Origin: a virus | UHGV virus genome: UHGV-0090440 | DNA: 64,000 nt | Direction: 5' to 3' (one strand) | In this document: positions 1-64,000 of the stretch, piece after piece | How positions within the stretch are numbered: the first letter of the stretch is position 1 | Layout: each line of letters begins with the position of its first letter | Program-made: the position numbers and the translations under genes | Notes under the pieces: generated by a model | Told to the model about the DNA's origin: nothing | What the model saw: only the letters and a program-made list of their open reading frames with translations | The model's database searches: none

Positions 1-378
1 TAGAGTAGCGATACCGCCAGCAGAAATAGTTACGTCCCTGGCTGTAATGAATGTCACCCCATTGTGACCTTCAATGCTGAGCGATACCCCATTTTCGGAG
101 GCGACGTTAACCCGGCTATAGCATTTTTCAAATGCTTTCTCTGGCACATAGACCAGATAGCCATTTTCAGCAGTGACGAGATATCCTCCTATTTGCGGTC
201 GGAATTTTTCCAAGAACGCACCATCAACACGAAGCGTCATTCCTTTTGGCTCAACGACTTCGATACTGCCAAAAATGGGCGCATAAGCTTTGCCGACAAT
301 AACAATATCTTTGATTTTCGATGCCCGAATGATGCTGTGGCATTTGTATTTGGGGAACACCTGAAAAGTGCTGACCAT
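1..378 (-). CDS. hypothetical protein, 3' end beyond window start
   Basis: Open minus-strand frame of 126 codons from ATG at 378-376 to the window edge; AGGAAGGA Shine-Dalgarno just upstream; same strand as the adjacent dut operon. Not in the supplied ORF track because it runs off the window. Confidence 0.45.
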   Translation of the reverse strand, partial: MVSTFQVFPKYKCHSIIRASKIKDIVIVGKAYAPIFGSIEVVEPKGMTLRVDGAFLEKFRPQIGGYLVTAENGYLVYVPEKAFEKCYSRVNVASENGVSLSIEGHNGVTFITARDVTISAGGIATL

Positions 379-392
379 AATCCTTCCTCTAC

Positions 393-887
393 TTAAAACT
401 TTGCGTACTGAAGCGGTGTACGCTTGATTTCAACGCGGTCTTCCGATGTGCTACCAAAGCCACCAGCGCCTCGCTCTGTTTCATCGAGTTCATCAACTTC
501 TACCAGCGATACCGGTTCAACACGCTCAAAAATGCCTTGCATGACCGCCATTCCTGGCTTGAGGCAAACGCCTTCACCACCGGGATCTGTAATCAGTTTT
601 GCCATGATTTCACCGCGATAATCGGAGTCGATAATTCCTACGCAGTTAGCCAGGCGAGTATGTTTTTTGCAGCCCAATCCGGAACGCGGATAGAGTTTCA
701 GACACCAGCCGGGCGGGATCTCCATAGCCAGTCCGGTGTACACCCACCAGCTTGAGGAAATTGCACCATTGCTATCGACACATGGTTTTATTTCAACAGC
801 CTCAAAATCCATCGCCGCCGATCCGGAGGTGGCATAAGCTGGAAGTTTTGCTGCCGGATGTAGGCGTTTCACTTTTACGTAAATCAT
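393..887 (-). CDS. dut: dUTP diphosphatase (dUTPase)
   Basis: 164-aa product with dUTPase motifs (AAKLPAYATSGSAAMDF, RSGLG, GIIDSDYRGEI); start overlaps upstream gene stop (ATGA). Confidence 0.85.
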   Translation of the reverse strand: MIYVKVKRLHPAAKLPAYATSGSAAMDFEAVEIKPCVDSNGAISSSWWVYTGLAMEIPPGWCLKLYPRSGLGCKKHTRLANCVGIIDSDYRGEIMAKLITDPGGEGVCLKPGMAVMQGIFERVEPVSLVEVDELDETERGAGGFGSTSEDRVEIKRTPLQYAKF

Positions 888-1360
888 TGTTTTTTAGCTC
901 TCTGCGTGAAGGTGTAAACCCGACGTTTGATATGTGGAACGGTAGGAACAGGAATACAGGAACTTTCAATAACTCCTTGCTCCTCCAGCGATCGCACCGC
1001 CCGCAAGAACTGCGACGTGTCGCCGCCAAACTGGCGGGCATAGGTGCTGCCGTTATGAAGTATTTGAGCTATTACCCGGGCTTTTGTCTGGCTGTCACGA
1101 TATGCGAATAGCCGCACGGCCTCTTCTGGCGCAATCGATAACTGATAGCCTTTACCGGCACGGTGTCGAATGAATCCATGCGCCAGTAGGTTTTTGAGTT
1201 CGTTACGAGTGCGAACAGATCCGTAATCCAGGAAGTGTGGATTGATAACGACTGGCTTAAACCATTCCGTAGGTGCTTTAGCTAATAGAGCTAACAGCTT
1301 CCCGGACAATCCTGGATAGGAAGACGGGTAACAATTCAGAGATGGGTAATAAGTTTTCAC
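884..1360 (-). CDS. hypothetical protein
   Basis: 158-aa ORF translationally coupled to neighbours on both sides in the operon downstream of the Cre-like gene. Confidence 0.5.
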   Translation of the reverse strand: MKTYYPSLNCYPSSYPGLSGKLLALLAKAPTEWFKPVVINPHFLDYGSVRTRNELKNLLAHGFIRHRAGKGYQLSIAPEEAVRLFAYRDSQTKARVIAQILHNGSTYARQFGGDTSQFLRAVRSLEEQGVIESSCIPVPTVPHIKRRVYTFTQRAKKQ

Positions 1361-1713
1361 CGACGCCCCCTTGCCGGATATCGACCTGCATTAGTATCCG
1401 GTGCAATAAAGCCGGTAGTGGGGCGAGTGAAAGCGAGATTAATCTTCTCGACCATAGTGCGATAATTTTCCTGATAGTGGGCCAGGAGTTTTTCGGCGGC
1501 AATGATGGTTACTTTCCGGACGTAGCTTTCTGCTTCCTCCAGATTTCGCCAGTTTTTTTCGAGGGTAAACACAGGGACGGCCTCAAGCCCGGTCATGATG
1601 CCGAATACAACGACAGCATGACTGTTCTTAACACCAGCGGCGAAGGTTACGGTGTAACCATCCACCGTGAAGCGTCTTGATTCCGTGATTTGACTCTGCA
1701 AAGCACCCTCCAA
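1357..1713 (-). CDS. hypothetical protein
   Basis: 118-aa ORF, first gene of the dut operon; operator-like motif 45 bp upstream. Confidence 0.45.
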   Translation of the reverse strand: MEGALQSQITESRRFTVDGYTVTFAAGVKNSHAVVVFGIMTGLEAVPVFTLEKNWRNLEEAESYVRKVTIIAAEKLLAHYQENYRTMVEKINLAFTRPTTGFIAPDTNAGRYPARGRR

Positions 1714-1759
1714 AATAGGCGAGGGTACTTTACAGCAAAGATAACAATCTAAAAAGATG

Positions 1760-1773
1760 TGTTAGAAATTTAA
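1760..1773 (+). promoter_or_regulatory. recurrent 14-bp motif site (TGTTAGAAATTTAA)
   Basis: One of at least 10 intergenic copies of consensus TGTTAGAAAATTAA; sits at the 3' end of the Cre-like gene, upstream of the dut operon. Confidence 0.4.
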
Positions 1774-1774
1774 T

Positions 1775-2803
1775 TTACGAATCCATCAAGCGGCTATTAG
1801 CCCCCACAGACACACCGCCACGGCGCAGATACCGCATAAGTGTTTCCGGTTTCTTCCAGGTTCCTTCCTGCATGATCTCCACCATAGACACCTGCTTTTC
1901 AGCCATATCAATAGCGGCCCCGACGCGTGCACTATGCCCGGTCCACGTCCGGTATCTTCCTTTGTTTGGCGTAGCATCCCTTTTATTCAGCAACCCCCAG
2001 GCGTCGCTGAATATTTTCTCCATTGCAGGTGCAGTAAGGGGCGTTGTCGTAATCCTGGCCTTATTGCTACGGTGTATCGGCGGGAACAGCACCGCGTCAG
2101 GATGTTCACGAAGCCCGGAAACATCCAGCCAGTCATTCAGCACAGCAGTAGTGCGACGGGAAAGCACCTTATCAAGCCCGGCGGCGGTCGTTATTGTCTT
2201 CGTGTGTGAAATATGTAGCGTGACAGTGTCACCTATTTGGTCCAGATCTCCTACACGAATACGCGAGATTTCCGACATACGCATCAGCGTATTGTATGCA
2301 ACAAAGAGAAAAGCCCGGTTGCGCTGGTCCACCAGCCGTTCTGACCTGGACAGCAGGACGTCGAGCAGTTTCAGGTCGTCCCACCGCAACGGTATAGCCT
2401 GGCCTGTTCGCTCGCCTTTTCCCGTTGCCGCTTCGCGCCGGATGCGCCGCATGGCCAGAGACACACTTTTATCGTCCGACAGCGGCGGGAGGCCACATTG
2501 CGAAAGCAGCATGTTAAGCATGGCATAGTGCTTATCAATGGTGGTCGAAGCCAGATCGGCATCATGCAACTGAAGAAAATACTCGCGGGCCATTTCTGGT
2601 GAGATCGGAAACCAGGCAAGCTGGCGAGCGTGACACCAGCGCGCCCAGGAATGAAACACCAACCGGAGGTCGCGCAGAGTATTCGGCGCATAAGCCCCCT
2701 GGTCATTCATGAACCGCATAAAGTTTTCTGCGGCTTCCTGGTACTCTTTGCCAATGTTGCGCAGAAAACCACCGGAACTGCCAGAGATAATCAACTCACT
2801 CAT
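1775..2803 (-). CDS. cre: Cre-like tyrosine site-specific recombinase
   Basis: 342 aa; colinear similarity to P1 Cre as recalled (SVSLAMRRIRRE, AYNTLMRMSEISRIRVGD, HSARVGAA, GTW, MRYLRR), covering the R..HxxR..W..Y catalytic signature. Confidence 0.9.
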   Translation of the reverse strand: MSELIISGSSGGFLRNIGKEYQEAAENFMRFMNDQGAYAPNTLRDLRLVFHSWARWCHARQLAWFPISPEMAREYFLQLHDADLASTTIDKHYAMLNMLLSQCGLPPLSDDKSVSLAMRRIRREAATGKGERTGQAIPLRWDDLKLLDVLLSRSERLVDQRNRAFLFVAYNTLMRMSEISRIRVGDLDQIGDTVTLHISHTKTITTAAGLDKVLSRRTTAVLNDWLDVSGLREHPDAVLFPPIHRSNKARITTTPLTAPAMEKIFSDAWGLLNKRDATPNKGRYRTWTGHSARVGAAIDMAEKQVSMVEIMQEGTWKKPETLMRYLRRGGVSVGANSRLMDS

Positions 2804-2954
2804 GGAACTATTTCACCTCTATATACAGATGACGCTACGCGAAAAATATAAAAATGACAGGGTAGCTATAAGTTAATTTTCAAAATACAAGCCTTTGATT
2901 CGAAGCACGTATTTTCAGTGATGTCAATACTGTTCATCTACACATGATTATAGT

Positions 2955-2988
2955 CTAACTTTAAATAATGCCAATTATTTAAAGTTAT
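2955..2988. other. candidate lox-type recombination site
   Basis: Perfect 13-bp inverted repeats TAACTTTAAATAA (2956-2968, 2975-2987) around asymmetric 6-bp core TGCCAA; as 13+8+13 it reads CTAACTTTAAATA-ATGCCAAT-TATTTAAAGTTAT, close to loxP arms (TAACTT...ATA) and spacer start (ATG). About 150 bp upstream of the Cre-like start. Confidence 0.5.
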
Positions 2989-3083
2989 AAAATGCCGATT
3001 TTTTTGTAATCCATCATAGATTGATGATGGACAGTAACACGTTGCCTTCATGGTCTTTAATTTGCGAAGTGTGGTTTCAACGG

Positions 3084-3097
3084 TTGGTTTTCTAACG
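3084..3097 (-). promoter_or_regulatory. recurrent 14-bp motif site (CGTTAGAAAACCAA, 11/14)
   Basis: Inverted relative to the site at 3172-3185; together they bracket the presumed promoter of the c1-position gene. Confidence 0.3.
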
Positions 3098-3171
3098 TTG
3101 ATGACAAAAAAATCATAGTCCGATCCTTTACTCGCTCTGTTATTCGACATAAATTTGTCATAGTAATTTTA

Positions 3172-3185
3172 TGTTAGAAAACTAA
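3172..3185 (+). promoter_or_regulatory. recurrent 14-bp motif site (TGTTAGAAAACTAA)
   Basis: Consensus match about 20 bp upstream of the RBS of the 3197-4237 gene. Confidence 0.4.
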
Positions 3186-3196
3186 ATCGCGTAGGA

Positions 3197-4237
3197 ATGA
3201 TGAGTATGAAGTCGATCGAGAAAGAGTACAAACGGTTCCTGCAAACCGCAGAACGGTGGAAAGAGCTGGTGGTCGCAAACTCTGTTTTCCATGATACCAG
3301 TTATGCTGGTGAGGAATTCCGCCATGTTGCATTAACGCATGACCAAAACATATTAGAAGAAGCTGAAAAATGTCTTGCTGAATGGAAAGCCTTCGTTGAC
3401 ATGTGCCGCGATGCCGACGGCAAAGCGTCGAACATTGTTGAGTCCGTATATTCTCCGATCCCATTCATCATTGAGGACACCAATCAAAGCACGCATGTCG
3501 TTGTGCAAAGCGCTACAACAACACGTGCATTTACACGTGAACAATTGCTAAAAAAATACGACAAAATCATAAAGAAAAGCCTGAAAAATAGGGTTTTTTC
3601 TCAAATCGTAGGTGCTCTTGAAGAAGAACAGCGCTTCTTTGAAGCTGAGCCTGAAGGCGAGATCTACCGGGCGCGTAAAGAGGCATATACAGATGTTGTG
3701 CTGACAACAAACATCGAAGGCAGTAATGCCCTTTCTCGCTTTAGAGTTGGCGCACATGGCGCATTGGTTTTCGCAAGACTACCGAAGACAACGATCCCCG
3801 TTGTCAATAATGTTGGTGAACGCCGGAGCATTACAATTTATTCTGGCGTCGAATCGGTACCTTGCAGCCTTCTCGGCGATTTTAACTTATATCGTGTTCG
3901 TGACCTGGAAAAACACCAGCCAAGCTACGTTGCGAAGTCGTATATCTTAAGGAACATCGATATTCGCAATGAAAGCCTTAAGCAGAAATCCGCTAAGATG
4001 CTGGAGGATGCCGATCCGGCTATTCGCCATATCATTGAGCGTAAGATACGTACATCACGTGAAGCAATGGCAAGGCTGGATAAAATGGATCTGGAATTGT
4101 TAGACGTAATGATGGCCTCTGGAGACGACCTGACCGGCATTAAACTGAATGAAGCTCGTAAAAAATACGGCAAAGCAATCGAAGAACGTTACGGATACAC
4201 ATTCCCCCAAACGCAGTACGCCGCGAAGCTCTGGTAA
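3197..4237 (+). CDS. hypothetical protein in the position of the P1 c1 immunity repressor
   Basis: 346-aa ORF (start may be ATG 3206, which has a better-spaced AGGA); divergent from the Cre-like gene, convergent with pacB, flanked by two motif copies, followed by an intrinsic terminator. Function inferred from position only. Confidence 0.55.
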   Translation: MMSMKSIEKEYKRFLQTAERWKELVVANSVFHDTSYAGEEFRHVALTHDQNILEEAEKCLAEWKAFVDMCRDADGKASNIVESVYSPIPFIIEDTNQSTHVVVQSATTTRAFTREQLLKKYDKIIKKSLKNRVFSQIVGALEEEQRFFEAEPEGEIYRARKEAYTDVVLTTNIEGSNALSRFRVGAHGALVFARLPKTTIPVVNNVGERRSITIYSGVESVPCSLLGDFNLYRVRDLEKHQPSYVAKSYILRNIDIRNESLKQKSAKMLEDADPAIRHIIERKIRTSREAMARLDKMDLELLDVMMASGDDLTGIKLNEARKKYGKAIEERYGYTFPQTQYAAKLW

Positions 4238-4246
4238 TCACAACCG

Positions 4247-4272
4247 GCCCCGCATCGCGGGGCTTTATATAT
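4247..4272 (+). terminator. intrinsic terminator
   Basis: GCCCCGC-ATC-GCGGGGC hairpin followed by TTTATATAT; sits between the convergent 3197-4237 and pacB genes. Confidence 0.55.
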
Positions 4273-5773
4273 CCAGATCCGGCATTTCGATATCCGCCAG
4301 AACCTGATCTCGGAAAGTTGCCATTTCGGCACCAATATCTTCATTAGCAGGCACATAGTCCACCAGCATAGTGAAGCAGTAGGTATCCCATCGGTCAGGC
4401 GATTTGATGTTTAGCTTTTGCCGCATGTGCTCTTTGCGCATCATCGCCATTTTCCCTTCTTCATTCATTAAAAAGGGGATTTTTGACGCTTGCTCTGCCG
4501 TTTTAGGGTCACTGTCTATCCGCATACGCCCTGACTTTATGGCATCACGCGCCATGATATTTGCGTAGGCACGCTGATTAACAAATCGCTCCCTGTCTTT
4601 GTTCGCAAACATGGGTTTTCCCCACCGAATACGTACCGGGTTCGCACCACGACGCACCAACTGCGCACACGTATCAGAACCAAAACCATCAGCATCAACC
4701 GCGATTGTTATATTCGGGTATTTTTCCGGCGTACATTCGTTATATATGAAGTCAGCAAAGGCCAATGGGTCCATAGTGCCAGGCATCTCCATTACCTTAA
4801 AGTTAACAACGCGCCGCTTATCCCTGTGACCTGATACCTTGCAGATGTTGAGGACCGACTTATCTCGCCCATTACCAACGTCAGCCGTTGCCACCCATCC
4901 CCAGTTTTTCTCCAACAACACCTTGCGGCGAGCAGAGCGATCGCATTCATCACGACCAAGCAAATAGCCGTTAATTTCTCGTGGGAACTGACCAAGCACC
5001 TTGACCATGTACTCAATAGAATCGCGCCCGCCATATTCCAGAAGCTTCTCCTTGATGAATTGTGGTGTGACGAACGGTGATTCTTCCGAGTTAAGAACAA
5101 TTGCTGTCCAGATCCCTTTCGGGTTGTCTGGGGTTTTTGCTCGAGAATGGTGCGAATCGTAGAAATAACCACTTGGCCTTGTTGGCTGGGATAGCATCAA
5201 CATCCGGTTATCTTCTTCAGTAAGAGCACCGGTCATTACGCCGATCGCCTTATCAGATATACCAGATGCTTCATCCAGAATTAGAAGCAAATGTGCCGCG
5301 TGTTCCCCCGCCAGCGCTTCTTCGTTGCCGAGTCGATAACCTTTGCAGAGAACTTCCCAAATCCCCTTACGGGAGCGCTCATAAAACATGGTGTCAGAGA
5401 GGACAAAATAGGTCTGCAACCACCCATGACGCTTAACTGCATTCGCCCAATACTGTTTAACGTATTTGAATACGCCTGTTTTTACCTGGCCTATCTTGTT
5501 AGCAACAATGATGACACGGGCATCGGGGAACAGGATCATAAAAATCAACAGCAACATCGCGGTAAGGGACGACTTCCCCGTTCCGTGTCCGGACGTGACG
5601 GTAGTCCTACTCCCCGTTTCCTGTACGGACTGAATGATCTGCTGCTGCTGCGGGGAGGGGAACATCCCAAAAATATCGACAACAGCCTGGGTAAAGTTGT
5701 AGCGGTATTTGATTACCATATCGCGCCAGCGTGGATCTCTGGTGACGCATTTAACCTTGCGCCCGCCAGCCAT
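4265..5773 (-). CDS. pacB: terminase large subunit (PacB-like)
   Basis: 502 aa; Walker A SGHGTGKSS, Walker B LLILDEAS, C-terminal acidic nuclease-type region (IAVDADGFG); translationally coupled to the upstream small subunit. Confidence 0.85.
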   Translation of the reverse strand: MAGGRKVKCVTRDPRWRDMVIKYRYNFTQAVVDIFGMFPSPQQQQIIQSVQETGSRTTVTSGHGTGKSSLTAMLLLIFMILFPDARVIIVANKIGQVKTGVFKYVKQYWANAVKRHGWLQTYFVLSDTMFYERSRKGIWEVLCKGYRLGNEEALAGEHAAHLLLILDEASGISDKAIGVMTGALTEEDNRMLMLSQPTRPSGYFYDSHHSRAKTPDNPKGIWTAIVLNSEESPFVTPQFIKEKLLEYGGRDSIEYMVKVLGQFPREINGYLLGRDECDRSARRKVLLEKNWGWVATADVGNGRDKSVLNICKVSGHRDKRRVVNFKVMEMPGTMDPLAFADFIYNECTPEKYPNITIAVDADGFGSDTCAQLVRRGANPVRIRWGKPMFANKDRERFVNQRAYANIMARDAIKSGRMRIDSDPKTAEQASKIPFLMNEEGKMAMMRKEHMRQKLNIKSPDRWDTYCFTMLVDYVPANEDIGAEMATFRDQVLADIEMPDLDI

Positions 5774-7137
5774 TAATCATCCTCCGGCGGTTCTATCGCG
5801 ATATCATCATCTCCGGCGTCATACCCTGCATCAGATGCATCATAATCACCGTAAATTTCAGCCGTTGCCGAAGGGTCAATATCCAGCTCTTCGTCGTTGG
5901 CCTCGAATTCTCCAGCTTTACGCTCGCCATTGCGGTCATAATCTCCGCACCCCAATTCTTCAACAATGGTTGCCACATCCGCCCGGCGCTCTGCCAGCCA
6001 TTGCGGATGGTTAGCCTGAAGCGTTGCAAACTCCCTTGCCTCTTTGTCCAGCTGTTCATCATCAACATCATTGACGTCAGAAACAGGTGGTTCGAGAAGA
6101 GTGATAGCTTTCGCCGCGCGCGCCGCGAGGATAGCCGGGACGCTGACCCCCTGGCGCTCGATGTATTCAGCAACACCGATATCATCCAGTTCCTCGCGCT
6201 CACGCATACGTATAGCGGCGGCGATAACTCTGGCTGCGCGTGCGTCAGCGCCAATGCGATATTCAATCTCTTTGCCACGCTGTTCGGCCTGTAGGCGTGC
6301 TAATTCGAGTTTTTCTCTGGCCTCAGCCTCTTTGAATGCTTGCTGGCGAGCGCTCTGACGAAGCTTTTCATCCCCCTGTCGCAGCTTTTGTTCGGACTGA
6401 TATATAGCTGCCAACCTACTGATAAAATCATTCATGTAGTAGGCCGCGTCACTGATTAGACCGAGAAGGCGCTGCCCAGGGTGCATTCCTTCTGGCTCTT
6501 TATCGCCCAAGGTGTCTATTTCCGCCTGTAGACGTTCGGCCTCCTGATCAACAATGCTTTGATACTGAAGTGCGCGCTCTTGCGCCATTTGAATTGCTAA
6601 CCGCAGGTGTTCTTCTGCGCCGTTCTTCATCATATCGCGAGCAACATTCGTAGTTGGCAATGTGGCACGCTGCACAGCACCGTCAGGGATCATTGCAGAA
6701 GATCCCTCAATTTTTGGGGCGCTTTTATCTTCTTCGGGGATCATTTTCGCCATTTTTTCGCGCAATGATCTCCTGACGGATTCTTTTATCTCATTGTTAT
6801 TATTTGAATTATTTTCATGATCCGAAGTTTTCTTTCTCGGCATACTTCGGAAAGAACCTGCGCCCTGCGAATTGTCAATTTCTGTAAATTTTGTTTTTTC
6901 TGCACCCTCTTCCTGCTTTTTTGTTGCTCTTCCTGCCCGTTTTTTTTCAGGTGATTTGGTGCTTTTTTTTGTTGTCTTTACCTGCGACCGCACCTCATTT
7001 TTTTTCATATTGAGATGCTTTCTGGCTGTATTGAAGCTAAGGCCATGCTCCTCACAGTATTCCTTTACAGTGATCCCTTTTTCTTCACGCAACGCTATAA
7101 AGCGGGCGCGGTGCTCCTCCCAATTAACCAGACTCAT
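5773..7137 (-). CDS. pacA: terminase small / pac-recognition subunit (PacA-like)
   Basis: 454 aa; N-terminal HTH-like region, long charged coiled-coil middle, acidic C-terminus; immediately upstream of the large subunit. Confidence 0.6.
   Translation of the reverse strand: MSLVNWEEHRARFIALREEKGITVKEYCEEHGLSFNTARKHLNMKKNEVRSQVKTTKKSTKSPEKKRAGRATKKQEEGAEKTKFTEIDNSQGAGSFRSMPRKKTSDHENNSNNNNEIKESVRRSLREKMAKMIPEEDKSAPKIEGSSAMIPDGAVQRATLPTTNVARDMMKNGAEEHLRLAIQMAQERALQYQSIVDQEAERLQAEIDTLGDKEPEGMHPGQRLLGLISDAAYYMNDFISRLAAIYQSEQKLRQGDEKLRQSARQQAFKEAEAREKLELARLQAEQRGKEIEYRIGADARAARVIAAAIRMREREELDDIGVAEYIERQGVSVPAILAARAAKAITLLEPPVSDVNDVDDEQLDKEAREFATLQANHPQWLAERRADVATIVEELGCGDYDRNGERKAGEFEANDEELDIDPSATAEIYGDYDASDAGYDAGDDDIAIEPPEDD
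6686..6833. other. candidate pac site
   Basis: Five GATC sites in about 150 bp inside the PacA-like gene, four embedded in TGATCY elements in both orientations; P1 pac is a cluster of Dam-methylatable TGATCA/G hexamers inside pacA (recalled). Confidence 0.35.
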
Positions 7138-7526
7138 AAAGCAACACCACGCTTTTTAACGGCGGCATTCCACAGCTTATTCGCCATGTCCACCAGCTCT
7201 CGTTGCTCTTTTCGCGCCTGTTCGACTGATTTCCTGCTACAGTTTTTAACCAGTAAACTGCCGTATTCAGGGGTTCGCCCACGCACCTTGAACTGATATC
7301 CGTTCAGGCCATGCAACCAGTATTTTCGTGGGTAAACGCGATCATCAAGCTCACAGATTGCCCTGCTTGAACGAACAAAATGACGAATGATGTTAGTTAC
7401 ACTTACTCGTGAGACATGGAGATGAGGGTATTTTTCTTTGGCGAGAATGGTAATTTCAGTGACTGTCAGATAGCAGTCAGCCCTAATCATGATATCCGCA
7501 ATTTCTGCGCTGCTGATTTGTTCCAT
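7134..7526 (-). CDS. hypothetical protein in the position of P1 lpa
   Basis: 130-aa ORF directly upstream of and overlapping the pacA-like start; motif copy about 80 bp upstream. Function inferred from position only. Confidence 0.45.
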   Translation of the reverse strand: MEQISSAEIADIMIRADCYLTVTEITILAKEKYPHLHVSRVSVTNIIRHFVRSSRAICELDDRVYPRKYWLHGLNGYQFKVRGRTPEYGSLLVKNCSRKSVEQARKEQRELVDMANKLWNAAVKKRGVAL

Positions 7527-7604
7527 TAATCCCCCGGGCAGGAAATGACCGAGGGGATGATAATGAGAATGTTAAAATTGTATAGACTGGCAAAAAGATG
7601 ATTG

Positions 7605-7618
7605 TATTAGAAAATTAA
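7605..7618 (+). promoter_or_regulatory. recurrent 14-bp motif site (TATTAGAAAATTAA)
   Basis: Upstream of the 7134-7526 gene; an inverted partial copy (ATCTAAC) lies 8 bp further on. Confidence 0.4.
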
Positions 7619-7634
7619 TACTAAATATCTAACG

Positions 7635-8027
7635 CTACCAGCGAGACAAACGAACAACATGTTTCACTTTTGCGATCCACTTTCCGCGACAACTATTGAT
7701 TACGGCCTGTGCCAGCTTCAAATTGGCTTCAAAATCAGCCTTACTACCATCAGACTCCACCAGCATTCCGCCATCTATTTCTGGTAAACATAGATAATCC
7801 TGCTCAACCTGCAGCGGCATTGATGGCTCTCTGAATGGCGTTACTTGCTCTGCTTTCCAGCGAAAGCTAACCCTCATCCCCCTGGTGGTCATTACCAGAT
7901 AGCCTGTTATAGTGCTTTTATGGCCCACATCAGTACGCGTGGCATTGCATGACACGATCTTACAGTTAGCGATAGACCACTCCATATTGGTGGCCTGTTG
8001 AGTGCTTAATTTGGTAGTCCCGTACAT
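7635..8027 (-). CDS. hypothetical protein
   Basis: 130-aa ORF translationally coupled to the upstream 191-aa ORF. Confidence 0.5.
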   Translation of the reverse strand: MYGTTKLSTQQATNMEWSIANCKIVSCNATRTDVGHKSTITGYLVMTTRGMRVSFRWKAEQVTPFREPSMPLQVEQDYLCLPEIDGGMLVESDGSKADFEANLKLAQAVINSCRGKWIAKVKHVVRLSRW

Positions 8028-8602
8028 CAGAAAGCCTCCCAGTCAGTCGCGATAATATCCACACCAGTTGCAAACCAGTCTGTCTGCGCCTGTAAATCAC
8101 CATTCATCATTACCAGGCGAGGCATCACCATCACATCGCACCCTTCCACAATATCGAATGCCTCTTCCGGCAAGAATTCGAAGAGCTTTTCTTTGCTGCC
8201 AATGCTGCCACGGAACATCGATATATAGCTCCCTTTAGGCCATGATGTCCGCCGGGCATCAAGCCCTTTCATCATCCAGTAAAAAGCCGAGGAAAAAGGG
8301 ATATTCTTTTTGCCAATGATTACATTATTCGCTTCTGTGTACTTCAGGAACTTAACTAACCTTACCATTGACTCGGATAACGCAACGTATGGCTCATGAT
8401 TGATTGCTGACACGCTTACACCGTGCAATCCAACGCTTACCACTGTCATATCGCCGCTCTGTGCGGTTTCGATATTGACGCCTTTGCGAACTAATGAGGC
8501 GTAAAGTTCCTCTCGCTTTTGGGTCCAGCGTTCCCGCCTCCCTATGAAGTCACTCAAAATGAGATCTTCTTCTGCATATGCGTTATCGTTCGCCGTTAAC
8601 AT
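8027..8602 (-). CDS. hypothetical protein
   Basis: 191-aa ORF with AAAAGGAG RBS. Confidence 0.55.
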   Translation of the reverse strand: MLTANDNAYAEEDLILSDFIGRRERWTQKREELYASLVRKGVNIETAQSGDMTVVSVGLHGVSVSAINHEPYVALSESMVRLVKFLKYTEANNVIIGKKNIPFSSAFYWMMKGLDARRTSWPKGSYISMFRGSIGSKEKLFEFLPEEAFDIVEGCDVMVMPRLVMMNGDLQAQTDWFATGVDIIATDWEAF

Positions 8603-8722
8603 AACGTCTCCTTTTTACACGCGCGACCATCTCTCGGTTAAACCGATAGAGATGTCGAAACTTCGTATTAATTAAGGGTTACAGCCTGAGCGGCTATATG
8701 ATGAATTGAAAGGAGTTGTGGC

Positions 8723-8737
8723 GGTGGTGCCTCCACC
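8723..8737. other. conserved hairpin GGTGG-TGCCT-CCACC
   Basis: One of three hairpins sharing the core GGTGCCTCC with compensatory changes in the outer stem (see 10371 and 12343). Confidence 0.4.
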
Positions 8738-8822
8738 TGCCAGGTTAGCCACTCCTGGCGACGTCACTTATCAGAACGTAGTGAATGAAAATGGCTTCGT
8801 CACGAGCGCATAGCCGCAATTA

Positions 8823-8871
8823 CCACAACGGAAACGGCGCTCGCGTTAATTAAACGCCTTTTCCTGTTGTG
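8823..8871 (-). ncRNA. structured element, family member E1
   Basis: Imperfect long inverted repeat CCACAACGGAAACGG...CCTTTTCCTGTTGTG downstream of tRNA-Ile on the transcribed strand. Confidence 0.3.
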
Positions 8872-9055
8872 CGCCGTACTCTTCCGGCTGTCACACCGAA
8901 TCGCCAGGGTGGTGAGTCCTCGGTCCGACGATATGAACGGGGCTTGCACATTCCGGCTACCTGGTTTGTTGCCTGAGCTAGGGGAAAAGGTAACCCCTTT
9001 AACGTCACCAGACCGCTAACGACGCATGTGCCATACGCCGTGTTACAACCAAATA

Positions 9056-9131
9056 TGGTGGCCCCTACCGGACTTGAACCGGTGACCGTGCGATTATGAG
9101 TCGCCAGCTCTAACCACTGAGCTAAAGGGCC
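9056..9131 (-). tRNA. tRNA-Ile (anticodon CAU, ileX-like)
   Basis: 76-nt cloverleaf by hand folding: acceptor GGCCCTT/AGGGGCC, D-arm GCTCAGTGGTTAGAGC, anticodon loop CTCATAA, T-loop TTCAAGT, encoded CCA. Near-identical to E. coli ileX as recalled; CAT could also read Met. Confidence 0.85.
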
Positions 9132-9285
9132 AGATTACTGTTAATTCCGCTTACGCTTTTTGCCAGGACCGCGTAAGGCTTTTGCTGCTTGCTCGACCCC
9201 ATATACAACCACCAGCAGAAATAAAAATGTCCACCAAGGGTTCTTATCGGCAAACGTCCAAAATTCCATCATGTTCTCTATTTGG

Positions 9286-10113
9286 TTATTTCACCGGAAC
9301 AAACGGAACAGCGGTATTACTGGTCATATACTGCGGTAGCGTTCCGTTCCATTTGTTGATCGCTTCCAACTCCATAACGCCGGGGTTCTGGCGCAGAGCC
9401 TCACCGCGTAAACGAATGGCATCAGCTTCAGCCTGGGCTTTTGTGCGAATGGCATCGGCCTGTCCGGCAGCTTCTGCGCGCAGCATGTTGGCTTCTGCTT
9501 CGCGTTGCTTGACTTCCTGCTCGCGTTGCAGAGTTTTCTGGTTCGCCGTGACTTTGGCATTAATGCTGTCGATAACGGTTGGCGGGTACTCCGGCTTGCC
9601 CACATATGAGAGGCTCATTACCTGAATACCGATGGGCGTCATTTCTTCCTGGATGTCTTTAAGAGCTGCATCCAGTAGTTCAGACTTGCCACCGTCGATA
9701 AATTTGTCGGTGGTCATTTTGCTGGCCAGTCGGTTAAGTGCGTCGGCAATCTTCTGGCGCAGATCGGTGTCGGTAATGTCATCCACGCCTTTGCGGTAGG
9801 TCTGAAATACAGTTGTGACTTTTGCCGGATCAACCTTGTAAGCTACACCAATGTGGTAACCAATTGTTGTCCCGTCGCTCATTTGGAAGCTGAACGGATC
9901 ATCATAGGTCTTCATTTGCTTAAAGGTCGGGAAGATATAAACTTCTGTGTTCCAGCCTGTCCAGTAGCGACCAACGCCAACTACTTCGCCGACACCTTTA
10001 TCATCCCCCAGCTTATTTACTTTGATCCCTACATTGCCTGGTTCTACCCGGTCGCATCCGGTCAGACATAAAGAACCAAAAATAATCGCTGCACTAATCA
10101 ACGTTTTTTTCAT
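9286..10113 (-). CDS. SPFH/band-7 domain lipoprotein
   Basis: 275 aa; signal peptide with lipobox LTGC; SPFH-type core and Ala/Glu-rich coiled-coil tail (EAEANMLRAEAAGQADAIRTKAQAEADAIR). Confidence 0.8.
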   Translation of the reverse strand: MKKTLISAAIIFGSLCLTGCDRVEPGNVGIKVNKLGDDKGVGEVVGVGRYWTGWNTEVYIFPTFKQMKTYDDPFSFQMSDGTTIGYHIGVAYKVDPAKVTTVFQTYRKGVDDITDTDLRQKIADALNRLASKMTTDKFIDGGKSELLDAALKDIQEEMTPIGIQVMSLSYVGKPEYPPTVIDSINAKVTANQKTLQREQEVKQREAEANMLRAEAAGQADAIRTKAQAEADAIRLRGEALRQNPGVMELEAINKWNGTLPQYMTSNTAVPFVPVK

Positions 10114-10330
10114 TAATCAATTTCCTGGTTTTTTCACGAAAAAAGACTACTGCAAAAGCCGGGTAAATGAGCGCGAGAAGGACTCCCAACAATACAAGTA
10201 TTGTGCTGTCAGATGAGATCATATTTGGCAAAAGCCAAACATACAGAACCAGTGACACAATCAAACAGAGGACGGCATAAATATATAGCCGCACCCATAG
10301 CGTTCGACATTTGTTCGGATTGTTCTGCAT
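10094..10330 (-). CDS. small membrane protein
   Basis: 78 aa with two hydrophobic helices; overlaps the start of the SPFH gene (operon partner). Confidence 0.5.
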   Translation of the reverse strand: MQNNPNKCRTLWVRLYIYAVLCLIVSLVLYVWLLPNMISSDSTILVLLGVLLALIYPAFAVVFFREKTRKLINEKNVD

Positions 10331-10370
10331 CCTCTCACTCCATTATTCAACGAATAAAAAAGCTGCGGTG

Positions 10371-10385
10371 CCTGGTGCCTCCAGG
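10371..10385. other. conserved hairpin CCTGG-TGCCT-CCAGG
   Basis: Second copy of the GGTGCCTCC-core hairpin; on the minus strand it is followed after 9 nt by a T6 run and lies about 45 nt upstream of the 78-aa gene start. Confidence 0.4.
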
Positions 10386-10477
10386 TGACGTTAACCAGTT
10401 AACAATTAACGCCGGGATGTTTGATTTAACCACTACGGAGGATTGTTTTAACTGTTCCGCGTGCGCTTAGCCGCATT

Positions 10478-10592
10478 CACCGCAATGGTAAGAGCACTTG
10501 GCTGGCTGGGCGGCGATGACGCCTGTACGCATTTGGTGATCCGGTTCTGCTTCCGGCATTCGCTTAATTAGCCAAATACTCTTAACGTTGCG
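10478..10592 (-). ncRNA. structured element, family member E2
   Basis: Arms CACCGCAATGGTAAGAGCACTTGG / CCAAATACTCTTAACGTTGCG enclosing internal hairpins; begins 2 nt after the 3' end of the Ser-like tRNA candidate. Confidence 0.3.
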
Positions 10593-10593
10593 C

Positions 10594-10680
10594 TGGCGGA
10601 GAGTAATGGAATCGAACCATCATCGCTTGCGCAATGGGACGGTTTTCAAGACCGCTTGAGCACCATGCTCCCTACTCTCC
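10594..10680 (-). tRNA. tRNA-Ser(UGA)-like, atypical; possible pseudogene
   Basis: 87 nt: perfect 7-bp acceptor GGAGAGT/ACTCTCC, T-arm GATGG-TTCGATT-CCATT, anticodon stem-loop GCGGT-CTTGAAA-ACCGT (anticodon TGA), 17-nt variable arm, encoded CCA; but A at position 8 and a short D-loop. Hand-folded only. Confidence 0.4.
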
Positions 10681-10802
10681 AATTGTTGTGGTTACCGGTA
10701 CTGATCTCCGGCTTAGCGACCCCGGCTACTGACTGCATTGCAGTGTGTGAACTCGCCTCGTGTGTCGCTGGGGCATTTCTTTCCGCGCATCAGTCTGCGC
10801 AT

Positions 10803-10882
10803 CAACCACAACGGAAAGAGCATTGGCTAACCAGGCTCGCCGACTCTTCACGATTATCGGCCCAATGCTCTTACCTGTTGTG
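10803..10882 (-). ncRNA. structured element, family member E3
   Basis: Arms CAACCACAACGGAAAGAGCATTGG / CCCAATGCTCTTACCTGTTGTG with a 34-nt insert. Confidence 0.3.
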
Positions 10883-11061
10883 CGCTCCGTTTCGTGGAGC
10901 TAACGGCGGGTGATCGGGCCGCACCAGACTGGACTTATTTCAGCGTTATGCTCATGCCAGAGAATCAAACTGTGATGGTCGGTGCTGAACTCCGACACAG
11001 GGTTGTAGCAAGCCCCGCAAAGCGCGCACTACTGTAGTTGCGGCACATCAGCCTGTGCATT

Positions 11062-11161
11062 CACCACAATGTTGAGAACACTGGTTGTCACGCTGCCTCG
11101 CGACCTTTATTCATAGATTGGGATATGACCCCGTTACGCCAATGTTCTCAACGTTGTAGTG
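11062..11161 (-). ncRNA. structured element, family member E4
   Basis: Arms CACCACAATGTTGAGAACACTGG / CCAATGTTCTCAACGTTGTAGTG; insert contains an AGGCAG-loop hairpin. Confidence 0.3.
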
Positions 11162-11297
11162 CCGGTTACGGTTCCGGCCAGGCTTCTTCCTCAACGGGGT
11201 GTTCTCCATACGGACTACCGTTTATTGGTCGTTCCTGCGGTTTATGTTGTGAAGCCAGATGCTTATCTTCTGGTTGCTTCAAAGAGCTGCACTTCAT

Positions 11298-11384
11298 CAC
11301 AACGGTAAGGGTACTTCGTAGGGATTCGAACCCTCTGCCAAGCTCGGCGATCTCCGACGTCGCAAAATACCCTTACCTGTTGTG
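11298..11384 (-). ncRNA. tRNA-like element E5 (no anticodon arm)
   Basis: 16-bp stem CACAACGGTAAGGGTA/TACCCTTACCTGTTGTG enclosing a D-arm-like hairpin (GCGA-CGTCGGAGA-TCGC) and a T-arm-like hairpin (GAGGG-TTCGAAT-CCCTA); starts 2 nt after the tRNA-Thr 3' end. Confidence 0.35.
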
Positions 11385-11385
11385 T

Positions 11386-11461
11386 TGGTGCCGGTTAACG
11401 GACTCGAACCGCTGACATCCTGCTTACAAGGCAGGCGCTCTACCAACTGAGCTAAACCGGC
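11386..11461 (-). tRNA. tRNA-Thr (anticodon UGU)
   Basis: 76 nt: acceptor GCCGGTT/AACCGGC, D-arm GCTCAGTTGGTAGAGC, anticodon loop CTTGTAA, T-loop TTCGAGT, encoded CCA. Confidence 0.9.
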
Positions 11462-11465
11462 AATT

Positions 11466-11552
11466 TGGTGGGGAGTGATGGAGTCGAACCACCCGAGTCG
11501 CAATGACAGTAGATTTACAGTCTACCCCGCTGCCCCTACGGACTAACTCCCC
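11466..11552 (-). tRNA. tRNA-Tyr (anticodon GUA), type II
   Basis: 87 nt: acceptor GGGGAGT/ACTCCCC, anticodon stem-loop GTAGA-CTGTAAA-TCTAC, long variable arm, T-loop TTCGACT, encoded CCA. Confidence 0.8.
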
Positions 11553-11557
11553 TAAAT

Positions 11558-11632
11558 TGGCGATGGTGGGTGGATTCGAACCACCGACCAGTTGGTTAAC
11601 AGCCAACTGCTCTACCGCTGAGCTACACCATC
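11558..11632 (-). tRNA. tRNA-Asn (anticodon GUU)
   Basis: 75 nt: acceptor GATGGTG/CACCATC, D-arm GCTCAGCGGTAGAGC, anticodon loop CTGTTAA, T-loop TTCGAAT, encoded CCA. Confidence 0.9.
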
Positions 11633-12085
11633 ACTTGCCGGGTACGTCTCCGGCGAGGGCTTCCACCTCCGTATGCTTTTCGGCGCACCGCGCCCTGGCT
11701 GCAATTCGGTAACAGGGGATGCATAACCCTGGCTTCCAGCGTGATTAGCGCCTTCAGCATGACGGGATATACCCGTTGCAAGACATTATCCCAGAAAGCC
11801 ATTAACCAATGGCTGTTACGCGGGAGGGACGTAACAGGTAAGGGCGCTGACCAGAAAGACCTGACCCTTCTCATTCATCTGGTTAATCACACCAGCGCCC
11901 TTGCCTGTTATGCCTCCCCGTTCCCTAATACACAGACGGGGACACTCTGCGGTCGATTTTTTGACGGGGGACGACTCATACCCCGTGGCGTCAGGCTTCT
12001 TAGGCCGCTACCATCATCAGATCATCGTTTGCATTTACTTTAATGGTCGGTTTCTAAACCGCCGCAAAGTCGCTAACCATGACGA

Positions 12086-12116
12086 AAACCCTAAAAAAGC
12101 CCACCCGAAGATGGGC
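12086..12116 (-). terminator. intrinsic terminator (minus strand)
   Basis: Minus strand reads GCCCATC-TTCG-GGTGGGC followed by TTTTTTAGGGTTTTC; upstream of the Asn-Tyr-Thr tRNA cluster. Confidence 0.45.
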
Positions 12117-12140
12117 AAATACGCTACGTATCACACAAGA

Positions 12141-12212
12141 AAGAAGCCGACTGCCTGAACTGGATTCACTTTCAAATGCCCGCTGAAAGGGATCACAAGT
12201 CGGCTTCTTTCT
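12141..12212. repeat. long inverted repeat with nested hairpin
   Basis: Perfect 16-bp arms AAGAAAGAAGCCGACT / AGTCGGCTTCTTTCTT separated by about 40 bp that contain a second hairpin (CTTTCA...TGAAAG). Confidence 0.4.
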
Positions 12213-12342
12213 TGATGCGGCACTCTCTCCGCCCGTCACCGCTCTGTCTCGGTTGTCGCGTTTGCCACGCCAGCCATAACGAGGTTTAAAGTCTTTGCAC
12301 GTTCCCATCACTCGACTGCCGTCTGAGGCTGTTCGTTGCAGC

Positions 12343-12357
12343 GGGGGTGCCTCCCCC
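12343..12357. other. conserved hairpin GGGGG-TGCCT-CCCCC
   Basis: Third copy of the GGTGCCTCC-core hairpin with a different, fully complementary outer stem. Confidence 0.4.
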
Positions 12358-12426
12358 TGGGGATATCCCCGGCCTTACCCCATTCTTTCAAGACACAATG
12401 CAAGGCCACATCCGCATAGGTGCATT

Positions 12427-12488
12427 ACCGCAACATTAAGGAGGCATAGGGCGGTTACCTTTTGCCCTGAGTCTCCTTAATGTTGAAG
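12427..12488 (-). ncRNA. structured element, family member E6
   Basis: Arms ACCGCAACATTAAGGAG / CTCCTTAATGTTGAAG enclosing hairpin AGGGC...GCCCT. Confidence 0.3.
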
Positions 12489-12840
12489 ATGTGCATTGAT
12501 GATTAGATGCAGCATGTACCGTTACTCTCTGCCGGACCATCATCAATGAACACCTTAAAAAGACCTTCCGTGGCTCAACATGGACTGTCGTTTACTCCGC
12601 AAAGTGCTCTCTCTGAAACCACTTTCCGCACTAAACCTGCTGAATTTTGGCCTGCACGGTGCCAAAGCGTGCTCTTGCGTTACCATACTTTTCTAACGCT
12701 TTAATTTGTTAAATGCTGGTGGGCGAACAATAACCAATAAGTGACTATCAAGCCCAGCAAGCGAAACGTGGGTGCCGCCCACCAGCAAGGAAAATTCTAT
12801 GTTAAGTTACCTTCACAATCAATACATTCGAATCGTAATT

Positions 12841-12854
12841 TTAGATTTCTAACA
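12841..12854 (-). promoter_or_regulatory. recurrent 14-bp motif site (TGTTAGAAATCTAA)
   Basis: At the 3' end of the 402-aa gene, oriented toward the tRNA cluster on the minus strand. Confidence 0.4.
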
Positions 12855-12856
12855 CA

Positions 12857-14065
12857 TTATTTCCCGTAAAGATCTTCTACACCCCCATTCTTCTTATCCC
12901 ATTCGTTCGCCCATACCCGGCAAGCGTCAATGATTTCCTGACGACGATCTCCTTGCATGAACGGAATGCTTTCATGGAAACAGCTTGGAATGCAGGCCAC
13001 ACTGAATACAGTATCAAACTCCGTCTGCTTGATTGCCTCCAGCGTCTCCGGACGCATTTTTAATTCATCGATTGGCGCATCCTTAGAGTCCATAATCCGG
13101 CGATATAAGCGCGGAAAATCCGTCTCCAGGTACGCCATAATTTTATCTGCGAGACATTCGTCTATGTCGGTATTCCAGTCCTTTTCGAAGCCCGGCAGGC
13201 GATAGTAAAGCGGCGTTCCCCATACCGATGGGATCACATCCATCGTTAACAGGCGATTGGTTCTGATTTGTTGATGGTAATTAGCCGTCAGCAGTGCTTC
13301 GCCACGCTGCCCAGTTTCCGCAACCAGGCCGTGCGGATACTCATGGATGTAGGCAATGGCATCCCGCCCATCATACATAAGTGGAAATGTCTCTGGTCTT
13401 TGTCCCATGCCACAAGCACGGTTCAGATCGTGACCAAGCTGTGAGCACTCTCGCTTTAATGTTTCGATAATGCTCTGTGCTGTAGCCAACTTTTTACGCA
13501 GTGTGACGCCTTCGCCTTGATAATCAATGCATTGCTGATTGAGCTTGGTTAAACGCTCTTTTAGTTCCCGGCGCTCTCTTTTCAGCGTGCGGTTATCCTT
13601 CTCCGCAACATCCAGCCGCTTTGTCAGGCTGGGCGGATAGTCTTTTTTGTAACGGTTCAAATCGGCTTCGGCAGATTTACGCAGTGTATTTGCCTGTTCA
13701 AGACGCGCTTCCAGATTGCCGATCTCATTACGCATATTCACGGCAAATTGATTAACTGCATCACCCAGGCTTTCAACTGTCGCTGATACGCCTGTGACTT
13801 GTGAAAAACGGATCAAGCCATCATTAACGGCTTGTTGGTATTCCTCAAACTGATCCACCAGCTTATTGTAATCAACTGCCCCATCATCAAGCAGCTTGTT
13901 GATTTCCGCCACCAGGTTATCTGTAGTGGCAATGACACTCTCGTGCAGTCGCTTTGACAGGTCATCACCCGGATTCCGTTTCTGTATAAGAGCGATTTGT
14001 GTGCGCAGCGTTTCAATTGCTGTCGAGATAATTTCCAGATTAGAAGCATCAGTGTGTTGACTCAT
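12857..14065 (-). CDS. hypothetical protein, N-terminal coiled coil with C-terminal globular domain
   Basis: 402 aa; residues 1-220 are heptad-rich and charged, C-terminal 180 aa has conserved-looking Cys/His/Trp; motif copy 25 bp upstream, terminator further upstream. Confidence 0.6.
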   Translation of the reverse strand: MSQHTDASNLEIISTAIETLRTQIALIQKRNPGDDLSKRLHESVIATTDNLVAEINKLLDDGAVDYNKLVDQFEEYQQAVNDGLIRFSQVTGVSATVESLGDAVNQFAVNMRNEIGNLEARLEQANTLRKSAEADLNRYKKDYPPSLTKRLDVAEKDNRTLKRERRELKERLTKLNQQCIDYQGEGVTLRKKLATAQSIIETLKRECSQLGHDLNRACGMGQRPETFPLMYDGRDAIAYIHEYPHGLVAETGQRGEALLTANYHQQIRTNRLLTMDVIPSVWGTPLYYRLPGFEKDWNTDIDECLADKIMAYLETDFPRLYRRIMDSKDAPIDELKMRPETLEAIKQTEFDTVFSVACIPSCFHESIPFMQGDRRQEIIDACRVWANEWDKKNGGVEDLYGK

Positions 14066-14089
14066 TGCTGTTCCCGTTACCTTGTTAAA

Positions 14090-14103
14090 TTAGTTTTCTA
14101 ACA
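14090..14103 (-). promoter_or_regulatory. recurrent 14-bp motif site (TGTTAGAAAACTAA)
   Basis: Identical to the site at 3172-3185; lies between a terminator and the 402-aa gene start. Confidence 0.4.
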
Positions 14104-14144
14104 TATTTTATTAGTTTGATGACGGTAGCGAAAGATGCAATAAA

Positions 14145-14175
14145 CAAAAAACCCGCCAATTGGCGGGTTTTTATG
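14145..14175. terminator. bidirectional intrinsic terminator
   Basis: A-run, ACCCGCCAA/TTGGCGGGT palindrome, T-run (AAAAAACCCGCCAATTGGCGGGTTTTTAT). Confidence 0.6.
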
Positions 14176-14178
14176 CAA

Positions 14179-14493
14179 TTACTGTGTTGCAGCCTGATAA
14201 ATAAGATACGAGATAAATACAGGTACGATGGCCCATTCCAGCAATGAAAGTAGCCTCATTACTGTTATTGGGGTAACTCCATCCACGTATTGTTTCTCTG
14301 ACATTTTCCCTAACCAACTAACCGACAACAGTGCCGAGTTTTCACCCAATTCCAGCTCTCTGAGCGCTTCACGGATTAACGGCGCTGTCACAGCCTTAAC
14401 CGGTGTGCTCAACGTGATACTCCGCGTCCTCCCCGCATCGTCAGCGAACGCCAGACTCACATAATATTTTTTGCTCAATGTACAAACTCCCAA
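14179..14493 (-). CDS. hypothetical protein with C-terminal hydrophobic segment
   Basis: 104-aa ORF ending in a probable transmembrane helix; followed by the terminator. Confidence 0.45.
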   Translation of the reverse strand: MGVCTLSKKYYVSLAFADDAGRTRSITLSTPVKAVTAPLIREALRELELGENSALLSVSWLGKMSEKQYVDGVTPITVMRLLSLLEWAIVPVFISYLIYQAATQ

Positions 14494-14675
14494 TCATCAG
14501 CGCTTGCACTTTCCGGGGTTATGTGAACCTTATCGCCAGTAACAATATTGCGAGCTTCAAAACTTCCATTGATACGTTTCGAGATCTCAATACATAGAGC
14601 CTGCTGCCATGAGCGACGACGAGCAATAGCATTAGTTCCTGCAGGGATAAGTTCTGCCACGTTAAGTAAACGCAA
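14475..14675 (-). CDS. hypothetical small protein
   Basis: 66-aa ORF overlapping the start of the next gene; operon context only. Confidence 0.3.
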   Translation of the reverse strand: MRLLNVAELIPAGTNAIARRRSWQQALCIEISKRINGSFEARNIVTGDKVHITPESASADDWEFVH

Positions 14676-14689
14676 AACGATTTCTCCGT

Positions 14690-14998
14690 TTAATCAAGAC
14701 AAACATACTCCGTGATAGCTTTTATGGCTTCAGCGGCACTGCGCGCCTCAAAGCAGTAGTAACCGGCTTCTGTGAGGCGCGTCATCCAGACGAGTTGTTC
14801 GGGAGTCAGGCGATTTCTCCCATGTTTCATCTCAATGCGCATTCCGTGGTATCCCCCGCAAGCAAGGTCTATAGAAAGATCGGGATATCCCTTCTTTTGG
14901 CCCTCTGCCACCATTTTTATTGCCGTCCTTATGCCTCGCAGGCCACCGTTTGGAGTGGCGTGAGTATGCTCATACACATAACGCATATTGCGATACAT
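14690..14998 (-). CDS. VRR-NUC-type small nuclease (PD-(D/E)xK)
   Basis: 102 aa with the pattern GYPDLSIDLACGGYHGMRIEMKHGRNRLTPEQ (D...E.K), typical of VRR-NUC domains. Confidence 0.55.
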   Translation of the reverse strand: MYRNMRYVYEHTHATPNGGLRGIRTAIKMVAEGQKKGYPDLSIDLACGGYHGMRIEMKHGRNRLTPEQLVWMTRLTEAGYYCFEARSAAEAIKAITEYVCLD

Positions 14999-15131
14999 CC
15001 AGTCCAGGACGCGAACCTGCTCGTAATGCTCATGGTTCCTTTTGATTAGATCTGGGTTTTTCTCCAGTTCTCTAAGAGCTGCGGCATGTGGGGATGTTTC
15101 AGAATATTCACTGCGACGCCTTCTCTTTCGC

Positions 15132-15145
15132 TCTATTTTCTAACA
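15132..15145 (-). promoter_or_regulatory. recurrent 14-bp motif site (TGTTAGAAAATAGA)
   Basis: About 135 bp upstream of the VRR-NUC gene, in transcription orientation. Confidence 0.35.
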
Positions 15146-15327
15146 CACCCATTGATAGTAAATATGCAAAATAATAACAACAACGTTAGGTTTGTAGAAT
15201 AAGAGAGATACTACTCAAGGATCATCTATATGCAACAGGTCGGATGTCCTTTTAAGGTAAAGCGTGACCTTAATCAACAAGGAGGGTAAATCGCATGGCA
15301 TTTACCCAACCTGTTATTTTTAAAGGG

Positions 15328-15582
15328 TTATATTTTATCCTGTTCGGATAATTCTTTGATTGTCTTGTCGATTGCGATCAACCAACCTTCATAGGTTAAA
15401 TCATCAACAAGTTCTACCAACTTATCATCGGTGTGAGGAAAGTATATCCAGCTCCAGTTCGCCGGGTTTTCTGCTTTTCGCAGCGTAAAAACCTTCTTGT
15501 ATCGGTGGAACTCAAGGACATACCCCTTCGATATGGAATATCCCTTTAGGTCTTCGACCGTAAACCTACGATTCTTTCGCAT
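15328..15582 (-). CDS. hypothetical protein
   Basis: 84-aa ORF, 3 bp downstream of the 144-aa ORF. Confidence 0.45.
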   Translation of the reverse strand: MRKNRRFTVEDLKGYSISKGYVLEFHRYKKVFTLRKAENPANWSWIYFPHTDDKLVELVDDLTYEGWLIAIDKTIKELSEQDKI

Positions 15583-15584
15583 GG

Positions 15585-16019
15585 CTACCCCATGATTCGA
15601 TATTTCTCTACAGACTCGTCGTAACTTGTGTACACGTATGGCTCTGTATCATCGGCATAAGGTGCGACTTCCAGAGCATGAACAGGATTGTATACCGCGT
15701 CATTTTCCAGGCGATCGCTCGAATACAGATGCCCAGCCAAAACCGTAAGCGCCGGGCGACTCATTTTGTAGATCTCTGCCACATCACTATCTACAACTTG
15801 TCCAAATGATATGTCGCCGCGCTCCAGCAATAACGTTTTAAGCGCAGGCCACCACGGCCCATAAAGGTGATAAAGCTGTGGATCTCGTTTCAGCCTTTCC
15901 ACCATGCCATTCAGATATGCATCCAGAAATGCCTCTTCACTCCTGCCATTGAGCGCCTGCGGCAAAATGTCCTCAAGGTAGGATTCCGTTGGTTTTACTG
16001 TGTCGATCAATGTTGTCAT
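15585..16019 (-). CDS. hypothetical protein
   Basis: 144-aa acidic ORF immediately downstream of darB. Confidence 0.5.
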   Translation of the reverse strand: MTTLIDTVKPTESYLEDILPQALNGRSEEAFLDAYLNGMVERLKRDPQLYHLYGPWWPALKTLLLERGDISFGQVVDSDVAEIYKMSRPALTVLAGHLYSSDRLENDAVYNPVHALEVAPYADDTEPYVYTSYDESVEKYRIMG

Positions 16020-16055
16020 TTTAATTCGGCCTCTTTCGAGGCCGCTCCATATCTG

Positions 16056-19000
16056 TTAAGCCGCCGCTTCAATGATTTTACGCACTTCATCAATTGAATA
16101 GCGCGTCGATACCATCCAGGCCGGACGGTCAAAGTCCACATCGGCAACCGGGTTAACTTCGAAGTTCCAGAAACGCCCACCGATTTTCTTGATGGCATCT
16201 TTTGCGTTGCGAATAGATGAAGATCCGGGCATATCTGCAATGAGATAAACAGCACCAGCGTCTTCACTTACGCTCCACCAGCGACCGCGGACACGTGCTT
16301 TGGCGCGAATAGGCTTATCGTTTACCACGATAATGTAATCATCATTTGCTGCCTCGTCAGCCTTGTTCTCAGCAGCATCAGCCTGTTCTTCCCGTTCAGT
16401 CTTAGCCGCCGCAAGACGTTCAGCAATCTCTGACTCCGTAGCGCCACTATTTTTAAGCGACACAAAGTCATCCCACGTTGCAGATTTCAGAGCATCAGGC
16501 AACTCTTCCACATACCCGCCCGCTTTTAAGGCGTTAGCATGGCGTATAGCCATCCCGACAAGACGATTCAAGCTATCTGCATCTGCGAAATCATCACGGG
16601 TAATGCTTTTATCCTCAAATGCATGAATTAACGCCCCCGCTTTAATCCAGACTGTTGCAGATGTTTCAAGCGGATTATCGGCATTAGAAATGCTTAGTTG
16701 CGCACTGTAAACTGACTGACCTGCCAACGAGGCAAGTGACGCCCAACCATCTGCATCACTTTGCATTTTGTACTGATCAAACAGCGCATCACGCCATGCA
16801 TTTAGCGCCATGCGTGTTTTCTCAATTTTGGTTGTGATTTTGGACGTTCGCAGTTGTTCGAACATCTGCGAAATCTCTGAACCATTGGTGAAGGCTTTCA
16901 TGCGCCCCTGGAAATCGCGGAAAGAAAGCACGCCTCGCCAGTACGTTTCCAGGCCTTCTCCATTTGGCTTGCGGAACAAGCTGCGGACATCTTCCTGAGT
17001 CACTTTTTCAAGTGAACGCCCGGAGAGATCGCGCCCTGCCATCCAGCCATCGAACGCCTTGACCACATCATCCATAGTGGCCTGAGCGCCCCATGCCTCC
17101 ATACCTTGCTCATAATCGAAGCCAAACAATGCACGGAGAAAACCTTCTGCCTCTGAAATACGAAGTGGGTTATCACCTGTCTGGATTTTCGCGACTTCGC
17201 GTTTTAATGCTTCGTCGTTTACATCAGGATAAATCCATTGTTCAGGTGCTATCTCGTCACTTCCAGATGCGCTAATTTTTTGACCAATCATCCCGCCATA
17301 GGTAAAGGCCATTTGAATCTGACCATTGGCGTTACGATAAGCCCAATAGTTTACATCCGGTGCTCCTTGCCAACCGCCACGATCTCTCCCAGTTACCCGC
17401 ATAACACCGCTACGAATAGCGTCATAGAATTGATCGCGAGAAAGAGAGGTTGAAAGCTGGTGGCTTTGAACACCACGTGCCGCTATTTCTCGTGATTCAG
17501 CCACCCCCTCTTCAAATGTTACCGCTTCAACCACTGAGTCAAACGGTAATGTCATGGTTGAGCCAGGAGAACGAGAGTGGCGACTTGCTCTATCCAGCCA
17601 GGCGACGCGGCAGGTGTATTGCGCTTTTTCGCCCTCAATTTGTGTCACGCGTACAATCGCCGTTGTCTCGTATTCAGCATCAATGACTGCACGGTAGTAA
17701 CTACCTTTATGCAACAGGATGTTCTTGCCAGTGCGCATATACTCCTGCGGGTTCTGAATAACATCGATACTGATATCCAGCACACCAGACTTAATAGCAC
17801 GCTCCACATCACCACGAGAGCGTTTCATAACAGTATCCGCGTCCTTCGCCCTGGTGATTGCAAATCGCAATTCACGCACTCTTTTTTTAGCTTTGCTTAG
17901 TGCTGAAAGCGTATATTTCTGTCCGTTTTTGTTGGTGCCGCTCTTAATCAGTCCATCCAGATCACTCTGGTATCGTTGCGCCTGCTCCATCGCGCTTTTC
18001 AGTTCTGCCTCCATCATGCCGATATCCTTCCCGGCAGCATTCGCCGCTTTCAGGTAGTTATCGAGAGCATTATTGGCTTCGCGTTGCGCTTTAAGTCGCA
18101 GGCGTTCCTCACGTTCTTTCGACTGACGAGCCATAATTGCGCGTCGTTCTTCCGGATTTGCCGCCAGCATAATGGCGCGTTCATCAGCGTCATCCGCATC
18201 ACCATTGGCGATCTCTGACATATCGGAGGTCATCACCATCTTGATCCAGTCTTTCTTACGTTTAAGCGTATCCAGACGGAAGTCATCGAATGTGCCTTTG
18301 CCACAATAATAGTGAACATTAACCTTCTCTTGCGGAGAACCTACGCGCGCACCGCGCCCATTTCGTTGGTCGATACTGGCAGGAGTCCAGGGTAGTGTCA
18401 GGTGGTGAATATCGGTCGTTCCAATATGCAGGTTGATACCTACTTCGGCTTTCTTGTTACAGATAATGATCCGCGTGCGCCCTTCGTTATAGTCGGCAGC
18501 AATACCTTCCATCCCCTCAAGGCCAGCATCATTTTTAGCAGAGAGATAATCCTCATATTGGGCCAGTTTACTGTAGTAGGTTTCCCATGCGCCTTCTTTG
18601 TATTCACCGTCTTTGTTTGGCGTCGGTTCGGTCGGTTTTTTGACCTTTTTCAGCTTAACACCACCAGCCTGGCTAACAGTCGTAGCATTGATAATGCCTA
18701 TCTCCTGCTCTGACATTTGCAACGCACTGGCAATGATGCGACGTAGTTTCTGGTGCTGGGCTTTCTCGTCGATAAAGATAATTTGCTTACCGTTCTTAAG
18801 CCCTTCACGAAGGTTCTCGATAAGTGCGGCATACTTAGGCGGGATCGGGTGTGACACCTGTTTCATGTCGATGCCTGCATCAGCAATTGCCTTGAGTATT
18901 TCAGCCTCCAGGTCAATGCTGGCACGCAATTCGACGTGATTTGGATGCTCACTAAATGTTGTAGCTACAACCTTGCTGGTACGGGTACTGACCAGGCCTC

Positions 19001-22000
19001 CGGTCGCATCCTCCTCTGCTTCTTCTGCATCGTCTGCCGCTTTCCCACCAGCCACTTTTGGTAGGTTATTAGCTATAGACTTCACCTGTTCAGTAAGCTC
19101 TACAGGGAACTGGAATGTGATAGCGCTGGCGTAAAGATCCGGGTCGATAGCGACCTTATCCATGTCGCGAATGATAGAGAAAATGAAATCATCCGGTTTC
19201 TCGCGAGTGATATTGCCTTCATCATCGACAGTGACGTCATCACCACGACTTAACTCCTGCGCGCGTTTACGAAGCTCTTCATAAGCTGCTTGCTGCTCTG
19301 GAGTCATTGGGATCTGCAAGGTGTTTTCGACGATATCCGGGATTTTTACCGTTGCACCAACATCGGAAGCCGTTTTAAGCGTTGTCCAGCGGTGGAAAAT
19401 GCCACGCAGACCATCAAGGTTCTGGAAGCCCACCAGCCCCTGTTTCTCTTCCACTTCGCCAGAAATTTTCTGGACCTGAACAGTGGCTGTTTTACCGAAC
19501 ACTCGCACAAAGTCGTCAGGGGTAATAATCCCCATGTGCATCCACTCGTGCTGAGGGATCACCGTTGACAGCATGTTGAAGGCGTCAATAGGGCTATTAA
19601 CCAGCGGAGTTGCTGTCAGCATTACGACGCCGCGCCCATTGTGACGTTTCATCATGTACGCAGCTTTTACAGCCATGTCACGGGCCATTTTGGATACCGC
19701 CGGATTAGGTAAATATGCCAGTTGCCCCGCTTCACGCCCGGCACCAAAGGAGTTGCGGTAGTTGTGCCCTTCGTCGGCAATTACGCTATCGAAGTTCATA
19801 TCCTCAAAGTACGGGATATTCTGCTTCTTCGCTGTACCGGTATTCGCGGCCTGGTCCTTAATCTTGTTCTTCTTCTGCGCATCACGGTGCTTGCCTGACG
19901 CCAGGTCAAGACGCCCCATTTCGGCGGCATTAAAGACAGCCTGCTGTGAGTTTTCTCCGATGGTTTCATCGCGCAACGGGATAGATGCGAACTGCTCTTT
20001 TGTCATGATGACCGTTCGCCAGTTCGACGATGGGATCATGTTCATGCGTTGAGCGATAACGGCACTGGCGGATTCTTTAACAACATTACGGGTGATCGGA
20101 TTGCCGTCGTTATCAAGTCGCGGGGTGCCGTCCTGGTCGAGCACTGGGGCAGTCTGAATATTTCCGTCACCATCGCGCACTTCGTCCAGACCGATAAACA
20201 TCATATTGGCGAAGGCATCTGCACTGTAGAAGCTCTGTGCCTCGTGATACCAGTTCTGGTATACGGCCTTTGGAACAACGATACAGGTACGTTTGGTTCG
20301 CCCGGTTTCAAAGTTATAGGCTTCCAGTGCCAGCGCGGTCGTCGTTTTACCCAAACCAGTTCCGAATCCCATAATCCCGCGCCCATCTTCCGACAGACGA
20401 CGAACTTCTTCGTTCTGGTAAGAAAGCGGTATACGTTTCCCGCTGATGCCTTCAAGCCCCAGGGGTGCGTCTGAATGGGTAAATGGAATATAACCGTTAA
20501 AGGCGTCGTTATAATCGCGGGCGATCTGGTCTGCCTGCGGGTGAGTTCTTAACCAGTCGTTAAAACTCGTCTCAAGCTGGGCGATTTTGTCCAGGTACTC
20601 GTTAGCGTTCTGTCCGCGCGGTTTAACACCGTTCAGGTAGTTCTCAAGCTGATTCAGGAAGCCATCTTTGTTATTCGCTTTCTTGAACTCGTTCCCGTTT
20701 TTGCCGTTTACGGTTCGTAGTTGATAGCCAGTAAATACCCCGTCCTTACCTTCGTAATCGTCCGGGGATACCAGAATGCCGTTCTCAACCTTAAGGTCGG
20801 GTTCTGTATACTTAAACTCGTCATAGCCCTGCTCTGCCAGGAACTCTTTTATCAGGCGGCGATCCAACCACCGTGCGTTAAGGTTTACCGTGACTTTGTT
20901 CAGCGGTGTAAACGTGCGTTTCTCTTCGATTTTTGAAAGCTGGCGCTCAAAGTTGGCCTTCCGCTCTCCTGTGGACGCGTCTCGCCAGCCCACCAGCAGT
21001 GCCACTTTTGATTTAATATCACCGCTGGTGGCACGGCCCATCGGTAGCAGGCAACCATATCCATCAATAGCGATATCGTCGAATTTCGCCAGGTATTCCA
21101 GTGCTTGATCGTCGTCTTCTGGCAGTTCGCCTTTAAACGCCTCGCGGAAGTCATCAAGATTGATAGGATTAAGGGCAACATCGCTGAAAAGGTGTGTCAC
21201 AACCTGTTCCGGACGAGTGAAATCAATACCAGCAGCCCCTTTGCTAACATCAAGCCGTCCGGACAGCAGATCGGATGCTTCACCGTCCTGATTGACGTTC
21301 CCGGTAAATGTCAGCCAGTTCTTCGCGCCCGCTTCGGTAATGTCGTTTAGCTTAATGGCGTGTGGTGGGCCATATTTAGCAACTTCGGCAGCCGTCAGAC
21401 GTGCGGCATCAGCCAGTTCATCATCGACGTTTTCACCAAGGTTACGCTTATCCAGCGCTTTATTGATAAGTTGCCCGATCAGCGCACCGCGCATAATGCG
21501 CTCACGGTCTTTTTCGCGTTGTTTCCCAGCAAAGCGAATCATTGCCGCTACTTCATCACTGATAACCGATGGATAGTCGGAAGCGATCGCGGATATCTGC
21601 CCCCATGACAGAGCCAGAATGCCGTTTGTTGATTGGAACGTTGTTTGCAGATCACCGAATGTCGAAACACCATATCGGCTTACATCAAGTACGGAGGATT
21701 TGGTTGTCGCATCTTTAACCCATTGCAGGCCATCAAACTCGTGCCAGATGCCACCTACAAGGCGCTTGTCTCCTACTTTGGCGCCCTGCCATGCCTGAGT
21801 AGTTACGCCAAGCAAATCCCAATTAATGCGGCTTTCAAAGCGGCGTGATAGCGCGGTTTTCATCGACTCATTGGATACACGACCGTCCTTTTTCACCACC
21901 AGAGTATTGCGGAAGCTGGTACGTTCCATGTCGCCGTAAACAAATCGCTTCCCTTCGGTTGTAAACCATTTTCCTTTGAGGAAGGTATCCCAAAGGACGT

Positions 22001-22973
22001 TTGCCGATTTGAGTGTTGAATCATCCGTGTCGGGGATCATCTCCAGGAAGGTTTCCGGGTGTTTACGCAATACCCATACGTCCACCACGGTATCTGTACC
22101 GGATTCGCTGAACGTACCGGAAGGCATACGATGTGCGCCCAAAAATTCCGCTTTACGGCTGACTTTATCGCGCAATTTTTTATATTTCGTACCATCGGTC
22201 ATGCCATTCGGCACCACCAATACGATAAGCCCACCAGGCTTAACCTTGTCGATCGTGCGCAGCACAAAGTAATTGCCAACGTTCTTCTCGTTTGCATATG
22301 CCGGATCAAGCCCGGCGACACCGGAACGCCCTTCACCAAACGGTACGTTACCAACAGCGTGATCATACATTGCGTCTTTCGCCGCCAGCGCCTCAAACGC
22401 CCCGATATTCACATCGTCTTCCGGGTGCAAAAGCTGGTTTATTCGACCGGAAATCGGAGACAGTTCGGCGCTGGTCATTATCATGCCCTGTCGTTTTGTC
22501 TCCTGGAAAATACCTGTGCCCGCTGATGGTTCCAGTACGTGCCCGCCATCAATACCGTAGTCAGCAAACAGATCCCATATACCTTCAGCCATAAACTGTG
22601 GCGTGTAGTATTCGTATTGGCTGCCCTCACCATCTGTCAGGCCGCCTTCACCGGTATACCCGGCAAGAATCTGACGCTGTTCGTCAGTTAATTTCGCCCC
22701 ATCGAAGCCGGGCGGAAGGGAATTAAGAAGCTCTACTGCGGCGTTGTTTGCTGCCCGCCGTGTTTTTTGAATACTGACACCATCGACTTTCTTAACGCCA
22801 AAGGTCGCAACAGCACGTAATTTATGCAACCGGCTAACAATCTCAATCAGTTCGCCTAAGCTGGAGGCTTCACTGATTGAATGAAGTAGTTTATCCAAAG
22901 GATTACCCCCTCTAAACCGTAAAAAATCCGCTATGCGGTACGGTTGAGAGGGTATGGAGAATGTTATTTTCAC
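16056..22973 (-). CDS. darB: DarB-like antirestriction protein (N6-adenine methyltransferase fused to DExH/SNF2-type helicase)
   Basis: 2305 aa; MTase motifs VLEPSAGTGIF (SAM-binding) and NVPFG; helicase motifs GTGLGKT (Walker A), ADEGHNYRN (DEGH), LTATPLVNSP, QRNGRGARVG (motif VI). Size and architecture match P1 DarB as recalled. Confidence 0.85.
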   Translation of the reverse strand: MKITFSIPSQPYRIADFLRFRGGNPLDKLLHSISEASSLGELIEIVSRLHKLRAVATFGVKKVDGVSIQKTRRAANNAAVELLNSLPPGFDGAKLTDEQRQILAGYTGEGGLTDGEGSQYEYYTPQFMAEGIWDLFADYGIDGGHVLEPSAGTGIFQETKRQGMIMTSAELSPISGRINQLLHPEDDVNIGAFEALAAKDAMYDHAVGNVPFGEGRSGVAGLDPAYANEKNVGNYFVLRTIDKVKPGGLIVLVVPNGMTDGTKYKKLRDKVSRKAEFLGAHRMPSGTFSESGTDTVVDVWVLRKHPETFLEMIPDTDDSTLKSANVLWDTFLKGKWFTTEGKRFVYGDMERTSFRNTLVVKKDGRVSNESMKTALSRRFESRINWDLLGVTTQAWQGAKVGDKRLVGGIWHEFDGLQWVKDATTKSSVLDVSRYGVSTFGDLQTTFQSTNGILALSWGQISAIASDYPSVISDEVAAMIRFAGKQREKDRERIMRGALIGQLINKALDKRNLGENVDDELADAARLTAAEVAKYGPPHAIKLNDITEAGAKNWLTFTGNVNQDGEASDLLSGRLDVSKGAAGIDFTRPEQVVTHLFSDVALNPINLDDFREAFKGELPEDDDQALEYLAKFDDIAIDGYGCLLPMGRATSGDIKSKVALLVGWRDASTGERKANFERQLSKIEEKRTFTPLNKVTVNLNARWLDRRLIKEFLAEQGYDEFKYTEPDLKVENGILVSPDDYEGKDGVFTGYQLRTVNGKNGNEFKKANNKDGFLNQLENYLNGVKPRGQNANEYLDKIAQLETSFNDWLRTHPQADQIARDYNDAFNGYIPFTHSDAPLGLEGISGKRIPLSYQNEEVRRLSEDGRGIMGFGTGLGKTTTALALEAYNFETGRTKRTCIVVPKAVYQNWYHEAQSFYSADAFANMMFIGLDEVRDGDGNIQTAPVLDQDGTPRLDNDGNPITRNVVKESASAVIAQRMNMIPSSNWRTVIMTKEQFASIPLRDETIGENSQQAVFNAAEMGRLDLASGKHRDAQKKNKIKDQAANTGTAKKQNIPYFEDMNFDSVIADEGHNYRNSFGAGREAGQLAYLPNPAVSKMARDMAVKAAYMMKRHNGRGVVMLTATPLVNSPIDAFNMLSTVIPQHEWMHMGIITPDDFVRVFGKTATVQVQKISGEVEEKQGLVGFQNLDGLRGIFHRWTTLKTASDVGATVKIPDIVENTLQIPMTPEQQAAYEELRKRAQELSRGDDVTVDDEGNITREKPDDFIFSIIRDMDKVAIDPDLYASAITFQFPVELTEQVKSIANNLPKVAGGKAADDAEEAEEDATGGLVSTRTSKVVATTFSEHPNHVELRASIDLEAEILKAIADAGIDMKQVSHPIPPKYAALIENLREGLKNGKQIIFIDEKAQHQKLRRIIASALQMSEQEIGIINATTVSQAGGVKLKKVKKPTEPTPNKDGEYKEGAWETYYSKLAQYEDYLSAKNDAGLEGMEGIAADYNEGRTRIIICNKKAEVGINLHIGTTDIHHLTLPWTPASIDQRNGRGARVGSPQEKVNVHYYCGKGTFDDFRLDTLKRKKDWIKMVMTSDMSEIANGDADDADERAIMLAANPEERRAIMARQSKEREERLRLKAQREANNALDNYLKAANAAGKDIGMMEAELKSAMEQAQRYQSDLDGLIKSGTNKNGQKYTLSALSKAKKRVRELRFAITRAKDADTVMKRSRGDVERAIKSGVLDISIDVIQNPQEYMRTGKNILLHKGSYYRAVIDAEYETTAIVRVTQIEGEKAQYTCRVAWLDRASRHSRSPGSTMTLPFDSVVEAVTFEEGVAESREIAARGVQSHQLSTSLSRDQFYDAIRSGVMRVTGRDRGGWQGAPDVNYWAYRNANGQIQMAFTYGGMIGQKISASGSDEIAPEQWIYPDVNDEALKREVAKIQTGDNPLRISEAEGFLRALFGFDYEQGMEAWGAQATMDDVVKAFDGWMAGRDLSGRSLEKVTQEDVRSLFRKPNGEGLETYWRGVLSFRDFQGRMKAFTNGSEISQMFEQLRTSKITTKIEKTRMALNAWRDALFDQYKMQSDADGWASLASLAGQSVYSAQLSISNADNPLETSATVWIKAGALIHAFEDKSITRDDFADADSLNRLVGMAIRHANALKAGGYVEELPDALKSATWDDFVSLKNSGATESEIAERLAAAKTEREEQADAAENKADEAANDDYIIVVNDKPIRAKARVRGRWWSVSEDAGAVYLIADMPGSSSIRNAKDAIKKIGGRFWNFEVNPVADVDFDRPAWMVSTRYSIDEVRKIIEAAA

Positions 22974-23048
22974 GGGGACGATACTACCGTCAAAATCACA
23001 TACTCCCCATAGTTTGCCTACTTATTAACCAATGACCGGAAAAAAAAT

Positions 23049-23534
23049 ATGGCAAACATTGAACCTCGCTGGCTAATTGAAGCACGTAAGCACATTGGCC
23101 TGACTGAAATAAAAGGCGCTAAACACAACCCTGAAATCGTTCAGTTTTGGCGCGACATCAAGCGCAGCGGAATTAAAGACGATGAAACGCCGTGGTGCGC
23201 AGCATTTGTCGGTGCAATGCTGGAACGTGTAGGCATCCGCTCAACAAGATTTGAGTCGGCAAAATCCTATCTGGATTGGGGCGAGAAATTAGATACACCG
23301 GCATACGGATGTATCGTTGTATTTACCCGCGTAGGCGGTGGGCACGTAGGCTTCGTTGTCGGACGCCGCGCCAATGGCGATCTGCTTGTCCTGGGTGGGA
23401 ACCAGGGGGATGCGGTTAATATTCGCGCATTCCCAACATCAAGAGTGTCTGGCTATCGCTGGCCTGCTGGCGAACCACGCAATACCGCTCTGTTACCAGT
23501 CGGAGACGCAGCAACCTCAACTAATGAGGCATGA
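23049..23534 (+). CDS. CHAP/NlpC-P60-type peptidoglycan hydrolase
   Basis: 161 aa with Cys (ETPWCAAFVG) and His (GGGHVGFVVG) arranged as in CHAP/TIGR02594-type amidases; divergent from darB. Confidence 0.65.
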   Translation: MANIEPRWLIEARKHIGLTEIKGAKHNPEIVQFWRDIKRSGIKDDETPWCAAFVGAMLERVGIRSTRFESAKSYLDWGEKLDTPAYGCIVVFTRVGGGHVGFVVGRRANGDLLVLGGNQGDAVNIRAFPTSRVSGYRWPAGEPRNTALLPVGDAATSTNEA

Positions 23535-23539
23535 AAAAA

Positions 23540-23558
23540 GCCCCGACCAGGCCGGGGC
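23540..23558 (-). terminator. intrinsic terminator (minus strand)
   Basis: Minus strand reads GCCCCG-GCCTGGT-CGGGGC followed by TTTTTT; abuts the CHAP stop codon. Confidence 0.45.
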
Positions 23559-24190
23559 ATCACGCTTCAAGTCACGATCCAATCATTACCGACTATATCA
23601 GCCGTCGATAAATCAACTTCCCGGATCTGGAGTCCATCAGTGTGCCTCCGCAATGCTGGGATTGGTAATATTGCGATACCAGGGATTAGTGTTTGGTTGT
23701 GGGGAAGTAGAGAAACGACCAGTAAGAACACCATACTGATCAGGGATCAGAGAACGGGCTTCTTTTTCGGTTGCGGCAATTGCGAAGTGATCGCAGTGTT
23801 TTTGCAGGGAGTGGAAACGCCAGATGAATTCTGGACGTGAGCAAGGATTGGCATTAACCATAGTTACGGCCTCACTAACAGGTTTAACAACCTGCTACCC
23901 GCTGTCAAACAGGTGGCAGGACGTGACAGGGTTGACAGACTGGCGTTAGTGAAACCAGCAGGCCGAAGCCTCCCCATCACGCCCCACCATAATTCGGGCG
24001 TAACGCGATTTACGGACACAAAAATACCGCAATATCGGAAATCTGCGGTTGTCCGCACTAACATTCAGGCTGTCAAACCTGGTCGCAGAATTTGCTACGA
24101 CGGCATTAATATAAGCCTGAAAACATGGAAGATCAACTAAAAATTTCAGCAATGGATGACTTCAGTCGATGATGCAGATCATACATTCCG

Positions 24191-24220
24191 ATTTAGAAAC
24201 AGGAAATTAATTTTCTAATA
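24191..24220. promoter_or_regulatory. pair of inverted motif copies (ATTTAGAAACAGGA weak; TATTAGAAAATTAA strong on minus)
   Basis: TTAGAAA and TTTCTAA half-sites 8 bp apart in the 700-bp non-coding gap between the CHAP gene and the 320-aa gene. Confidence 0.35.
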
Positions 24221-24274
24221 CAAATCATCGAGCGAGCATTTGCCGATCATTGGGAAGTTTTGTAGGCACACAGG

Positions 24275-25237
24275 TCATCCCCTAAATCCCGCAGGGATTG
24301 ACCAATCCTCCCGGTCAAATTCAGACCGATAGCCACGCTGTTTCATCAGGTCAAAGGCTTCACCAATGGTTGCACACCCCTGGGAGCCAGAATAATCCAT
24401 TGAGAAATCCAGGACACTGGATTGTTTAGGCTTATTCACTGCGGTAGCGGCACTACGTATCCATGCAAATTTTTTTGCCAGCTTTTCAGCGGTACGATAC
24501 AGAGCCTGCCGTTTTGCGTGCCCCTCGTCTGAACGACGCTTTGCAGCTCTCGCTTTTGCCGCCGCCAGGCAGCGGTTGGTATGTTCTTCCCTGATTACTG
24601 GTTTTTTATCCAGCGCCCCATTATCCGCTTGAGAACTATCTGCTGGTGAAGCCTTTGGCTGAACCGCGCATGATCTTTCTCTTCTTTTTGCTATAGAGTG
24701 ACTCTTATTTTCTATTGGCTGTTCATTTTGAACATGGGGGGACTTGTTCAAAATGAACAGGGGGTTCCCAGTTTCAAAAAAATAACGAACCTTTGAAATC
24801 AACTGCTTAACCAGTTTTGTGGCGTTGGCAAATTTGATGCCCTGCTTACCCCCTATCTCCATTGCTGCATGAATGAAGTGGAGAAATTGTGTCGTAAACC
24901 GATATACGTTACACACCTGGGCATTGTTATTCGCTACCTGATGTTGCCTAACAAGCATTCCGCACTTCGTCGCTTCAGCAAATGCCCGGCGTACAGTAGA
25001 AATACTGCGTCCTGTAATCTCGGACATATCAGCATATGAGCGACGGATCATGTATTCATCGGTAGCCCCTGCCAGGTTGGCGAACTCGGCAATAATAGCG
25101 CTATGTGAAGGGGAAAGAAGACCGCTATGACGAGCAAAAAAACTCAACTGATGACCTTTGATTTTTTTGTGGTATTCAGTGTTGTTTTTATACTCAGAAG
25201 TGTTGAAAGTTACTGAAACTGAATTTAAAATATTCAT
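24275..25237 (-). CDS. HTH-containing protein with basic C-terminal half; candidate replication or regulatory protein
   Basis: 320 aa; probable HTH (MSEITGRSISTVRRAFAEATKCGML), Lys/Arg-rich C-terminal region; coding sequence carries two 15-bp palindromes. Confidence 0.55.
   Translation of the reverse strand: MNILNSVSVTFNTSEYKNNTEYHKKIKGHQLSFFARHSGLLSPSHSAIIAEFANLAGATDEYMIRRSYADMSEITGRSISTVRRAFAEATKCGMLVRQHQVANNNAQVCNVYRFTTQFLHFIHAAMEIGGKQGIKFANATKLVKQLISKVRYFFETGNPLFILNKSPHVQNEQPIENKSHSIAKRRERSCAVQPKASPADSSQADNGALDKKPVIREEHTNRCLAAAKARAAKRRSDEGHAKRQALYRTAEKLAKKFAWIRSAATAVNKPKQSSVLDFSMDYSGSQGCATIGEAFDLMKQRGYRSEFDREDWSIPAGFRG
24720..24764. repeat. tandem pair of palindromes TGTTCA-N3-TGAACA each followed by a G-run
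   Basis: TGTTCATTTTGAACAtgggggg (24720-24741) and TGTTCAAAATGAACAggggg (24745-24764) inside the 320-aa ORF. Confidence 0.45.
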
Positions 25238-25300
25238 CAGATAGTTCCGTGAAAAAATCTATCTACCGTATAAATCTATGCCAGTGGATTTATACACCCA

Positions 25301-25332
25301 AAAGCCGCTTCTCAGCGGCTTTTGCTTTTTTT
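25301..25332. terminator. intrinsic terminator-like hairpin
   Basis: AAAGCCGC-TTCTCA-GCGGCTTT followed by TGCTTTTTTT on the plus strand; separates the 332-aa and 320-aa genes. Confidence 0.4.
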
Positions 25333-25410
25333 GGCAGTCGCTACCGGAGCAGTGACCGCGATCCTACTCGATCACATCGGACAGAATCAACAGTGTATAT
25401 AAATACACTA

Positions 25411-25424
25411 TGTTAGAAATTTAA
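25411..25424 (+). promoter_or_regulatory. recurrent 14-bp motif site (TGTTAGAAATTTAA)
   Basis: Identical 14-mer to the site at 1760-1773. Confidence 0.4.
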
Positions 25425-25437
25425 TTTCATTCTGCGG

Positions 25438-26436
25438 TTATGCCCGTCGTGAAACGAAGAGTAATGGGGTAGTATTTTTGCTCTCCTTCGGCGATAACTC
25501 CGGCTCTTTCTTGCCTGATATCGGCAAGCCATAAGTCGCATTTGCCCCCAGTGATTCAAGCATCGCAGCCACTATGCGAGCATCATCTTCAGACTGCATA
25601 CGGCAGAGCGCCCGGCGCTGTTCTGCGCTAATAAAAACAGGCATTTCCTGGATAGCGTCACGCAAAATCCGGCGGCATTGCTTTGCATTTTCCCCCTGGC
25701 TTTCCATCATCGCTGTTTGAGTGCGCAGCTTATCTCGAAGCTGTATGTTTTCCACTTCAAGGAGCATCAATTCTGACTCAAGGGCTTCACGCTGTGCTGA
25801 CTCGAAAATAGCCTGCTGATTCTTCATTGCTGAAAAGTGGTGAACAAGATCCGTAGCCGCGTTATCGGTAAAACCTTGTTCGATAAGTGCCGCATGAATA
25901 GCCGCGTCGCGCTCTTCTGCTGATTCCAGCATCAGGCTTTTCTTGTCCAGACTGATATAGTTAGGCACAGTTACGTAATCAAAGCCGTGAAAAGACTTTA
26001 CCAGGGATACAGATGAATCTGGGCCAGATGTAGCCCATGACCAACCACCAGCACCTGAATTAATCATTCCCTGTACAATACGCCCGGTGTCTGTATCCAG
26101 TATTTCCTGCGTATGGGTAACAATGCCGTTGTCGTCAATCGAAATGTCGATAGTCCTGTTTGATGGCACGTTCTCCAATACAACAGGTTTCCCATCAACC
26201 ATCACAACAGAGACTTCCGGCAGGTTCAGGCTTTTCGTTTTGTTATAGTGCATCGCCCGGCGACCATGACCGTAATAGCCATACATCTCACCAAGTGCGA
26301 TACGCTCTTTTGTTTCTGGCGAGTTGAATGTGTCTCGCACCGACTGAATAACGTAATTTCGGTTGTTCTGCGGTGTGTGTTTGCGGATTTTCTCTACCAG
26401 GGAGAAGCGATCCGTAACAGTGTTCAGTGATTGCAT
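25438..26436 (-). CDS. virion morphogenesis protein (prohead protease or scaffold candidate)
   Basis: 332 aa directly downstream of the portal candidate; C-terminal coiled coil. Function inferred from gene order. Confidence 0.35.
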   Translation of the reverse strand: MQSLNTVTDRFSLVEKIRKHTPQNNRNYVIQSVRDTFNSPETKERIALGEMYGYYGHGRRAMHYNKTKSLNLPEVSVVMVDGKPVVLENVPSNRTIDISIDDNGIVTHTQEILDTDTGRIVQGMINSGAGGWSWATSGPDSSVSLVKSFHGFDYVTVPNYISLDKKSLMLESAEERDAAIHAALIEQGFTDNAATDLVHHFSAMKNQQAIFESAQREALESELMLLEVENIQLRDKLRTQTAMMESQGENAKQCRRILRDAIQEMPVFISAEQRRALCRMQSEDDARIVAAMLESLGANATYGLPISGKKEPELSPKESKNTTPLLFVSRRA

Positions 26437-26449
26437 TATTTCCCTCCGG

Positions 26450-28132
26450 TTAATTGCTCATCACAAATTTTGCAAAGTTTATTAACTGTTCTGGCGTCCA
26501 GTTTTCCGGATCGTCACCGGACGACAACGGCGCGGATTCGTACATACCATGCTCGTTGTTTTGCTCTGATTCATTCGCCTTAAACTCTTTGATCATGGTG
26601 TTGAGAGTGTCATCGTCGATGTGCAACTGCTCGGTGAACAGATAACGCATAAACGCGTCACTACCAGCCAGTTTCGGGTTGTTCTGGATCTGGTCCATAA
26701 TTTGGGAGATGACAGCAACAAAGTTGGCGCGTGCATCCAGTTCCCGGTTTTCCTCTTCCTGAATAGCAGTGTTCATTGAGTTGAATTGCACGTCATAAGG
26801 GCGGTTTTTTTCGGTGTAAACCTTGCCGTATTTATAAGCGAGGTGAATGTCCAGAAGCCGATAAATAGTTCGCTGGGCGGCCTGTCTGATCCAGTTCGCG
26901 CGTAAGGCGGCCTGGATAGCTGTTTGCTGCCAACCGCCTTCTCCAAGTCCACCACTCATCTGATCAGCCCAGCCAAGCATTGTTGCGTCAATACCGAGGC
27001 TTGCCGCGAGCTGTCGGAGATGAAACATAACGTCTTCGATACCACTGATATCTGCGGGTATAGATTGCGTATCAATGGTGATCCCGTTCTTCCCATCCCC
27101 CATGACGGGTATCAGATGGTTAAGCACAGTTGGAATAGCGTTGGCATTAATCGACCTTTGCGCCACCAGGTCACTATGACGCTTCAATGCCTGGCTGACG
27201 CCACGCGTATAGTTCGCCGCATTAACCGGGTCAAGTGTGTTCGTCGTAAGAGCAATCAGGCGGTCAATTTTGGCTGCATTATTTCGCGTTGATTTCAGCG
27301 CGGCGAGCGAAGCACATAAATTAAGGTAAGGTTCATAGCTGTATTCCAGGAATGAAGTTCCGTAATTCTGCGTCTCCATTAACGGCTTATCAGCTTGATC
27401 ACTTAACAGTGAGTACCCTTTTGTGCCGTAGCTAACCGGAATAACTTTATGCTGTGGCGTCCAATAGGGATTTTTCATGGAAACCAGATTCCACGGTTCG
27501 GTTATTACTCTGCGCAAACTATGCGTATCCAGGATGTAATCACCACTGAATCCAACCAGCTGGCTGCCGCGATAAAATTCCTGGACGAAATGTGGCAGAG
27601 TGTAATAACTGGACTCAATGCCTGTTATCCCCCTGCCCTGTTCAGCATAAGGTCGGACATAAGACACCCCAAAGATCGCCATGATCATGGCCCATGAAGG
27701 AAGTCCGTCATTAATCATCGCCCCCAAATCAGCGGTTAACTCTTCACATCTACTTACTGCCTCGGCATCGGAACCATCCTTTGGCGAAAGGATGAATGCC
27801 TGTCCGTTTTTTTTTGAAGGCGCAAGCGCATGTGCAATGTGAATGTTTAAAGCCGTCGAGATAGTCGGGCTTTTAGCCATCGTTTCCAGGATGTTGTACT
27901 TTTGCAGGCGCTCGCCGGGCAGTTCAGCGGATAAAGAAATTGAATCTGCCTCACTCGTCATGCCATCGCTATTGCTCCCCAGGATGCCTGGACGTAAAGC
28001 AGACAGGCCGGAACGAGCAACGACACTATGTCCGCTCGTAAAAACGACCGGATCGGCGGGCGTAACATCACCACCGTTGAAGGCTTTCTTCAATGCTGAC
28101 AGAAAGCCTTTGTTTTTGTCTTTCGTTGCCAT
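26450..28132 (-). CDS. portal protein candidate
   Basis: 560 aa; size and position (upstream of protease/scaffold candidate) fit a portal. Not confirmed by motif. Confidence 0.4.
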   Translation of the reverse strand: MATKDKNKGFLSALKKAFNGGDVTPADPVVFTSGHSVVARSGLSALRPGILGSNSDGMTSEADSISLSAELPGERLQKYNILETMAKSPTISTALNIHIAHALAPSKKNGQAFILSPKDGSDAEAVSRCEELTADLGAMINDGLPSWAMIMAIFGVSYVRPYAEQGRGITGIESSYYTLPHFVQEFYRGSQLVGFSGDYILDTHSLRRVITEPWNLVSMKNPYWTPQHKVIPVSYGTKGYSLLSDQADKPLMETQNYGTSFLEYSYEPYLNLCASLAALKSTRNNAAKIDRLIALTTNTLDPVNAANYTRGVSQALKRHSDLVAQRSINANAIPTVLNHLIPVMGDGKNGITIDTQSIPADISGIEDVMFHLRQLAASLGIDATMLGWADQMSGGLGEGGWQQTAIQAALRANWIRQAAQRTIYRLLDIHLAYKYGKVYTEKNRPYDVQFNSMNTAIQEEENRELDARANFVAVISQIMDQIQNNPKLAGSDAFMRYLFTEQLHIDDDTLNTMIKEFKANESEQNNEHGMYESAPLSSGDDPENWTPEQLINFAKFVMSN

Positions 28133-28196
28133 GAATCACCGCAAATTGTTTCCAGTTTTGCGGCAGCATAATCAGTATGTGATTTCAGCGGTTGGT

Positions 28197-29582
28197 TTAG
28201 TTTTCTGTACGGCAATTATTTGGAACTGTAGAATTTTCAAACATAGCAAAGTTCAGACCTTTCCCTTCGCCAAATTCACCCTCAATCTCATCGGAAACGG
28301 CAGACAAAATGCTACGCAGATCGACATCTCCGCCGCCGAACATATCGCCTAACGCTTGTTGCTGGTGAATAAGCTCATCGTTAATTTTTTGCGCCAGTTT
28401 CTTGAAAGCGGCCCCCATACGCTTAGCGCTTCTGTTGTTGGCAACAATAAACAGAGCAAGCGCTTCCGCTTCCGGAGTGCTATCTCCAAACAATCCACGC
28501 TGTGCGATCACCTCTTCTACTGCCTGACCGTTATCTTTTGCTTCACGAACAAGGTTAATTGCTTCCTGTAGCGCGGCAATAGCCTGTTTATCCAGACCAT
28601 TCAATTGCTCTATGCCGTCTACCAGTCCGGTTACCGTGTCATGGTGAACATCGCCTGAAAGTGACTGCATTTGCGCAAAATCGCTGGCTGCCGTATTTAA
28701 TGCGGTAAGGATGTTACGCATTTCCGGATCTGGCTCTTCCGCCACCAGCCGAACAAGCCTTTCATCCTTGTACGCTTTGGCAAAAATTGCATTCTGGATG
28801 CGGTCGATAAGTTGTTTCGTTGGACGCCCATCGGCAGTAAGCAAACCTGCCGTCGCCGTATCACCTATTTCGCGCAAAAACGCACGAATAAACGCATCAT
28901 TGGACCGCGCCAGTAGATTTCCATCATCTGAAGGATTAAATAGCGCCATGACGCTCTCAGTGAGAAATTGCGCATCCGCATACGCTTTTTCACTTGCAGC
29001 CATCTCTTGCAGATCGCTGATGTTTGAATCGCGGGCAAATTGAGCGCGGTCTACATCTGTGAGTCTTTCTCGCACCAGTACGGGCATAGACATTTGCGAA
29101 ATTTCGTCAGGATTCAGACCAAACTCTTTCGCATGGTCGATCAGGTACTGGCGATATTCATCCGCCTGCCCTTGCTCATAGGCACGCCAGATACCCATGC
29201 TCCTTCCGTTGCCGGATTCAACAACGTTGTCCGGACCAACTATCGGCGCTCCGTGGCTGCTCATGCCGGAATCCGTTAATTGTGCCGGGCGTAAATTGGA
29301 GGCAATACGGTTAACCTGGAGTTTGCTTGATAGCCGTGTACGGTCACGTGGCTGGAGTTCTTCCGGGAAGGCCGGATTAATCGTACCGTCAAGGTTGTTC
29401 GAAATGATCAGACTGCTGGCATCAACGACCTTAAAAGCCGTCTTTACCTCTGCCCCTTTACTGGTGACTACGTAACTACTGCGCCCCTGGCGTGTTTCTC
29501 GCCTCTCTAATGAAGAAACCAGCGCAATAACACTGTTAATGTCTGCTGCTTCGGATAGCGCGGAAGTAACTGACTTGTTCAA
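28197..29582 (-). CDS. hypothetical virion-associated protein
   Basis: 461-aa ORF in the same operon. Confidence 0.5.
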   Translation of the reverse strand: MNKSVTSALSEAADINSVIALVSSLERRETRQGRSSYVVTSKGAEVKTAFKVVDASSLIISNNLDGTINPAFPEELQPRDRTRLSSKLQVNRIASNLRPAQLTDSGMSSHGAPIVGPDNVVESGNGRSMGIWRAYEQGQADEYRQYLIDHAKEFGLNPDEISQMSMPVLVRERLTDVDRAQFARDSNISDLQEMAASEKAYADAQFLTESVMALFNPSDDGNLLARSNDAFIRAFLREIGDTATAGLLTADGRPTKQLIDRIQNAIFAKAYKDERLVRLVAEEPDPEMRNILTALNTAASDFAQMQSLSGDVHHDTVTGLVDGIEQLNGLDKQAIAALQEAINLVREAKDNGQAVEEVIAQRGLFGDSTPEAEALALFIVANNRSAKRMGAAFKKLAQKINDELIHQQQALGDMFGGGDVDLRSILSAVSDEIEGEFGEGKGLNFAMFENSTVPNNCRTEN

Positions 29583-29675
29583 AATACACTCCCCTTACAT
29601 AGAAAGCAGGAAGTGTAAAAAGTGTGTGATTTATGGACTTGCAGGAAAGTGAAAGGGGCATTTCAGCCCCTTTGA

Positions 29676-30044
29676 TTAGCCTGCATAACCGTTGGCTTTC
29701 ACCCAGCTTATGGTCTGCTCTTTAGCCTGTTCCAACGTAAGGAACTCGCCTACATAGTTTGAGATCCCACGTAGCGCATCAATAAATTCCATTTGTGTGG
29801 ACTTTGTGAACACACCGCCCAGGAAGTCAGTCACTATCTTAGGGACTTCATCTACAACAGGATCAGTCTGTTGTTGCGGTTCCGCTGCCGGTTGCGCGGC
29901 AGTCCCCAGGCCCAATTTCAGCATCACATCAACAATCTGCTTACCAATGGTGACGCGTTGCAATACTGGCGCAGTTTTCTGCGCCTGCATTAGATCTGAT
30001 AGCTCTTTACCTAATTTCAGGCGGTCTAAAACAGAGATGGTCAT
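29676..30044 (-). CDS. hypothetical protein
   Basis: 122-aa ORF overlapping the upstream gene stop by 1 nt. Confidence 0.45.
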   Translation of the reverse strand: MTISVLDRLKLGKELSDLMQAQKTAPVLQRVTIGKQIVDVMLKLGLGTAAQPAAEPQQQTDPVVDEVPKIVTDFLGGVFTKSTQMEFIDALRGISNYVGEFLTLEQAKEQTISWVKANGYAG

Positions 30045-31969
30045 TAAGCACCTCCCTGCTGAATTTCAGCCAGAATGTTGATCAGGTAGTCAACTGCTGC
30101 ACCCACAGTGGCTTCGTTCTCGTCGTATCGACCTGCACTGATTAGAGCATTTGCTGCTTCCTGTACATGATCAAGTTCAGTACTGATGACCGTCAGATCG
30201 CGGGATGTAAACTGCTCCGGCACGGATTTCAGGTACTCCAGCGCTTTATCTGCCTCCTGATCAGCTTCACTTGCTGATTCACCCGCTTCTTCTGGCTCCG
30301 GCTCCTGTTCTGGTGCTGGTTGTGGTTGTGATTCTGGCTCAACCACATGCTCTGTTTTTACTTCGCTTGAATAATTTTGAAGGGCGTTATACACGTCCAT
30401 AATGAAAAGGTTCTCCCCATCACCAAGTGGATACGCCACGTTTGGAAACGCTTTGCGGAAAAGAATTTTCACTTGCGCCTTGAATGTTTTCAGGTCACTG
30501 CCAAACAGGTCCACATAGCCATCAATATGTTTAGACATGCTGGACACAACCAATTGGCCTGCAAAATCTTTCAGCTCATCTTCATCAGGAAGATAGAGCA
30601 ACTCGTACTGGCTGACTTCTTTATCTGTCAGTTTACGGTCATACGTAATGATACCGTGACGAGCATATCCGTAATACTGATCAGCCTGGTCAGGACGATC
30701 AAGCACGGCTTTATTTCCATCCGGCACAGCACCAACACCAGCCGGGCGAGATTGAAGTGCATAGTGGTATTTACCTACATCTTGGCTCTCTGGTTGTGAT
30801 ACTGGGTTCGTCTCGGGGGCTGTCTGTGGTGGTTCGGAGTCTTCCTGCTGGCCTGGTAACACATCAACTTTATATTTATCTGCGTTATGCTCTCGGTAGG
30901 CTTTAAGTAATTTGGTTGCAGCATCTGCCAAACTGCCTCCTTTGACAGCACTGGCATCAATACTGAATTTACCTTCAGGTGCTACTATCGTAACGAAATT
31001 GTCACTGCCGGACGTGACATAATTAACTTCAGCGCCATTATCCAGCACTGTTTTTCCGTCAATGGCAAGATTATGTTTTACATGTCGCAGCTGGTCACTA
31101 AACGCTCGCTCCTTCGTTTTTTCACCTTTAGCAGACAACAATTTATCGCGTTTTTCTTGTAATTCCTCGTTGATGGCTTTCTGGGCATCAAGTTTTTTTT
31201 GCATCTCCGTAAGAGCAGCACGCTTTTCAGTCAGCCCACGTTGCGCAACGTCCACCTGATCAATTGTTATTGACCGTTCTTCTGCCAGTTTATCTGCTTC
31301 ATTGAGATAACTCTCAATATCTGCCTTCATTTTGTCCTGGCGCTCTTTTGCTTTCTTAAATTTTTCGCTGTTACGCTCAATCAAATTAGATAGCGCCTGG
31401 CATACCTGGCTTAAAGAAACATCTCTCCCACCAATCGGGGCGACAACGTGAGTTACGTTACGCTTATTAAGTAAAAACTGAAATGCAACAAGCTCGTCGT
31501 TACTCTTTATTTTTGCCCCGTCAGCTGTTGGAGAGTGGAAAATTATGCTTGTACTCTGCCCGTCAGTAAGCGGTATCTGCGCGGTCAAAACAGGGATATT
31601 AGCTACCCGACGTACACGACCGATAATCGCACCACCAATACAATTACGTCCATTTTCATCGGTCCCGGCTTCATCAGTCCCTGCCATAATATTCGTACCA
31701 TTCAGGCCACGATTCAGCGCACGGACGAAAGCTCGCATTGTTTGAGCTAACCGAATTCTGGTTGTAGTTATGGACTCAAACATAGCTTCGTCAGACACAA
31801 CCAGAATTTCATTGCCCATATAGGCAAGCTCAATATCTTCTAAGGTCGCCGCCTCAAAAATCAGGTCATCTTCGCTTAATTCTTCTGAAGACCAGCGACC
31901 TGGCATATAGCCGGGGATCGTATCAGCAAAAGTAGACTGAATATTAATTCGTAAAGGATTGTTAATCAT
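30044..31969 (-). CDS. large coiled-coil protein in the DarA position (internal head protein candidate)
   Basis: ORF track start 32008; ATG 31969 preferred (GGAGG 6 nt upstream, no overlap with upstream stop), giving 641 aa. P1 DarA is about this size as recalled; assignment is by context and length. Confidence 0.4.
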   Translation of the reverse strand: MINNPLRINIQSTFADTIPGYMPGRWSSEELSEDDLIFEAATLEDIELAYMGNEILVVSDEAMFESITTTRIRLAQTMRAFVRALNRGLNGTNIMAGTDEAGTDENGRNCIGGAIIGRVRRVANIPVLTAQIPLTDGQSTSIIFHSPTADGAKIKSNDELVAFQFLLNKRNVTHVVAPIGGRDVSLSQVCQALSNLIERNSEKFKKAKERQDKMKADIESYLNEADKLAEERSITIDQVDVAQRGLTEKRAALTEMQKKLDAQKAINEELQEKRDKLLSAKGEKTKERAFSDQLRHVKHNLAIDGKTVLDNGAEVNYVTSGSDNFVTIVAPEGKFSIDASAVKGGSLADAATKLLKAYREHNADKYKVDVLPGQQEDSEPPQTAPETNPVSQPESQDVGKYHYALQSRPAGVGAVPDGNKAVLDRPDQADQYYGYARHGIITYDRKLTDKEVSQYELLYLPDEDELKDFAGQLVVSSMSKHIDGYVDLFGSDLKTFKAQVKILFRKAFPNVAYPLGDGENLFIMDVYNALQNYSSEVKTEHVVEPESQPQPAPEQEPEPEEAGESASEADQEADKALEYLKSVPEQFTSRDLTVISTELDHVQEAANALISAGRYDENEATVGAAVDYLINILAEIQQGGA

Positions 31970-32582
31970 GCTCATCCTCCAGGCGCGCGATTTCTTCTTT
32001 AAGAGCACGTGTCTTAGCTACTTCCTGAGACAAGGCAGCTTTAACGTTACCCGTATCTTGCATTACTTTGTCTGACTTGCTCTGGAGTTTAGACAGTTTG
32101 TCGTTAGCATTAGCGATATCTTCACGGAGTGCATCACGTGATTCTTTCGCTTCAGCTAATCTCTGAGCGTTGGATTTAACTCCCTGCCGCTTCTTATTTT
32201 CGTCATCAATATTTTTTGCTGCACGAGCAAGTTTTCGAGCTAATGACTTCTGGAAAGAAGTTGCTCCGCGATTAAATAAAGCCGCAAGAGATTGCCCCAA
32301 AGCCGACATTGTTTTTACTGGCTTGAACGGTACTGTTTTACCATTCAGTTTGATCCCAGATATATCACCGGTATCGTTAACCTGAACTTCCATTGTCTGT
32401 TCATCAAGACCAATAAGGGTAAACGTGCGCGTCATGATCCCATCTTTCTTCCTGCCATTACTTGCAGGGACCACCCTCGCTATCTTGTAACCACCTTTGC
32501 TGATTTCTTTGACGAGTTTTGCCAGCCCCTTTTCGTTTAACTCATCATAATTAAGAAGAACATAATTATTCTTATTTGACAT
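31962..32582 (-). CDS. hypothetical protein
   Basis: ORF track start is GTG 32597; ATG 32582 with AAGGAG 6 nt upstream preferred (206 aa). Confidence 0.5.
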   Translation of the reverse strand: MSNKNNYVLLNYDELNEKGLAKLVKEISKGGYKIARVVPASNGRKKDGIMTRTFTLIGLDEQTMEVQVNDTGDISGIKLNGKTVPFKPVKTMSALGQSLAALFNRGATSFQKSLARKLARAAKNIDDENKKRQGVKSNAQRLAEAKESRDALREDIANANDKLSKLQSKSDKVMQDTGNVKAALSQEVAKTRALKEEIARLEDEHD

Positions 32583-33018
32583 CCCAGTCTCCTTCACGCT
32601 TTTCGATCGTAAACTGGCGCTCTATGCAGTCATTGATAGGGAAAATGCGATAAAGCGGATTCAGTCGGCAGTTACCGTTAGTCAATGTGACTTTCAGATC
32701 CCACTTCGTTGGCTCAAGATATTTCGTATCGATGAGCAAATACTCTTCTCTCTCACCGCGTTTTGAGGCGTCAACTGGTCGCGTTTTCCCTGAAATAACC
32801 ACAGATGGATTTTTCAGGTCTTGCAACCAATATTCGATTTGAGCATTGCTGACCCAGCTTCGCTTAACACGTAGCGAAACAGGAAATGCTATAGCGGATT
32901 CTTTCACTACAGCGTCACCAATACTCAAAATCTCAACACTCTTGCGACGAAAAATGAAACGGTCAATGATGGCAACAAATGCCATGATAAAAATGAAATA
33001 ATTCCCAAAGTTACCCAT
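32572..33018 (-). CDS. membrane-anchored protein (antiholin-position candidate)
   Basis: 148 aa with one N-terminal transmembrane helix; coupled to the upstream 108-aa membrane protein. Confidence 0.35.
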   Translation of the reverse strand: MGNFGNYFIFIMAFVAIIDRFIFRRKSVEILSIGDAVVKESAIAFPVSLRVKRSWVSNAQIEYWLQDLKNPSVVISGKTRPVDASKRGEREEYLLIDTKYLEPTKWDLKVTLTNGNCRLNPLYRIFPINDCIERQFTIEKREGDWDVK

Positions 33019-33344
33019 TATTTCTCTCCACCTTTTCCCCCATTCGCTATTACGCTTAAGAGATTCAAGACGTTACTAGCTCTGGACTTCAAGCCCTGTA
33101 AAATTTCTCTTCCGTTGTTACTGGCAATCAGAACAACGCAGAAAATGATACCTTCAGGCCATTCCTGGCTAACCGCCACCCCATACCCCGCAAGCCCGGC
33201 TGTTACCGCAGTAAACAATTCACTCGCAAGATTGAGCAGGGACGCAGAAATGCGCCCGTCTCTAACTCCGAGAAGGAATACGCCGGTTCCACTTAGTAGG
33301 GATGTTATGACTACTACAGCCAGATTTTCATAATCTGCAAACAT
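33018..33344 (-). CDS. holin candidate
   Basis: 108 aa with about three hydrophobic helices and a charged C-terminus (KGGEK); first gene of the long minus-strand operon. Confidence 0.4.
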   Translation of the reverse strand: MFADYENLAVVVITSLLSGTGVFLLGVRDGRISASLLNLASELFTAVTAGLAGYGVAVSQEWPEGIIFCVVLIASNNGREILQGLKSRASNVLNLLSVIANGGKGGEK

Positions 33345-33449
33345 ACCCCTCCAGAAATAACATCTAATGCGCCACTAACTTAGTCAGTTTGTTATTTCCT
33401 TACAGGACATCTTCTAAAATCTCCCTCCTTAACATACAAGGGGGAACAT

Positions 33450-34010
33450 ATGCTTATTGGATACATTCGCGTATCAACTAATGACCAAAACACAGCTTTA
33501 CAACGAAACGCCCTTGAAAGCGCAGGATGTGAGCTAATTTTTGAGGATAAGGCGAGCGGCAAAAAGGCTGAACGCCCTGGGTTAAAAAAGGTTCTCCGTA
33601 TGCTTTCCAGAGGTGACACCCTAGTCGTATGGAAGTTAGATCGTCTTGGGCGCAGTATGCGTCACTTGGTTGTGCTGGTGGAAGAGCTTCGTGACATAGG
33701 CATTAACTTCCGGAGTCTCACTGACTCCATCGACACCAGTACACCAATGGGGCGCTTTTTCTTTCACGTAATGGGGGCGCTGGCAGAAATGGAACGTGAA
33801 CTTATTGTTGAACGTACACGAGCTGGACTTGATGCAGCTCGCGCAGAAGGTCGAATAGGTGGGCGTCGGCCTAAATACCAGGAAGAAACATGGCAGCAAA
33901 TGCGGCGATTGCTGGAGAAGGGCATCCCCCGTAAGCAGGTTGCAATCATCTATGATGTGGCTGTTTCCACTCTTTATAAGAAGTTTCCGGCGTCATCATT
34001 TCAATCCTAA
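33450..34010 (+). CDS. cin: Cin-type serine DNA invertase
   Basis: 186 aa; MLIGYIRVSTNDQ catalytic-serine N-terminus, C-terminal HTH; near-colinear with P1 Cin as recalled; sits directly beside an invertible segment. Confidence 0.9.
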   Translation: MLIGYIRVSTNDQNTALQRNALESAGCELIFEDKASGKKAERPGLKKVLRMLSRGDTLVVWKLDRLGRSMRHLVVLVEELRDIGINFRSLTDSIDTSTPMGRFFFHVMGALAEMERELIVERTRAGLDAARAEGRIGGRRPKYQEETWQQMRRLLEKGIPRKQVAIIYDVAVSTLYKKFPASSFQS

Positions 34011-34147
34011 ACCTTGGTTTAAGAGAACTCGGTACCAGCGGTGAAAAGATCCCCCTGTTGAGCACGGCTAACACATGGAGTGCGCGCCAGACTTTCAACG
34101 GCGGGATCACCGGGGCGCTGACAGGGAACGCCGACACCGCGACGAAA
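34011..34147 (+). repeat. left 137-bp inverted repeat of the C-segment (contains cix core)
   Basis: Exact reverse complement of 40067-40203 by direct comparison; starts with AAACC-TT-GGTTT (34011-34020), a hix/gix/cix-type crossover core. Confidence 0.85.
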
Positions 34148-36463
34148 CTTGCGACGGCAAGAAACATCAACGGTGTTAAATTTGATGGTTCTGTGGACAT
34201 TTCGATACCAACAATTACGTCCAGAGGGCGTGTTACTGCGCTCACCGGTACAACACAAGGTGCTGCTACTGGATTGCAAATGTATGAGGCGTACAACAAC
34301 GGCTATCCTTCTGCTTACGGGAATGTGCTTCATCTTAAGGGCGCAACGGCAGTTGGTGAAGGTGAGTTGTTCATAGGTTGGAGCGGTACAAGTGGCGCTC
34401 ATGCACCTGTACATGTACGTTCGCGACGAGATACTGATACAGCCAGTTGGTCAGAGTGGGCGCAGGTCTACACATCGAAGGATTCCATCCCTGGTGTAAA
34501 TACCACGGGCAACCAGAACACAACCGGAAACGCGGCGTCTGCAACGAAATTACAAACGGCAAGAACTATTGGTGGTGTTTCATTTAATGGCACCGCAAAC
34601 ATCGACCTGCCGGGCGTGAATAAAACAGGCAATCAGAGCACTACCGGCAATGCAGCTACAGCCACAAAACTGCAAACAGCACGCACCATTAATGGGGTTT
34701 CATTTGACGGAACGGCTAATATTTCTCTGTCACCGGCAAATATTGGTTGCCCGGCATCTCCTACTGGTTGGCTTGAAACAGGTGATAATGGAGCATCAAT
34801 AACAACAGAGCAATTAGTGACTCTGCTACGAGATAATGGTGCTTTTAATGCAAAGGTATGGATAGCGCGTTGTGCCTGGGCGTATGCAAATAGTGCATCC
34901 ATACCAGACAGCGAAACAGGATGCGGCATTATTCCACTGGCTGGCGCAGTTATAGAGGTATTTAATAATAGCAGTAGCACGAGTTATTTTACCATTCGTA
35001 TAACAACGGCAACGACGACAAGTGTATCTGGCGCACTCACTAATGCTGAATTTATCTATGTGTCTAATGGCACAAGTTATTCACCAGGATGGCGCAGAGC
35101 GTATAACACTAAAAACAAACCTACTGCGGCTGATGTCGGAGCTTTACCACTATCTGGAGGAGCGTTAACTGGCGGATTAACTGCTGCTGGCGAGATTATT
35201 TCCAAATCGGCGAATGGTCTGCGCATTGCCTATGGCAACTATGGATTCTTTATCCGTAATGACGGCGGCAGCACATATTTCATGCTAACAGCATCAGGAG
35301 ATACGTTAGGTTCATGGAACAGTTTGCGACCGATTACAATTAATAATACCAGCGGTGTTGTGTCTATTGGTAATGGACTAAATGTTACTGGTGGCGTTAA
35401 TGGTAGTTTGAACGGTAATGCAGCGACAGCGACCAAGTTACAAACCGCTAGAACTATAAATGGGGTGTCGTTTGATGGTTCTAAAAATATTGAGCTAACG
35501 GCGGAAGATTTAAATCTTGAGCAAACTGTAGAATTAGCCGCAGGAGCATTGCAGAAAAACCAGAACGGCGCAGATATTCCGGGAAAAGATACCTTCACTA
35601 AAAATATTGGTGCATGTCGCGCTTTTCACAGTTCTATTAGTACAGGTGCAGGGAACTGGACAACGGCACAATTGATTGAATGGCTGGATTCTCAAGGGGC
35701 ATTCAATCACCCATACTGGATGTGCAAATGTTCATGGTCATACGGCAGTAATAAAATTATTACTGACACCGGATGTGGACTTATTCACCTTGCGGGTTGC
35801 GTTATTGAAGTTATGGGCTATAAAGGCGCCATGACCATTCGTATAACCACACCGAGTACCTCTAACGGTGGTGGCACTACGAATGCGCAATTTATATATA
35901 TTAACCACGGTTCAGAGTATTTACCTGGCTGGCGACGTGACTACAACACGAAAAACCAGCAGCCTGCATTTGCTTTAGGGCAGACAGGAAGCATAGTTGG
36001 AAATGACAAAGCTGTTGGATGGAACTCGATTAGCGGGGTTTATAACGCTAATATTGGTGGATCATCTACGTTGATTCTCCATTTTTATATGGGAGCTGGT
36101 AGTTGTCCGGCTGTTCAGTTCCGCGTGAATTATAAGAACGGCGGTATTTATTATCGTTCTGCGCGTGACGGTTATGGTTTTGAAGCCGACTGGTCGGAAT
36201 TTTATACTACAACACGTAAACCATCTGCGGGAGATGTTGGGGCATATACCAAAGCAGAATGTGATTCACGATTTATTACAGGTATTCGATTAGGTACAAA
36301 ATCGTCTGTGCAAACATGGAATGGTCCTGGATGGAACGATAAATCTGGTTATGTTGTTACTGCCTCAATTAACTCAAATAAGGACGAACTTATTGATACA
36401 ACTCAGGCAAGGCCGCTGCAGTATTGTATCAATGGTACATGGTATAACGCGGGAAGTATTTAA
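34058..36463 (+). CDS. alternative tail-fibre C-terminal cassette (Sv'-like), silent in this orientation
   Basis: 801-aa frame beginning with TTG inside the inverted repeat; first 30 aa identical to residues about 420-450 of the 1286-aa fibre; contains [15 protein letters not shown](N/G)GVSFDG repeats. Confidence 0.7.
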
Positions 36464-36465
36464 TT

Positions 36466-36999
36466 ATGCAGCATTTAAAAAACATCAGATCAGGTAATCC
36501 AAAAACTGTTAAACAATATGAATTGACGCGACAATTTGGTGTTGTCTGGTTGTATTCTGAAGACGGTAAAAACTGGTATGAGGAACAAAAGAACTTCCAG
36601 GATGACACTATAAAAATTGCTTACACATCAGATGGAGTTATTGTGGCTATAAATAAAGACGTATCTACAATAAATCCAGAAGGTTTAAGTGTGGTTGAGG
36701 TTGCTGACATTACCGCAAATCGCCGTGCTGACATTTCTGGTAAATGGATGTTCAAAGATGGCGTAGTGATAAAGCGAACTTATACCGAGGAAGAACAGAG
36801 GCAACAAGCTGAAAATGAAAAGCAAAGCCTATTGCAACTTGTCAGGGATAAAACCCAACTGTGGGACTCACAGCTACGGCTGGGCATCATTTCCGATGAG
36901 AATAAACAGAAATTAACCGCGTGGATGCTATATGCGCAGAAAGTAGAATCTACAGATACCTCCATCCTGCCAGTAACGTTTCCCGAACAACCAGAATGA
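36466..36999 (+). CDS. tail-fibre assembly chaperone (U'-like), alternative copy
   Basis: 177 aa; strongly similar to the 37027-37554 product (GNPKTV.QY.LT..F...W...[19 protein letters not shown]). Confidence 0.75.
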
Positions 37000-37026
37000 G
37001 AAAAGGCCCGTTATCGGGCCTTATTT

Positions 37027-37554
37027 TTACTCAGGTTTTTGTGGCCATTCTGGCTTTGACGTATCCACGCGGCTTACAAGAACGCTGTAGCGTTCCCATG
37101 CTTCCAGTCGGCTGTGGTCCTCATCCGTTGCCATATTCAGCCTTACTGCACGCTCTAGTAGTTGAATGACTGATTCAGCATCAGCAAGAAGTCTGGCTTT
37201 CTGATTTTCTACCTGCTGCTGTAATTCCTCTGCCGTATAAATACGTTTAATAACTGCGCCATCCTTAAACATCCAGTTACCAGAAATGTCGGCACGTCGG
37301 TTAGCAGTAATATCCGGCACTTCAACAACACTTAATCCATCCGGTCTGATAGCTGTTACATCCTTTTCCACATAGCGGATGATGTTATCTTTGTCATACG
37401 CTAATTTTATCGTGTCATCCTGGAAGTTCTTTTGTTCCTCATACCAGTTTTTACCGTCTTCTGTAAAAAACCAGATGACATCAAAATGTTTCGTCAGCTG
37501 GTATTGCTCAACTGTTTTTGGATTACCCGCTGTTATATTGATCAAATGCTGCAT
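37027..37554 (-). CDS. tail-fibre assembly chaperone (U-like), expressed copy
   Basis: ORF track start 37629; ATG 37554 preferred ([13 protein letters not shown], 5 bp after the fibre stop), about 175 aa. Confidence 0.75.
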
Positions 37555-37558
37555 AAAT

Positions 37559-40500
37559 TTAAACCTGTGCCACGTTATACCATGTTCCATTAATCTGTTT
37601 CTGAACCGGCCTGTAATATACACCTCCAATATTATCGGCAGAATTCGAGCCGGTATCCTGGACTATAATGCCAGTATAAACGCAGCCTGATGGTGCCTGA
37701 TGCGTCCATGTCGAGGTGTTATTTGCTGGTTTATATGTAGATGCTCCACCAAGTCGCATGTCTCTTACATAACGAGAATCAAAGTTACCGTAATCCGAGG
37801 GGTTAACACGCCCTGTAATATTTATGGTTTTATTACTTTGAATGCTGCCGGAGACAAAGCGCATAACATGAACGTTATTAGCATAAACGTCCAGATTACC
37901 GTCGCCATTTTGTTTAAAGCCCGTGTCATTATCACCCAAAACAATCGAGTTACCGCCAAGAGCACTGGATGTTCCGATGCCCAGTGCACCATTCAATTGA
38001 CCGCCAGATAATGACAACGCCCCAACCTCAGCAGCAGTCGGTTTAATGTGCGAACTGTAAATTACATATACAGTTCCATCTGTCAGGCCTGTTGGTTTAT
38101 TCGCTGTATAAGTTGGTGATGTATGAATCGTTACGCTGGCGTTACTGGTATAATCCCACTGAATATTAACACCTGTGGCGTAATTACCTATTTCAACATA
38201 AACATCATAGGTATCACCGGATGTATTCACCCATGCAAAATTAGTAAATCCAACCGAGGTCCGTCGCCATAATGCACCAGTAATACCTTTTGGATTTCCA
38301 TTTCCTGCACGCAGAACCAGCTCAGAGATGCCTGCTTGCTGCGGGGAGCCAACGTTAAACCCTGCACCACCAATCAGGCTTATGTAAACCACGGAACTGG
38401 CCTGTGGCATGGTTACAGTTGCCAGTTTGAACCATCCAGCACCACCACTAAAAGACATTGTTGTGGAGTTGATCGTGCCTATAGACCGTGGGTTAAGTTC
38501 AATATCTTTAGAACCATCAAACGAGACGCCGTTGATAGTACATGCTGTCTGCAACTTGGTCGCTGTCGCTGCATTACCGGTAGTGTTCTGATTACCTGTT
38601 TTATTCACACCTGGCAGGTCGATATTGGCACTACCATCGAATGACACTCCGCCTATTGTGCGTGCTGTTTGCAGTTTTGTTGCAGTTGCAGCATTACCGT
38701 TCAAACTACCATTGATGCCGCCAGTAACATCCAGACCATGCCCCATGCTTATCCGACCAGTTCTAAGATTAAGCGTAAAGGGACGTAGTGGCCCTATATC
38801 ACCATTTTCCCCCTCATTCTCTCGTGTAGGGATGATATGCAGGCATTCTTCAGAACGACGAAAAATAGCACCAAAAGATGAATTAAATATCCTTAGTGCA
38901 TTGACTGTCGATATTTTTACTTCACTGCTGAAAAGGGCTTTAACAAGGACAGACAAAGCATCCCATTTAAGATTCATCAGGTCTTTTGTTGTGGTGCTCT
39001 GGCGACTTCTCCATTTGAAATATTCATTGCCGTTGTCGCCTGTTTCAAACCACATGTATGAATCAGTATCGCTGTCGGCATCATTTTTAAAACCAATCTT
39101 CGCCCAGTCAGTATTCCGAATCCAGGCAAGGATTGAGTCGTTTTCAAAAGTAAGTCCACCGGACAAGGTATCGCCTGTCTTTTGAACCGCGTTATCAGCC
39201 TTGTTTACCGTTTCCTGTAGATTTAAATCTTCCGCCGTTAGCTCAATATTTTTAGAACCATCAAACGACACCCCATTTATAGTTCTAGCGGTTTGTAACT
39301 TGGTCGCTGTCGCTGCATTACCGGTTGTGTTCTGATTACCTGTTTTATTCACACCTGGCAGGTCGATATTGGCACTACCATCGAATGACACTCCGCCTAT
39401 TGTGCGTGCTGTTTGCAGTTTTGTTGCAGTTGCAGCATTTCCTGAAAGGCTTGAAACAAACTGATGTGAGCAGTAATAACCACGTCCATTTTTAAAATCC
39501 AGAATGGTTTGAGTATTTGTACTTTCTGCTACTGGATCTGTGGCCCCCCACTTATAGGTGGCTTGACCAACGGTATAGTCAGTAGTAGGAACAATTACGT
39601 TCAAGCCCTCCTCAGCAAATATCTTGATAGGAAATGCTCTGGCTTCAACGTAAAATACACTACACAAATCGTCATCTTTCACACTTGAAATAATCGAGTG
39701 TATAGCTCGCTCAGTAGTAGAATATATTGAGAAAAAACCAGCTGCATATGAACCGCGATCAGACCAACCGCCAGGCATAACAAAACCATTAAATTCACAA
39801 TTATTCATGGCGTATCCGCCAGCTGAGGAATAAGTAGTTATCACAACTCGTGAGGCTAATTCATCGGTACTGCCTCCAGATCGGCGAAAGACTATAGGAT
39901 ACCACTTACCGCTTACTGCATTTGCAGGCGCTGAAAAAGTGTATTTTCTCATCCCTTTTTTATTGTCTATTTCGCTTTTGCTGTAAACGTCCAGATCTTT
40001 AGGAGTCAACGTAATGTCAGCCGAACCATCGAACCTGACGCCATTAATGTTTATGGCTGTTTTCAATTTCGTCGCGGTGTCGGCGTTCCCTGTCAGCGCC
40101 CCGGTGATCCCGCCGTTGAAAGTCTGGCGCGCACTCCATGTGTTAGCCGTGCTCAACAGGGGGATCTTTTCACCGCTGGTACCGAGTTCTCTTAAACCAA
40201 GGTATTGGATAACGGCCAGTGTGCTTGTTTTAGCCAGAATATCTCGACCGACTGACGTTAAATCAGTCTGCGCTACCGTATCCTTACCAGTGAAATAAGG
40301 CAGTTTGTTTGCGCCTGTCGCAAGACCAGCAAGCGCGGTTAAAGTTGCATCAAGTGGCTGTTTCCCTGCCAGCGCATTTGTCATTGTTGTCGCAAAGTTC
40401 GGGTCATTGCCCAGTGCTGCTGCAAGCTCATTCAGGGTATCAAGAGCTTCAGGTGATGAGCCGACCAATGCAGAGATAGCAGCCCGTACGTAAGCAGTCG

Positions 40501-41419
40501 TAGCGATCTGCGTATTGTTTGTGCCCTGTGCAGCCGTAGGCGCAGTAGGGACACCCGTTAATGCAGGGCTTGCCAAAGGCGCTTTGAGAGCCAAGGCATT
40601 GTTGATAGTTGTGCTGTAATTCGGGTCGTTATTGATCGCAGCCGCTATTTCTTTCAGCGTATCCAGTGTGCCAGGCGCACCGTTGATAAGTGCAGTTATA
40701 GCTGCCTTAACAAAGGCTGTATTTGCGATCTGCGTGCTGTTTGTGCCTTGTGAGGCCGTAGGCACTGTCGGCGTACCTGACAGATGCGGACTATTGAGCG
40801 GAGCTTTTGTATCAACCAAATCATGAAGAGTTTTGACAGCCAGAGGTGTAGCCGCTTTTCTTTCTTCTGTACTGCTTATTTCATTAGAGAATTCGACACC
40901 AACAGCACGGTTAACTCGGTATTTAAGCACAATCATTTCTTTAGTCACAGCCGTTGCGCCGCCAGGCACGATAACTCGACATAATTCAATTTGATTCTGC
41001 CCAATAGCATTGTCCGTACGCGCGAAAATTCTTGCAGCACTGACAGAAGATGCGCTATCTACCTGTGTCGTTTTTACACCATGTTCAAAATTGGCTTCCA
41101 GCACAATAATGTTGGTAGCCCCAGCCTTTACCGAGACAGTCACATCTTCTATTTGCTGAACGGATATCTGAACATTATTTACATCTACTGAAGCAGCCCC
41201 TTTACCTTCTGAGTTTTCAGAAGTTATACGGACGCTCAACCCTGTGCCGGGAACTGGTTCAAATCCACAGTAAAAGCCCGGCAAAACAATATTTTTAAGT
41301 TTTCTGTTAAGAGCAGAACTACTATAGAGTTCGAAATATTGAACATCAGCAAGCAACGGCTGTGAGACACCAGAGGATAGTGTCATTATGTTGTTCGTTT
41401 TATCAGCACCCATAATCAA
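37559..41419 (-). CDS. tail fibre (constant N-terminal part fused to current variable C-terminal part)
   Basis: 1286 aa; the invertible-segment junction falls at about residue 407-450; repeated [41 protein letters not shown] blocks. Confidence 0.8.
38553..38695. repeat. direct repeat copy A inside the tail-fibre gene
   Basis: About 143 bp, near-identical (one mismatch seen by eye) to 39297-39439. Confidence 0.7.
39297..39439. repeat. direct repeat copy B inside the tail-fibre gene
   Basis: Partner of 38553-38695, 744 bp away and in frame. Confidence 0.7.
40067..40203 (-). repeat. right 137-bp inverted repeat of the C-segment (contains cix core)
   Basis: Reverse complement of 34011-34147; lies inside the tail-fibre gene at the constant/variable junction. 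Confidence 0.85.
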
Positions 41420-41862
41420 CCCTCAACTTGCTCGATTGTCATGAGAATACTGTAACGTTTACCTTTATAGAGGGTGTCTTGCTGGGTGCAAAGCACAGCA
41501 AAAGCCTGTTCCTCAGCATCAACAAGCACAAGCGTGTTAAAGTCGTAAGGCGTGTTATCCGGCATTTTTTCTTGAGGGAAGGCTGCATTGATAGTGATAA
41601 TCCCATCCACACTGGACAATATCAGATCGGACGCAGCAAACTGTTGAGCGTTACTCAATTTAAAATTGAGTGGAATGTCCGCTATATTCCAGCCTCCTGC
41701 ACCATTAGCAGTTACCAGACTAGATTTGCACCAATACGCCTTAGAGATAACAAAACGCGCACCTTTGCCGATCGCCGACTCAGCGCGGCGTGAATAATAG
41801 TAGGAAAGCAATTGCGCCTTATACAGGCGGTTACCATCTCTTACCTTTAAATTTTCAGCCAT
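41416..41862 (-). CDS. tail-fibre-associated structural protein (R-position)
   Basis: 148 aa immediately upstream of, and overlapping, the tail-fibre gene. Confidence 0.4.
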   Translation of the reverse strand: MAENLKVRDGNRLYKAQLLSYYYSRRAESAIGKGARFVISKAYWCKSSLVTANGAGGWNIADIPLNFKLSNAQQFAASDLILSSVDGIITINAAFPQEKMPDNTPYDFNTLVLVDAEEQAFAVLCTQQDTLYKGKRYSILMTIEQVEG

Positions 41863-41956
41863 ACGAACATAGCCCCTTCATAAGCAATGAACCAAAGGAG
41901 AGTATGCTCAGTTTGTGATTTCCGTTGTTCTTCCCCCAAATGCGGGGGAAGAATTA

Positions 41957-42802
41957 TTAAACAGGTTGAAGGTGGTAATCCAAAGGCCACGCATCGAGTG
42001 GGGTTACATCAAGATGTAATTGCTTTTCTGCCGTTCGGTTCGGTATGGCGTTAAGAGAAATATTGTCTACCTGGCAGGAGGTATCACTACGGGATAGCAT
42101 ATCAGCCATACTCTCAGTAACATAAACACCTTCAATTACCGAAACATCCGTAGACAAGCAATTTAGTATTTCTGCCACTTCAGGGAATACAGCACTAAGC
42201 CGAAACGAGACGCCATCAAAAACAATATGCAATGGCAACAAAGGGGCTATTACTGTTTCGAAGTCAGATAACAATTTCTGCACAGCGGCTTCTTTATCCT
42301 GCTCTCCATATGAGCGATATAGCTTGTTCTGATCAACAACGACCAGCCCCCTTGATGTCAGGAAGAACTCACCGAATTGAGCCTGTGCCGTAGGTATTTC
42401 TATTTCGGTCGCAAAATATGAACCATAGGGGTGTTTTTCTATATTTACAGGTGCATACAGCGGTTCCCAACTAACTGGAATACAACCGAATTCACGCCAA
42501 AATGTCTGCTCAATAGGCAAGATAGTGCCTTTAAAGTGCACTTCATCTAAACGTTGCGCCAGCAGCATTGGCCTACGGTCCTTATCTTTTTCAGTGATAA
42601 CGAAAAAACGCCCGTATTCAGCAATGCGGGCATCCATATCCTCACTGTCCATAGTGAAGAAGGATTTTCTGTTACTTATTCTTGTTAATATTGGTTCTAC
42701 TGCCTCATTCCAGACATCCTGTAAAGCGTCTATAAATGCACTCCAGAGATGTGAATCCTGTTTTACTTTAGTTAATCGTTCCTTAAGCCAATTATCTTTC
42801 AT
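41957..42802 (-). CDS. baseplate-associated protein candidate
   Basis: 281-aa ORF between the baseplate J-like gene and the fibre module. Confidence 0.4.
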   Translation of the reverse strand: MKDNWLKERLTKVKQDSHLWSAFIDALQDVWNEAVEPILTRISNRKSFFTMDSEDMDARIAEYGRFFVITEKDKDRRPMLLAQRLDEVHFKGTILPIEQTFWREFGCIPVSWEPLYAPVNIEKHPYGSYFATEIEIPTAQAQFGEFFLTSRGLVVVDQNKLYRSYGEQDKEAAVQKLLSDFETVIAPLLPLHIVFDGVSFRLSAVFPEVAEILNCLSTDVSVIEGVYVTESMADMLSRSDTSCQVDNISLNAIPNRTAEKQLHLDVTPLDAWPLDYHLQPV

Positions 42803-42812
42803 GCTAACCTCA

Positions 42813-44243
42813 TTACGGGTAAGAAATGCTGAACGTTGAAGATTTTACGTTAAGATAAATGAAGTCATTAAAGTAAACAGCATCTTTCATATTTTGTATT
42901 GTTATGTCGTAAGACAGAAACATATCCAGAGACTCTATTACTCGCCAAATATCTTTAACTTTTACCTGTGCATAACATTGTTGGGAATCATCATCACTCT
43001 GTAGTAATAAGCTGAATGATGACGAATCACGGCCAAAATTATCTTCCAACGCTGCTTTAATAGCATTTTGAGCATCGTCTATCAGAACATTTTTACGTAC
43101 AATACCTATAAAATTTATAGTAAATGGCTGTTCATTTGTATCTACATACTCGAACCGCTTGTTCAATTCATTTGGCACATTCTCCAGGGCTTTCAGTATT
43201 TCTGATTTTAGCTGAGCCTGGCTTACACCCGGCTTATGTCCGCAAAAGAAAATTTTGTTGATGTTTCGAACGTCAAACCCAGTTATTTTCTCTTGTAACG
43301 CTTCGCCCCAAACGTTCAACCATGAAGTTCCATGAACAACATTCTGAATGAATTGGCGATAATCACCGCCCCATACCACTTGTTCATCGTATGCAACATA
43401 ATACTGAGCACGATTTCGAGTTTCTTCTGTAGTTTCCATACCACTACCACCGGTAATGATCGAATCAGTTTTAAACTCTAGTGACTCCACATATTGAGCG
43501 ATATTTCCAGCCGGTTCTAACTTTTGTCCTTCAGCCAAAGTATAGTCGCCAAGGCTAGCCATAACATCGATTCGAACCTGACAGCCTGCTGGAGGCATCA
43601 TACCCATAGAACCATCACCAAACTTGACTCCAAGTTGTTCTGTAGGTTTATATGCCAATGAATAGTGCTTACTCTTGTCTCTGGACATTCTAAATAATGG
43701 GTTATATGTCCATTTTTCTTCTACTCCATCTGTAATAACATAAACATCCAGGCTAGAGACTTCTTTTGTTAACTCTCTGGAAAGCAACAATGTCAGAAAT
43801 AAAGTTTCCTTCTCAATATCAAATGTAATGCTAACAGCTTCATGCTGTTTAGTTTCTACGCCAGAAACAGTTCCTCCAGCAGGAATTACAACACTGTTAA
43901 TAATTGCCAAAGGTGTTTGGTCATTGGCAAGCAATTCAGCCCCGGCTGGTAACGTAATATCCCGATCAGTTTTATTGGTTATAGACGTTGTTCCGTATGA
44001 AGCACTAACAAATCGCCCTACGTAGCCACGGTCTTCAGCAACCGCTAAAATACTTGAGCGACGCGTTGCCGTTGAAATAAGTCCCTCAGTGAGGCCGCGG
44101 CTTGCAAATGTACGGGCAATATAAATAAGCTGCGATCCGAATATAGCGTGCATCTGCACAAACTGACTATTTACAAATCGTGACCACCATGTGTTTTCAT
44201 TTAACTTGGCGTTAAATTTGTCCAGTAATTCTGTAATCGTCAC
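42813..44243 (-). CDS. baseplate J-like protein
   Basis: 476 aa; N-terminal region (ILAVAEDRGYVGRFVSASYGTTSIT) fits the Baseplate_J family pattern; overlaps the upstream gene (ATGA-type coupling). Confidence 0.55.
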   Translation of the reverse strand: MTITELLDKFNAKLNENTWWSRFVNSQFVQMHAIFGSQLIYIARTFASRGLTEGLISTATRRSSILAVAEDRGYVGRFVSASYGTTSITNKTDRDITLPAGAELLANDQTPLAIINSVVIPAGGTVSGVETKQHEAVSITFDIEKETLFLTLLLSRELTKEVSSLDVYVITDGVEEKWTYNPLFRMSRDKSKHYSLAYKPTEQLGVKFGDGSMGMMPPAGCQVRIDVMASLGDYTLAEGQKLEPAGNIAQYVESLEFKTDSIITGGSGMETTEETRNRAQYYVAYDEQVVWGGDYRQFIQNVVHGTSWLNVWGEALQEKITGFDVRNINKIFFCGHKPGVSQAQLKSEILKALENVPNELNKRFEYVDTNEQPFTINFIGIVRKNVLIDDAQNAIKAALEDNFGRDSSSFSLLLQSDDDSQQCYAQVKVKDIWRVIESLDMFLSYDITIQNMKDAVYFNDFIYLNVKSSTFSISYP

Positions 44244-44614
44244 GCGCCCACCCCACTTGATTTCTGCATAACAATATCCATGCTCCCACCTTTCGCATAA
44301 AAACTAATTAATAAAGAATCTTCAGAAATTGATGTGCAACGAATCCCCTGCACATCCAAACCTGGCAAGTCTTGTCGTAGTTTTTTCATCATTCTCCCTT
44401 CAATAGCCACTTCAACTATGTGCGAAGTTTCAGAGCCGAATGGTTCATGCTTAAATTCTTCCATTGGACTCCCCCAAGAGGGTAAACCATAAACACTCCC
44501 TTCAGGGGTTCGTAGCCACTCGTCAAGTCGGGCCATCCATGCTGCGGTACTTCCTTCTGCAATAATGACACCGCTCTCATTCGTTTGAAGTCTTGCGTCT
44601 ATTTCGTAAAGCAT
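44240..44614 (-). CDS. baseplate wedge protein (gp25/GPW-like) candidate
   Basis: 124 aa, directly downstream of the tape-measure candidate and upstream of the J-like gene. Confidence 0.4.
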   Translation of the reverse strand: MLYEIDARLQTNESGVIIAEGSTAAWMARLDEWLRTPEGSVYGLPSWGSPMEEFKHEPFGSETSHIVEVAIEGRMMKKLRQDLPGLDVQGIRCTSISEDSLLISFYAKGGSMDIVMQKSSGVGA

Positions 44615-44619
44615 CAGTA

Positions 44620-47600
44620 TTAATCCTCAAGCAGAGCATCCAGCGACTGGTCATTAATAGTTGTGCTCGCACGTGGTCGCGGCTGCGGCTGCGATGTTTT
44701 GACAACATTATCCGGATCGCCTTTTGTATTGTTCTTGTTCACATTCAGCAGATCGTTCAGGATAGAGCAGATGTTATCCAGCGCCTTCAACATAGCAGGA
44801 TCGTTATTTATAGTGTCAGTAGTTAATGGTTGTCTTATTCCGCTTCGTGCGAGATCGGTTACAGTAGGGAGTTGTGGCGGCATAGCAAGAAAAGGTTCTT
44901 GCACAGCTGAAGCAGAGCCAAATATGGCGTTATTGGCACCAGTTGCTATTCCCCTAATGCTATTAGCGGTTTGTTGAATCCCCCCATTCAGCCAGTCTCC
45001 AACATTTCTTGTTAATGGGCTAATAGCTCGCGCAATCGCACTATTCTGCCCAGTAGACTGCATTACAAGATCGTTCAATATCCCTGTACTATCAATCCCC
45101 CCAACAAGTCGTGAAAGGTTATCGCCAACGGCAGGAATTACTGCGGTTCCTGTCTGTTTAAGCCCTGACACCGTGGAATCAAATAGCGAACCAAAGAAGC
45201 TCTTATCCTCACCTGTAACCACCTTGTAGCCGTTGTCATAAATCTGCACATCACTTGGTGCCGTGATAGTTCGTTTTCCAGAGGTAACTACTGGCGCAGC
45301 TCCCGCCATAGCCTGGTTGATTGCTAGAGCCTGCTCCTGCTGTGGGGTTTTCGGTGCTGGCGCTGCAGATGAAAAGCCCTCCATAGCCTGGCTGATTGCT
45401 AGAGCCTGCTCCTGCTGTGGGGTTTTCGGTGCTGGCGCTGCAGATGAAAAGCCCGCCATAGCCTGGCTGATTGCTAGAGCCTGCTCCTGCTGTGGAGTTT
45501 TCGGAGTAGAAGGGGATACTTGATCTCCCGGAAGTAGATCAATGATTTCTGTATCGTGATTAACAGTGCGTTTTTGTTGTATGGCTGTTGCGATATCAGC
45601 CACTTGAGAAGCTTTTTTAAATCCAAAAGATTTACCGGTTAAGCCGGATATCTTTTCAGTAAGAGCCTGATCCATCCCTTTCGCTTTTTCGGAAAGCGAA
45701 GATATAGAACCAAACGAAGTAGCCAACGCAAAATCCTTTACCAGGTCCAGACTTGTTCCAGCAAGGCTGGTAGCCGCGCCGCCAAATAAATTACTTGCAC
45801 CACTGATTCCGCTTTCATTTATTGTGATTAACCGCTCAAGCAAACTCGATGGAGAGCCGGTATTAACATCAGCGTTCTCTGGATTAATCGGTTGTGGTTG
45901 GTTACCTGTTTTTTGTGGCTTTTTGACTGCCTGGGCATGTTGTGCAACCTCAATTGGCTGTTGTGTTGCTGTCGGAACGGCATTCAAAACTGGTTGAGCT
46001 GGAGATTTTCCATTAGCATATTTTACCTTGCGACCAACACTATATTGCGAATCGCGGGCAATTAGCTGACCACCATTTTCTTTCTGAATTTTATTAATCC
46101 GCGCCAATGTTTCGTCAGAGAATTGTCCCTCCCATCGACCAGTGTTTGTGTTAAATGCTCCAAGTGCGTTCTTAATGAACTCATTATTAACTGCCGGATT
46201 TCCGCCTTCTTTCGTCGCAATTGCACGAACTAATTGCGTCATAACCTCTGGTTTGCTGACATCTATTTTTTCATTAGGCGATACACCAAGATATTTACTG
46301 ACGTTATCAATATATTGGTTAGTATTGTTCTCATTTGGCGGTGCCCATTTTGAAATGATGCTGGATACCGTCTGTAACTTCTGATATCCCGCTGCGGCAC
46401 TGGTGCCGTTGTAATAGCTGGAAACCTGGTTTGCCAGTGCCCTGATCCCTTCTTCAGGTGTGTTAAATCGCGCAAAACGTTGTTCACCTTTTGCATTTGG
46501 CGATTCCAGCGTCGCCCCTTCCTGGTTGGCAAAAACAAGATTGCCGAGATTATTATTTCGGTAATTGCGGTTTTTAGAGTTGCTGCCGCCAATATTCAGA
46601 TCCGCTGCAATGGTGTTGTTGGCAGGTGAACTAAATTCAGTTGGAGAAGTATACCCGTGCTCACCAACTCCATCCTCGCCATTACGCCCACCTTGTAATT
46701 GTTCACCTAGAGAATGAATCGCATCGACAGTTTTTTTGGTGCCGTCTTCAACAGCTTTTTTTACTTGTTTCGTGTTTTCGTCAGTGGATAAAAATGTATC
46801 CTTAAGGCTACCAAAAACAGATTTGGTGATATCTACCGCGCCGTTAACACCACGAGCAATATCTCCGGTATCAAAATTCTGAAGTTTTTCACCTGCTCTT
46901 TCAAATCCTAGCGCAGAAATTCCTTTCCCTATCAAGTTCGTTGCGCCCGACACCAAGCCCCCCATATCGAGCACATTAGCTGTTGCGTAAGCCGTTTTTT
47001 GCTGTTCGGCTACAGCATCATCGTCACTTAATCCAAAGGCTGCCTTTTGCGCATCTGTATCAGTGTAACCATCTATAGCGTCATATCCCGCCATAGCCAG
47101 CGAACCGATGATAGGGATAGCTCTTGCAGCTGTAGAAGCAGCTGATTTAACACCTATTTTTGCAGCACTTTTGAGGGCTACGGATTCGGTTTTTTTCTTT
47201 GCAACAGTTTCACCTGTTTTAACTGTGGCCTCTTCGGCAACAACACCTGCTGGCTTAACTGCCTTTGCTGTGTTTTTTGTTTCTTTAGCAATACCCTTAG
47301 ATGCGTCGCTTGTGGTGCTGATGTCTTTGGCTTTACTAACCTTTGTTTTAACAGTCTTTGCAGCTCCGGCACCAGCTCCAGCAGCAGCGGTTCCGGCAGC
47401 GGCTTTTTCACCAACAGAAAGGGCTTTTTTCCCCAGATTGCGACCTTTCCTTTTCGGTTTGTTCCGTTTATTTTTACCAGCCTGATCGCCAATATTGATT
47501 TTATTTCTTCTGCTTGCTCGATTTCTCCAGAGATCACTTAAGCCGAACTTATTCCCAGAAGATACTGATTTGCGTAGCTTAACTACTTCGTCGGAGACAT

Positions 47601-48600
47601 TTTCCAGACCATCAATTATTTTGTTGTCATTGGTCTGAAGAATTTTTGTTTGCTCTTCTACTGCTTGTGCTGATTTTGTCTCAACAGCATTATTAAATGC
47701 TGTTGCAGAGGTTGCTTTTTGAGTATTAACCACCGCCGGATAAGTGATAGCTGGAGATGTCTCTTTCGAAGGTGAAGCCTCACCTTTCCCCTTTTCTACC
47801 CATTCTTTAAGAGATTCTGCTTTACCTGTGATCTCTTTAGTAATGTCGTACATGCCGCGAGCAGCCATCCACAACGGACCACCAGCGCCAACACCTGCGG
47901 CATCTGTTAAAGACTCTTCACTGGAAGACTGATTGCCATCTACCCCTATAATGGAGCCTAATTTCCGGAGGAAGCCTTCTTGTAGTTTGGCGTCGGCCTT
48001 ATGTGCTTTCTGCCATTCTTTTTTTCTGGCTATATCTTCGTTGTTTTTCTGGGATACAAAGCGTCCGTTACTATCCCGAAGCGGTCCTTTTTGGCTTTGG
48101 GGGGATTGTGGTTCAAGAGGAGCAGAATTAGCGGCTACTGGCACAGAACCTTTCAACTTTTGGGCTGACTGGCGTGATGACGCAAAATGAACGCGCTCTG
48201 ATGTGTTGGTTGCAACAATGAGACGTTCTTCTCCGTTGTTGATCAGCGTCCTCCCTTTTTTCATCGGAAGGCGTTTTATATATGGGTTAGCTTGGGTGTT
48301 CTTGGCATCATCAGAGACATAGGGTTCGCTTGCTATGAGTCTACGGGATAGTCTTTGACTTACTTTACCTTGATTTTCACCAAGTTGAGTTATAGACCCT
48401 CTACCAGAGAGAATGGCGTCTTTGATCTCAGCAAGAGCGTTAAGTTCGTTTGTGCTCGCCCCCTGAATAGCGTCAATTATTGCGATACGGTCTTTATTCT
48501 CTTTCAAAATAACCTCTCTTTTGCCAGCGGCGATCAACGTTTCCCGGCTTGAGCTTTGTATTTTTCTTCCAGGGCTTTTGACATATGGAGTGCTCGCCAT
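44620..48600 (-). CDS. tail tape-measure / injection protein candidate
   Basis: 1326 aa, long low-complexity regions, internal 25-aa tandem repeats, position upstream of baseplate genes. Confidence 0.55.
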   Translation of the reverse strand: MASTPYVKSPGRKIQSSSRETLIAAGKREVILKENKDRIAIIDAIQGASTNELNALAEIKDAILSGRGSITQLGENQGKVSQRLSRRLIASEPYVSDDAKNTQANPYIKRLPMKKGRTLINNGEERLIVATNTSERVHFASSRQSAQKLKGSVPVAANSAPLEPQSPQSQKGPLRDSNGRFVSQKNNEDIARKKEWQKAHKADAKLQEGFLRKLGSIIGVDGNQSSSEESLTDAAGVGAGGPLWMAARGMYDITKEITGKAESLKEWVEKGKGEASPSKETSPAITYPAVVNTQKATSATAFNNAVETKSAQAVEEQTKILQTNDNKIIDGLENVSDEVVKLRKSVSSGNKFGLSDLWRNRASRRNKINIGDQAGKNKRNKPKRKGRNLGKKALSVGEKAAAGTAAAGAGAGAAKTVKTKVSKAKDISTTSDASKGIAKETKNTAKAVKPAGVVAEEATVKTGETVAKKKTESVALKSAAKIGVKSAASTAARAIPIIGSLAMAGYDAIDGYTDTDAQKAAFGLSDDDAVAEQQKTAYATANVLDMGGLVSGATNLIGKGISALGFERAGEKLQNFDTGDIARGVNGAVDITKSVFGSLKDTFLSTDENTKQVKKAVEDGTKKTVDAIHSLGEQLQGGRNGEDGVGEHGYTSPTEFSSPANNTIAADLNIGGSNSKNRNYRNNNLGNLVFANQEGATLESPNAKGEQRFARFNTPEEGIRALANQVSSYYNGTSAAAGYQKLQTVSSIISKWAPPNENNTNQYIDNVSKYLGVSPNEKIDVSKPEVMTQLVRAIATKEGGNPAVNNEFIKNALGAFNTNTGRWEGQFSDETLARINKIQKENGGQLIARDSQYSVGRKVKYANGKSPAQPVLNAVPTATQQPIEVAQHAQAVKKPQKTGNQPQPINPENADVNTGSPSSLLERLITINESGISGASNLFGGAATSLAGTSLDLVKDFALATSFGSISSLSEKAKGMDQALTEKISGLTGKSFGFKKASQVADIATAIQQKRTVNHDTEIIDLLPGDQVSPSTPKTPQQEQALAISQAMAGFSSAAPAPKTPQQEQALAISQAMEGFSSAAPAPKTPQQEQALAINQAMAGAAPVVTSGKRTITAPSDVQIYDNGYKVVTGEDKSFFGSLFDSTVSGLKQTGTAVIPAVGDNLSRLVGGIDSTGILNDLVMQSTGQNSAIARAISPLTRNVGDWLNGGIQQTANSIRGIATGANNAIFGSASAVQEPFLAMPPQLPTVTDLARSGIRQPLTTDTINNDPAMLKALDNICSILNDLLNVNKNNTKGDPDNVVKTSQPQPRPRASTTINDQSLDALLED
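45305..45504. repeat. 75-bp in-frame tandem repeat, about 2.7 copies
   Basis: Units at 45305-45379, 45381-45455 and partial 45456-45504, differing by 1-3 nt; encode the repeated APAPKTPQQEQALAISQAM(A/E)GFSSA block. Confidence 0.8.
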
Positions 48601-48654
48601 TGTGGCAATTGTTCAACGTCACTAACGGGCTGATATCCATACAGAGTCAGGTTG

Positions 48655-49476
48655 TTAATAATGGTTAGCCATCCATTCAGATCTAATTGATGGGATAAAC
48701 TCTCTATTGAGAAAGGGGACGTACAGTGTGGTTGTCACATCTGCACCCTCCTTAGCGTTTTTGCAATGTTGCGGAGGCAGGATCAGTCGGCTTGAGCCTC
48801 TCTCAATAGACATTTTCAGGCCGTGGCGTAGGTCTTTTTGCATAAGCTGTATGCGAGCCACAAGCGGGGTAAATTCGGTTTCAAGCGCCATGCTTTCAAT
48901 GATGTCAAAGCGTCGGTTAGCGGCCTGCGTGAAGTCCTCCGGATCGTCTTCAAGCGCCGTGCATAAAGCGAGTTCAGCAATTCGCATCCGTGCTACGCCA
49001 GCACTGTATTCGGGAGTTTTCATATCAGGAAGTGACGCTCGCATTCGTTCAAGGAGTTCCGCGCCTTTCCCGGTTAATGGTTTAAGTATCCAGTCAGTTG
49101 GTACTCCATTTACTGGTACGTTGGTTTTCACGTAAGGAGGTACAGTGAGTATTTCTACTGTTTGGGCCAGGTCGCTCAGGTTAATATCTGCATGATGCGT
49201 ATTACCGCAGTGACTGCACTCATAGGAGTAGGTCATTACTGCATCGGGGCGCGAATTAACAAATATCCACCAAAGAGCAGTTCTGCGGTCCTGAACTGTC
49301 CAGTTAGCACTGTCGTTAATTTCACCATCCTGCATAGAGTTAAGGTACTCTGTAGTCGTTGCCTCATCTTCTGCCGGGTTCAGGTCAGAATATTTCAGCG
49401 CATCCTTCACGGTAGGGGCGTGGAACTGAATTTCTGTCTCAGGACGGGAAGGCAATGGGAATTTTGGAATGTTCAA
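48655..49476 (-). CDS. hypothetical protein (first gene of tape-measure/baseplate operon)
   Basis: 273-aa ORF divergent from the repA region. Confidence 0.5.
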   Translation of the reverse strand: MNIPKFPLPSRPETEIQFHAPTVKDALKYSDLNPAEDEATTTEYLNSMQDGEINDSANWTVQDRRTALWWIFVNSRPDAVMTYSYECSHCGNTHHADINLSDLAQTVEILTVPPYVKTNVPVNGVPTDWILKPLTGKGAELLERMRASLPDMKTPEYSAGVARMRIAELALCTALEDDPEDFTQAANRRFDIIESMALETEFTPLVARIQLMQKDLRHGLKMSIERGSSRLILPPQHCKNAKEGADVTTTLYVPFLNREFIPSIRSEWMANHY

Positions 49477-49581
49477 TTATTCCTCCGAAAAGCAGGTATC
49501 TGTTCATTTTCCAGAGGATAGGGAGTGTGTGATTTGCGATGGGGATTGAATGAAGATCTTTGCCGGTCGAGAAGCGATTAT

Positions 49582-49860
49582 TGAGGGTGATTTTTACACC
49601 TTAAGTGACGCTACTCACATATCCACAGAGTATTTTTATAAACCTTTTTCCATTTTTAATCCTTTTTAGATCCTTTTTAGGCGTCGCTGGAGCCAGTAGT
49701 GGCGCGGGCTGTAGAGGAGGCTGGTGTAAGATTTGCCCTCAATTAAATACGATCGGTGTAAGATTTGCCCTCAGAAGGTGTAAGATTTGCCCTCAAAAGG
49801 TGTAGTAATTGCCCTCAAAGTGGTGTAAAAATTGCCCTCACCATTTGAAGGATCACACAG
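49582..49860. promoter_or_regulatory. plasmid replication origin region (oriR-like)
   Basis: Inverted iteron (49582-49600), DnaA-box-like ATATCCACA (49619-49627), AT-rich tract with GATC sites (49555, 49669, 49751, 49850), then five direct 19-bp iterons overlapping the repA promoter. Confidence 0.6.
49723..49840 (+). repeat. five direct 19-bp iterons GGTGTAAGATTTGCCCTCA (incC-like)
   Basis: Copies at 49723, 49755, 49777, 49799 and 49822, with 1-3 substitutions each. Confidence 0.8.
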
Positions 49861-49864
49861 GGTT

Positions 49865-50620
49865 ATGAACAGAGCGGAATTAACAGCAAAAGCCGTCAGC
49901 CTGATTGAGTCAGCGACACCTATTAGTCGTAGTCTGGCACAAGCCAATGAGATCACGGAGGCTGCTTATCACCTGACTCGCGACCAAAAGCGACTGTTGT
50001 TTATTGTGGTGGGAAGACTTCGCTATGCTTCTAAGGATGGCGTTCTTGGTTCAGGTGCCTGTGAGTTGACGGTCAACGAATATGCAGAGATGTATAATTT
50101 GCCCTCTGCTGAAGCCAGCAAGGATATTCGTAAGGCCATTTCAGGGCTTAGCGAGAAGAAAGTTACGATATATAACCCTGATGAATCGACCGAATCAGAA
50201 GACAGTTATGAGTCTTATCCCTGGATGATTAAGGATGCCTATTCACCACGGCGCGGGACTTACATTATTCATCTTAATCCATATCTCATGCCGTTTTTTA
50301 CTCTGCTTGATAAGAGATTCACAAGGCTGAATTTTACCGAAGTATCTCGCCTTACAAATCCTTATTCTATGCGGCTTTATGAGTCCTTATGCCAGTACAG
50401 GAAGGATGATGGAAGCGGCTTTGCCATACTTGGCGTCGAATGGATGCGGGAGCGTTATGGGTTACCAAAAAGCTATCAGCGGTATGCCGAATTTAAGAGA
50501 AGTTTTTTAACGAAGGCTGTAGCAGAGATTGAAAAAAATACAAAAATGAAAATAGTCTTCTCAGAGGTGACGGAAGGCGGCAAAGTTACCAGGATAAAAT
50601 TTACCTATCAGCAGTCTTAA
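49865..50620 (+). CDS. repA: iteron-binding replication initiator (RepA-like)
   Basis: ORF track start is TTG 49832 inside the last iteron; ATG 49865 preferred (252 aa); flanked on both sides by iterons, as in P1/F-type replicons. Confidence 0.7.
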   Translation: MNRAELTAKAVSLIESATPISRSLAQANEITEAAYHLTRDQKRLLFIVVGRLRYASKDGVLGSGACELTVNEYAEMYNLPSAEASKDIRKAISGLSEKKVTIYNPDESTESEDSYESYPWMIKDAYSPRRGTYIIHLNPYLMPFFTLLDKRFTRLNFTEVSRLTNPYSMRLYESLCQYRKDDGSGFAILGVEWMRERYGLPKSYQRYAEFKRSFLTKAVAEIEKNTKMKIVFSEVTEGGKVTRIKFTYQQS

Positions 50621-50914
50621 GGGCAATTTTTACACCCCTCTCAAGGTGTAGAATTTGCCCTTAACGATCGGCAATTGAGGGCAATTTTTACATCTTAATT
50701 GCATGTATCTCGTTATTAGCAAGTTGTGTTTTTATATAACGTATTGATATGTAAGGATTATGTAAAAATCGCCCTCAACCAATATCGTGCGTATCGTGCA
50801 TTCTTATTGCGCTTTTTTATTATCATTCACTGTGTTAACTGATTGATATTATTGAAATATGTAAAGAATGCCTTCATTGCTGATGGATTGATGATGTAAA
50901 AAATGCCCTCAACA
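50621..50914. repeat. downstream iteron array (incA-like copy-control locus)
   Basis: At least six iteron copies in both orientations (50621, 50646, 50677, 50760, 50860, 50896), consensus ATGTAAAAATNGCCCTCA. Confidence 0.7.
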
Positions 50915-51001
50915 TTGCGCTACCTTCCCTACCCGCTATCGTTGAGGTCGTGGGTGCTGACGGGAAATGAGCAACCCTCCAGCACACATAATTAAAGCTA
51001 T

Positions 51002-51709
51002 TCAGAATTTGATCACTCCACTCACAGCCCCCTTTAACGCGCTTGTAGCCATGCCAGCGGCACCGTTGACCAAAGCAGAAACACCTGAGCCTGCGGATGT
51101 GTATTTCTGGAAAGTGATTGGATATGACAAGAACTCTGACACCTGGTCTCGTGAGCGGGTGATTTCCCCAAGTTGAGTGGGGAATACGCGCATTTCCTCT
51201 TCCAGTTCTTTACCGCCATCCTGAGTTACCCGGTAGAGCCGGATCTTCATTAGATATTCAGGAGGAAGGTTTATTGTTCCGTCCGGGTTTGTCACGCGGG
51301 AACGACGCTCTTTGAACCAGTTCATGATCTTGCCGTCTTCGGTATCCCTTACGGTCATCGTGACTGGTCCGGCGGTGACGTAGGTTGGCTTGCTGAACTC
51401 TACGCTACCTATCACCTTGTTTTCTGTCTCGATATTTCCGCTGCTGTAGGTGATATCCTTCACGAACATATCGAAACCGTTCAGACCGTCCACTTCAACC
51501 GTCCACTGCCATCCCTGGGCGTAACGAATACGCATAGCGGCAGCAACAATATTTTTCCCGTAGGCAATATCGCTGCTGTAGTTCCCACTTACCCCGCCGC
51601 CGGATATTGCTTTATCCAGAATGTCGCTAATGAGGTTGCTGGTGAATGATTTTGTGTTAAATGACAGTGCGGTGGTCAACGTTCTGCCAACGCTGCTGAA
51701 AATACTCAC
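51002..51709 (-). CDS. virion structural protein
   Basis: 235 aa, last gene of the head/tail operon. Confidence 0.45.
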   Translation of the reverse strand: MSIFSSVGRTLTTALSFNTKSFTSNLISDILDKAISGGGVSGNYSSDIAYGKNIVAAAMRIRYAQGWQWTVEVDGLNGFDMFVKDITYSSGNIETENKVIGSVEFSKPTYVTAGPVTMTVRDTEDGKIMNWFKERRSRVTNPDGTINLPPEYLMKIRLYRVTQDGGKELEEEMRVFPTQLGEITRSRDQVSEFLSYPITFQKYTSAGSGVSALVNGAAGMATSALKGAVSGVIKF

Positions 51710-51724
51710 TCTGCGCCTCCAGCG

Positions 51725-52285
51725 TTAAAAAATGGTAGCCCCCGGAATAATCGCCCGGTTTGAGGACATTTTTTCTTCAATCTCCTGAACGCGGGCATAT
51801 AACGTGGCTTCATCAGGTAGATCTGAGTAGTCAAATTTCCCGTCGATGGACGCTCGACGCTGGCGGGCGACATTTCTGACATTGATAAGCGCCTCCAGGT
51901 ATTCTTCCAACATACCAATGATTGCAGGCGGCACTTGCCATTCGTCCAGTTTTCTGTCGCGGAGATTAACCAGATACAGCATCCGAAAAGGCCATCGTTC
52001 TGAACCTGTCAGCTCTAATTCAATAAAGCCGGATAGTTCATCCGAATAGACCAAAAGGCCATTGCTGTCGGTGACGTGAACAAGGGATAGATAATCTTCC
52101 GGCAATGGGATTGCGGTGCCACCAGCTTTTTCGAGTTTTAGTGTCTTCACTACCCCGGCCCTGTCCTGATACGTGGTCAGCGCTTTAATCAGGAAGGCTT
52201 TCAGCGTGTCTTCTTCACGCACAAGCAGTGGGTTAAATCGCGTTTTAACGCTTTCTAATAATTCGGTTGGTGTCATCGTAGCCAC
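51725..52285 (-). CDS. virion structural or assembly protein
   Basis: 186-aa ORF in the operon. Confidence 0.45.
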   Translation of the reverse strand: MATMTPTELLESVKTRFNPLLVREEDTLKAFLIKALTTYQDRAGVVKTLKLEKAGGTAIPLPEDYLSLVHVTDSNGLLVYSDELSGFIELELTGSERWPFRMLYLVNLRDRKLDEWQVPPAIIGMLEEYLEALINVRNVARQRRASIDGKFDYSDLPDEATLYARVQEIEEKMSSNRAIIPGATIF

Positions 52286-52330
52286 AACTCAAATTCAGAG
52301 GAAATCCCGTCCGGAAGGACGGGAAAGAGA

Positions 52331-52822
52331 TCACTCTACCCAGTTGTAAACAATACGCAGGGAAGGTTTCACGACTGCCGTTACGTCTTCGGAAGAGAAG
52401 TCCACGGCGTCGGAATACACTTTGCAGTGAGAGTAGGTACGAATCAGACCTTTGTGGTTGCCGCTGTTGGATTCAGCCGCCGCCTGGAAGGTGATATCAA
52501 GATACTCTTTGCCATAAACCATTTGTTTAACGGCTGCGAGTACATCCCCTTCGATTGTCTCAGAGCAGGTGACCTGGAACTCACCAGAGTTGCGCAATGG
52601 CCCGTGTTGGTTGAACTTCATGCCGCCGGGGGCATAATCCTCCACGTCTTCGCGTGTCATTTCCGGTAACTGAGTGGTACGAACAAGTACAGACAGTTTT
52701 TCGTAACCTTTAATAGTCATCCAGAATTCTGAACCAATAAGTTTTTCGCCTGCTGCCAGGTTTTTATTAAACCGGGATTTCAGGAAGGCGATATCGGCTT
52801 TTGTATTTGCAAAACCGGACAT
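52331..52822 (-). CDS. tail tube protein candidate
   Basis: 163 aa, downstream of the sheath candidate. Size and context only. Confidence 0.35.
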   Translation of the reverse strand: MSGFANTKADIAFLKSRFNKNLAAGEKLIGSEFWMTIKGYEKLSVLVRTTQLPEMTREDVEDYAPGGMKFNQHGPLRNSGEFQVTCSETIEGDVLAAVKQMVYGKEYLDITFQAAAESNSGNHKGLIRTYSHCKVYSDAVDFSSEDVTAVVKPSLRIVYNWVE

Positions 52823-52830
52823 AATTACTC

Positions 52831-53421
52831 CTACACAAAAACAGATGATATGTTGCTACGGTTAATCGAGGTGTTTCCGCTGCATTGCAGGGTTACCGTG
52901 TTATGAGTGAAATAGCCTTCCGGTGTGCGCGGGGCGTCCAGTTGGTAACTCACGCTTTTGATAACAACGTCGGTAAGGGCTATGTTCCTACCTATGTTTA
53001 ACGTTACTGTCTCCGGGCGACGACCGAATGGCGCTACATTGTTCAGTTCCGGCGATTCCATCTTCAGCAATGCTGTAATGGCTGCGTTCACTTCAAGTTG
53101 CGCGTTCGTTGTCGCCATGAAATCAATTACCAGATTAAATTCAGGCGGTTGCTGACCTTCCCAAACAAGCATTGAGTTGAAGAGGGTTTTTGTTGTTACG
53201 CCGGTTGCGGTCTGAAGCGTATCTGCAAGAGAGCCAGCCGCAGCGCTAATACCACCAAGCAAACCTCCTACTGACTGGTTTTCAAATGGTGATTGCCACA
53301 TTGATGATAGTTCTGCGGTAGATCCTTCACCGATATAACCGACGACCATATCCTCTGAAGAGAGGATATAAACCTTCATTAACGGACTTATTCCGTCAGG
53401 CATTATCGCGCCGCAAATCAA
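52831..53421 (-). CDS. virion structural protein
   Basis: 196-aa ORF in the operon. Confidence 0.45.
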   Translation of the reverse strand: MICGAIMPDGISPLMKVYILSSEDMVVGYIGEGSTAELSSMWQSPFENQSVGGLLGGISAAAGSLADTLQTATGVTTKTLFNSMLVWEGQQPPEFNLVIDFMATTNAQLEVNAAITALLKMESPELNNVAPFGRRPETVTLNIGRNIALTDVVIKSVSYQLDAPRTPEGYFTHNTVTLQCSGNTSINRSNISSVFV

Positions 53422-53470
53422 ACGCTATTTCTCCCTGGTAGAGGCCACCTTTGCAGGCGGCCTATGTCAC

Positions 53471-54211
53471 TTACAAACCGCGTTTTTTGCGAATGCGCAT
53501 TGATTTTTTGCGGTTGATATTCGCTACGGATGTATGTGCTTTGCGGCGTGCTTTTTTCAGCGCCTGTTTTTGCAATGACGTCATGCGGCGAGGACGCGGG
53601 CGTTTACGGATGATGGTAACCTTGCCATCACGAACCACTTTTTTACGTACCGCTTCCAGCATTGCGCTATCACCACCAGCAACGGTGTAAATGGCAATAG
53701 CTGTTTCCATCATGTCGGTGTCGCTTTCGGAAAGAGCGTCAAAAACACGTTCGGCAGCTGAGTCATCTTCATCGTCGATCATTTCGGTTACATCGTCCTG
53801 ATCAGCGCCAAGCGCAACAGCTGCATCAGCAAGAGCTGCGAGAGCATCGTTATAAGCATCGATTTGTTCATCGGTGAAATCGGTGCCTTCATCGATATCA
53901 GCCAGGCCAGCCATAGTGATTGCTAATGCATCAAATGAGTCAGCCTCCGGATCACCATCTTCAACCCAACCAGCAAGCATGGACGCTGCCAGGCTGCGCA
54001 TATCACCTTGTGCACGGGATTCAACCGCTTCCATCATCGCGGTTTCAATGTCGTCTTTGGGCTTTGGTTGAGTGTCCTTTCCTTTCTGTCCTGCGCTTTC
54101 CAGCATGGCGTTATCATTATTGTCCTGAGTGGATTTATCACCGCTTTCAAAGCAGCCAGAACCGAAAATCGCACGCATAAACGGATCAGCAGTATAATTT
54201 TTCATATTCAA
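53471..54211 (-). CDS. acidic protein with strongly basic C-terminal tail
   Basis: 246 aa; Asp/Glu-rich core, Lys/Arg-rich C-terminus (IRKRPRPRRMTSLQKQALKKARRKAH); possible scaffold or internal protein. Confidence 0.45.
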   Translation of the reverse strand: MNMKNYTADPFMRAIFGSGCFESGDKSTQDNNDNAMLESAGQKGKDTQPKPKDDIETAMMEAVESRAQGDMRSLAASMLAGWVEDGDPEADSFDALAITMAGLADIDEGTDFTDEQIDAYNDALAALADAAVALGADQDDVTEMIDDEDDSAAERVFDALSESDTDMMETAIAIYTVAGGDSAMLEAVRKKVVRDGKVTIIRKRPRPRRMTSLQKQALKKARRKAHTSVANINRKKSMRIRKKRGL

Positions 54212-54248
54212 ACCTCTCTCCCCCGCATCATTTAGCGGGGGTTATAAA

Positions 54249-55907
54249 TCAGCGCATCAGAATTGGCTTACCGACGATTCGGCGAGCTGTACCGGTCGGA
54301 CAAACAGACCAGGCCACTTCCCACAGATCGATGTCCTTTTGGACAACCTGAACAACATATGGATCTTCACCCTGGGACTTGTCACGTGGAGTAACCAGCG
54401 CACCGGCTGCAACGTAACGGTCAAGCAATTCAGTCATTGCTTTCATTAGCGCTTCTTTGGTAATGCCATCCGGTTCGTGCTTAATCGCCTGAGCAACTTC
54501 GTAGAAATTGCGTGCGATAGCGTTCATCAGGGACGATACGTGCTGGAATCGCAGATAGTTGTTTTTGCTGTAAGTTGTTAAAGAGTCGTCAATGTAAACG
54601 GACCCGTCAGCAGCAACTGAAACTGGATTAATGCGCGCAAGAACGAACGCTTCACGATCAACTGCACCGATATTTGGAATTCGGGCAATGTTCTGTCGAT
54701 CAATAATCGCGCGTGATATACCTGCCGGTGCGTAATGCCAACCACCAACATCCGGTACCAGCGCCACTCCTTTTGCCTTCGCTACGAATGCGTCGCAGCT
54801 AATGCCATAGACGACATTCATTCCAGTGAAAGTATCTCGGCAGGAGAGCGGGAAGTAGTAACGGCTTGGTTGATGTGAGCCGCCAAAACTATGGCTTTTC
54901 GCTTCTGAAATAGCGTTTTCAGGTGTCTGGTTGCCCTTCAGGTCATAGAACATGTCTACGCGAACATCTTCAGCCAGCTTTTTGATTGCGGCTAAGGCGG
55001 ATGCGTCATAACAACCCAATGACAGCAATGCGGTGTAATTAACCTCTGAAGCTTCGAGAACCTTTAATGCTTCCAGATAGTCTGCAGCGGCAATTTCGGA
55101 CAGATTTCCATCAGTACCACCTTCAAAAGCCACATCCTCAAAAATGAGTTGAGCAGCGGATGCTTCTGCATTATCTGCCAGTACGGCACCAATGCGAGTG
55201 GACTGGCTTTCAAGCAGTGTCGGAATCCATGCTGGTTGGCCCATGTCGTTGGTGCCTTCTGGATTGAAAGACACCTGGTGGCTTTCCAGCACCTCAATGG
55301 ACCCATCGGTTTGTTTTTCTTTCAGCGTCAGCGTAAAGAGTTTGCTTTCTTCATCATCGCGAGTTAGTGATAACGTGCGATTTTGAGATGCATCACCATC
55401 TTTGATGAAGAATAATGCCTTCTCTCCACCTTTAATCTGGGGCGTCTCTTTGGGTGTGAAGGTCACTGATTGAGTCGTTGCAGTTGGAGCAACACCAACG
55501 CTTAATGTGTCACCTAGATTTGCTGTGGTTTCAGTAGGTTCAACGGAAAGTTCTTTGCTCGCCTTTGCCGCTTTTGCTTTGCCCACAACGGAAACAGAAA
55601 TACCCGGCACCTTCATGTCTTTAGCGCAAACTCGAACGACATATCCAGAGCCGCCTTTTACTGCACGCTCCACGTGGCGATATGGTTCAAATGCCGCGCC
55701 CAGGCGAGGGTGAATCGGTGAACCTAATACGCTTTGATAAGTCGTATCGTCAACTTTCAGTACCTTACCCGGTGCGCCACGACGCGATATTACAAGCCCA
55801 GCAAAGACGGATGCGCCACCGCTGGTATTGGTGAGGGTAGCGTCAGCATTTACTGACATTACAGCAACGCCAGCTGCCTGCCCTACCGAAAAACTAATCT
55901 TATTCAT
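54249..55907 (-). CDS. tail sheath protein candidate
   Basis: 552 aa major structural ORF after the capsid candidate and Ig-like gene; could alternatively be the capsid protein. Confidence 0.4.
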   Translation of the reverse strand: MNKISFSVGQAAGVAVMSVNADATLTNTSGGASVFAGLVISRRGAPGKVLKVDDTTYQSVLGSPIHPRLGAAFEPYRHVERAVKGGSGYVVRVCAKDMKVPGISVSVVGKAKAAKASKELSVEPTETTANLGDTLSVGVAPTATTQSVTFTPKETPQIKGGEKALFFIKDGDASQNRTLSLTRDDEESKLFTLTLKEKQTDGSIEVLESHQVSFNPEGTNDMGQPAWIPTLLESQSTRIGAVLADNAEASAAQLIFEDVAFEGGTDGNLSEIAAADYLEALKVLEASEVNYTALLSLGCYDASALAAIKKLAEDVRVDMFYDLKGNQTPENAISEAKSHSFGGSHQPSRYYFPLSCRDTFTGMNVVYGISCDAFVAKAKGVALVPDVGGWHYAPAGISRAIIDRQNIARIPNIGAVDREAFVLARINPVSVAADGSVYIDDSLTTYSKNNYLRFQHVSSLMNAIARNFYEVAQAIKHEPDGITKEALMKAMTELLDRYVAAGALVTPRDKSQGEDPYVVQVVQKDIDLWEVAWSVCPTGTARRIVGKPILMR

Positions 55908-55974
55908 GCTGGTTCTTATCCTCTAAAGCGAGAGAACGAGGCAAGGCTGCCCACGGTTAATGGGCAGCCTCTGA

Positions 55975-56253
55975 TCAGGATTCGCTTACCGTGAAGGTAT
56001 CGCCTACGGTTACTTCTTTCGTAGTTGGTTCAACACTGACGGTGCTTACGCTTTTATGTGCCTCCCTAACAGTGACTGTGCACTGTGCGGTTTTATTGCC
56101 GTCATTTGTTTTGATTGTCAGCACTGCCTCCCCGGCCTTAAGAGCGGTACATGTAGTGCCATCAACCTGGACAATATCAGGGTGATCTGACTCAACAGTG
56201 AAAGATTTGTCTGTTGCGTCAGGTGGCGTGATAGTTACTTGAATGTTTGCCAT
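55975..56253 (-). CDS. bacterial Ig-like (Big_2) domain protein, virion decoration candidate
   Basis: 92 aa with the alternating-strand Big_2 pattern (TVT..V.VDG..A.KAGEAVLTIKT.DG..A.CTVTV). Confidence 0.55.
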   Translation of the reverse strand: MANIQVTITPPDATDKSFTVESDHPDIVQVDGTTCTALKAGEAVLTIKTNDGNKTAQCTVTVREAHKSVSTVSVEPTTKEVTVGDTFTVSES

Positions 56254-56261
56254 TTTTTCTC

Positions 56262-56290
56262 CTGGACGCCCCTTAATCAGGGGCGTGTTT
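56262..56290. other. GC hairpin between capsid-candidate and Ig-like genes
   Basis: GACGCCCC-TTAATCA-GGGGCGTG followed by TTTTTGCC on the plus strand; on the minus-strand mRNA it lies just before the Ig-like gene RBS. Confidence 0.35.
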
Positions 56291-56399
56291 TTGCCTTACT
56301 TCTGCTTTGTTTTTTTCTGTGCCTTTGAAGTGTTCGCGGCGATAGTTTCACCTTCATCTACGTCAAGTGACGTTGGTGATACCGACACGTTCGCCACCA

Positions 56400-58097
56400 T
56401 CACTTTTTTTCGTTAACCTTGCCTGTCAGCATGTCGATAGCACCTTCTTTGGCACGAGTCAGACGCAGGCGGGTGAAGTAGTTTTCACCGTTGCGAGGAT
56501 GTACTTCGTTGATAGCACTGCCCCAGAGAGTGGTACGGTTAACGAGAGACGGATTGGTTTCGTGAACGTAAGGGATTGCTGGGACTGCATCACCAGCAAT
56601 CAGACCGGCTTTACCGATGCCTTCGCCACGCCCATAGAAGAAGATGTCATCCAGCCCGAAGTCATATCCCTGTGCCAGGAATTGCTCACAGACAGGTTGC
56701 GGCACTTCGTAAATACGAATCGTGCCAAACAGGGTGCCGATGTACTGTACATACGGCGACTGAACGTAACCTGGTGCGATCTGGAAGTGCTGTGGAGGCA
56801 GAGAGCGCAGGAAGTTCGCGGCGTCACTACCAGCAAAGCCGCCACGAATACCCGTTGTCAGGGTACGATTTGCCATTTCTTGAGACAGAGCGTTTACTGC
56901 GTGACGCAGGAGGCCGACCCAGGACTCATAGTTTTGAGCTTCCGGCAGAGCCACATCAAATTCACGACCATAAACGGTATGGAATACCAGGGTGCGCAGA
57001 CGCATGATGTCGGTTTCATGGGAGATCCAGTTACGCATCGCGGAGAACTGAAGTGCCGCTAATTCAAGGCCGTGCTCACGGCTTAAATCGGATGCGGACA
57101 TTACCGTGTGTTCGGAAGCAAGTACGTACTGGGACGGACGAACTTCGTACTTACGCATAGCCTGGTTGATCACCGGAATCAGGCTTGGATTGCGCTCGAT
57201 GTTAATTTCGACCTGAACAGCAATTTCAGTACCTACTGGCGGAGCCTGGGTAAATGTAATGTCAATGACACCAGTGTCATAGGCAACTTTGGCAGTCGCT
57301 GAGAAAGTATTACCTTTGCTGTCTTTAGCATTGAAATAAAGGTTGCCATCGCCGTCGTCAACTTTGGACGGTTTGCGGTTGATCAGCAGTTTGTTATAAC
57401 CAGCGCGAAGCGGGCAGGATTGTCCCTCAAATTTTTGGATGTTGAACTGGAAGGTTTTGGTGCTGCCATCCCCTTTAGTGGAAAGGGCATACAGGCGCTT
57501 CATTTGAGAATAAACACCAGCTGACTGCATATTCAGTTCGTCACCTTGGTTGAAGGTGCCGAATTTTGTGCCTGCTACGTTGACCAGTTCATAAATATTT
57601 GACTCGTCACGATCACAAGGAACAAAAGTACAGGCATCACTGGTAGCAGCGCCCAGAGAAGCAGGCAGAATTAGAGCAGCATATTGAGCAACTTTCATTA
57701 CGCCGTCAGAGCTACGCATTGATTGCGCGACAGACTCAAACATTGCCTTACCCGTGCCTTCATGGGTATCACTGGCACATTCAGTCATCAGGCGTTCAAG
57801 AGCCAGGTGTGCGTTCGCCAGGATGTCACTTGCCGGGTAATGACCATGTTGACGTTTATACTCATGCAGAGACATAGCCCACCCACCAGTGATCTGACGA
57901 GCGACCTCTGGATTTACGCCTTCAAACATAGGCACTTTCTGGATTGCTTTATCCAGGTTTTCCATCATTACTGCCTGGTCAGCAATCATGTTGCCTGCTG
58001 CATCGGTGGTCGGATCGACGGTCATAGCCATGACGCTTGCCGCCCGATTCATAATCTCGCGCTCGCGATCACGAGCTGGCTGAATGTTTTTATTCAC
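56400..58097 (-). CDS. major capsid protein candidate
   Basis: 565 aa, first gene of the operon; could alternatively be the sheath. Confidence 0.4.
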   Translation of the reverse strand: MNKNIQPARDREREIMNRAASVMAMTVDPTTDAAGNMIADQAVMMENLDKAIQKVPMFEGVNPEVARQITGGWAMSLHEYKRQHGHYPASDILANAHLALERLMTECASDTHEGTGKAMFESVAQSMRSSDGVMKVAQYAALILPASLGAATSDACTFVPCDRDESNIYELVNVAGTKFGTFNQGDELNMQSAGVYSQMKRLYALSTKGDGSTKTFQFNIQKFEGQSCPLRAGYNKLLINRKPSKVDDGDGNLYFNAKDSKGNTFSATAKVAYDTGVIDITFTQAPPVGTEIAVQVEINIERNPSLIPVINQAMRKYEVRPSQYVLASEHTVMSASDLSREHGLELAALQFSAMRNWISHETDIMRLRTLVFHTVYGREFDVALPEAQNYESWVGLLRHAVNALSQEMANRTLTTGIRGGFAGSDAANFLRSLPPQHFQIAPGYVQSPYVQYIGTLFGTIRIYEVPQPVCEQFLAQGYDFGLDDIFFYGRGEGIGKAGLIAGDAVPAIPYVHETNPSLVNRTTLWGSAINEVHPRNGENYFTRLRLTRAKEGAIDMLTGKVNEKK

Positions 58098-58226
58098 GGT
58101 TAAGCCCTAAATTCGGGCGCGGCGTGAAGGTTCTTTTGACGGGCTAACAATACCTACTTTGTGATTTAGTCAATAGTTTTAGTAAAATAAAATCTATTAA
58201 CAGTCACGTTGTTATGTGATTTAATT

Positions 58227-58240
58227 TTAATTTTCTAACA
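58227..58240 (-). promoter_or_regulatory. recurrent 14-bp motif site (exact consensus TGTTAGAAAATTAA)
   Basis: In the divergent region between the capsid-candidate operon and the 58256 gene, 16 bp before the latter's ATG. Confidence 0.4.
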
Positions 58241-58255
58241 CAAAATATTAGAGTT

Positions 58256-58648
58256 ATGGCGTATCGAATCTTTGTTTCGTATAAAAATGGCGCTAAGAGC
58301 CACTCTCTGAACACAACAAGTCGCTTTCTTGTTGAGGCGCAGTTGGCATCAATTCTTGCCGAAAGTGAGATACTCTCGCTCGCTGAACGGATCGTTATCC
58401 AGTTTTCTGGTAGAGATATACTCAATGTCCCCACCCTCACCCCGGCATCCGAAGTTATGGAATCAATTAAATGGCCTGTATGCGGATGTCCTGCCAGGGT
58501 TGAAGAGCCGGTAACTGCAACGCTCTACATGCCGAAAGCTGTAAGAGATTGGCTTGCTATGGTTGGCAATGGGAAAGTCAGTGCTGGACTTCGCAAGTTA
58601 ATTGAAATGGCAGATATTCCTGAGTTAAAAAATGCATGGCGACAATGA
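58256..58648 (+). CDS. hypothetical protein
   Basis: 130-aa ORF. Confidence 0.5.
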   Translation: MAYRIFVSYKNGAKSHSLNTTSRFLVEAQLASILAESEILSLAERIVIQFSGRDILNVPTLTPASEVMESIKWPVCGCPARVEEPVTATLYMPKAVRDWLAMVGNGKVSAGLRKLIEMADIPELKNAWRQ

Positions 58649-58664
58649 GTAAACAAGGGACAAA

Positions 58665-59123
58665 ATGAGTCACGTTAACCCCTCAAAAACACAATATCGC
58701 TTAATGCTGGCGATCGCGTCAGCTATACCAACCAGCCTGAATCCCCCGACAGGCTATCCCGCTGTTGTTGATGATTGTTTTCAGTATTACGGAGAAGACA
58801 TCCTGAGCCAGTCAAAAGCGCTCAAGCAGTTATGTAAGGCAGGTATTCTTCACTGTATCGGAGATCCGGACGATTTTGTTGTTATGCTGGCGGATCGTGA
58901 CTCTTTTCTACTGTCCTGGAAAGCTGGTGCGCGCGAAGCACGTTTGGGGAATGGTATTGGTTACATAGACTATAGCGATTGCCCGCTGGCATTTGCTGGT
59001 GGATATATGCATTGGCATGAGCGAAATAGGGGCCGTCAGCGTCAGTATCGTTTGAGTGACTTTAACGTCTGTCACGGTTTCGAAGAAGCTGACAGCCAGG
59101 ACATCTGGCTTCAGGAGCCTTGA
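58665..59123 (+). CDS. hypothetical protein
   Basis: 152-aa ORF coupled to the 58256 gene. Confidence 0.5.
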   Translation: MSHVNPSKTQYRLMLAIASAIPTSLNPPTGYPAVVDDCFQYYGEDILSQSKALKQLCKAGILHCIGDPDDFVVMLADRDSFLLSWKAGAREARLGNGIGYIDYSDCPLAFAGGYMHWHERNRGRQRQYRLSDFNVCHGFEEADSQDIWLQEP

Positions 59124-59443
59124 TCCCCCTTCCCTTCCCAAATCTCCCTGTTTTTTTGGTTATTCAGTGCGTTTCGTTGGTTGCATTCGTCGATCGTGCT
59201 GAATAACTGTTCAGCGTATGTCGGATACTTGTTTAACAGCACTGGCGTGTCTTCTGGCACTAAACAAGGGGAGTAGTCAATCAGATTTGCCTGCGGCCTG
59301 CTGGTGGCTTCTACGGTAATTTTCACTGGCACGCTGGTTGATGGCTTTTGCCCGTTCCCGCTGCATCCTGATAACGTCATCAGGCACACGTACATCGTTA
59401 ATCCCAGCACGGCGTAACGCATTTTCAAGACGAGTGATTTCAT
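59111..59443 (-). CDS. o-spanin candidate (outer-membrane lipoprotein)
   Basis: 110 aa; signal peptide with lipobox LSGC, Pro-rich mature part; starts inside the i-spanin gene in another frame and extends past it. Confidence 0.5.
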   Translation of the reverse strand: MKSLVLKMRYAVLGLTMYVCLMTLSGCSGNGQKPSTSVPVKITVEATSRPQANLIDYSPCLVPEDTPVLLNKYPTYAEQLFSTIDECNQRNALNNQKNREIWEGKGDQGS

Positions 59444-59735
59444 TCTGGCTTTCCTCCCGTTGTTTGATTAGGTTGGCATTCAGTTCTGCTGTTTTGCGTT
59501 GGTACTCCTTTTCCAGTGCTTTAATTCTTTCGTTTTCGGTCAGCAAGGCTGAGCGAGCGTTCTCACTTAACTGTAATGCTGTAGAAAGCGTGTTGTTCGT
59601 GCTTTCCAGTTGTGATTTTGAGTCTTCAAGCGATCGGACATACCTGATGTGTTCGATAACTGCCGTCGTTGTTCGGTAAATTCCAGAAATGGCTAAAAGA
59701 GCAATTACAATCAAAATTATCTTTTTCAAAACCAT
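59277..59735 (-). CDS. i-spanin candidate
   Basis: 152 aa; N-terminal transmembrane anchor then charged coiled coil, as in Rz-type spanins. Confidence 0.5.
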   Translation of the reverse strand: MVLKKIILIVIALLAISGIYRTTTAVIEHIRYVRSLEDSKSQLESTNNTLSTALQLSENARSALLTENERIKALEKEYQRKTAELNANLIKQREESQNEITRLENALRRAGINDVRVPDDVIRMQRERAKAINQRASENYRRSHQQAAGKSD

Positions 59736-59805
59736 CCTCTTCAGGTTTACTATTGGTGTTAAACATGTACCAATTTACATCCTTTTGTGTTCCTAAGTGG
59801 TGTTG

Positions 59806-60609
59806 CTATTGTTCCTTTTTGGTGTTCTTTTGGAGCGCATCGATAACGCCTTGTGGCATGATTAAACTGATTGCCGGACTCATTACTGCATCATCCAGTA
59901 GAGAACCAGTTAACGTGATGGCGACAGCGTTCTCTAAACCTTTGGTTGCCTGAGTGGTTGACGTTTTAATGCGACCTGTAAGGGCTACGACACTCTCACT
60001 TGCTGAGTTAATTTCGGAGAGTAAAACTTCGGCGGCTGTCACTGCTTCCCGTAGAGCATCAATTTCATCCTGAGTAATGACCGGAGCCTGAGCGCCCCCA
60101 GCACCACCCTGTCCACTATTGCTATCACCACCAGCACTTCCAGCAGCTTCTATTTTTGCGTTAATGGCGTTCATGGCAGTTTTCAGAGCATCAAGTTTTA
60201 GCGCCGTCAATGCGTCCGTTAGAGATTGCGGAATGGAAACATTCCCCATCCCCTCAACAAGGGCGAAAGCAGGTATGGGGGCCAGCTCGTTACCTTTTAC
60301 GTAGCATTCCCAGCCAATCTTCATCTGTAACAGCTCTGATGGCTTGGTGTATGGGGAAAGAGAATCAGCCAGTAATGAAGACGCTTTGCTGGCCTCATTT
60401 AGCTGTTCAGAAAAGCCAAGCAATTGAGTAGTCCAGGCCGAAACAGAATCAGGATAGGTTTTATCGGCGTGAACTATTCCCTGTATGGCGCTGGCGAGTG
60501 ATGAGGCTTTTACAGACGCTGCCCGGCTTATGGTTATAGATTCTGGTGTAGAGATACCGGCATCTGACAGAATTTTGAAGGCTTTAACTTCACCTATTGA
60601 ATCAAGCAT
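59806..60609 (-). CDS. tail/baseplate-associated protein candidate
   Basis: ORF track start 60708; ATG 60609 overlapping the PAAR stop preferred (268 aa); Gly-rich linker. Confidence 0.4.
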   Translation of the reverse strand: MLDSIGEVKAFKILSDAGISTPESITISRAASVKASSLASAIQGIVHADKTYPDSVSAWTTQLLGFSEQLNEASKASSLLADSLSPYTKPSELLQMKIGWECYVKGNELAPIPAFALVEGMGNVSIPQSLTDALTALKLDALKTAMNAINAKIEAAGSAGGDSNSGQGGAGGAQAPVITQDEIDALREAVTAAEVLLSEINSASESVVALTGRIKTSTTQATKGLENAVAITLTGSLLDDAVMSPAISLIMPQGVIDALQKNTKKEQ

Positions 60610-60893
60610 TATGCAACCTGAAAAATATCCTCGCCGTTGGCGATAACAGAACCACAAGAAAGCGGATCGCCTACACAGACAACTCCCTTTCCACCTATCG
60701 AAAACCATACTCGCGTCGATACAGCTGCCCCTGGATGTGCACTGTTACCGTCCGTGTGACTGGGAAACATGGCACCATCTACAACAATTGGCTTACCGTT
60801 AACGGTGAACCAGGGAACAGTTTCAGCTACCAGTCGCGGCGGAAATCCTCCGTGACCAGAACAAAGGGTGTCGCTGGTGGCTATTGCGCTCAT
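60609..60893 (-). CDS. PAAR-repeat spike-tip protein
   Basis: 94 aa with PAAR-like Gly/Pro/His/Cys pattern (CSGHGGFPP, PSHTDGNSAHPGA, CVGDPLSCGS). Confidence 0.55.
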   Translation of the reverse strand: MSAIATSDTLCSGHGGFPPRLVAETVPWFTVNGKPIVVDGAMFPSHTDGNSAHPGAAVSTRVWFSIGGKGVVCVGDPLSCGSVIANGEDIFQVA

Positions 60894-60974
60894 TCTTCAC
60901 CTCCGGGTTATCCTCCTATTGTCATCACTTTGTTATTTCGTCATTCAAACTGAGAGTTAAATTTCGGAATATTT

Positions 60975-61135
60975 CTGTATTCTCACTTCATTCTCAAATA
61001 AATCTCACTGTCAGACCATAATTCATTGGGTGATTAAGGTATTCTCAAAATGAACTCAATAATCACTCCTTTTTATCTCTTTTGGTGTGGATTTTTGGGT
61101 GCTTCTCTTTTAAAATTGCATTTTGGTTCTCAAAT
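60975..61135. promoter_or_regulatory. parC-like centromere/promoter region
   Basis: Iterated (A/G)TTCTCA(A/C) elements (60978, 60990, 61040, 61125) plus degenerate copies, upstream of parM. Confidence 0.45.
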
Positions 61136-61159
61136 GTGTCTCAGAAGTGGAGCAAGAAG

Positions 61160-62116
61160 ATGCGCATTTTTATCGATGATGGTTCAACCAATATCAAAAT
61201 GCTGTGGGAGCACGACGGGGAAACTCGCACTCACATCAGCCCTAACAGCTTTAAGCGCGGATGGTCAGCAACATTTGGTGCTGGCAAGCCGTTTAACTAT
61301 GTCATTGACGACGAAAAGTATTCGTATGATTTGATCTCGCCAGATGTTCTGCCGACGAATAACGTGGAATGGCAATACAGCCCGCTTAACGTCCTGGCTG
61401 TTCACCATGCCCTGCTGACAAGTGGCATTGAGCCGCAGGAAGTAGAAATTGTGGTCACGCTGCCTCTGGCGGAGTTTTACGACGACGACGCGCAATACAA
61501 TCTCGATAACATCGAGCGCAAGAAAGCCAGTCTTATGCGCCCCGTCACGCTGAATAAAGGCAATGTGTTCACGATTAAGAAAGTTACGGTACGACCGGAG
61601 TCTATTCCGGCAGGAATTGGCCTGTGCGACAATCTGAACCCTGCCCATTCTGTTCTTATCGTCGATTTGGGTGGAACTACCCTTGATGTTTCAATGGTCG
61701 CCGGGCAAATGACGGCAGTTTCCCGTGTTTTTGGCGATTCGAATCTTGGTGTATCACTGGTCACCAGGGAAGTAAGGCAAGCACTTGCAAGGGCCAATAC
61801 CGAAACGTCAAATTACAATGTCGATCAGCTCATTATTAACCGCCACGATGAAGATTATCTGAACGACAATATCAATGACCCATCAGCGATTGATGATGTG
61901 AAAAAGGCCATTGCCGCAAGCATTGACCGTTTGTGTACCCGCGTTCTTGATGTGATTGGCGACTTTAAAGGATATACGCATGTCATGGTGATCGGTGGTG
62001 GCGCACCGCTGGTGGCAGATGCAATTCGCGAGCAAGTTAATATTCGTGATGACCGTTTCTTCGTGGCGGATGACCCGCAACTTGCTCTTGTTCATGGCCT
62101 GAAAGCAATCGGTTAA
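61160..62116 (+). CDS. parM: ParM/StbA actin-like partition ATPase
   Basis: ORF track start 61082; ATG 61160 (MRIFIDDGSTNIKM) preferred; near-colinear with R1 ParM as recalled (ISPNSFKR, VNVLAVHHALLTSG, LIVDLGGTTLDVS, YTHVMVIGGGA). Confidence 0.85.
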   Translation: MRIFIDDGSTNIKMLWEHDGETRTHISPNSFKRGWSATFGAGKPFNYVIDDEKYSYDLISPDVLPTNNVEWQYSPLNVLAVHHALLTSGIEPQEVEIVVTLPLAEFYDDDAQYNLDNIERKKASLMRPVTLNKGNVFTIKKVTVRPESIPAGIGLCDNLNPAHSVLIVDLGGTTLDVSMVAGQMTAVSRVFGDSNLGVSLVTREVRQALARANTETSNYNVDQLIINRHDEDYLNDNINDPSAIDDVKKAIAASIDRLCTRVLDVIGDFKGYTHVMVIGGGAPLVADAIREQVNIRDDRFFVADDPQLALVHGLKAIG

Positions 62117-62123
62117 CGAGGTA

Positions 62124-62468
62124 ATGTCCATGTCTCAGGAACGTAAGAAAGTGATGATTTATCTTCGCCCAGAGGCTTATGCCAATGAAAAGGCGGCGAG
62201 CGAGAAGATAAAAAAACATAGCGATATGGCAAGAACCGCATTGTTGGCAGGGCTTGCGCTGGGAGAAGTCGATAGCAGGCTTCCAGGATTACTGGCTTCC
62301 CTGCTGACCGAAGATAATAATCCGGAGCTGATCCGAAAAATGCTGGCATCCTTCCTGGAACTACCAGCTGCGGCTGAGGAGCGCCCTGCCTCCATTGAGC
62401 CAGCGAAGGAGCAAGTTGTTGCCAAAAGCGCGTCGGCGCGCAATCTGGCTGACTCTCTACCTGATTGA
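62124..62468 (+). CDS. parR: ParR-like centromere-binding protein
   Basis: 114 aa directly after parM; shares the ALLAGLAL...LLASLLTE pattern with R1 ParR as recalled. Confidence 0.6.
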   Translation: MSMSQERKKVMIYLRPEAYANEKAASEKIKKHSDMARTALLAGLALGEVDSRLPGLLASLLTEDNNPELIRKMLASFLELPAAAEERPASIEPAKEQVVAKSASARNLADSLPD

Positions 62469-62486
62469 CAGAAGATGTGCTGGTTT

Positions 62487-62512
62487 AAGGCTGCAAATTG
62501 CAGCCTTTTTTA
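62487..62512 (+). terminator. intrinsic terminator
   Basis: AAGGCTGCA-AAT-TGCAGCCTT followed by TTTTTAT, 20 bp after the parR stop. Confidence 0.6.
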
Positions 62513-62520
62513 TGCCTTAA

Positions 62521-62592
62521 TGGTGCCTAATTGGTGTTAATCTGGCACCAGTTAGGTGCTGTTATGGTGCAGTTTTGTATCTGGTTCCAATT
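62521..62592. promoter_or_regulatory. candidate operator/centromere for the ParA system
   Basis: Repeated TGGTGC/GCACCA elements (62521, 62544, 62555, 62565) and TGGTTCCAATT (62582-62592). Confidence 0.35.
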
Positions 62593-62755
62593 TGGGGCTG
62601 ATTTCGTGTTAAACAGGATGCAATATAAGGTGTATTTGGTCTGATTGATGTTATACTTTGCCAAACATTCATGACTCCATTATAGAGCCTGTCCCGCATC
62701 AAAAAGGCTCTTATCTGGAACCGTTTTGATACCAAAATCACACCGAGGAACGGAT

Positions 62756-63397
62756 ATGATTATATTGGTAGCCAGCCAAAAAGGTGGCTGTGGCAAATCA
62801 ACCACCAGCGTAAATATTTGTGCGGAGCTTGCCCGCGCAAATAAGGACGTAGTTCTACTTGATGCAGATAAGCAAGGAACATCTGCCCGTTGGGCATCGG
62901 ACCGTAATGCGGCAGAGGTTTCTCCAGTAATTCATTGCGTCCAGAAGTTTGGGAATATTCGTGAAACACTTCTTGATCTGGACAAGCGTTATGAATTTGT
63001 GGTTGTTGATACCGCTGGTCGTGATAGCAAAGAAATGCGCACCGGTATTACTGCGGCGGATGTTTTGCTTGTTCCATTCAGGCCATCTCAGCCAGATTTA
63101 GACACTCTGGCGCATTTTGTTGAAGTCTTTGAAGAGGCTTTGGATCTGATGCCTAATCCTAGCATTAAGGCGTGCGCAGTCTTAACAATGGCCCCATCCA
63201 ATCCGGTTGTGAATGAAGCCAATGAGGCCAAAGAGTACCTGGCTGAATATCCGCAACTGAAGTTGCTGAAAACCATCATTCGCGATCGCAAGGTTTACCG
63301 CGATTGTATGGCTGAAGGGAAGGGCGTTGTTGAGATGGACAACGGGAAAGCTAAAGGTGAAATCCAGATGTTGGTTAAGGAGTTATTAAGTGATTAA
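62756..63397 (+). CDS. parA: ParA/ParF-type partition ATPase
   Basis: ORF track start 62726; ATG 62756 preferred (GAGGAA RBS); deviant Walker A KGGCGKST; about 213 aa. Confidence 0.8.
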   Translation: MIILVASQKGGCGKSTTSVNICAELARANKDVVLLDADKQGTSARWASDRNAAEVSPVIHCVQKFGNIRETLLDLDKRYEFVVVDTAGRDSKEMRTGITAADVLLVPFRPSQPDLDTLAHFVEVFEEALDLMPNPSIKACAVLTMAPSNPVVNEANEAKEYLAEYPQLKLLKTIIRDRKVYRDCMAEGKGVVEMDNGKAKGEIQMLVKELLSD

Positions 63398-63677
63398 GCC
63401 TCGTAAATCGGTAAAAGCCCCCGAAGTAAAAGACCTCGATCTTGAACGCCGAATTGAGGCTTTTGCCAGCAAAGCTGATTTGGTGCCGGGTGAGCAACCA
63501 GAAGACAACAAAGTGCTCGATAAGGACGCCCCACGTGATTTTAAATCCATTCGTGTTGGCTTCAATGAATACGAGTACCAGGTACTTGATGCGTTAAGCA
63601 AAAAGCATAATCGCAGCAAATTGAATATGATCCGCCATGCTATCCTCATGTTAGCGGAGTCTGAGGAAGCAAAATAA
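63390..63677 (+). CDS. small ribbon-helix-helix partition adaptor (ParG-like)
   Basis: 95 aa, GTG start overlapping the parA stop with AAGGAG RBS; C-terminus fits an RHH fold (KLNMIRHAILMLAE). Confidence 0.55.
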   Translation: MIKPRKSVKAPEVKDLDLERRIEAFASKADLVPGEQPEDNKVLDKDAPRDFKSIRVGFNEYEYQVLDALSKKHNRSKLNMIRHAILMLAESEEAK

Positions 63678-63721
63678 AGTCTTTCAGGGTGGTTTTAGAA
63701 CTTAAAAAATCTTGAACCAAA

Positions 63722-63777
63722 GATGCACCAATACACTACTAATTTGGTGCACCTTTACATCCTTTTTGGTTCCAATT
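63722..63777. promoter_or_regulatory. candidate downstream centromere-like site
   Basis: Palindrome GCACCAAT...ATTTGGTGC (63725-63751) and a second copy of TGGTTCCAATT (63767-63777). Confidence 0.3.
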
Positions 63778-63946
63778 GTGTACCATTTTTCATTAATTTA
63801 CTTATGCGCAAAAGTGGGCTTCATGAAAAAGCTCATTATTGAAATAACGATAGAAAGCAATTTCTAATCAACTAGTGGTTGTCAGCCTATTCGGCTTATA
63901 AGATCATACGCTGTTATACGTTTTTTACGCTTTGAGGAATCCACAA

Positions 63947-64000
63947 TGAGTGAGGCAGAAGCCCGCCCGACTAACTTTATTCGTCAGATCATCGATGAAG
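63947..64000 (+). CDS. glnS: glutaminyl-tRNA synthetase-like ORF, first 18 codons only
   Basis: Translation MSEAEARPTNFIRQIIDE matches the E. coli GlnRS N-terminus as recalled; truncated by the window end. Confidence 0.55.

Follow-up and report, generated by a model that had tools for sequence, protein, structure and literature searches.

Iteron-controlled replicons comparable to the locus described here are known from the F plasmid and from phage P1. In mini-F, a DnaA box is followed by an AT-rich stretch, phased iterons, a promoter/operator of about 95 bp with the inverted repeat GTGTGACAA...TTGTCACAC, the initiator gene and a second iteron array (incC), and, within each iteron, RepE WH2 contacts bases among the 5' seven (PMC4980987). 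In P1, a DnaA box and five origin iterons come first, the last of them close to the rep start (autoregulation through iterons), followed by the rep gene and a further array that contains iterons of either orientation. P1-like elements have been stated to be IncY or p0111 (PMC11165635, PMC9603915, PMC7969092). Furthermore, phage D6 (NC_050154) is a known plasmid prophage whose orf42 is annotated as putative plasmid replication initiator, and a 2019 paper on pYU39_89 mentions "repB associated with iteron sequences" (PMC6799933). A literature search retrieved no experimental characterisation of the D6-type replicon (replication, Rep binding, incompatibility) and no statement on D6-P1 compatibility.

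The window analysed here is a stretch of 64,000 nucleotides (64 kb) of the virus genome UHGV-0090440. Its replicon region is 99.0% identical to phage D6 over 1599 bp, with the same flanking genes, and about 110 plasmids, each roughly 90 kb in size, likewise match it at 99% identity. The element is therefore already known, being the annotated replicon of phage D6, and is ordinary in kind. Of 5426 complete E. coli genomes, 88 carry it, in each case on a plasmid. MOB-suite assigns it to a cluster of its own (rep_cluster_1704), the sole replicon reported for these plasmids, and neither the D6 annotation nor MOB-suite lists another initiator except the lytic repL. Record NZ_CP027382 (36 kb) was considered as a natural mini-replicon and rejected, since it represents a linear incomplete contig. 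Based on the observed sequence features, homology and conservation, the cassette listed in Table 1 very probably serves a D6-like phage-plasmid as its low-copy, theta-type plasmid replicon in the prophage state.

Table 1. Coordinates of the replicon cassette, its elements and its flanking genes in the window.
Feature	Position	Strand	Description
pmgB homologue, left flank	48655-49476	-	Tail/baseplate morphogenesis, late operon; D6 annotation
RepE-type replicon cassette	49537-50947	+	1.4 kb; absent from sibling plasmid NZ_CP066033
Upstream inverted iteron	49582-49600	-	GGTGTAAAAATCACCCTCA on minus strand
DnaA box	49619-49627	+	ATATCCACA, 8/9 match to TTATCCACA; aligns with F ori2 DnaA box
AT-rich stretch	49630-49681	+	52 bp, GC 0.37; putative unwinding element
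Origin iteron array	49723-49840	+	Five direct 19-bp iterons, starts spaced 32/22/22/23 bp
Origin iterons 1-3	49723-49741, 49755-49773, 49777-49795	+	Exact copies of GGTGTAAGATTTGCCCTCA
Origin iteron 4	49799-49817	+	Variant GGTGTAGTAATTGCCCTCA
Origin iteron 5	49822-49840	+	Variant GGTGTAAAAATTGCCCTCA
rep gene	49865-50620	+	251 aa, Rep_3 (WH1+WH2) initiator, F RepE type
Iteron-like site inside rep	50089-50107	+	GATGTATAATTTGCCCTCT; encodes MYNLPS, just before WH1 recognition helix
Downstream control array (incA/incC-like)	50618-50911		Six iterons, mixed orientation
Downstream iterons	50618-50636 (-), 50645-50663 (+), 50676-50694 (-), 50759-50777 (+), 50858-50876 (+, weak), 50893-50911 (+)
Relic P1-type RepA iterons	50950-50989		Inverted pair, outside functional arrays
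Relic P1-type iteron	50950-50967	+	GTGGGTGCTGACGGGAAA
Relic P1-type iteron	50975-50989		CCCTCCAGCACACAT, reverse complement of P1 core ATGTGTGCTGGAGGG
tub (tail tube) homologue, right flank	51002-51709	-	D6 annotation

The sequence-only reading had described the locus as a P1/F-type iteron replicon, of which, by descent, the F-type part is borne out and the P1-type part is not. The encoded protein, identical to D6 orf42 (100%), matched Pfam Rep3_N (PF01051, 2.9e-29) and Rep3_C (PF21205, 9e-16), both above gathering cut-offs, and aligned over its full length with the RepE structures 1REP, 2Z9O and 7UXY (E about 1e-73). The possibility that the protein is unrelated to Rep initiators was checked, and Rep_3 domains together with 50% identity to F RepE over 228 aa were found. 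BLASTP against P1 RepA and p0111 Rep yielded E values of 0.057 and 0.027, respectively, so that BLAST detected no relationship to either, and P1 RepA scores 25.7 bits on Rep3_N. By descent the replicon is of the F RepE/ori2 type and not of the P1 type, P1 RepA being only a remote Rep_3 relative.

Among Rep relatives in the database, a gap separates the D6-type clade (57-100% identity) from the F-type proteins (about 50%). No change is seen in the WH1 helix, whereas the WH2 helix region differs in a clade-specific manner that parallels the altered half of the iteron. The position equivalent to RepE R118 (monomerising R118P) is D in the window and R or K in clade relatives, and was uninformative. 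In variants of 89-91% identity, rep showed 63-73 nucleotide differences and 1-4 amino-acid differences only. Purifying selection on Rep is strong, and across these 9-11% diverged variants the iterons, too, are selectively conserved.

Scanning the 64 kb with the degenerate core TGTADDWWTBGCCCT (at most one mismatch; expectation derived from shuffles) revealed 12 iteron-like sites, all within 49582-50911 (cores inside 49584-50909), versus a chance expectation of 0.40. Five phased direct copies precede rep, one inverted copy lies upstream, and six copies of either orientation follow downstream; the iteron consensus of the D6-type replicon is GgTGTAAaAaTTGCCCTCA. The five direct 19-bp iterons and the second array of at least six iterons in both orientations, as noted from the letters alone, were recovered at the positions given in Table 1, and with them the oriR-rep-incA layout. 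The earlier statement that the iteron sequence is unlike that of P1 was also confirmed, since Rep and iterons alike show no resemblance to those of P1 (IncY) or p0111. The differing iterons support the suggestion that the replicon would form an incompatibility group separate from P1.

Phased direct sites with a spacing of about 22 bp, presumed to bind the initiator, thus lie beside the rep gene, and this geometry recurs in relatives with 57-78% Rep identity. These relatives have a DnaA box together with 5-6 phased iterons; their last core lies 41-47 bp ahead of the ATG, and their stop codon coincides with an inverted iteron. In the variants of 89-91% identity, 97% of the iteron columns of the origin array were invariant, as opposed to 76% elsewhere (Fisher P = 1e-7). 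Both the pMIN14 variant and the E. fergusonii variant retain the upstream inverted iteron unchanged, and in diverged relatives the iterons stand out as conserved islands.

The origin leader is similar enough to F ori2 for a DNA alignment, which covers the DnaA box, AT-rich stretch and 3' half of the iteron. Regarding the DnaA-box-like element mentioned earlier, its position stood while its match score did not: 14 boxes with 8/9 matches were seen in the window versus 15 expected, so that a single box alone is not significant, but it is kept in all variants and occupies the same relative place in the relatives L014, L016 and L018. Beside the iterons, the box is accompanied by the AT-rich region, in which the 11-mer ATCCTTTTTAG occurs in tandem (49659-49669 and 49670-49680) and the segment TATTTTTATAA...TTTTTAGATC aligns with F ori2 and is nearly invariant in diverged variants. 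The GATC sites pointed out in the same reading are present (49555, 49669, 49751 and 49851) but not conserved; only 49669, within TTTTTAGATC, aligns with F, the AT-rich region holds this one site, and relatives contain 0-2. GATC is therefore no conserved feature of the D6-type replicon. The cumulative GC-skew shows a minimum at about 47-49 kb, a weak signal confounded by gene orientation.

An overlap of the iterons with the rep promoter had been claimed as well, and here only the geometry holds. No sigma-70 candidate near rep exceeded the background of random windows in a consensus scan and with an own PWM, and the overlap is deduced from the mere 24 bp separating iteron 5 from the ATG. The best local candidate, an extended -10-like TGTAAAAAT within iteron 5, is speculative. 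Because the last iteron ends so close to the ATG, and the gap contains no inverted repeat, there is no room for an F-type inverted-repeat operator between iterons and rep. Autoregulation through a dimer-bound operator is therefore unlikely, and the promoter would have to lie in or before the iterons. An Rfam scan for antisense or other known RNA control gave no match at E up to 1.

Downstream of rep, invariant columns made up 83% in the iterons versus 31% in the spacers (Fisher P = 1e-18). The rep stop codon falls within the first iteron of this array, and every clade relative checked has an inverted iteron there. Moreover, the iteron-like site inside rep occurs at an equal offset (+217 to +229) in the relatives L016, L018 and L021 and is absent in L014. 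Its codons TAT AAT TTG CCC agreed in 11 of 12 comparisons, the background being 0.38 (P = 1.9e-4), which shows conservation of this site at the DNA level.

Backbone homology with NZ_CP066033 stops at about 49533 and restarts at about 50948, and the gene order is sit-pmgB-[replicon]-tub-pmgC-bplB. The pmgB homologue has a weak Pfam T4_baseplate match and is 98.8% identical to the NZ_CP066033 copy; in P1 and pO111_2 the pmgB-tub gap measures 14 bp only. All D6-group plasmids examined carry some replicon in this slot, the matched PLSDB records comprising about 111 with the RepE-type and 9 with the P1-type cassette. The replicon is a swappable cassette in the pmgB-tub slot of the late tail operon; a P1-type replicon can take its place, and two iterons of that type are left in the window. 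As a source of pmgB expression downstream of the inserted cassette, the P1 late-promoter motif (AAnTGACTn-N4-TAnAAT, from LPsit and LP23) was considered and dismissed, its count being not above chance; near 49600 it had no match.

The two remaining P1-type iterons include the one perfect match (15/15) to the P1 core in 64 kb, and the pair lines up with the end of the P1-type replicon in NZ_CP066033, where its last incA iteron and the tub junction lie. The E. fergusonii variant holds even better matches, and in relative L014 (78%) the P1-type motifs are triplicated and interleaved with E-type iterons. Given their place beside the replicon, some cross-talk with P1-type RepA would be possible. 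That they serve P1-type RepA as decoys or handcuffing sites, or provide homology patches for cassette exchange, rather than being inert scars, is considered unlikely. If the decoy reading were true, it would imply one-way incompatibility of D6-like plasmids against IncY-type competitors, CP066033-type siblings included; if the homology-patch reading were true, whole replicon cassettes would be exchanged between phage-plasmids at this place. The inverted pair was also considered as an intrinsic terminator for tub, for which it is a weak candidate (hairpin z = -0.9, without a U-tract).

Following the F and P1 paradigms, Rep monomers would bind the five phased origin iterons, and Rep together with host DnaA bound at its box may open the adjacent AT-rich 11-mer repeats, leading to helicase loading. 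The array ends directly before the ATG and an F-type operator is missing, so iteron-bound Rep would have to occlude or block the rep promoter, resulting in P1-style autoregulation. By the same analogy, the six downstream iterons are predicted to titrate Rep and to handcuff the origin, by which copy number would be held down and incompatibility set, and the intragenic site probably joins them in titration and handcuffing.

Assignment to the P1 type (IncY) or its p0111 variant could be argued from the overall oriR-rep-incA layout, the membership of the host element in the P1 supergroup, the literature assignments of P1-like elements cited above and the two P1-type iterons next to the cassette. 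However, the functional arrays are built on a different iteron, and P1-type iterons (GATGTGTGCTGGAGGGAAA, as in P1 incC/incA) are represented by just the two relic copies. Besides the BLASTP values of Rep given above, a tblastn search with P1 RepA as query found no P1 RepA-like gene in the window, and the replicon is not located beside parAB. The AT-rich leader has one GATC versus five in P1. Furthermore, pO111_2 (97.9 kb) showed no tblastn or blastn similarity to the cassette or Rep and no E-type iteron core, and the PlasmidFinder type p0111 was ruled out by this comparison. Judged by sequence membership, the P1-type assignment is already refuted, and its probability is close to nil.

The F-type relationship itself raises the alternative that the locus is F RepFIA (IncFIA), incompatible with F and regulated via the RepE-dimer operator, as RepE is the best characterised homologue (50% identity), 13 of 19 iteron positions agree with F including the whole 3' half, and the leader is alignable with ori2. 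Yet the D6-type iteron departs from the RepFIA iteron TGTGACAAATTGCCCT(C/T): the 5' seven bases, the WH2 contact region (PMC4980987), read CTGTGAC in F and GGTGTAA here, in parallel with the clade-specific substitutions in the WH2 helix region. Rep is far from a near-identical RepE and its identity distribution marks a separate clade. In addition, one DnaA box instead of two, five origin iterons instead of four, a downstream array of mixed orientation instead of the uniformly inverted incC and the lack of an inverted-repeat operator make identity with RepFIA very unlikely. A decaying or secondary replicon, with maintenance by another origin (oriL/RepL or an unrecognised initiator), might be suspected from cassette swapping at the slot with persisting relic iterons of the other type, from the lack of a promoter consensus and from the about 27 kb of plasmid outside the window. 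Against this, Rep and iterons are conserved across the 9-11% diverged variants, the layout is kept in distant relatives, none of the D6-group plasmids examined lacks a replicon at the slot (PLSDB about 111 + 9), and MOB-suite gives the D6 type as sole replicon, so that decay is regarded as highly improbable.

As an iteron replicon, the locus offers nothing new in kind; it is the annotated plasmid-maintenance origin of D6 and about 110 related plasmids. Newly seen are the cassette in the pmgB-tub slot, siblings with a P1-type replicon at the same place, the relic P1-type iterons and the conserved intragenic site. Its practical value lies in replicon typing of P1-like phage-plasmids: as a relative of F RepE, the D6-type replicon is neither IncY nor p0111, and screens with these two markers only would therefore miss or mislabel the D6 group. 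It also provides a modest, testable example of phage-plasmids that switch incompatibility group with virion genes unchanged, illustrated by two unrelated replicons alternating in one tail-operon slot, the P1-type relics, the intragenic site and the absent F-type operator.

Compared with known systems, p0111 (pO111_2, AP010962 / NC_013370) resembles the window replicon in serving P1-like phage-plasmids as an alternative iteron replicon, and both Rep proteins bear the RefSeq label 'RepB family'; p0111 Rep, however, comprises 294 aa, is 41% identical to P1 RepA and is located at the P1 repA locus with ATTGACTATACGCGA-type iterons. With P1 itself, the D6-type replicon has in common the order of its elements, with origin iterons almost reaching the rep start, and the role in maintaining a plasmid prophage of the P1 supergroup. 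It differs from P1 in its unrelated iteron, in the five GATC heptamers of the P1 origin and in location, as the P1 replicon abuts parAB after gene 23 and the D6-type replicon lies between pmgB and tub. The NZ_CP066033-type replicon (MOB-suite rep_cluster_2221) occupies the same slot in the same orientation within a near-identical backbone and shares the right-hand junction ...CAGCACACATAATTAAAGC, but encodes a RepA 84% identical to P1 RepA with 5 + 7 P1-type iterons and no E-type iterons. The closest characterised relative is mini-F ori2/RepE/incC, which likewise encodes a Rep of 251 aa with WH1 and WH2 and the identical WH1 recognition helix SAEASKDIR, and has 19-bp iterons phased at ~22 bp with AAATTGCCCTCA in common, the succession of DnaA box, AT-rich stretch with TTTTTAGATC and iterons, and a second iteron array 3' of the gene. 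Unlike mini-F, the window has an iteron-like site inside rep, and its partition system is not adjacent, being of ParM type and about 10 kb off (61082-62116). With the WH1 helix being the same, specificity presumably differs from F only in the WH2-contacted 5' seven bases of the iteron.

Based on sequence comparisons, the cassette between pmgB and tub essentially represents an iteron replicon with the P1-like oriR-rep-incA layout proposed in the sequence-only reading. The iteron arrangement described there for 49582-50914, i.e., five direct copies followed by a mixed-orientation set of six, was recovered. The origin iterons, comprising three exact copies of GGTGTAAGATTTGCCCTCA and two variants, form a direct array with spacings of 32/22/22/23 bp, and the first downstream iteron overlaps the stop codon of the rep ORF. 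A degenerate search of the whole 64-kb window with the core TGTADDWWTBGCCCT, allowing at most one mismatch, yielded 12 sites (consensus GgTGTAAaAaTTGCCCTCA), all located within one 1.3-kb stretch, as compared to 0.40 sites expected from shuffles. After the putative DnaA box, whose frequency is not above chance when taken alone, comes an AT-rich stretch of 52 bp featuring a GATC site and an 11-mer, ATCCTTTTTAG, in tandem.

The replicon region is 99.0% identical to that of Escherichia phage D6, in which the gene, orf42, bears the annotation of a putative plasmid initiator, and the element and its nature are thus already on record as the annotated replicon of this phage. Approximately 100 non-mobilizable plasmids of ~90 kb from E. 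coli, Shigella and Salmonella, assigned to MOB-suite type rep_cluster_1704, share 99–100% identity. Among 5426 complete E. coli genomes, 88 carried the replicon, on a plasmid in every case. For the D6 subgroup (P1-g2), 14 persistent genes between the replication and partition genes were described (Pfeifer et al. 2021, PMC7969092).

The protein, 251 aa long and encoded at 49865-50620, is related to Rep initiators: both Rep_3 winged-helix domains were detected (Rep3_N, 2.9e-29; Rep3_C, 9e-16), and the sequences of the mini-F RepE crystal structures (1REP, 2Z9O, 7UXY) match full-length Rep with E ~1e-73. Of the earlier designation P1/F-type, the F part holds by descent, whereas the likeness to P1 is confined to the layout. 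Furthermore, the F ori2 leader is homologous at the DNA level, with the DnaA box, TATTTTTATAA, TTTTTAGATC and the iteron 3' half ATTGCCCTCA aligning. In F, ~95 bp separate the last iteron from repE and contain the promoter as well as GTGTGACAA...TTGTCACAC, the inverted repeat to which RepE dimers bind. In contrast, this operator is missing in the window, where only 24 bp lie between iteron 5 and the ATG; a similarly short gap was observed in most clade relatives. The F iteron agrees with the window consensus at 13 of 19 positions, and all six differences are located in the 5' seven bases (GGTGTAA in the window, CTGTGAC in F). They fall in the half contacted by RepE WH2, which according to Nakamura 2007 (cited in PMC4980987) contacts GTG/GtCA. 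When clade and F-type proteins were aligned, the WH1 recognition helix SAEASKDIR showed no variation, and the WH2 helix region differed by group (PDFRRR in F-type proteins, (A/G)EFKRx in the clade). These observations fit a divergence from F in one half-site, and the replicon is therefore probably compatible with the F plasmid.

By analogy with the F and P1 control scheme summarised in PMC13028717 and PMC4980987, Rep monomers would bind the origin iterons, Rep together with DnaA would melt the AT-rich repeats, and the downstream array would determine copy number and incompatibility through Rep titration and origin handcuffing. Since the gap is 24 bp long and the F-type operator is absent, any rep promoter would overlap the array or be located upstream of it, and autoregulation would consequently have to proceed via iteron-bound Rep in a P1-like manner, as deduced from this geometry. 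A sigma-70 consensus above background was not found for rep. The cumulative GC skew is lowest at ~47–49 kb and flattens thereafter, although genes are minus-strand up to 58 kb, a pattern that agrees weakly with a switch of the leading strand at the replicon origin.

A decayed or secondary replicon and RNA-based control were considered as alternatives. Three diverged variants (pMIN14, an E. fergusonii plasmid and pSa1423; 89–91% identity) were aligned, showing invariant columns upstream of rep at 97% of iteron versus 76% of other positions (Fisher P = 1e-7) and downstream of rep at 83% versus 31% (P = 1e-18), where iterons appear as conserved islands amid diverged spacer. Moreover, 63–73 nucleotide changes within rep result in just 1–4 amino-acid changes. 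This selective conservation speaks against decay or a secondary role, which is unlikely, and RNA-based control found no support.

Distant Rep relatives in the protein database share 78%, 71%, 63%, 60% and 57% identity, and the loci of all but the 60% relative were compared. Their genomic contexts differ, and they have a common replicon plan consisting of a DnaA box, direct iterons phased at multiples of 22 bp and an inverted iteron at or immediately past the rep stop codon. Five to six origin iterons with 22-bp spacing are present in the 78%, 71% and 57% relatives, while three cores 44 bp apart were detected in the 63% relative at the search stringency used. The distance from the last origin core to the ATG is 41–47 bp in the window and the former three, and 60 bp in the latter. 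Downstream copy number is highly variable (1, 1, 6 in the window, 7 and ~18), the ~18 copies of the 63% relative far exceeding the six of the window and the one copy each of two other relatives. An iteron-like site within rep is unaltered in variants diverged by 9–10% and recurs at equal offset in the 71%, 63% and 57% relatives. Its codons TAT AAT TTG CCC were the same in 11 of 12 comparisons with these relatives, against a gene-wide codon identity at identical residues of 0.38 (P = 1.9e-4), and it probably is a real thirteenth Rep site.

Coordinates of features in the window and in loci of Rep relatives
Feature	Locus	Position	Strand	Remarks
Five tRNA genes	window	9056-11632	-	Met, Ser, Thr, Tyr, Asn
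Very long ORF	window	16056-22973	-	2305 aa
Cin-like serine invertase	window	33450-34010		beside long tail-fibre ORFs
Tail-fibre region	window	33450-41419	both	
Split late operon	window	48655-51709		continuous in P1 (pmgC-tub-pmgB-sit)
Inverted iteron	window	49582-49600		upstream of array
Putative DnaA box	window	49619-49627		ATATCCACA, 8/9 match
Exact iterons	window	starts 49723, 49755, 49777		GGTGTAAGATTTGCCCTCA
Variant iterons	window	starts 49799, 49822		
Iteron-like site in rep	window	50089-50107		GATGTATAATTTGCCCTCT; matches iteron core; encodes MYNLPS, right before WH1 recognition helix
Six downstream iterons	window	50618-50911	mixed	
P1-type motif	window	50950-50967		GTGGGTGCTGACGGGAAA; just past last E-type iteron
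P1-type motif	window	50975-50989		CCCTCCAGCACACAT; exact reverse complement of P1 iteron core
ParM/StbA-type partition ATPase	window	61082-62116		~10.5 kb off replicon; Pfam StbA_N 2e-69
Small ParA/MinD-like ATPase	window	62726-63397		near the partition ATPase
Downstream control region, 179-bp unit x3	L014 (78% relative)	4757-5290		= L020 10757-11290
~18 iterons, mostly inverted	L021 (63% relative)	5747-6853		over 1.1 kb 3' of rep
Two iteron replicons, tail to tail	L018 (57% relative)	4001-6472		

In P1 and pO111_2, pmgB and tub are separated by 14 bp inside the late LPsit operon, whereas in the window they lie 1.5 kb apart with the replicon inserted in antisense, splitting the operon. A P1-style late promoter motif near 49600, serving pmgB/sit beyond the insert, was not found. 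Adjoining the D6-type array are two mutually inverted P1-type motifs, one of which, CCCTCCAGCACACAT, is the sole 15/15 match to the P1 core in the window. A short search with this segment retrieved NZ_CP066033 (rep_cluster_2221), a D6-group sibling in which a genuine P1-type replicon occupies this slot in the same orientation. Its RepA is 84% identical to P1 RepA, and besides a DnaA box and GATC repeats it has five iterons of the incC type and seven of the incA type, the last of which adjoins tub with the junction ...CAGCACACATAATTAAAGC found also in the window. Since the window segment is collinear with the incA end of that replicon and shares this junction, the motifs are probably relic incA iterons from a replicon exchange; reading the inverted pair as a terminator is a weak alternative. 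Backbone homology stops at ~49533 and restarts at ~50948, delimiting a RepE-type cassette of 1.41 kb. The central head-to-head incA pair persists in the E. fergusonii variant, the relic is gone from pMIN14, and no E-type relic iterons were found in NZ_CP066033. PLSDB matches amounted to ~111 records for the RepE-type and nine for the P1-type cassette. The window pmgB shares 98.8% identity with that of CP066033 but only 81–89% with the pmgB genes of other RepE-type carriers; cassette type thus does not track backbone similarity, indicating a recent or repeated exchange, in either direction.

The 78% relative resides on a P1-supergroup-like contig with P1-type motifs on both sides of the replicon. 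Each of its 179-bp units holds two E-type iterons together with an inverted P1-type motif pair (GGTGTGCGCTGCAGGGAAGTTTCCCTCCAGCACAC), and degenerate P1-type motifs also occur upstream of the DnaA box; within 10 kb around the replicon, neither a second Rep_3 gene nor a P1-type rep was found. P1-type motifs were not found in the 71% and 63% relatives. In the 57% relative (Nissabacter sp. plasmid CP028040), an intact convergent second Rep of 294 aa directly adjoins, being 40% identical to p0111 Rep and having its own 64-bp-spaced repeats; this pair possibly represents a dual-replicon intermediate able to seed cassette swaps. Repeated replacement of P1-family replicons by the RepE clade would be the simplest reading. 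A functional role of the leftover P1-type sites, e.g., as decoys or in handcuffing, is possible but unsupported.

Elsewhere in the window, the small ParA/MinD-like ATPase, compared by D6 annotators to the C-terminal third of P1 ParA, may be a further remnant of a P1-type rep-par module. The tail-fibre region is the invertible segment governing host range that has been described for P1 and D6, and the very long ORF, judged by its size and position, may encode a DarB-like methyltransferase/helicase like that of P1-family phages. For pYU39_89, four tRNA genes were reported, the additional one in the window being Tyr.

Regarding typing, assignment to IncFIA fails: Rep is 50% identical to F RepE, and iteron, operator and protein identity all mismatch. 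As claimed in the sequence-only reading, the iteron differs from that of P1, the functional arrays being E-type. The literature on P1-like phage-plasmids distinguishes IncY and p0111 as their two replicon types (PMC11165635, PMC9603915, PMC7969092), and membership in either is contradicted by sequence and excluded. BLASTP revealed no detectable similarity between Rep and P1 RepA (E = 0.057), itself only a weak Rep_3 member. The p0111 replicon of reference plasmid pO111_2, located at the P1 repA locus next to parAB, has its own iterons and a 294-aa Rep 41% identical to P1 RepA; no similarity to the window was found in Rep (E = 0.027), cassette or iterons. Interest rests on this typing gap and the anatomy of the cassette swap rather than on the replicon as such. 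Belonging to neither IncY nor p0111, the D6-type replicon is, as judged by these comparisons, a third replicon type within the P1 supergroup.

What the first reader, a model, noticed from the sequence alone, without database searches (positions are those of the whole stretch)
60975..63777. Two complete partition systems of different types in tandem
A ParMR system with upstream iterated TTCTCA elements is immediately followed by a small ParA plus ribbon-helix-helix adaptor module flanked by TGGTGC/GCACCA repeats. The ParA module is also bracketed by an identical 11-bp direct repeat TGGTTCCAATT (62582 and 63767), which could be centromere elements or the footprint of cassette acquisition. P1 itself uses a type Ia parAB, so this is a replicon-maintenance swap.
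Basis: partly seen in the sequence, partly recalled or inferred. Interest (0 to 1): 0.5.

Follow-up and report, generated by a model that had tools for sequence, protein, structure and literature searches.

The report
Two partition systems of phage-plasmid D6
This stretch of a D6-like phage-plasmid carries two intact, independently transcribed plasmid-partition systems side by side, an arrangement that is real but ordinary, since the genes are already annotated in phage D6 and this pairing of system types is common on plasmids.

Summary
The window is a D6-like phage-plasmid: 95.7% identical to phage D6 and 99.6% to E. coli plasmid NZ_CP058619.

It carries parM-parR (type II; ParM is 54% identical to R1 ParM). 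A conserved terminator follows, then a small Walker ParA (43% identical to pB171-type ParA) and a 95-aa protein. Profile matches, an AlphaFold model and fold search point to a C-terminal ribbon-helix-helix domain in that protein.

All ten of the strongest lag-11 autocorrelation windows in the 64 kb fall in the three intergenic regions. Each therefore holds an 11-bp-phased iteron array:
- TCTCA units lie upstream of parM.
- TGGTRCC-like units lie both upstream and downstream of parA-orf4, as in pB171 par2.

The exact 11-mer TGGTTCCAATT is one iteron unit in each flanking array, not an insertion scar. Recombination junctions between variants lie elsewhere.

All four genes are under strong purifying selection (dN/dS 0.02-0.09). 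At least 108 plasmids keep the whole locus.

The D6 record and a 2019 paper already list these genes. A 2026 survey finds type II plus RHH-ParB type I systems on 971 plasmids. The centromere map and the independent exchange of each module add detail. No function was tested.

The parts
60981..61149 (+). parC-like centromere and operator of the ParMR system. About 10 TCTCA-core units sit in three clusters (60981/60992/61003; 61043/61054/65/76; 61104, 61128/61139) around a conserved TAAAAT -10-like hexamer at 61111-61116.
   Evidence: TCTCA enrichment, P about 5e-9. Lag-11 autocorrelation z = 4.5 and among the top windows of the 64 kb. L003 has one extra 11-bp unit, and L005 has a diverged ParR together with diverged TGTCTC units. 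ParR binding is inferred.
61160..62116 (+). parM (stbA): actin-like segregation ATPase, 318 aa.
   Evidence: Pfam StbA_N 1.6e-69 plus the ParM C-terminal domain. 54% identical to R1 ParM over the full length. R1 D170 is conserved as D169 in LIVDLGG. dN/dS 0.019.
62130..62468 (+). parR (stbB): adaptor of the type II system, 112 aa.
   Evidence: PF10784 2.9e-11. pB171 ParR structure 2jd3 matches at E 5.7e-7. phrog_8671 'partition protein' 3.8e-58. dN/dS 0.082.
62487..62513 (+). Intrinsic terminator (9-bp stem AAGGCTGCA/TGCAGCCTT plus a T run) that ends the parMR operon.
   Evidence: Terminator scan. The hairpin is conserved in all seven variants even where its flanks have diverged.
62521..62625 (+). 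Upstream iteron array A of the ParA system. Five 11-bp units lie at 62521-62575 (TGGTGCC, TGGTGTT, TGGCACC, AGGTGCT, TGGTGCA). After a 6-bp phase shift, four more lie at 62582-62625.
   Evidence: Highest lag-11 autocorrelation in the window, 0.529. Phase map and motif enrichment. The same kind of array is kept in variants whose intergenic sequence is only about 56% identical.
62649..62657 (+). Putative parA promoter, an extended -10 (TGTTATACT).
   Evidence: Nearly conserved in all variants, as GTTATACT, GTTATAGT or GCTATACT; coordinates. Not found by the two-hexamer consensus scan, so this is inferred.
62684..62749 (+). Iteron array B, between the promoter and the parA ribosome-binding site. 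The clearest units are GGAACC 62717, GATACC 62728 and CACACC 62739, 11 bp apart.
   Evidence: Phase map and motif hits. L003, L004, L006 and L007 have clearer GGTGC/GTACC/GGTACC units at the same place.
62756..63397 (+). parA: small Walker-type partition ATPase, 213 aa, with no N-terminal DNA-binding domain.
   Evidence: 43% identical to pB171-type ParA, E 4e-58. TP228 ParF structure matches at E 3e-18. NCBIfam ParA_partition scores 158 bits, below its cut-off of 180. dN/dS 0.036.
63390..63677 (+). orf4 (D6 orf61): 95-aa putative centromere-binding protein. It has a conserved basic N-terminus (M-[IV]-K-x-R), a helix at residues 15-29, a linker, and a C-terminal ribbon-helix-helix domain at residues 52-94.
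   Evidence: A family of 124 representatives. Members hit the RHH Pfam families NikA-like (18/60) and RHH_1 (13/60). The profile matches CopG over the whole 41-aa domain at E 0.17. The AlphaFold model has pLDDT 87.9. All top fold matches are RHH proteins, including ParG. dN/dS 0.091. DNA binding is inferred.
63714..63790 (+). Downstream iteron array: seven 11-bp units in one phase (GAACCA, GCACCA, a degenerate unit, GTGCACC, a degenerate unit, GTTCCA, GTACCA). It contains the second copy of TGGTTCCAATT at 63767-63777.
   Evidence: Phase map and enrichment, P 2.7e-4. Lag-11 autocorrelation among the top ten windows. Variants without glnS have a longer array here, followed by a terminator.

Best explanation
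The locus holds two independent, functional plasmid-partition systems that keep the low-copy D6-like prophage plasmid in both daughter cells.

System 1 is a type II ParMRC system.
- ParR dimers bind the 11-bp-phased TCTCA iterons around the parMR promoter.
- This forms the partition complex and represses the operon.
- The complex caps ATP-ParM filaments, whose growth pushes sister plasmids apart.

System 2 is a type Ib ParABS-like system.
- Dimers of the 95-aa ribbon-helix-helix protein coat the TGGTRCC-like iteron arrays upstream (around its own promoter) and downstream of parA-orf4.
- Its basic N-terminal tail stimulates the ATPase of nucleoid-bound ParA.
- The resulting ParA gradient spaces the plasmids over the nucleoid.

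A terminator and non-overlapping iteron motifs keep the two systems transcriptionally and mechanically separate.

Shown here: gene identity, intactness, purifying selection, the iteron arrays and their conservation, the RHH fold prediction, and the operon boundary.

Inferred from family knowledge: which protein binds which array, autoregulation, ATPase stimulation, and stabilisation of the plasmid.
For: - Protein identities.
- RHH fold of orf4.
- Three 11-bp-phased arrays hold all ten of the strongest lag-11 windows in the 64 kb, with motif enrichments.
- The arrays persist in variants whose intergenic DNA has diverged to 41-58% identity. Synonymous divergence in parA is also near saturation there (dS about 0.9), so the hexamers are being kept by selection.
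- Serratia and Aeromonas plasmids with distant homologues of the parA-orf4 module also carry GGNACC-type units at 11-bp phase upstream.
- On ordinary plasmids the module stands alone next to the replication gene (RepB in Kacie_13, RepM in pACICU1b), as expected of a self-sufficient par system.
- ParR and its iterons co-vary in L005.
- dN/dS is 0.02-0.09 for all four genes.
- At least 108 plasmids carry the full locus.
- The terminator after parR is conserved.
- No TGGTRCC hits lie in the parM upstream region.
- Dual arrays upstream and downstream are described for type Ib systems of pB171, pSM19035 and pESBL (PMC7602700).
Against: - Nothing here tests function: no binding, stability or localisation data exist for this locus in the papers I could read.
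- The RHH assignment rests on weak sequence scores (CopG E 0.17; Foldseek E about 0.1, though probability reaches 0.99) plus a monomer model in which the strand is not formed.
- ParA falls below the NCBIfam equivalog cut-off (158 against 180 bits).
- The downstream array in this window is short and degenerate: five good units of seven.
- In Shigella pINV, two par systems are each functional on a test vector yet contribute little to the native plasmid (PMC6519299). One system here could likewise be nearly dispensable.
Confidence: 0.8

Rival explanations
1. Only one of the two systems partitions the prophage plasmid. The other is retained for a different reason, for example as an incompatibility or exclusion weapon against plasmids with the same centromere type, as insurance in particular hosts or temperatures, or as a regulator of neighbouring genes such as glnS.
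For: - Each module is exchanged independently among otherwise near-identical D6-like backbones, as expected if centromere type matters in competition.
- pINV shows temperature-dependent, partly masked par systems (PMC6519299).
- SCP1 shows one dominant system of two (PMC13245405).
- The downstream array lies about 150 bp upstream of glnS.
Against: - Both modules have the full parts list and equally strong purifying selection.
- All seven variants examined keep both.
- The RHH domain and iteron core stay the same across the exchanged ParA-module types, so the exchange does not obviously change specificity.
Confidence: 0.12
2. The two copies of TGGTTCCAATT are a target-site duplication or recombination scar marking insertion of the ParA cassette next to a pre-existing ParMR locus.
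For: The 11-mer is exact and occurs only at these two places in the 64 kb. The ParA module does behave as an exchangeable unit.
Against: - The left copy lies inside the upstream array, with five units of the same array outside the 'bracket'.
- Both copies fit the array phase and consensus.
- Homologous positions in variants read TGGTGCCAATT or TGGCTCCACTT.
- The exchange junctions map to about 62469 and about 63640, not to 62582 and 63767.
- A shared 11-mer arises in 2.5% of shuffles.
- A Serratia homologue has GGAACCAATT as one of its own units.
Confidence: 0.03
3. The ParA-like ATPase and RHH protein are not a partition pair. Instead they are a VirC1/VirC2-like or relaxosome-accessory pair acting in DNA processing or transfer, or the RHH protein is an antitoxin or copy-control repressor.
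For: ParA also matches VirC1 models (Pfam 1e-12; NCBIfam 3e-14). Orf4-family members match the NikA-like, TraY and antitoxin RHH families. A 2019 paper labels the gene 'cop'.
Against: - 121 of 123 matching plasmids are typed non-mobilizable, and no relaxase is annotated in D6 or NZ_CP058619.
- The VirC1 scores are far below the cut-off (52.9 against 313 bits), while ParA_partition scores 158.
- ParA is 43% identical to the experimentally studied pB171-type ParA.
- No toxin gene is adjacent.
- The RHH hits reflect the shared fold.
Confidence: 0.03

Closest known systems
Double par locus of E. coli virulence plasmid pB171 (par1 = parMR type II; par2 = parAB type Ib with parC1 and parC2)
   Same: - A type II ParMR system and a small-ParA system with an RHH adaptor lie directly adjacent.
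- ParA is 43% identical and ParM 43% identical to the pB171-type proteins in p786605_2.
- ParR matches the pB171 ParR structure.
- The ParA operon is flanked by iteron arrays upstream and downstream, like parC1 and parC2.
   Different: - In pB171 the two operons are divergent and share the central regulatory and centromere region. Here they are co-directional, separated by a terminator, and have non-overlapping motifs.
- The RHH adaptor is unrelated in sequence to pB171 ParB: BLASTP E 2.3, and hhalign finds only a 25-column N-terminal match.
- The iterons differ: TGGTRCC-like here, against A/T-rich ATGA-type repeats in the pB171-type spacer.
ParMRC of plasmid R1
   Same: - ParM is 54% identical over its full length, with the ATPase aspartate conserved.
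- The adaptor gene lies downstream.
- Iterons of 11-bp period lie upstream, on both sides of the promoter region. The 5+5 iteron layout of R1 parC is from my own knowledge.
   Different: - The iteron sequence is different (TCTCA core).
- The units sit in three clusters of 3, 4 and 2-3 rather than two blocks of five.
- ParR is only distantly related, and its best solved relative is pB171 ParR.
ParF-ParG-parH of plasmid TP228 (type Ib)
   Same: - Small Walker ATPase: ParF matches at E 3e-18 over the full length.
- The adaptor has a flexible N-terminal tail plus a C-terminal RHH domain, and ParG is the third-ranked fold match over its full length.
- The centromere is made of short repeated boxes. 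The ParG arginine-finger-like tail and the parH boxes are from my own knowledge.
   Different: - Sequence identity to ParF is much lower than to pB171-type ParA.
- Orf4 has no detectable sequence match to ParG.
- An array downstream of the operon is present here.
Escherichia phage D6 orf58-orf61 (MF356679) and D6-like plasmid pYU39_89
   Same: It is the same locus: 95.7% nucleotide identity and the same four genes in the same order and context. D6 labels them StbA, StbB, 'possible ParA' and hypothetical. The pYU39_89 paper lists cop, parA, stbB and parM as its partition system.
   Different: None of the records or papers I could read annotates the centromere arrays, the terminator, the RHH fold of orf61 or the modular exchange. 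The D6 paper itself (PMC5800970) was not available to me.

Membership tests
Type II partition system (ParMRC) | Actin-fold ATPase ParM with intact nucleotide-binding motifs | tested here: met
   StbA_N 1.6e-69 and the ParM C-terminal domain 1.8e-55. 54% identical to R1 ParM. The DDGST, DLGGTTLD and IGGGA motifs are present. R1 D170 corresponds to D169 here.
Type II partition system (ParMRC) | Small adaptor ParR encoded directly downstream of parM | tested here: met
   PF10784 2.9e-11. pB171 ParR 2jd3 matches at E 5.7e-7. The gene starts 13 nt after the parM stop.
Type II partition system (ParMRC) | Iterated centromere (parC) upstream, overlapping the promoter | tested here: met
   Ten TCTCA-core units, mostly 11 bp apart, lie on both sides of a conserved TAAAAT. 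Unit number varies in L003, and the units co-vary with ParR in L005. Binding itself was not tested.
Type II partition system (ParMRC) | ParM filament formation, capture by ParR-parC, and plasmid stabilisation | not testable with these tools
   Needs polymerisation assays, imaging and stability assays.
Type Ib partition system (small ParA plus RHH centromere-binding protein) | Walker ATPase of about 200 aa with deviant Walker A (KGGxxK[ST]) and no N-terminal DNA-binding domain | tested here: met
   213 aa with QKGGCGKST at residues 8-16. Full-length match to ParF. 43% identical to pB171-type ParA.
Type Ib partition system (small ParA plus RHH centromere-binding protein) | Small adaptor with a ribbon-helix-helix DNA-binding domain, encoded downstream of and coupled to parA | tested here: met
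   8-nt overlap with the parA stop. Family members match RHH Pfam families. Arc-like PHROG 2.4e-4. CopG matches at E 0.17 over the whole domain. AlphaFold pLDDT above 90 over residues 41-90. All top fold hits are RHH proteins. The fold is predicted, not solved.
Type Ib partition system (small ParA plus RHH centromere-binding protein) | Arrays of short repeats near the operon serving as centromere and operator | tested here: met
   11-bp-phased TGGTRCC-like arrays upstream (A and B, around the promoter) and downstream. They are kept in diverged variants and in Serratia and Aeromonas homologues. Binding was not tested.
Type Ib partition system (small ParA plus RHH centromere-binding protein) | The adaptor's N-terminal tail stimulates the ParA ATPase | not testable with these tools
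   Only a hint. The N-terminus M-[IV]-K-x-R is nearly invariant in the family (M1 and R5 in at least 90% of sequences), and pB171 ParB begins MVKKP.
NCBIfam NF041546 ParA_partition (equivalog) | Score at or above the curated cut-off of 180 bits | tested here: not met
   158 bits, E 2.1e-46, full-length match. It is a relative that falls outside the curated equivalog.
pB171-type double par locus | Divergent parMR and parAB operons sharing one central centromere and regulatory region, with cross-regulation | tested here: not met
   The operons are on the same strand and separated by a conserved terminator. There are no TGGTRCC hits in the parM upstream region. The TGGTGT and GGGTGC words seen there are not conserved in L003, L006 or L007.
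pB171-type double par locus | The adaptor of the ParA system is homologous to pB171 ParB | tested here: not met
   BLASTP E 2.3. hhalign probability 1.3%.

The most novel reading that the evidence does not exclude
The two orthogonal partition modules are independently swappable cassettes in D6-like phage-plasmids. Carrying two unrelated centromere types is then an adaptation to partition incompatibility: a phage-plasmid that lands in a cell already holding a plasmid or related prophage with one matching par type can still segregate with the other. Module exchange, with junctions right after the parR stop and inside the conserved RHH-coding end of orf4, would be driven by that competition.
Probability: 0.15. 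Interest if true: 0.45.

Novelty: already known. Interest (0 to 1): 0.2.

Why it matters
D6-like phage-plasmids are widespread in E. coli, Shigella and Salmonella, including invasive and drug-resistant lineages. How they stay in the cell is therefore of practical interest.

This analysis adds to the existing annotation in four ways:
- It maps the probable centromeres in coordinates.
- It assigns the unannotated 95-aa gene as the likely ribbon-helix-helix adaptor.
- It shows that the two systems are separate operons.
- It shows that each module is shuffled independently among otherwise near-identical elements.

That gives clear constructs for stability and incompatibility experiments. It does not reveal a new kind of system. 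The type II plus RHH-ParB type I combination is reported on 971 plasmids of PLSDB.

Tried and rejected
1. Cross-talk as in pB171. I noticed TGGTGT (61083) and GGGTGC (61097) in the parM promoter region. They are not conserved in L003, L006 or L007, which keep the same RHH domain, and no hit of at least 6/7 exists there. Rejected.

2. The 11-mer as a cassette scar. Rejected.

3. Homology of Orf4 to pB171 ParB. None is detectable beyond a short N-terminal resemblance.

4. Direct sequence search of Orf4 against PDB and Pfam. This was empty. Only the family profile and structure prediction gave the RHH link.

5. The search for homologous proteins returned only close relatives. The exhaustive profile search was needed to reach further.

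Distant loci were taken from the plasmid collection instead.

7. The A. baumannii pACICU1b homologue showed no clear 11-bp GGNACC array, so the motif is not universal in the family.

8. pSa1423-90k (L012) looked like a frameshift-rich assembly and was not used.

9. The D6 genome paper (PMC5800970) and the pB171 paper (PMC64986) are not held. pB171 accessions were not in the plasmid collection. A pB171-type locus was reached through the 2jd3 ParR sequence instead.
Full report
**What the window is**

The region 60900-63900 is 95.7% identical to Escherichia phage D6 (MF356679, 56880-59879). It is 99.6% identical to a 91-kb E. coli plasmid, NZ_CP058619. In all, 123 plasmid records match, and 108 of them cover at least 80% of the 3 kb. 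Of the 123, 121 are typed non-mobilizable.

The element is therefore a D6-like phage-plasmid, a distant relative of P1, and not P1 itself. The D6 record calls the four genes orf58 'StbA type plasmid stability protein', orf59 'StbB type', orf60 'possible ParA partitioning function' and orf61 'hypothetical'. A 2019 paper on the D6-like plasmid pYU39_89 lists 'cop, parA, stbB and parM' as its partition system.

The whole D6 annotation holds no other partition genes. Its RepA-like initiator (orf42) lies about 11 kb away. The closest plasmid likewise has none annotated.

**Checking the observation**

The ORFs are as described:
- parM, 61160-62116
- parR, 62130-62468
- parA, 62756-63397
- a 95-aa ORF, 63390-63677, that overlaps the parA stop by 8 nt

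The 11-mer TGGTTCCAATT is exact at 62582 and 63767 and nowhere else in the window. By itself it is only marginally unusual: 50 of 2000 shuffles of the two intergenic regions share a word of 11 or more bases.

The strong signal is periodicity. I computed the lag-11 autocorrelation of 115-nt windows across the whole 64 kb, with no motif assumed. The ten highest values all fall in the three intergenic regions of this locus:
- IG1, 60901-60981
- IG2, 62461-62541 (maximum 0.529, against a mean of 0.252 and sd of 0.045)
- IG3, 63681-63701

Motif counts agree with this:
- TCTCA on the + strand: 6 in 60960-61159, against 0.13 expected.
- TGGTRCC at 6 of 7 or better: 9 in IG2 against 1.1 expected, 5 in IG3 against 0.55 expected, and none in IG1.

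**The proteins**

- ParM has full-length Pfam matches (StbA_N 1.6e-69, ParM C-terminal 1.8e-55). It is 54% identical to R1 ParM and 43% identical to the pB171-type ParM. The aspartate essential in R1 ParM (D170) is conserved.
- ParR matches PF10784 and the solved pB171 ParR (2jd3, E 5.7e-7).
- ParA is a 213-aa Walker ATPase with QKGGCGKST. It aligns over its full length with TP228 ParF (E 3e-18) and is 43% identical (E 4e-58) to the ParA of a pB171-type double par locus that I located in plasmid p786605_2. It scores 158 bits on NCBIfam ParA_partition, below the cut-off of 180.

The 95-aa protein has no direct Pfam or PDB match. An exhaustive profile search found a family of 124 representatives, all 55-130 aa with few exceptions. 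The family alignment shows:
- a nearly invariant basic N-terminus, M-[IV]-K-x-R;
- an IExFA helix;
- a variable linker;
- a conserved C-terminal block, FKxIRVPFNEYEYxxLExxAxxxGRSKLNxIRxA.

Family members match the RHH families NikA-like (18 of 60), RHH_1 (13 of 60), DUF6290, RHH_7 and TraY. The profile aligns with CopG over its whole 41-residue domain at E 0.17, and the window protein matches an Arc-like PHROG at 2.4e-4.

The AlphaFold model (mean pLDDT 87.9) has helices at 15-29, 60-72 and 77-94, preceded by an extended segment at about 50-58. Every top Foldseek hit is an RHH protein. These include CopA_SO (probability 0.99, rmsd 1.5 A over 43 residues), the partition protein ParG (rank 3), CopG, Arc, TacA1 and NikA.

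I take the RHH assignment as well supported, though predicted rather than solved.

**Anatomy of the non-coding DNA**

*IG1.* TCTCA-core units lie at 60981, 60992 and 61003; at 61043, 61054, 61065 and 61076; and at 61104, 61128 and 61139. They sit on both sides of a conserved TAAAAT at 61111.

*After parR.* A 9-bp-stem terminator lies at 62487-62507, followed by a T run. It is conserved in all variants, even where the surrounding sequence has diverged. The two modules are therefore separate operons.

*IG2.*
- Array A has five consecutive 11-bp units at 62521-62575 (TGGTGCC, TGGTGTT, TGGCACC, AGGTGCT, TGGTGCA).
- A nearly conserved extended -10 (TGTTATACT) lies at 62649-62657.
- Array B has its clearest units at 62717, 62728 and 62739, just before the ribosome-binding site.

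*IG3.* Seven units lie in one phase at 63714-63790: GAACCA, GCACCA, a degenerate unit, GTGCACC, a degenerate unit, GTTCCA and GTACCA. The second 11-mer belongs to this array.

The layout, with arrays around the promoter and again downstream of the operon, is the one described for type Ib systems of pB171 (parC1 and parC2), pSM19035 and pESBL.

**Comparative evidence**

Six further D6-like elements (D6 and L003-L007) all keep parM-parR-parA-orf4 in this order, whereas glnS downstream is present or absent.

Their IG2 and IG3 can be as little as 41-58% identical to the window. That is about what neutral divergence predicts, given dS of about 0.9 in parA. Yet every one keeps a lag-11 peak (z = 3-6) and TGGTRC, GGTACC or GGCACC units on both sides of parA-orf4. 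The hexamers are therefore under selection. The RHH part of Orf4 is nearly invariant across these variants, which fits an unchanged core motif.

Distant homologues of the module behave the same way:
- A Serratia IncI1-typed plasmid and an Aeromonas plasmid also show GGNACC-type units at 11-bp phase upstream.
- In plasmid 'unnamed2' of Enterobacteriaceae bacterium Kacie_13 and in A. baumannii pACICU1b, the module stands alone next to the replication initiator, as a self-sufficient partition module would.
- pACICU1b shows no such motif, so the iteron sequence is not universal in the family.

On the ParMR side, L003 has one extra 11-bp unit. L005 combines a diverged ParR (62% identical) with a diverged IG1 built of TGTCTC units.

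All four genes are under strong purifying selection, with dN/dS of 0.019, 0.082, 0.036 and 0.091. Neither system is decaying.

**The 11-mer and the cassette idea**

Sliding identity shows real modular exchange.
- L004 is about 99% identical to the window through parM and parR. It falls to 45-78% across IG2, parA and most of orf4, then returns to 84-98% in IG3 and glnS.
- L005 shows the converse pattern.

Fine alignments place the left junction immediately after the parR stop codon (about 62469). The right junction lies inside the conserved 3' end of orf4 (about 63640).

Neither junction coincides with an 11-mer. The homologous iteron units in variants read TGGTGCCAATT or TGGCTCCACTT. So the 11-mer is simply two like units of the centromere arrays.

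**Comparison with the known**

The closest system in organisation is the pB171 double par locus. I could inspect a pB171-type copy (L017). There the ParB(CopG)-ParA and ParM-ParR operons are divergent around a shared spacer, and the literature describes shared regulation. Here the operons are tandem, insulated by a terminator, and have different motifs. The RHH adaptor is unrelated in sequence to pB171 ParB, although the ParAs are clearly homologous. The locus therefore works like pB171 par1 plus par2 but is not that architecture.

[quoted passage not shown] It finds type I RHH-ParB plus type II on 971 plasmids, a combination it describes as previously reported.

**Verdict**

The finding is real and the main interpretation is correct, but it is ordinary and already annotated in D6 and its relatives.

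The new details are these:
- the centromere map;
- the RHH assignment of orf61;
- the operon boundary;
- the independent exchange of the two modules.

Function (binding, stabilisation, incompatibility) remains untested.

Noticed in passing
window 63948-64000 (runs off the end); L001 7046-8707: A full glutaminyl-tRNA synthetase gene (glnS) sits just downstream of the partition locus on this phage-plasmid. It is present in D6, L003 and L004 but absent in L005-L007. In those three the downstream iteron array is longer and ends in a GC-rich terminator.
   Followed up: partly
L003 (NZ_LT906557) about 1905-1938, homologous to window 61127-61149: One extra 11-bp unit (AATGTGTCTCA) lies next to the parM start. 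This is copy-number variation of the ParR iterons between otherwise similar elements.
   Followed up: partly
window about 62469 and about 63640, against L004 and L005: There are sharp mosaic junctions. The parA-orf4 module and the parMR module are each exchanged independently among near-identical D6-like backbones. Synonymous divergence between the window and D6 is 0.39 in parA but 0.09 in parM.
   Followed up: yes
L012 (NZ_MK356557, pSa1423-90k): In this record the homologous locus is broken into many short ORFs. It looks like a frameshift-rich assembly rather than genuine gene decay.
   Followed up: no
window 62684-62711: An inverted repeat (AGAGCC ... GGCTCT) lies in the parA 5' leader. It is conserved in L005 but replaced in L003, L004, L006 and L007, and it may simply be two opposed iteron units.
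   Followed up: no
window 60609-60893 (-): A PAAR-motif protein (homologue of P1 upfC) ends about 90 bp from the first ParR iteron, so the partition locus is wedged directly against virion or baseplate-associated genes.
   Followed up: no
window 63390-63404; L017 1632-1646 (-): The Orf4 family and the otherwise unrelated pB171-type ParB both begin M-[VI]-K-(K/x)-(P/R). This may be a shared ParA-contact peptide, matching the 43% identity of the two ParAs.
   Followed up: partly

Follow-up and report, generated by a model that had tools for sequence, protein, structure and literature searches.

The glnS gene of D6-like phage-plasmids is already known. It is annotated in Escherichia phage D6 as orf62 ('glutaminyl-tRNA synthetase, similar to E. 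coli GlnS'), and is discussed by Silva et al. 2019 (PMC6799933), who describe it as a moron present in D6-like genomes and state that the synthetase must act on host tRNA-Gln; our literature searches found no functional study of the D6-like gene. Another aminoacyl-tRNA synthetase gene located on a large enterobacterial plasmid, in addition to a chromosomal copy, is cysS of pBT1 (Salmonella Typhimurium D23580; PMC6333337, PMC6785131). CysRS-pBT1 is reported to differ from its chromosomal counterpart as an enzyme, with lower activity and stability, and to have become the essential copy (PMC6333337, PMC6785131).

Large lytic phages and giant viruses likewise encode aminoacyl-tRNA synthetases in their genomes. 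These viral enzymes are typically divergent and viral-lineage-specific, and plasmid-borne synthetase genes elsewhere are often resistance determinants.

The locus described here lies at the end of a 64,000-nucleotide stretch of the virus genome UHGV-0090440, the whole of which is hereafter denoted the window. In comparison with D6 and the D6-like prophages (pYU39_89; annotation of Gilcrease and Casjens 2018) it shows no difference of substance: the same gene is found in the same place, at 96–99.9% nucleotide identity, and the window adds one more allele. In contrast to pBT1 cysS, the D6-like gene encodes a glutaminyl-tRNA synthetase (GlnRS) near-identical to that of the host, there is no evident take-over of the chromosomal function, and the carrier is a phage-plasmid. 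Unlike the synthetases of large lytic phages and giant viruses, it is a host allele, with ~3% nucleotide divergence, which appears to be still recombining with the alleles of its hosts. We consider it very likely that the locus is a host-derived Escherichia glnS cassette carried by a D6-like phage-plasmid, i.e. a dispensable moron giving a second dose of GlnRS.

A glnS gene begins at the window end

The window breaks off within a glnS reading frame. Its last 55 bases (63946–64000) read ATG AGT GAG GCA GAA GCC CGC CCG ACT AAC TTT ATT CGT CAG ATC ATC GAT GAA G, of which 63946–63999 form 18 codons (translation MSEAEARPTNFIRQIIDE). All 18 residues are identical to the N-terminus of E. coli K-12 GlnRS, in agreement with a preliminary description of this DNA, and all 18 are likewise identical to the crystallised E. 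coli enzyme (1o0b). The same description had implied a start codon at 63947, about 270 bp beyond the preceding gene; the spacing holds, with 268 bp separating the stop codon of the 95-aa gene (63675–63677) from the glnS ATG, but the ATG itself is at 63946. When the upstream region is included, 63858–64000 matches the K-12 glnS promoter and 5′ end with 130 identities over 143 positions (BLAST, E = 5e-53), and this 143-bp segment is matched in 5414 of the 5426 complete E. coli genomes; the GlnRS match is therefore real and far beyond chance. The features of the locus, together with the tRNA genes of the window, are listed in Table 1.

Table 1. Features of the glnS locus and the tRNA island, in window coordinates
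Feature	Position	Strand	Basis
tRNA island, five genes: CAT (Met, or Ile2), Ser-TGA, Thr-TGT, Tyr-GTA, Asn-GTT	9056-11632		ARAGORN
ParA-like ATPase, partner of the 95-aa protein	62726-63397		Profile matches AAA_31, MipZ, CbiA, ParA
95-aa gene, closing the second partition module and adjoining the glnS cassette on its left	63390..63677	+	ORF list
Plasmid-specific AT-rich spacer, 33% GC	63678..63857	.	BLAST to K-12 and alignment with five chromosomal upstream regions
Four TTGGTKC heptamers, symmetrical: two on the minus strand, then two on the plus	63714..63772	.	Motif search
Hairpin, 13-nt arms (63719-63731, 63744-63756), 12-nt loop, then UUUACAUCCUUUUU	63719..63756	+	Repeat search, folding
Segment with homology to the Escherichia chromosome: 88 bp upstream of glnS plus first 18 codons	63858..64000	+	BLAST to K-12
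glnS promoter, host-derived: -35 TTGTCA, 17-nt spacer, -10 GATCAT	63879..63907	+	Promoter scan
Shine-Dalgarno GAGGAA, 6 nt before the ATG	63934..63939	+	Read from the sequence
glnS, first 18 codons plus one base	63946..64000	+	Translation MSEAEARPTNFIRQIIDE; cut by the window end

The window is part of a D6-like phage-plasmid

Most of the window (56.4 of 64 kb) is colinear with the plasmid pEC213_2 (NZ_CP061103.1) at 89–99.6% identity, the last 13.1 kb being 99.1% identical. Over 63300–64000 (701 bp) the window is closest to pEC213_2 and to the plasmid carried by strain 98228, each 99.9% identical to it; 61000–64000 is 96% identical to phage D6. The final 3 kb match 134 plasmid records, mostly of ~90 kb and non-mobilizable, from Escherichia, Salmonella and Shigella. 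The gene content of pEC213_2 and D6 comprises capsid, sheath, baseplate, terminase, repressor, lytic-replication, RepB and ParM genes, as well as phd-doc and higBA. As the window is colinear with these two elements, both of which encode phage, replication and partition genes, its sequence identifies it as part of a D6-like (P1-related) phage-plasmid. The D6-like gene order (ParM/StbA module, ParA-like gene, 95-aa gene, glnS and convergent dmt) is also that of the window, which follows it as far as its end within glnS.

Several further observations concern the remainder of the element. An IS200/IS605 tnpA plus TnpB (InsQ) unit of ~1.75 kb is present in pEC213_2 (79.8–81.5 kb of the record) and absent at window position 50895/50896. 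The segment 33612–40115 is mostly without a megablast match in pEC213_2, or has a weak one (79%); its position corresponds to the tail-fibre and invertible-segment region, which is reported to be the most divergent part of D6-like genomes. The annotation of pEC213_2 includes a Thoeris anti-defence Tad2 gene.

None of the five tRNA genes found by ARAGORN in the window is a tRNA-Gln gene. The preliminary description had remarked on a synthetase standing beside a phage tRNA island; the island is in fact ~52 kb away from glnS. It is variable between near-identical elements, since pEC213_2 is annotated with an Arg tRNA where the window has Asn, and since 9147–10363 and 10711–10970 of the window have no match in pEC213_2.

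Relatives encode a complete, host-like enzyme

In pEC213_2, glnS is a complete gene of 1662 nt (553 codons), and the strain 98228 plasmid likewise has it complete. The window itself extends only to codon 18; judging from these relatives, which are 99–99.9% identical, the gene is expected to be complete in the window's own molecule. The region 3′ of glnS in pEC213_2 contains a convergent DNA adenine methylase gene (dmt), followed by rdgC and baseplate or tail genes, and phage D6 has the same arrangement, its glnS also running to 553 codons.

The predicted product has the sequence attributes of a GlnRS. Against the glnS equivalog model (NCBIfam TIGR00440; cutoff 425.8) the pEC213_2 protein reaches 1067 bits; it contains the Pfam domains PF00749, PF03950 and PF20974, corresponding to the catalytic domain and both anticodon-binding domains, and aligns end to end with 1o0b. 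The class I motifs HIGH (residue 41) and VMSKR (residue 268; K-12 positions) are intact in the relatives. Each plasmid allele differs from K-12 by 3–6 conservative substitutions, leaving the protein 99% identical. The only widely recurring changes are I112V, present in four of the five plasmid alleles, and V552L with loss of E554, also in four of the five, the latter pair being derived from the capture junction at the C-terminus; no substitution common to all five alleles was found.

This near-identity bears on the possibility that the cassette is a protective spare copy, with extra GlnRS guarding the cell against an agent directed at GlnRS or at tRNA-Gln charging, for instance a toxin, tRNase, abortive-infection system or inhibitor, in the manner of mupA/ileS2. 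The tRNA genes on the element and the Tad2 gene of pEC213_2 would indirectly fit a counter-defence repertoire of this kind. However, a mupA/ileS2-type resistance paralogue is a divergent enzyme with an altered inhibitor site, which is not what the few conservative substitutions of the plasmid alleles amount to. Because the plasmid GlnRS shares 99% of its residues with that of the host, and its alleles have no universal substitution, it should be as sensitive as the host copy, such that only its dosage could be protective. We know of no natural GlnRS-specific inhibitor or toxin, and judge this explanation to be very unlikely.

Partition modules and the plasmid-specific spacer

Two partition modules adjoin one another in the window, at 61160–62468 and 62726–63677. 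The former comprises a ParM/StbA actin-like ATPase with a Plasmid_stab_B protein, and the latter a small ParA-like Walker ATPase with its 95-aa partner. The 95-aa gene is annotated as 'hypothetical protein' in both pEC213_2 and D6; its product gave no Pfam match, and the label of ribbon-helix-helix protein attached to it is only putative.

The spacer that follows contains small ORFs at 63712–63867 (51 aa) and 63723–63842 (39 aa), in a region which diverges freely in pEF-4, a related plasmid from E. fergusonii. The heptamer TTGGTKC has 34 matches in the 64 kb, four of which fall within 59 bp of the spacer, and similar TGGTGC-type repeats are found upstream of the ParA-like gene (62513–62617). 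The cluster is possibly a binding array for the partition proteins.

The inner pair of heptamers forms a hairpin with arms that are 92% complementary; the MFE fold and the centroid fold both contain it. Its arms have a different sequence in pEF-4, with pairing kept by three double changes plus one G.U pair. Based on the local stem, the U-rich tail and these compensatory changes in a single divergent relative, the hairpin is probably the terminator of the par operon, and would insulate glnS from read-through; alternatively, it could be a palindromic binding site for the partition proteins. A consensus terminator scan of 63300–64000 flagged nothing, including the hairpin, and the stability of the 121-nt fold does not significantly exceed that of shuffled sequence (z = −1.5). 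An Rfam scan of 63300–64000 (E ≤ 1) found no RNA family, and thus no known leader or riboswitch.

A Dam-sensitive host promoter has been retained

Both promoter hexamers, and the Dam site (GATC, 63902–63905) which lies within the −10 element, are identical in the K-12, O157, B2 and E. ruysiae chromosomes and in the five plasmid alleles, and the Shine-Dalgarno sequence is identical across all chromosomal and plasmid alleles examined. All of the plasmid alleles also have in common three changes in the promoter spacer (CCTATTCGGC), GTG in place of ACA just upstream of the −35 element, and an A-for-G change before the ATG (CACAATG). The three plasmid-specific spacer substitutions could alter promoter strength.

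Expression of the host glnS is de-repressed by deletion of dam, or by mutation of the Dam sites in its promoter (Plumbridge & Soll 1987, as relayed in PMC11741368), and is up about two-fold in dam mutants (PMC11741368). By analogy, the plasmid glnS promoter may be Dam-repressed like that of the host. Compared with the chromosomal gene (b0680), the plasmid copy is thus alike in its promoter hexamers, GATC, Shine-Dalgarno sequence, GlnRS domains and motifs, and at 99% of its protein sequence; the differences lie in the three promoter-spacer changes and, as set out below, in its flanks, its C-terminus and its terminator.

Boundaries of the captured block

Comparison of pEC213_2 and D6 with K-12 by BLAST gives a single block of 1746 bp at 96.6–96.8% identity, which opens 87–88 bp upstream of the glnS ATG and ends ~7 nt short of the stop codon of the chromosomal gene. 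Upstream of 63858, no similarity was found to the chromosomal glnS contexts of K-12, O157, SX4, B2 strains, E. ruysiae or Salmonella; a comparison of 63678–63946 with the host glnS upstream region, which the preliminary description had recommended, accordingly finds chromosomal homology only from 63858 onward. In the K-12, O157 and SX4 chromosomes the gene upstream of glnS is nagE. The chromosomal glnS contexts part from one another at about −85, which is also where the plasmid homology begins. Since the chromosomes themselves diverge at about the same point, the captured unit would correspond to the conserved glnS promoter unit. B2-type E. coli chromosomes have a DeoR/GlpR-family regulator gene, rather than nagE, upstream of glnS.

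At the right boundary, the chromosomal sequence ...AAA GTA GGC GAG TAA becomes ...AAG TTA GGT TAA TAG in the plasmids. The last two or three codons are thereby replaced, so that the plasmid protein ends in KLG* as opposed to the chromosomal KVGE*, and the gene is followed by a different, GC-rich hairpin terminator which is common to glnS and the convergent dmt gene. No host flanking gene (nagE, chiP), IS element or att-like repeat was found beside the block. Relatives without glnS did not yield a clean insertion site, as their spacer and dmt flank are only 71–83% identical and unalignable across the gap; against these divergent relatives no target duplication or microhomology was readable. As to GC content, which had also been proposed as a check, the spacer has 33% and the plasmid 47.5%, and glnS in the relatives has a GC content of 52.7% and a GC3 of 61.3%, like the chromosomal gene.

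These boundaries inform on the nature of the window end, for which an integration or co-integrate junction and an assembly chimera had been considered initially alongside a captured host gene. With ~1.7 kb at ~97% identity to the chromosome, homologous recombination between phage-plasmid and chromosome via glnS is permitted, and the window ends before glnS does. However, the window promoter carries all of the plasmid-type changes described above, and 75 independent complete E. coli plasmids, as well as phage D6, have exactly this junction. The par locus is chromosomal in 0 of 5426 genomes; the DNA on the upstream side is that of a plasmid, with neither nagE nor chiP as a flank, and in relatives the phage dmt gene lies downstream of glnS, with chromosomal homology limited to the promoter and coding sequence. 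A junction or chimera therefore has, in our estimate, an almost negligible chance of being correct. Capture of a host gene is the option that is borne out, by the recurrence of the junction in plasmids and D6 and by the resumption of phage genes after full-length glnS.

Origin of the alleles, selection and recombination

The plasmid glnS alleles are 96.4–97.2% identical to K-12, 94.6–95.4% identical to E. ruysiae and ~85% identical to Salmonella; other phage records in the collection match glnS at only 64–71% identity. E. coli chromosomal alleles are at most ~97.8% identical to the pEC213_2 allele; records of any kind at or above 99% number only 11. The copy on the Salmonella plasmid pYU39_89 is of the Escherichia type and is 99.9% identical to the D6 allele, which argues that glnS travels with the element. 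On these identities the donor lineage appears to have been an Escherichia, closest to E. coli; a scan of genome contigs had one further Escherichia species among the matches listed.

By neighbour joining, four of the plasmid alleles group as a clade adjacent to those of the E. coli chromosomes, with pEF-4 placed deeper. The pEF-4 gene has 554 codons and its own C-terminus (KVEG*), and is ~95% identical to the other plasmid alleles. This allele might stem from an earlier divergence, from a second capture, or from conversion by the chromosome of a non-E. coli Escherichia. A single capture of glnS is likely, although pEF-4 falls outside the main plasmid clade.

The dN/dS ratio is 0.01–0.05 in every comparison, whether of plasmid with plasmid or of plasmid with chromosomal alleles, and consequently the plasmid glnS seems to have been kept as a functional enzyme. 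Plasmid-specific differences are concentrated in codons about 30–150. Elsewhere the alleles contain mosaic blocks: positions 1201–1350 of the D6 gene are the same as in K-12 and O157, and positions 601–750 of pEC213_2 are the same as in SX4. There are 20 sites that are polymorphic in both the plasmid and chromosomal sets, and compatibility between adjacent informative sites is higher than in any of 2000 permutations (neighbour-incompatibility test, 0/2000), a signal which comes from ten sequences only and is partly due to chromosome-to-chromosome exchange. The pattern suggests gene conversion between plasmid and chromosomal glnS.

Distribution, and the chromosomal copy in carriers

The junction of 95-aa gene, spacer and glnS recurs in 75 records of complete E. 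coli plasmids, in phage D6 and in ~105 PLSDB plasmids; several PLSDB records of 4.8–5.4 Mb are evidently chromosomes, and raw counts of plasmid glnS from that source are slightly inflated. The par locus which adjoins glnS was found in 101 of the 5426 E. coli genomes, always on a plasmid and never on the chromosome. About 20 of these 101 E. coli plasmids, all of which have the ParA-like/95-aa locus, are without glnS. Examples are pCUVET19-1396.3, the unnamed plasmid of 2021CK-00607 and pCUVET20-PYO4.3, in which the 95-aa gene is followed by ~135 bp, consisting of an iteron-like spacer plus a different terminator, and then by dmt. As approximately one fifth of the plasmids with the par locus do without it, glnS would be common but dispensable cargo at the module boundary. 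These plasmids contradict the published statement that glnS is present in all D6-like genomes.

Across the 5426 complete E. coli genomes, glnS occupies 5428 chromosomal and ~81 plasmid places, and all but one of the genomes (5425/5426) have a glnS place that covers at least 80% of the query. Judged from these collection-wide counts, the plasmid carriers almost certainly keep their chromosomal glnS.

The counts are relevant to a further explanation, namely addiction by take-over of an essential gene, whereby the plasmid glnS would become the main or only source of GlnRS and loss of the plasmid would be penalised. Silva et al. (PMC6799933) raise this idea for the D6-like glnS by analogy with pBT1 cysS, for which take-over has a precedent (PMC6785131), and the strong purifying selection on glnS and its position directly beside two partition modules speak in its favour. 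Against it, at most about 7 of the 5426 E. coli genomes could lack a chromosomal glnS, to be set against ~81 plasmid copies; ~20% of the related plasmids do without the gene; and phd-doc and higBA addiction modules are already present on these plasmids (pEC213_2, D6). On balance, we regard take-over as improbable.

A model for the cassette

We therefore return to the preferred reading, that of a dispensable host-derived cassette. In the proposed model, an ancestor of the D6-like elements copied a compact cassette from an Escherichia chromosome, comprising the glnS promoter, the ribosome-binding site and virtually the whole coding sequence, which came to lie between the second partition module on one side and the convergent DNA-methylase gene on the other. 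Its product is predicted to be a working GlnRS, essentially the host enzyme, and would charge host tRNA-Gln, since the element itself is without a tRNA-Gln. Transcription would start from the cassette's own sigma-70 promoter, downstream of the probable par-operon terminator, and Dam methylation at the GATC of the −10 element would reduce it, as in the host. Firing would be stronger on unmethylated or hemimethylated DNA, such as that present shortly after infection or while replication is rapid. In the lysogen, the gene would be a dispensable 'moron' providing GlnRS in a second dose, and the alleles would be held host-like partly via gene conversion with the chromosomal glnS.

A translational demand of the element itself was considered as a reason for carriage and rejected; its long ORFs have a Gln content of 4.1%, which is not elevated, and it has no tRNA-Gln.

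A more specific proposal is that the cassette is not a passive passenger, but a methylation-gated burst source of GlnRS, a standing recombination handle, or both. As a burst source, it could provide GlnRS from newly made element DNA, at infection or during lytic replication. As a handle, its 1.7 kb of near-identity could serve in allele exchange, and might allow the element to integrate into, or mobilise, the host glnS region. We hold this proposal to be unlikely; if true, either role would amount to a specific function for a host housekeeping gene on a temperate phage.

Implications

The finding has little weight as a discovery. It provides a clean negative, in that what looked like a host gene closing a plasmid locus is, in this case, very probably neither an assembly error nor an integration site. 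It also raises the question of why widespread enterobacterial phage-plasmids keep an aminoacyl-tRNA synthetase gene that is almost the same as the host's and is subject to strong purifying selection, a question made more testable by the retained Dam-sensitive promoter, by alleles that are mosaic with chromosomal ones, and by the existence of natural relatives without glnS.
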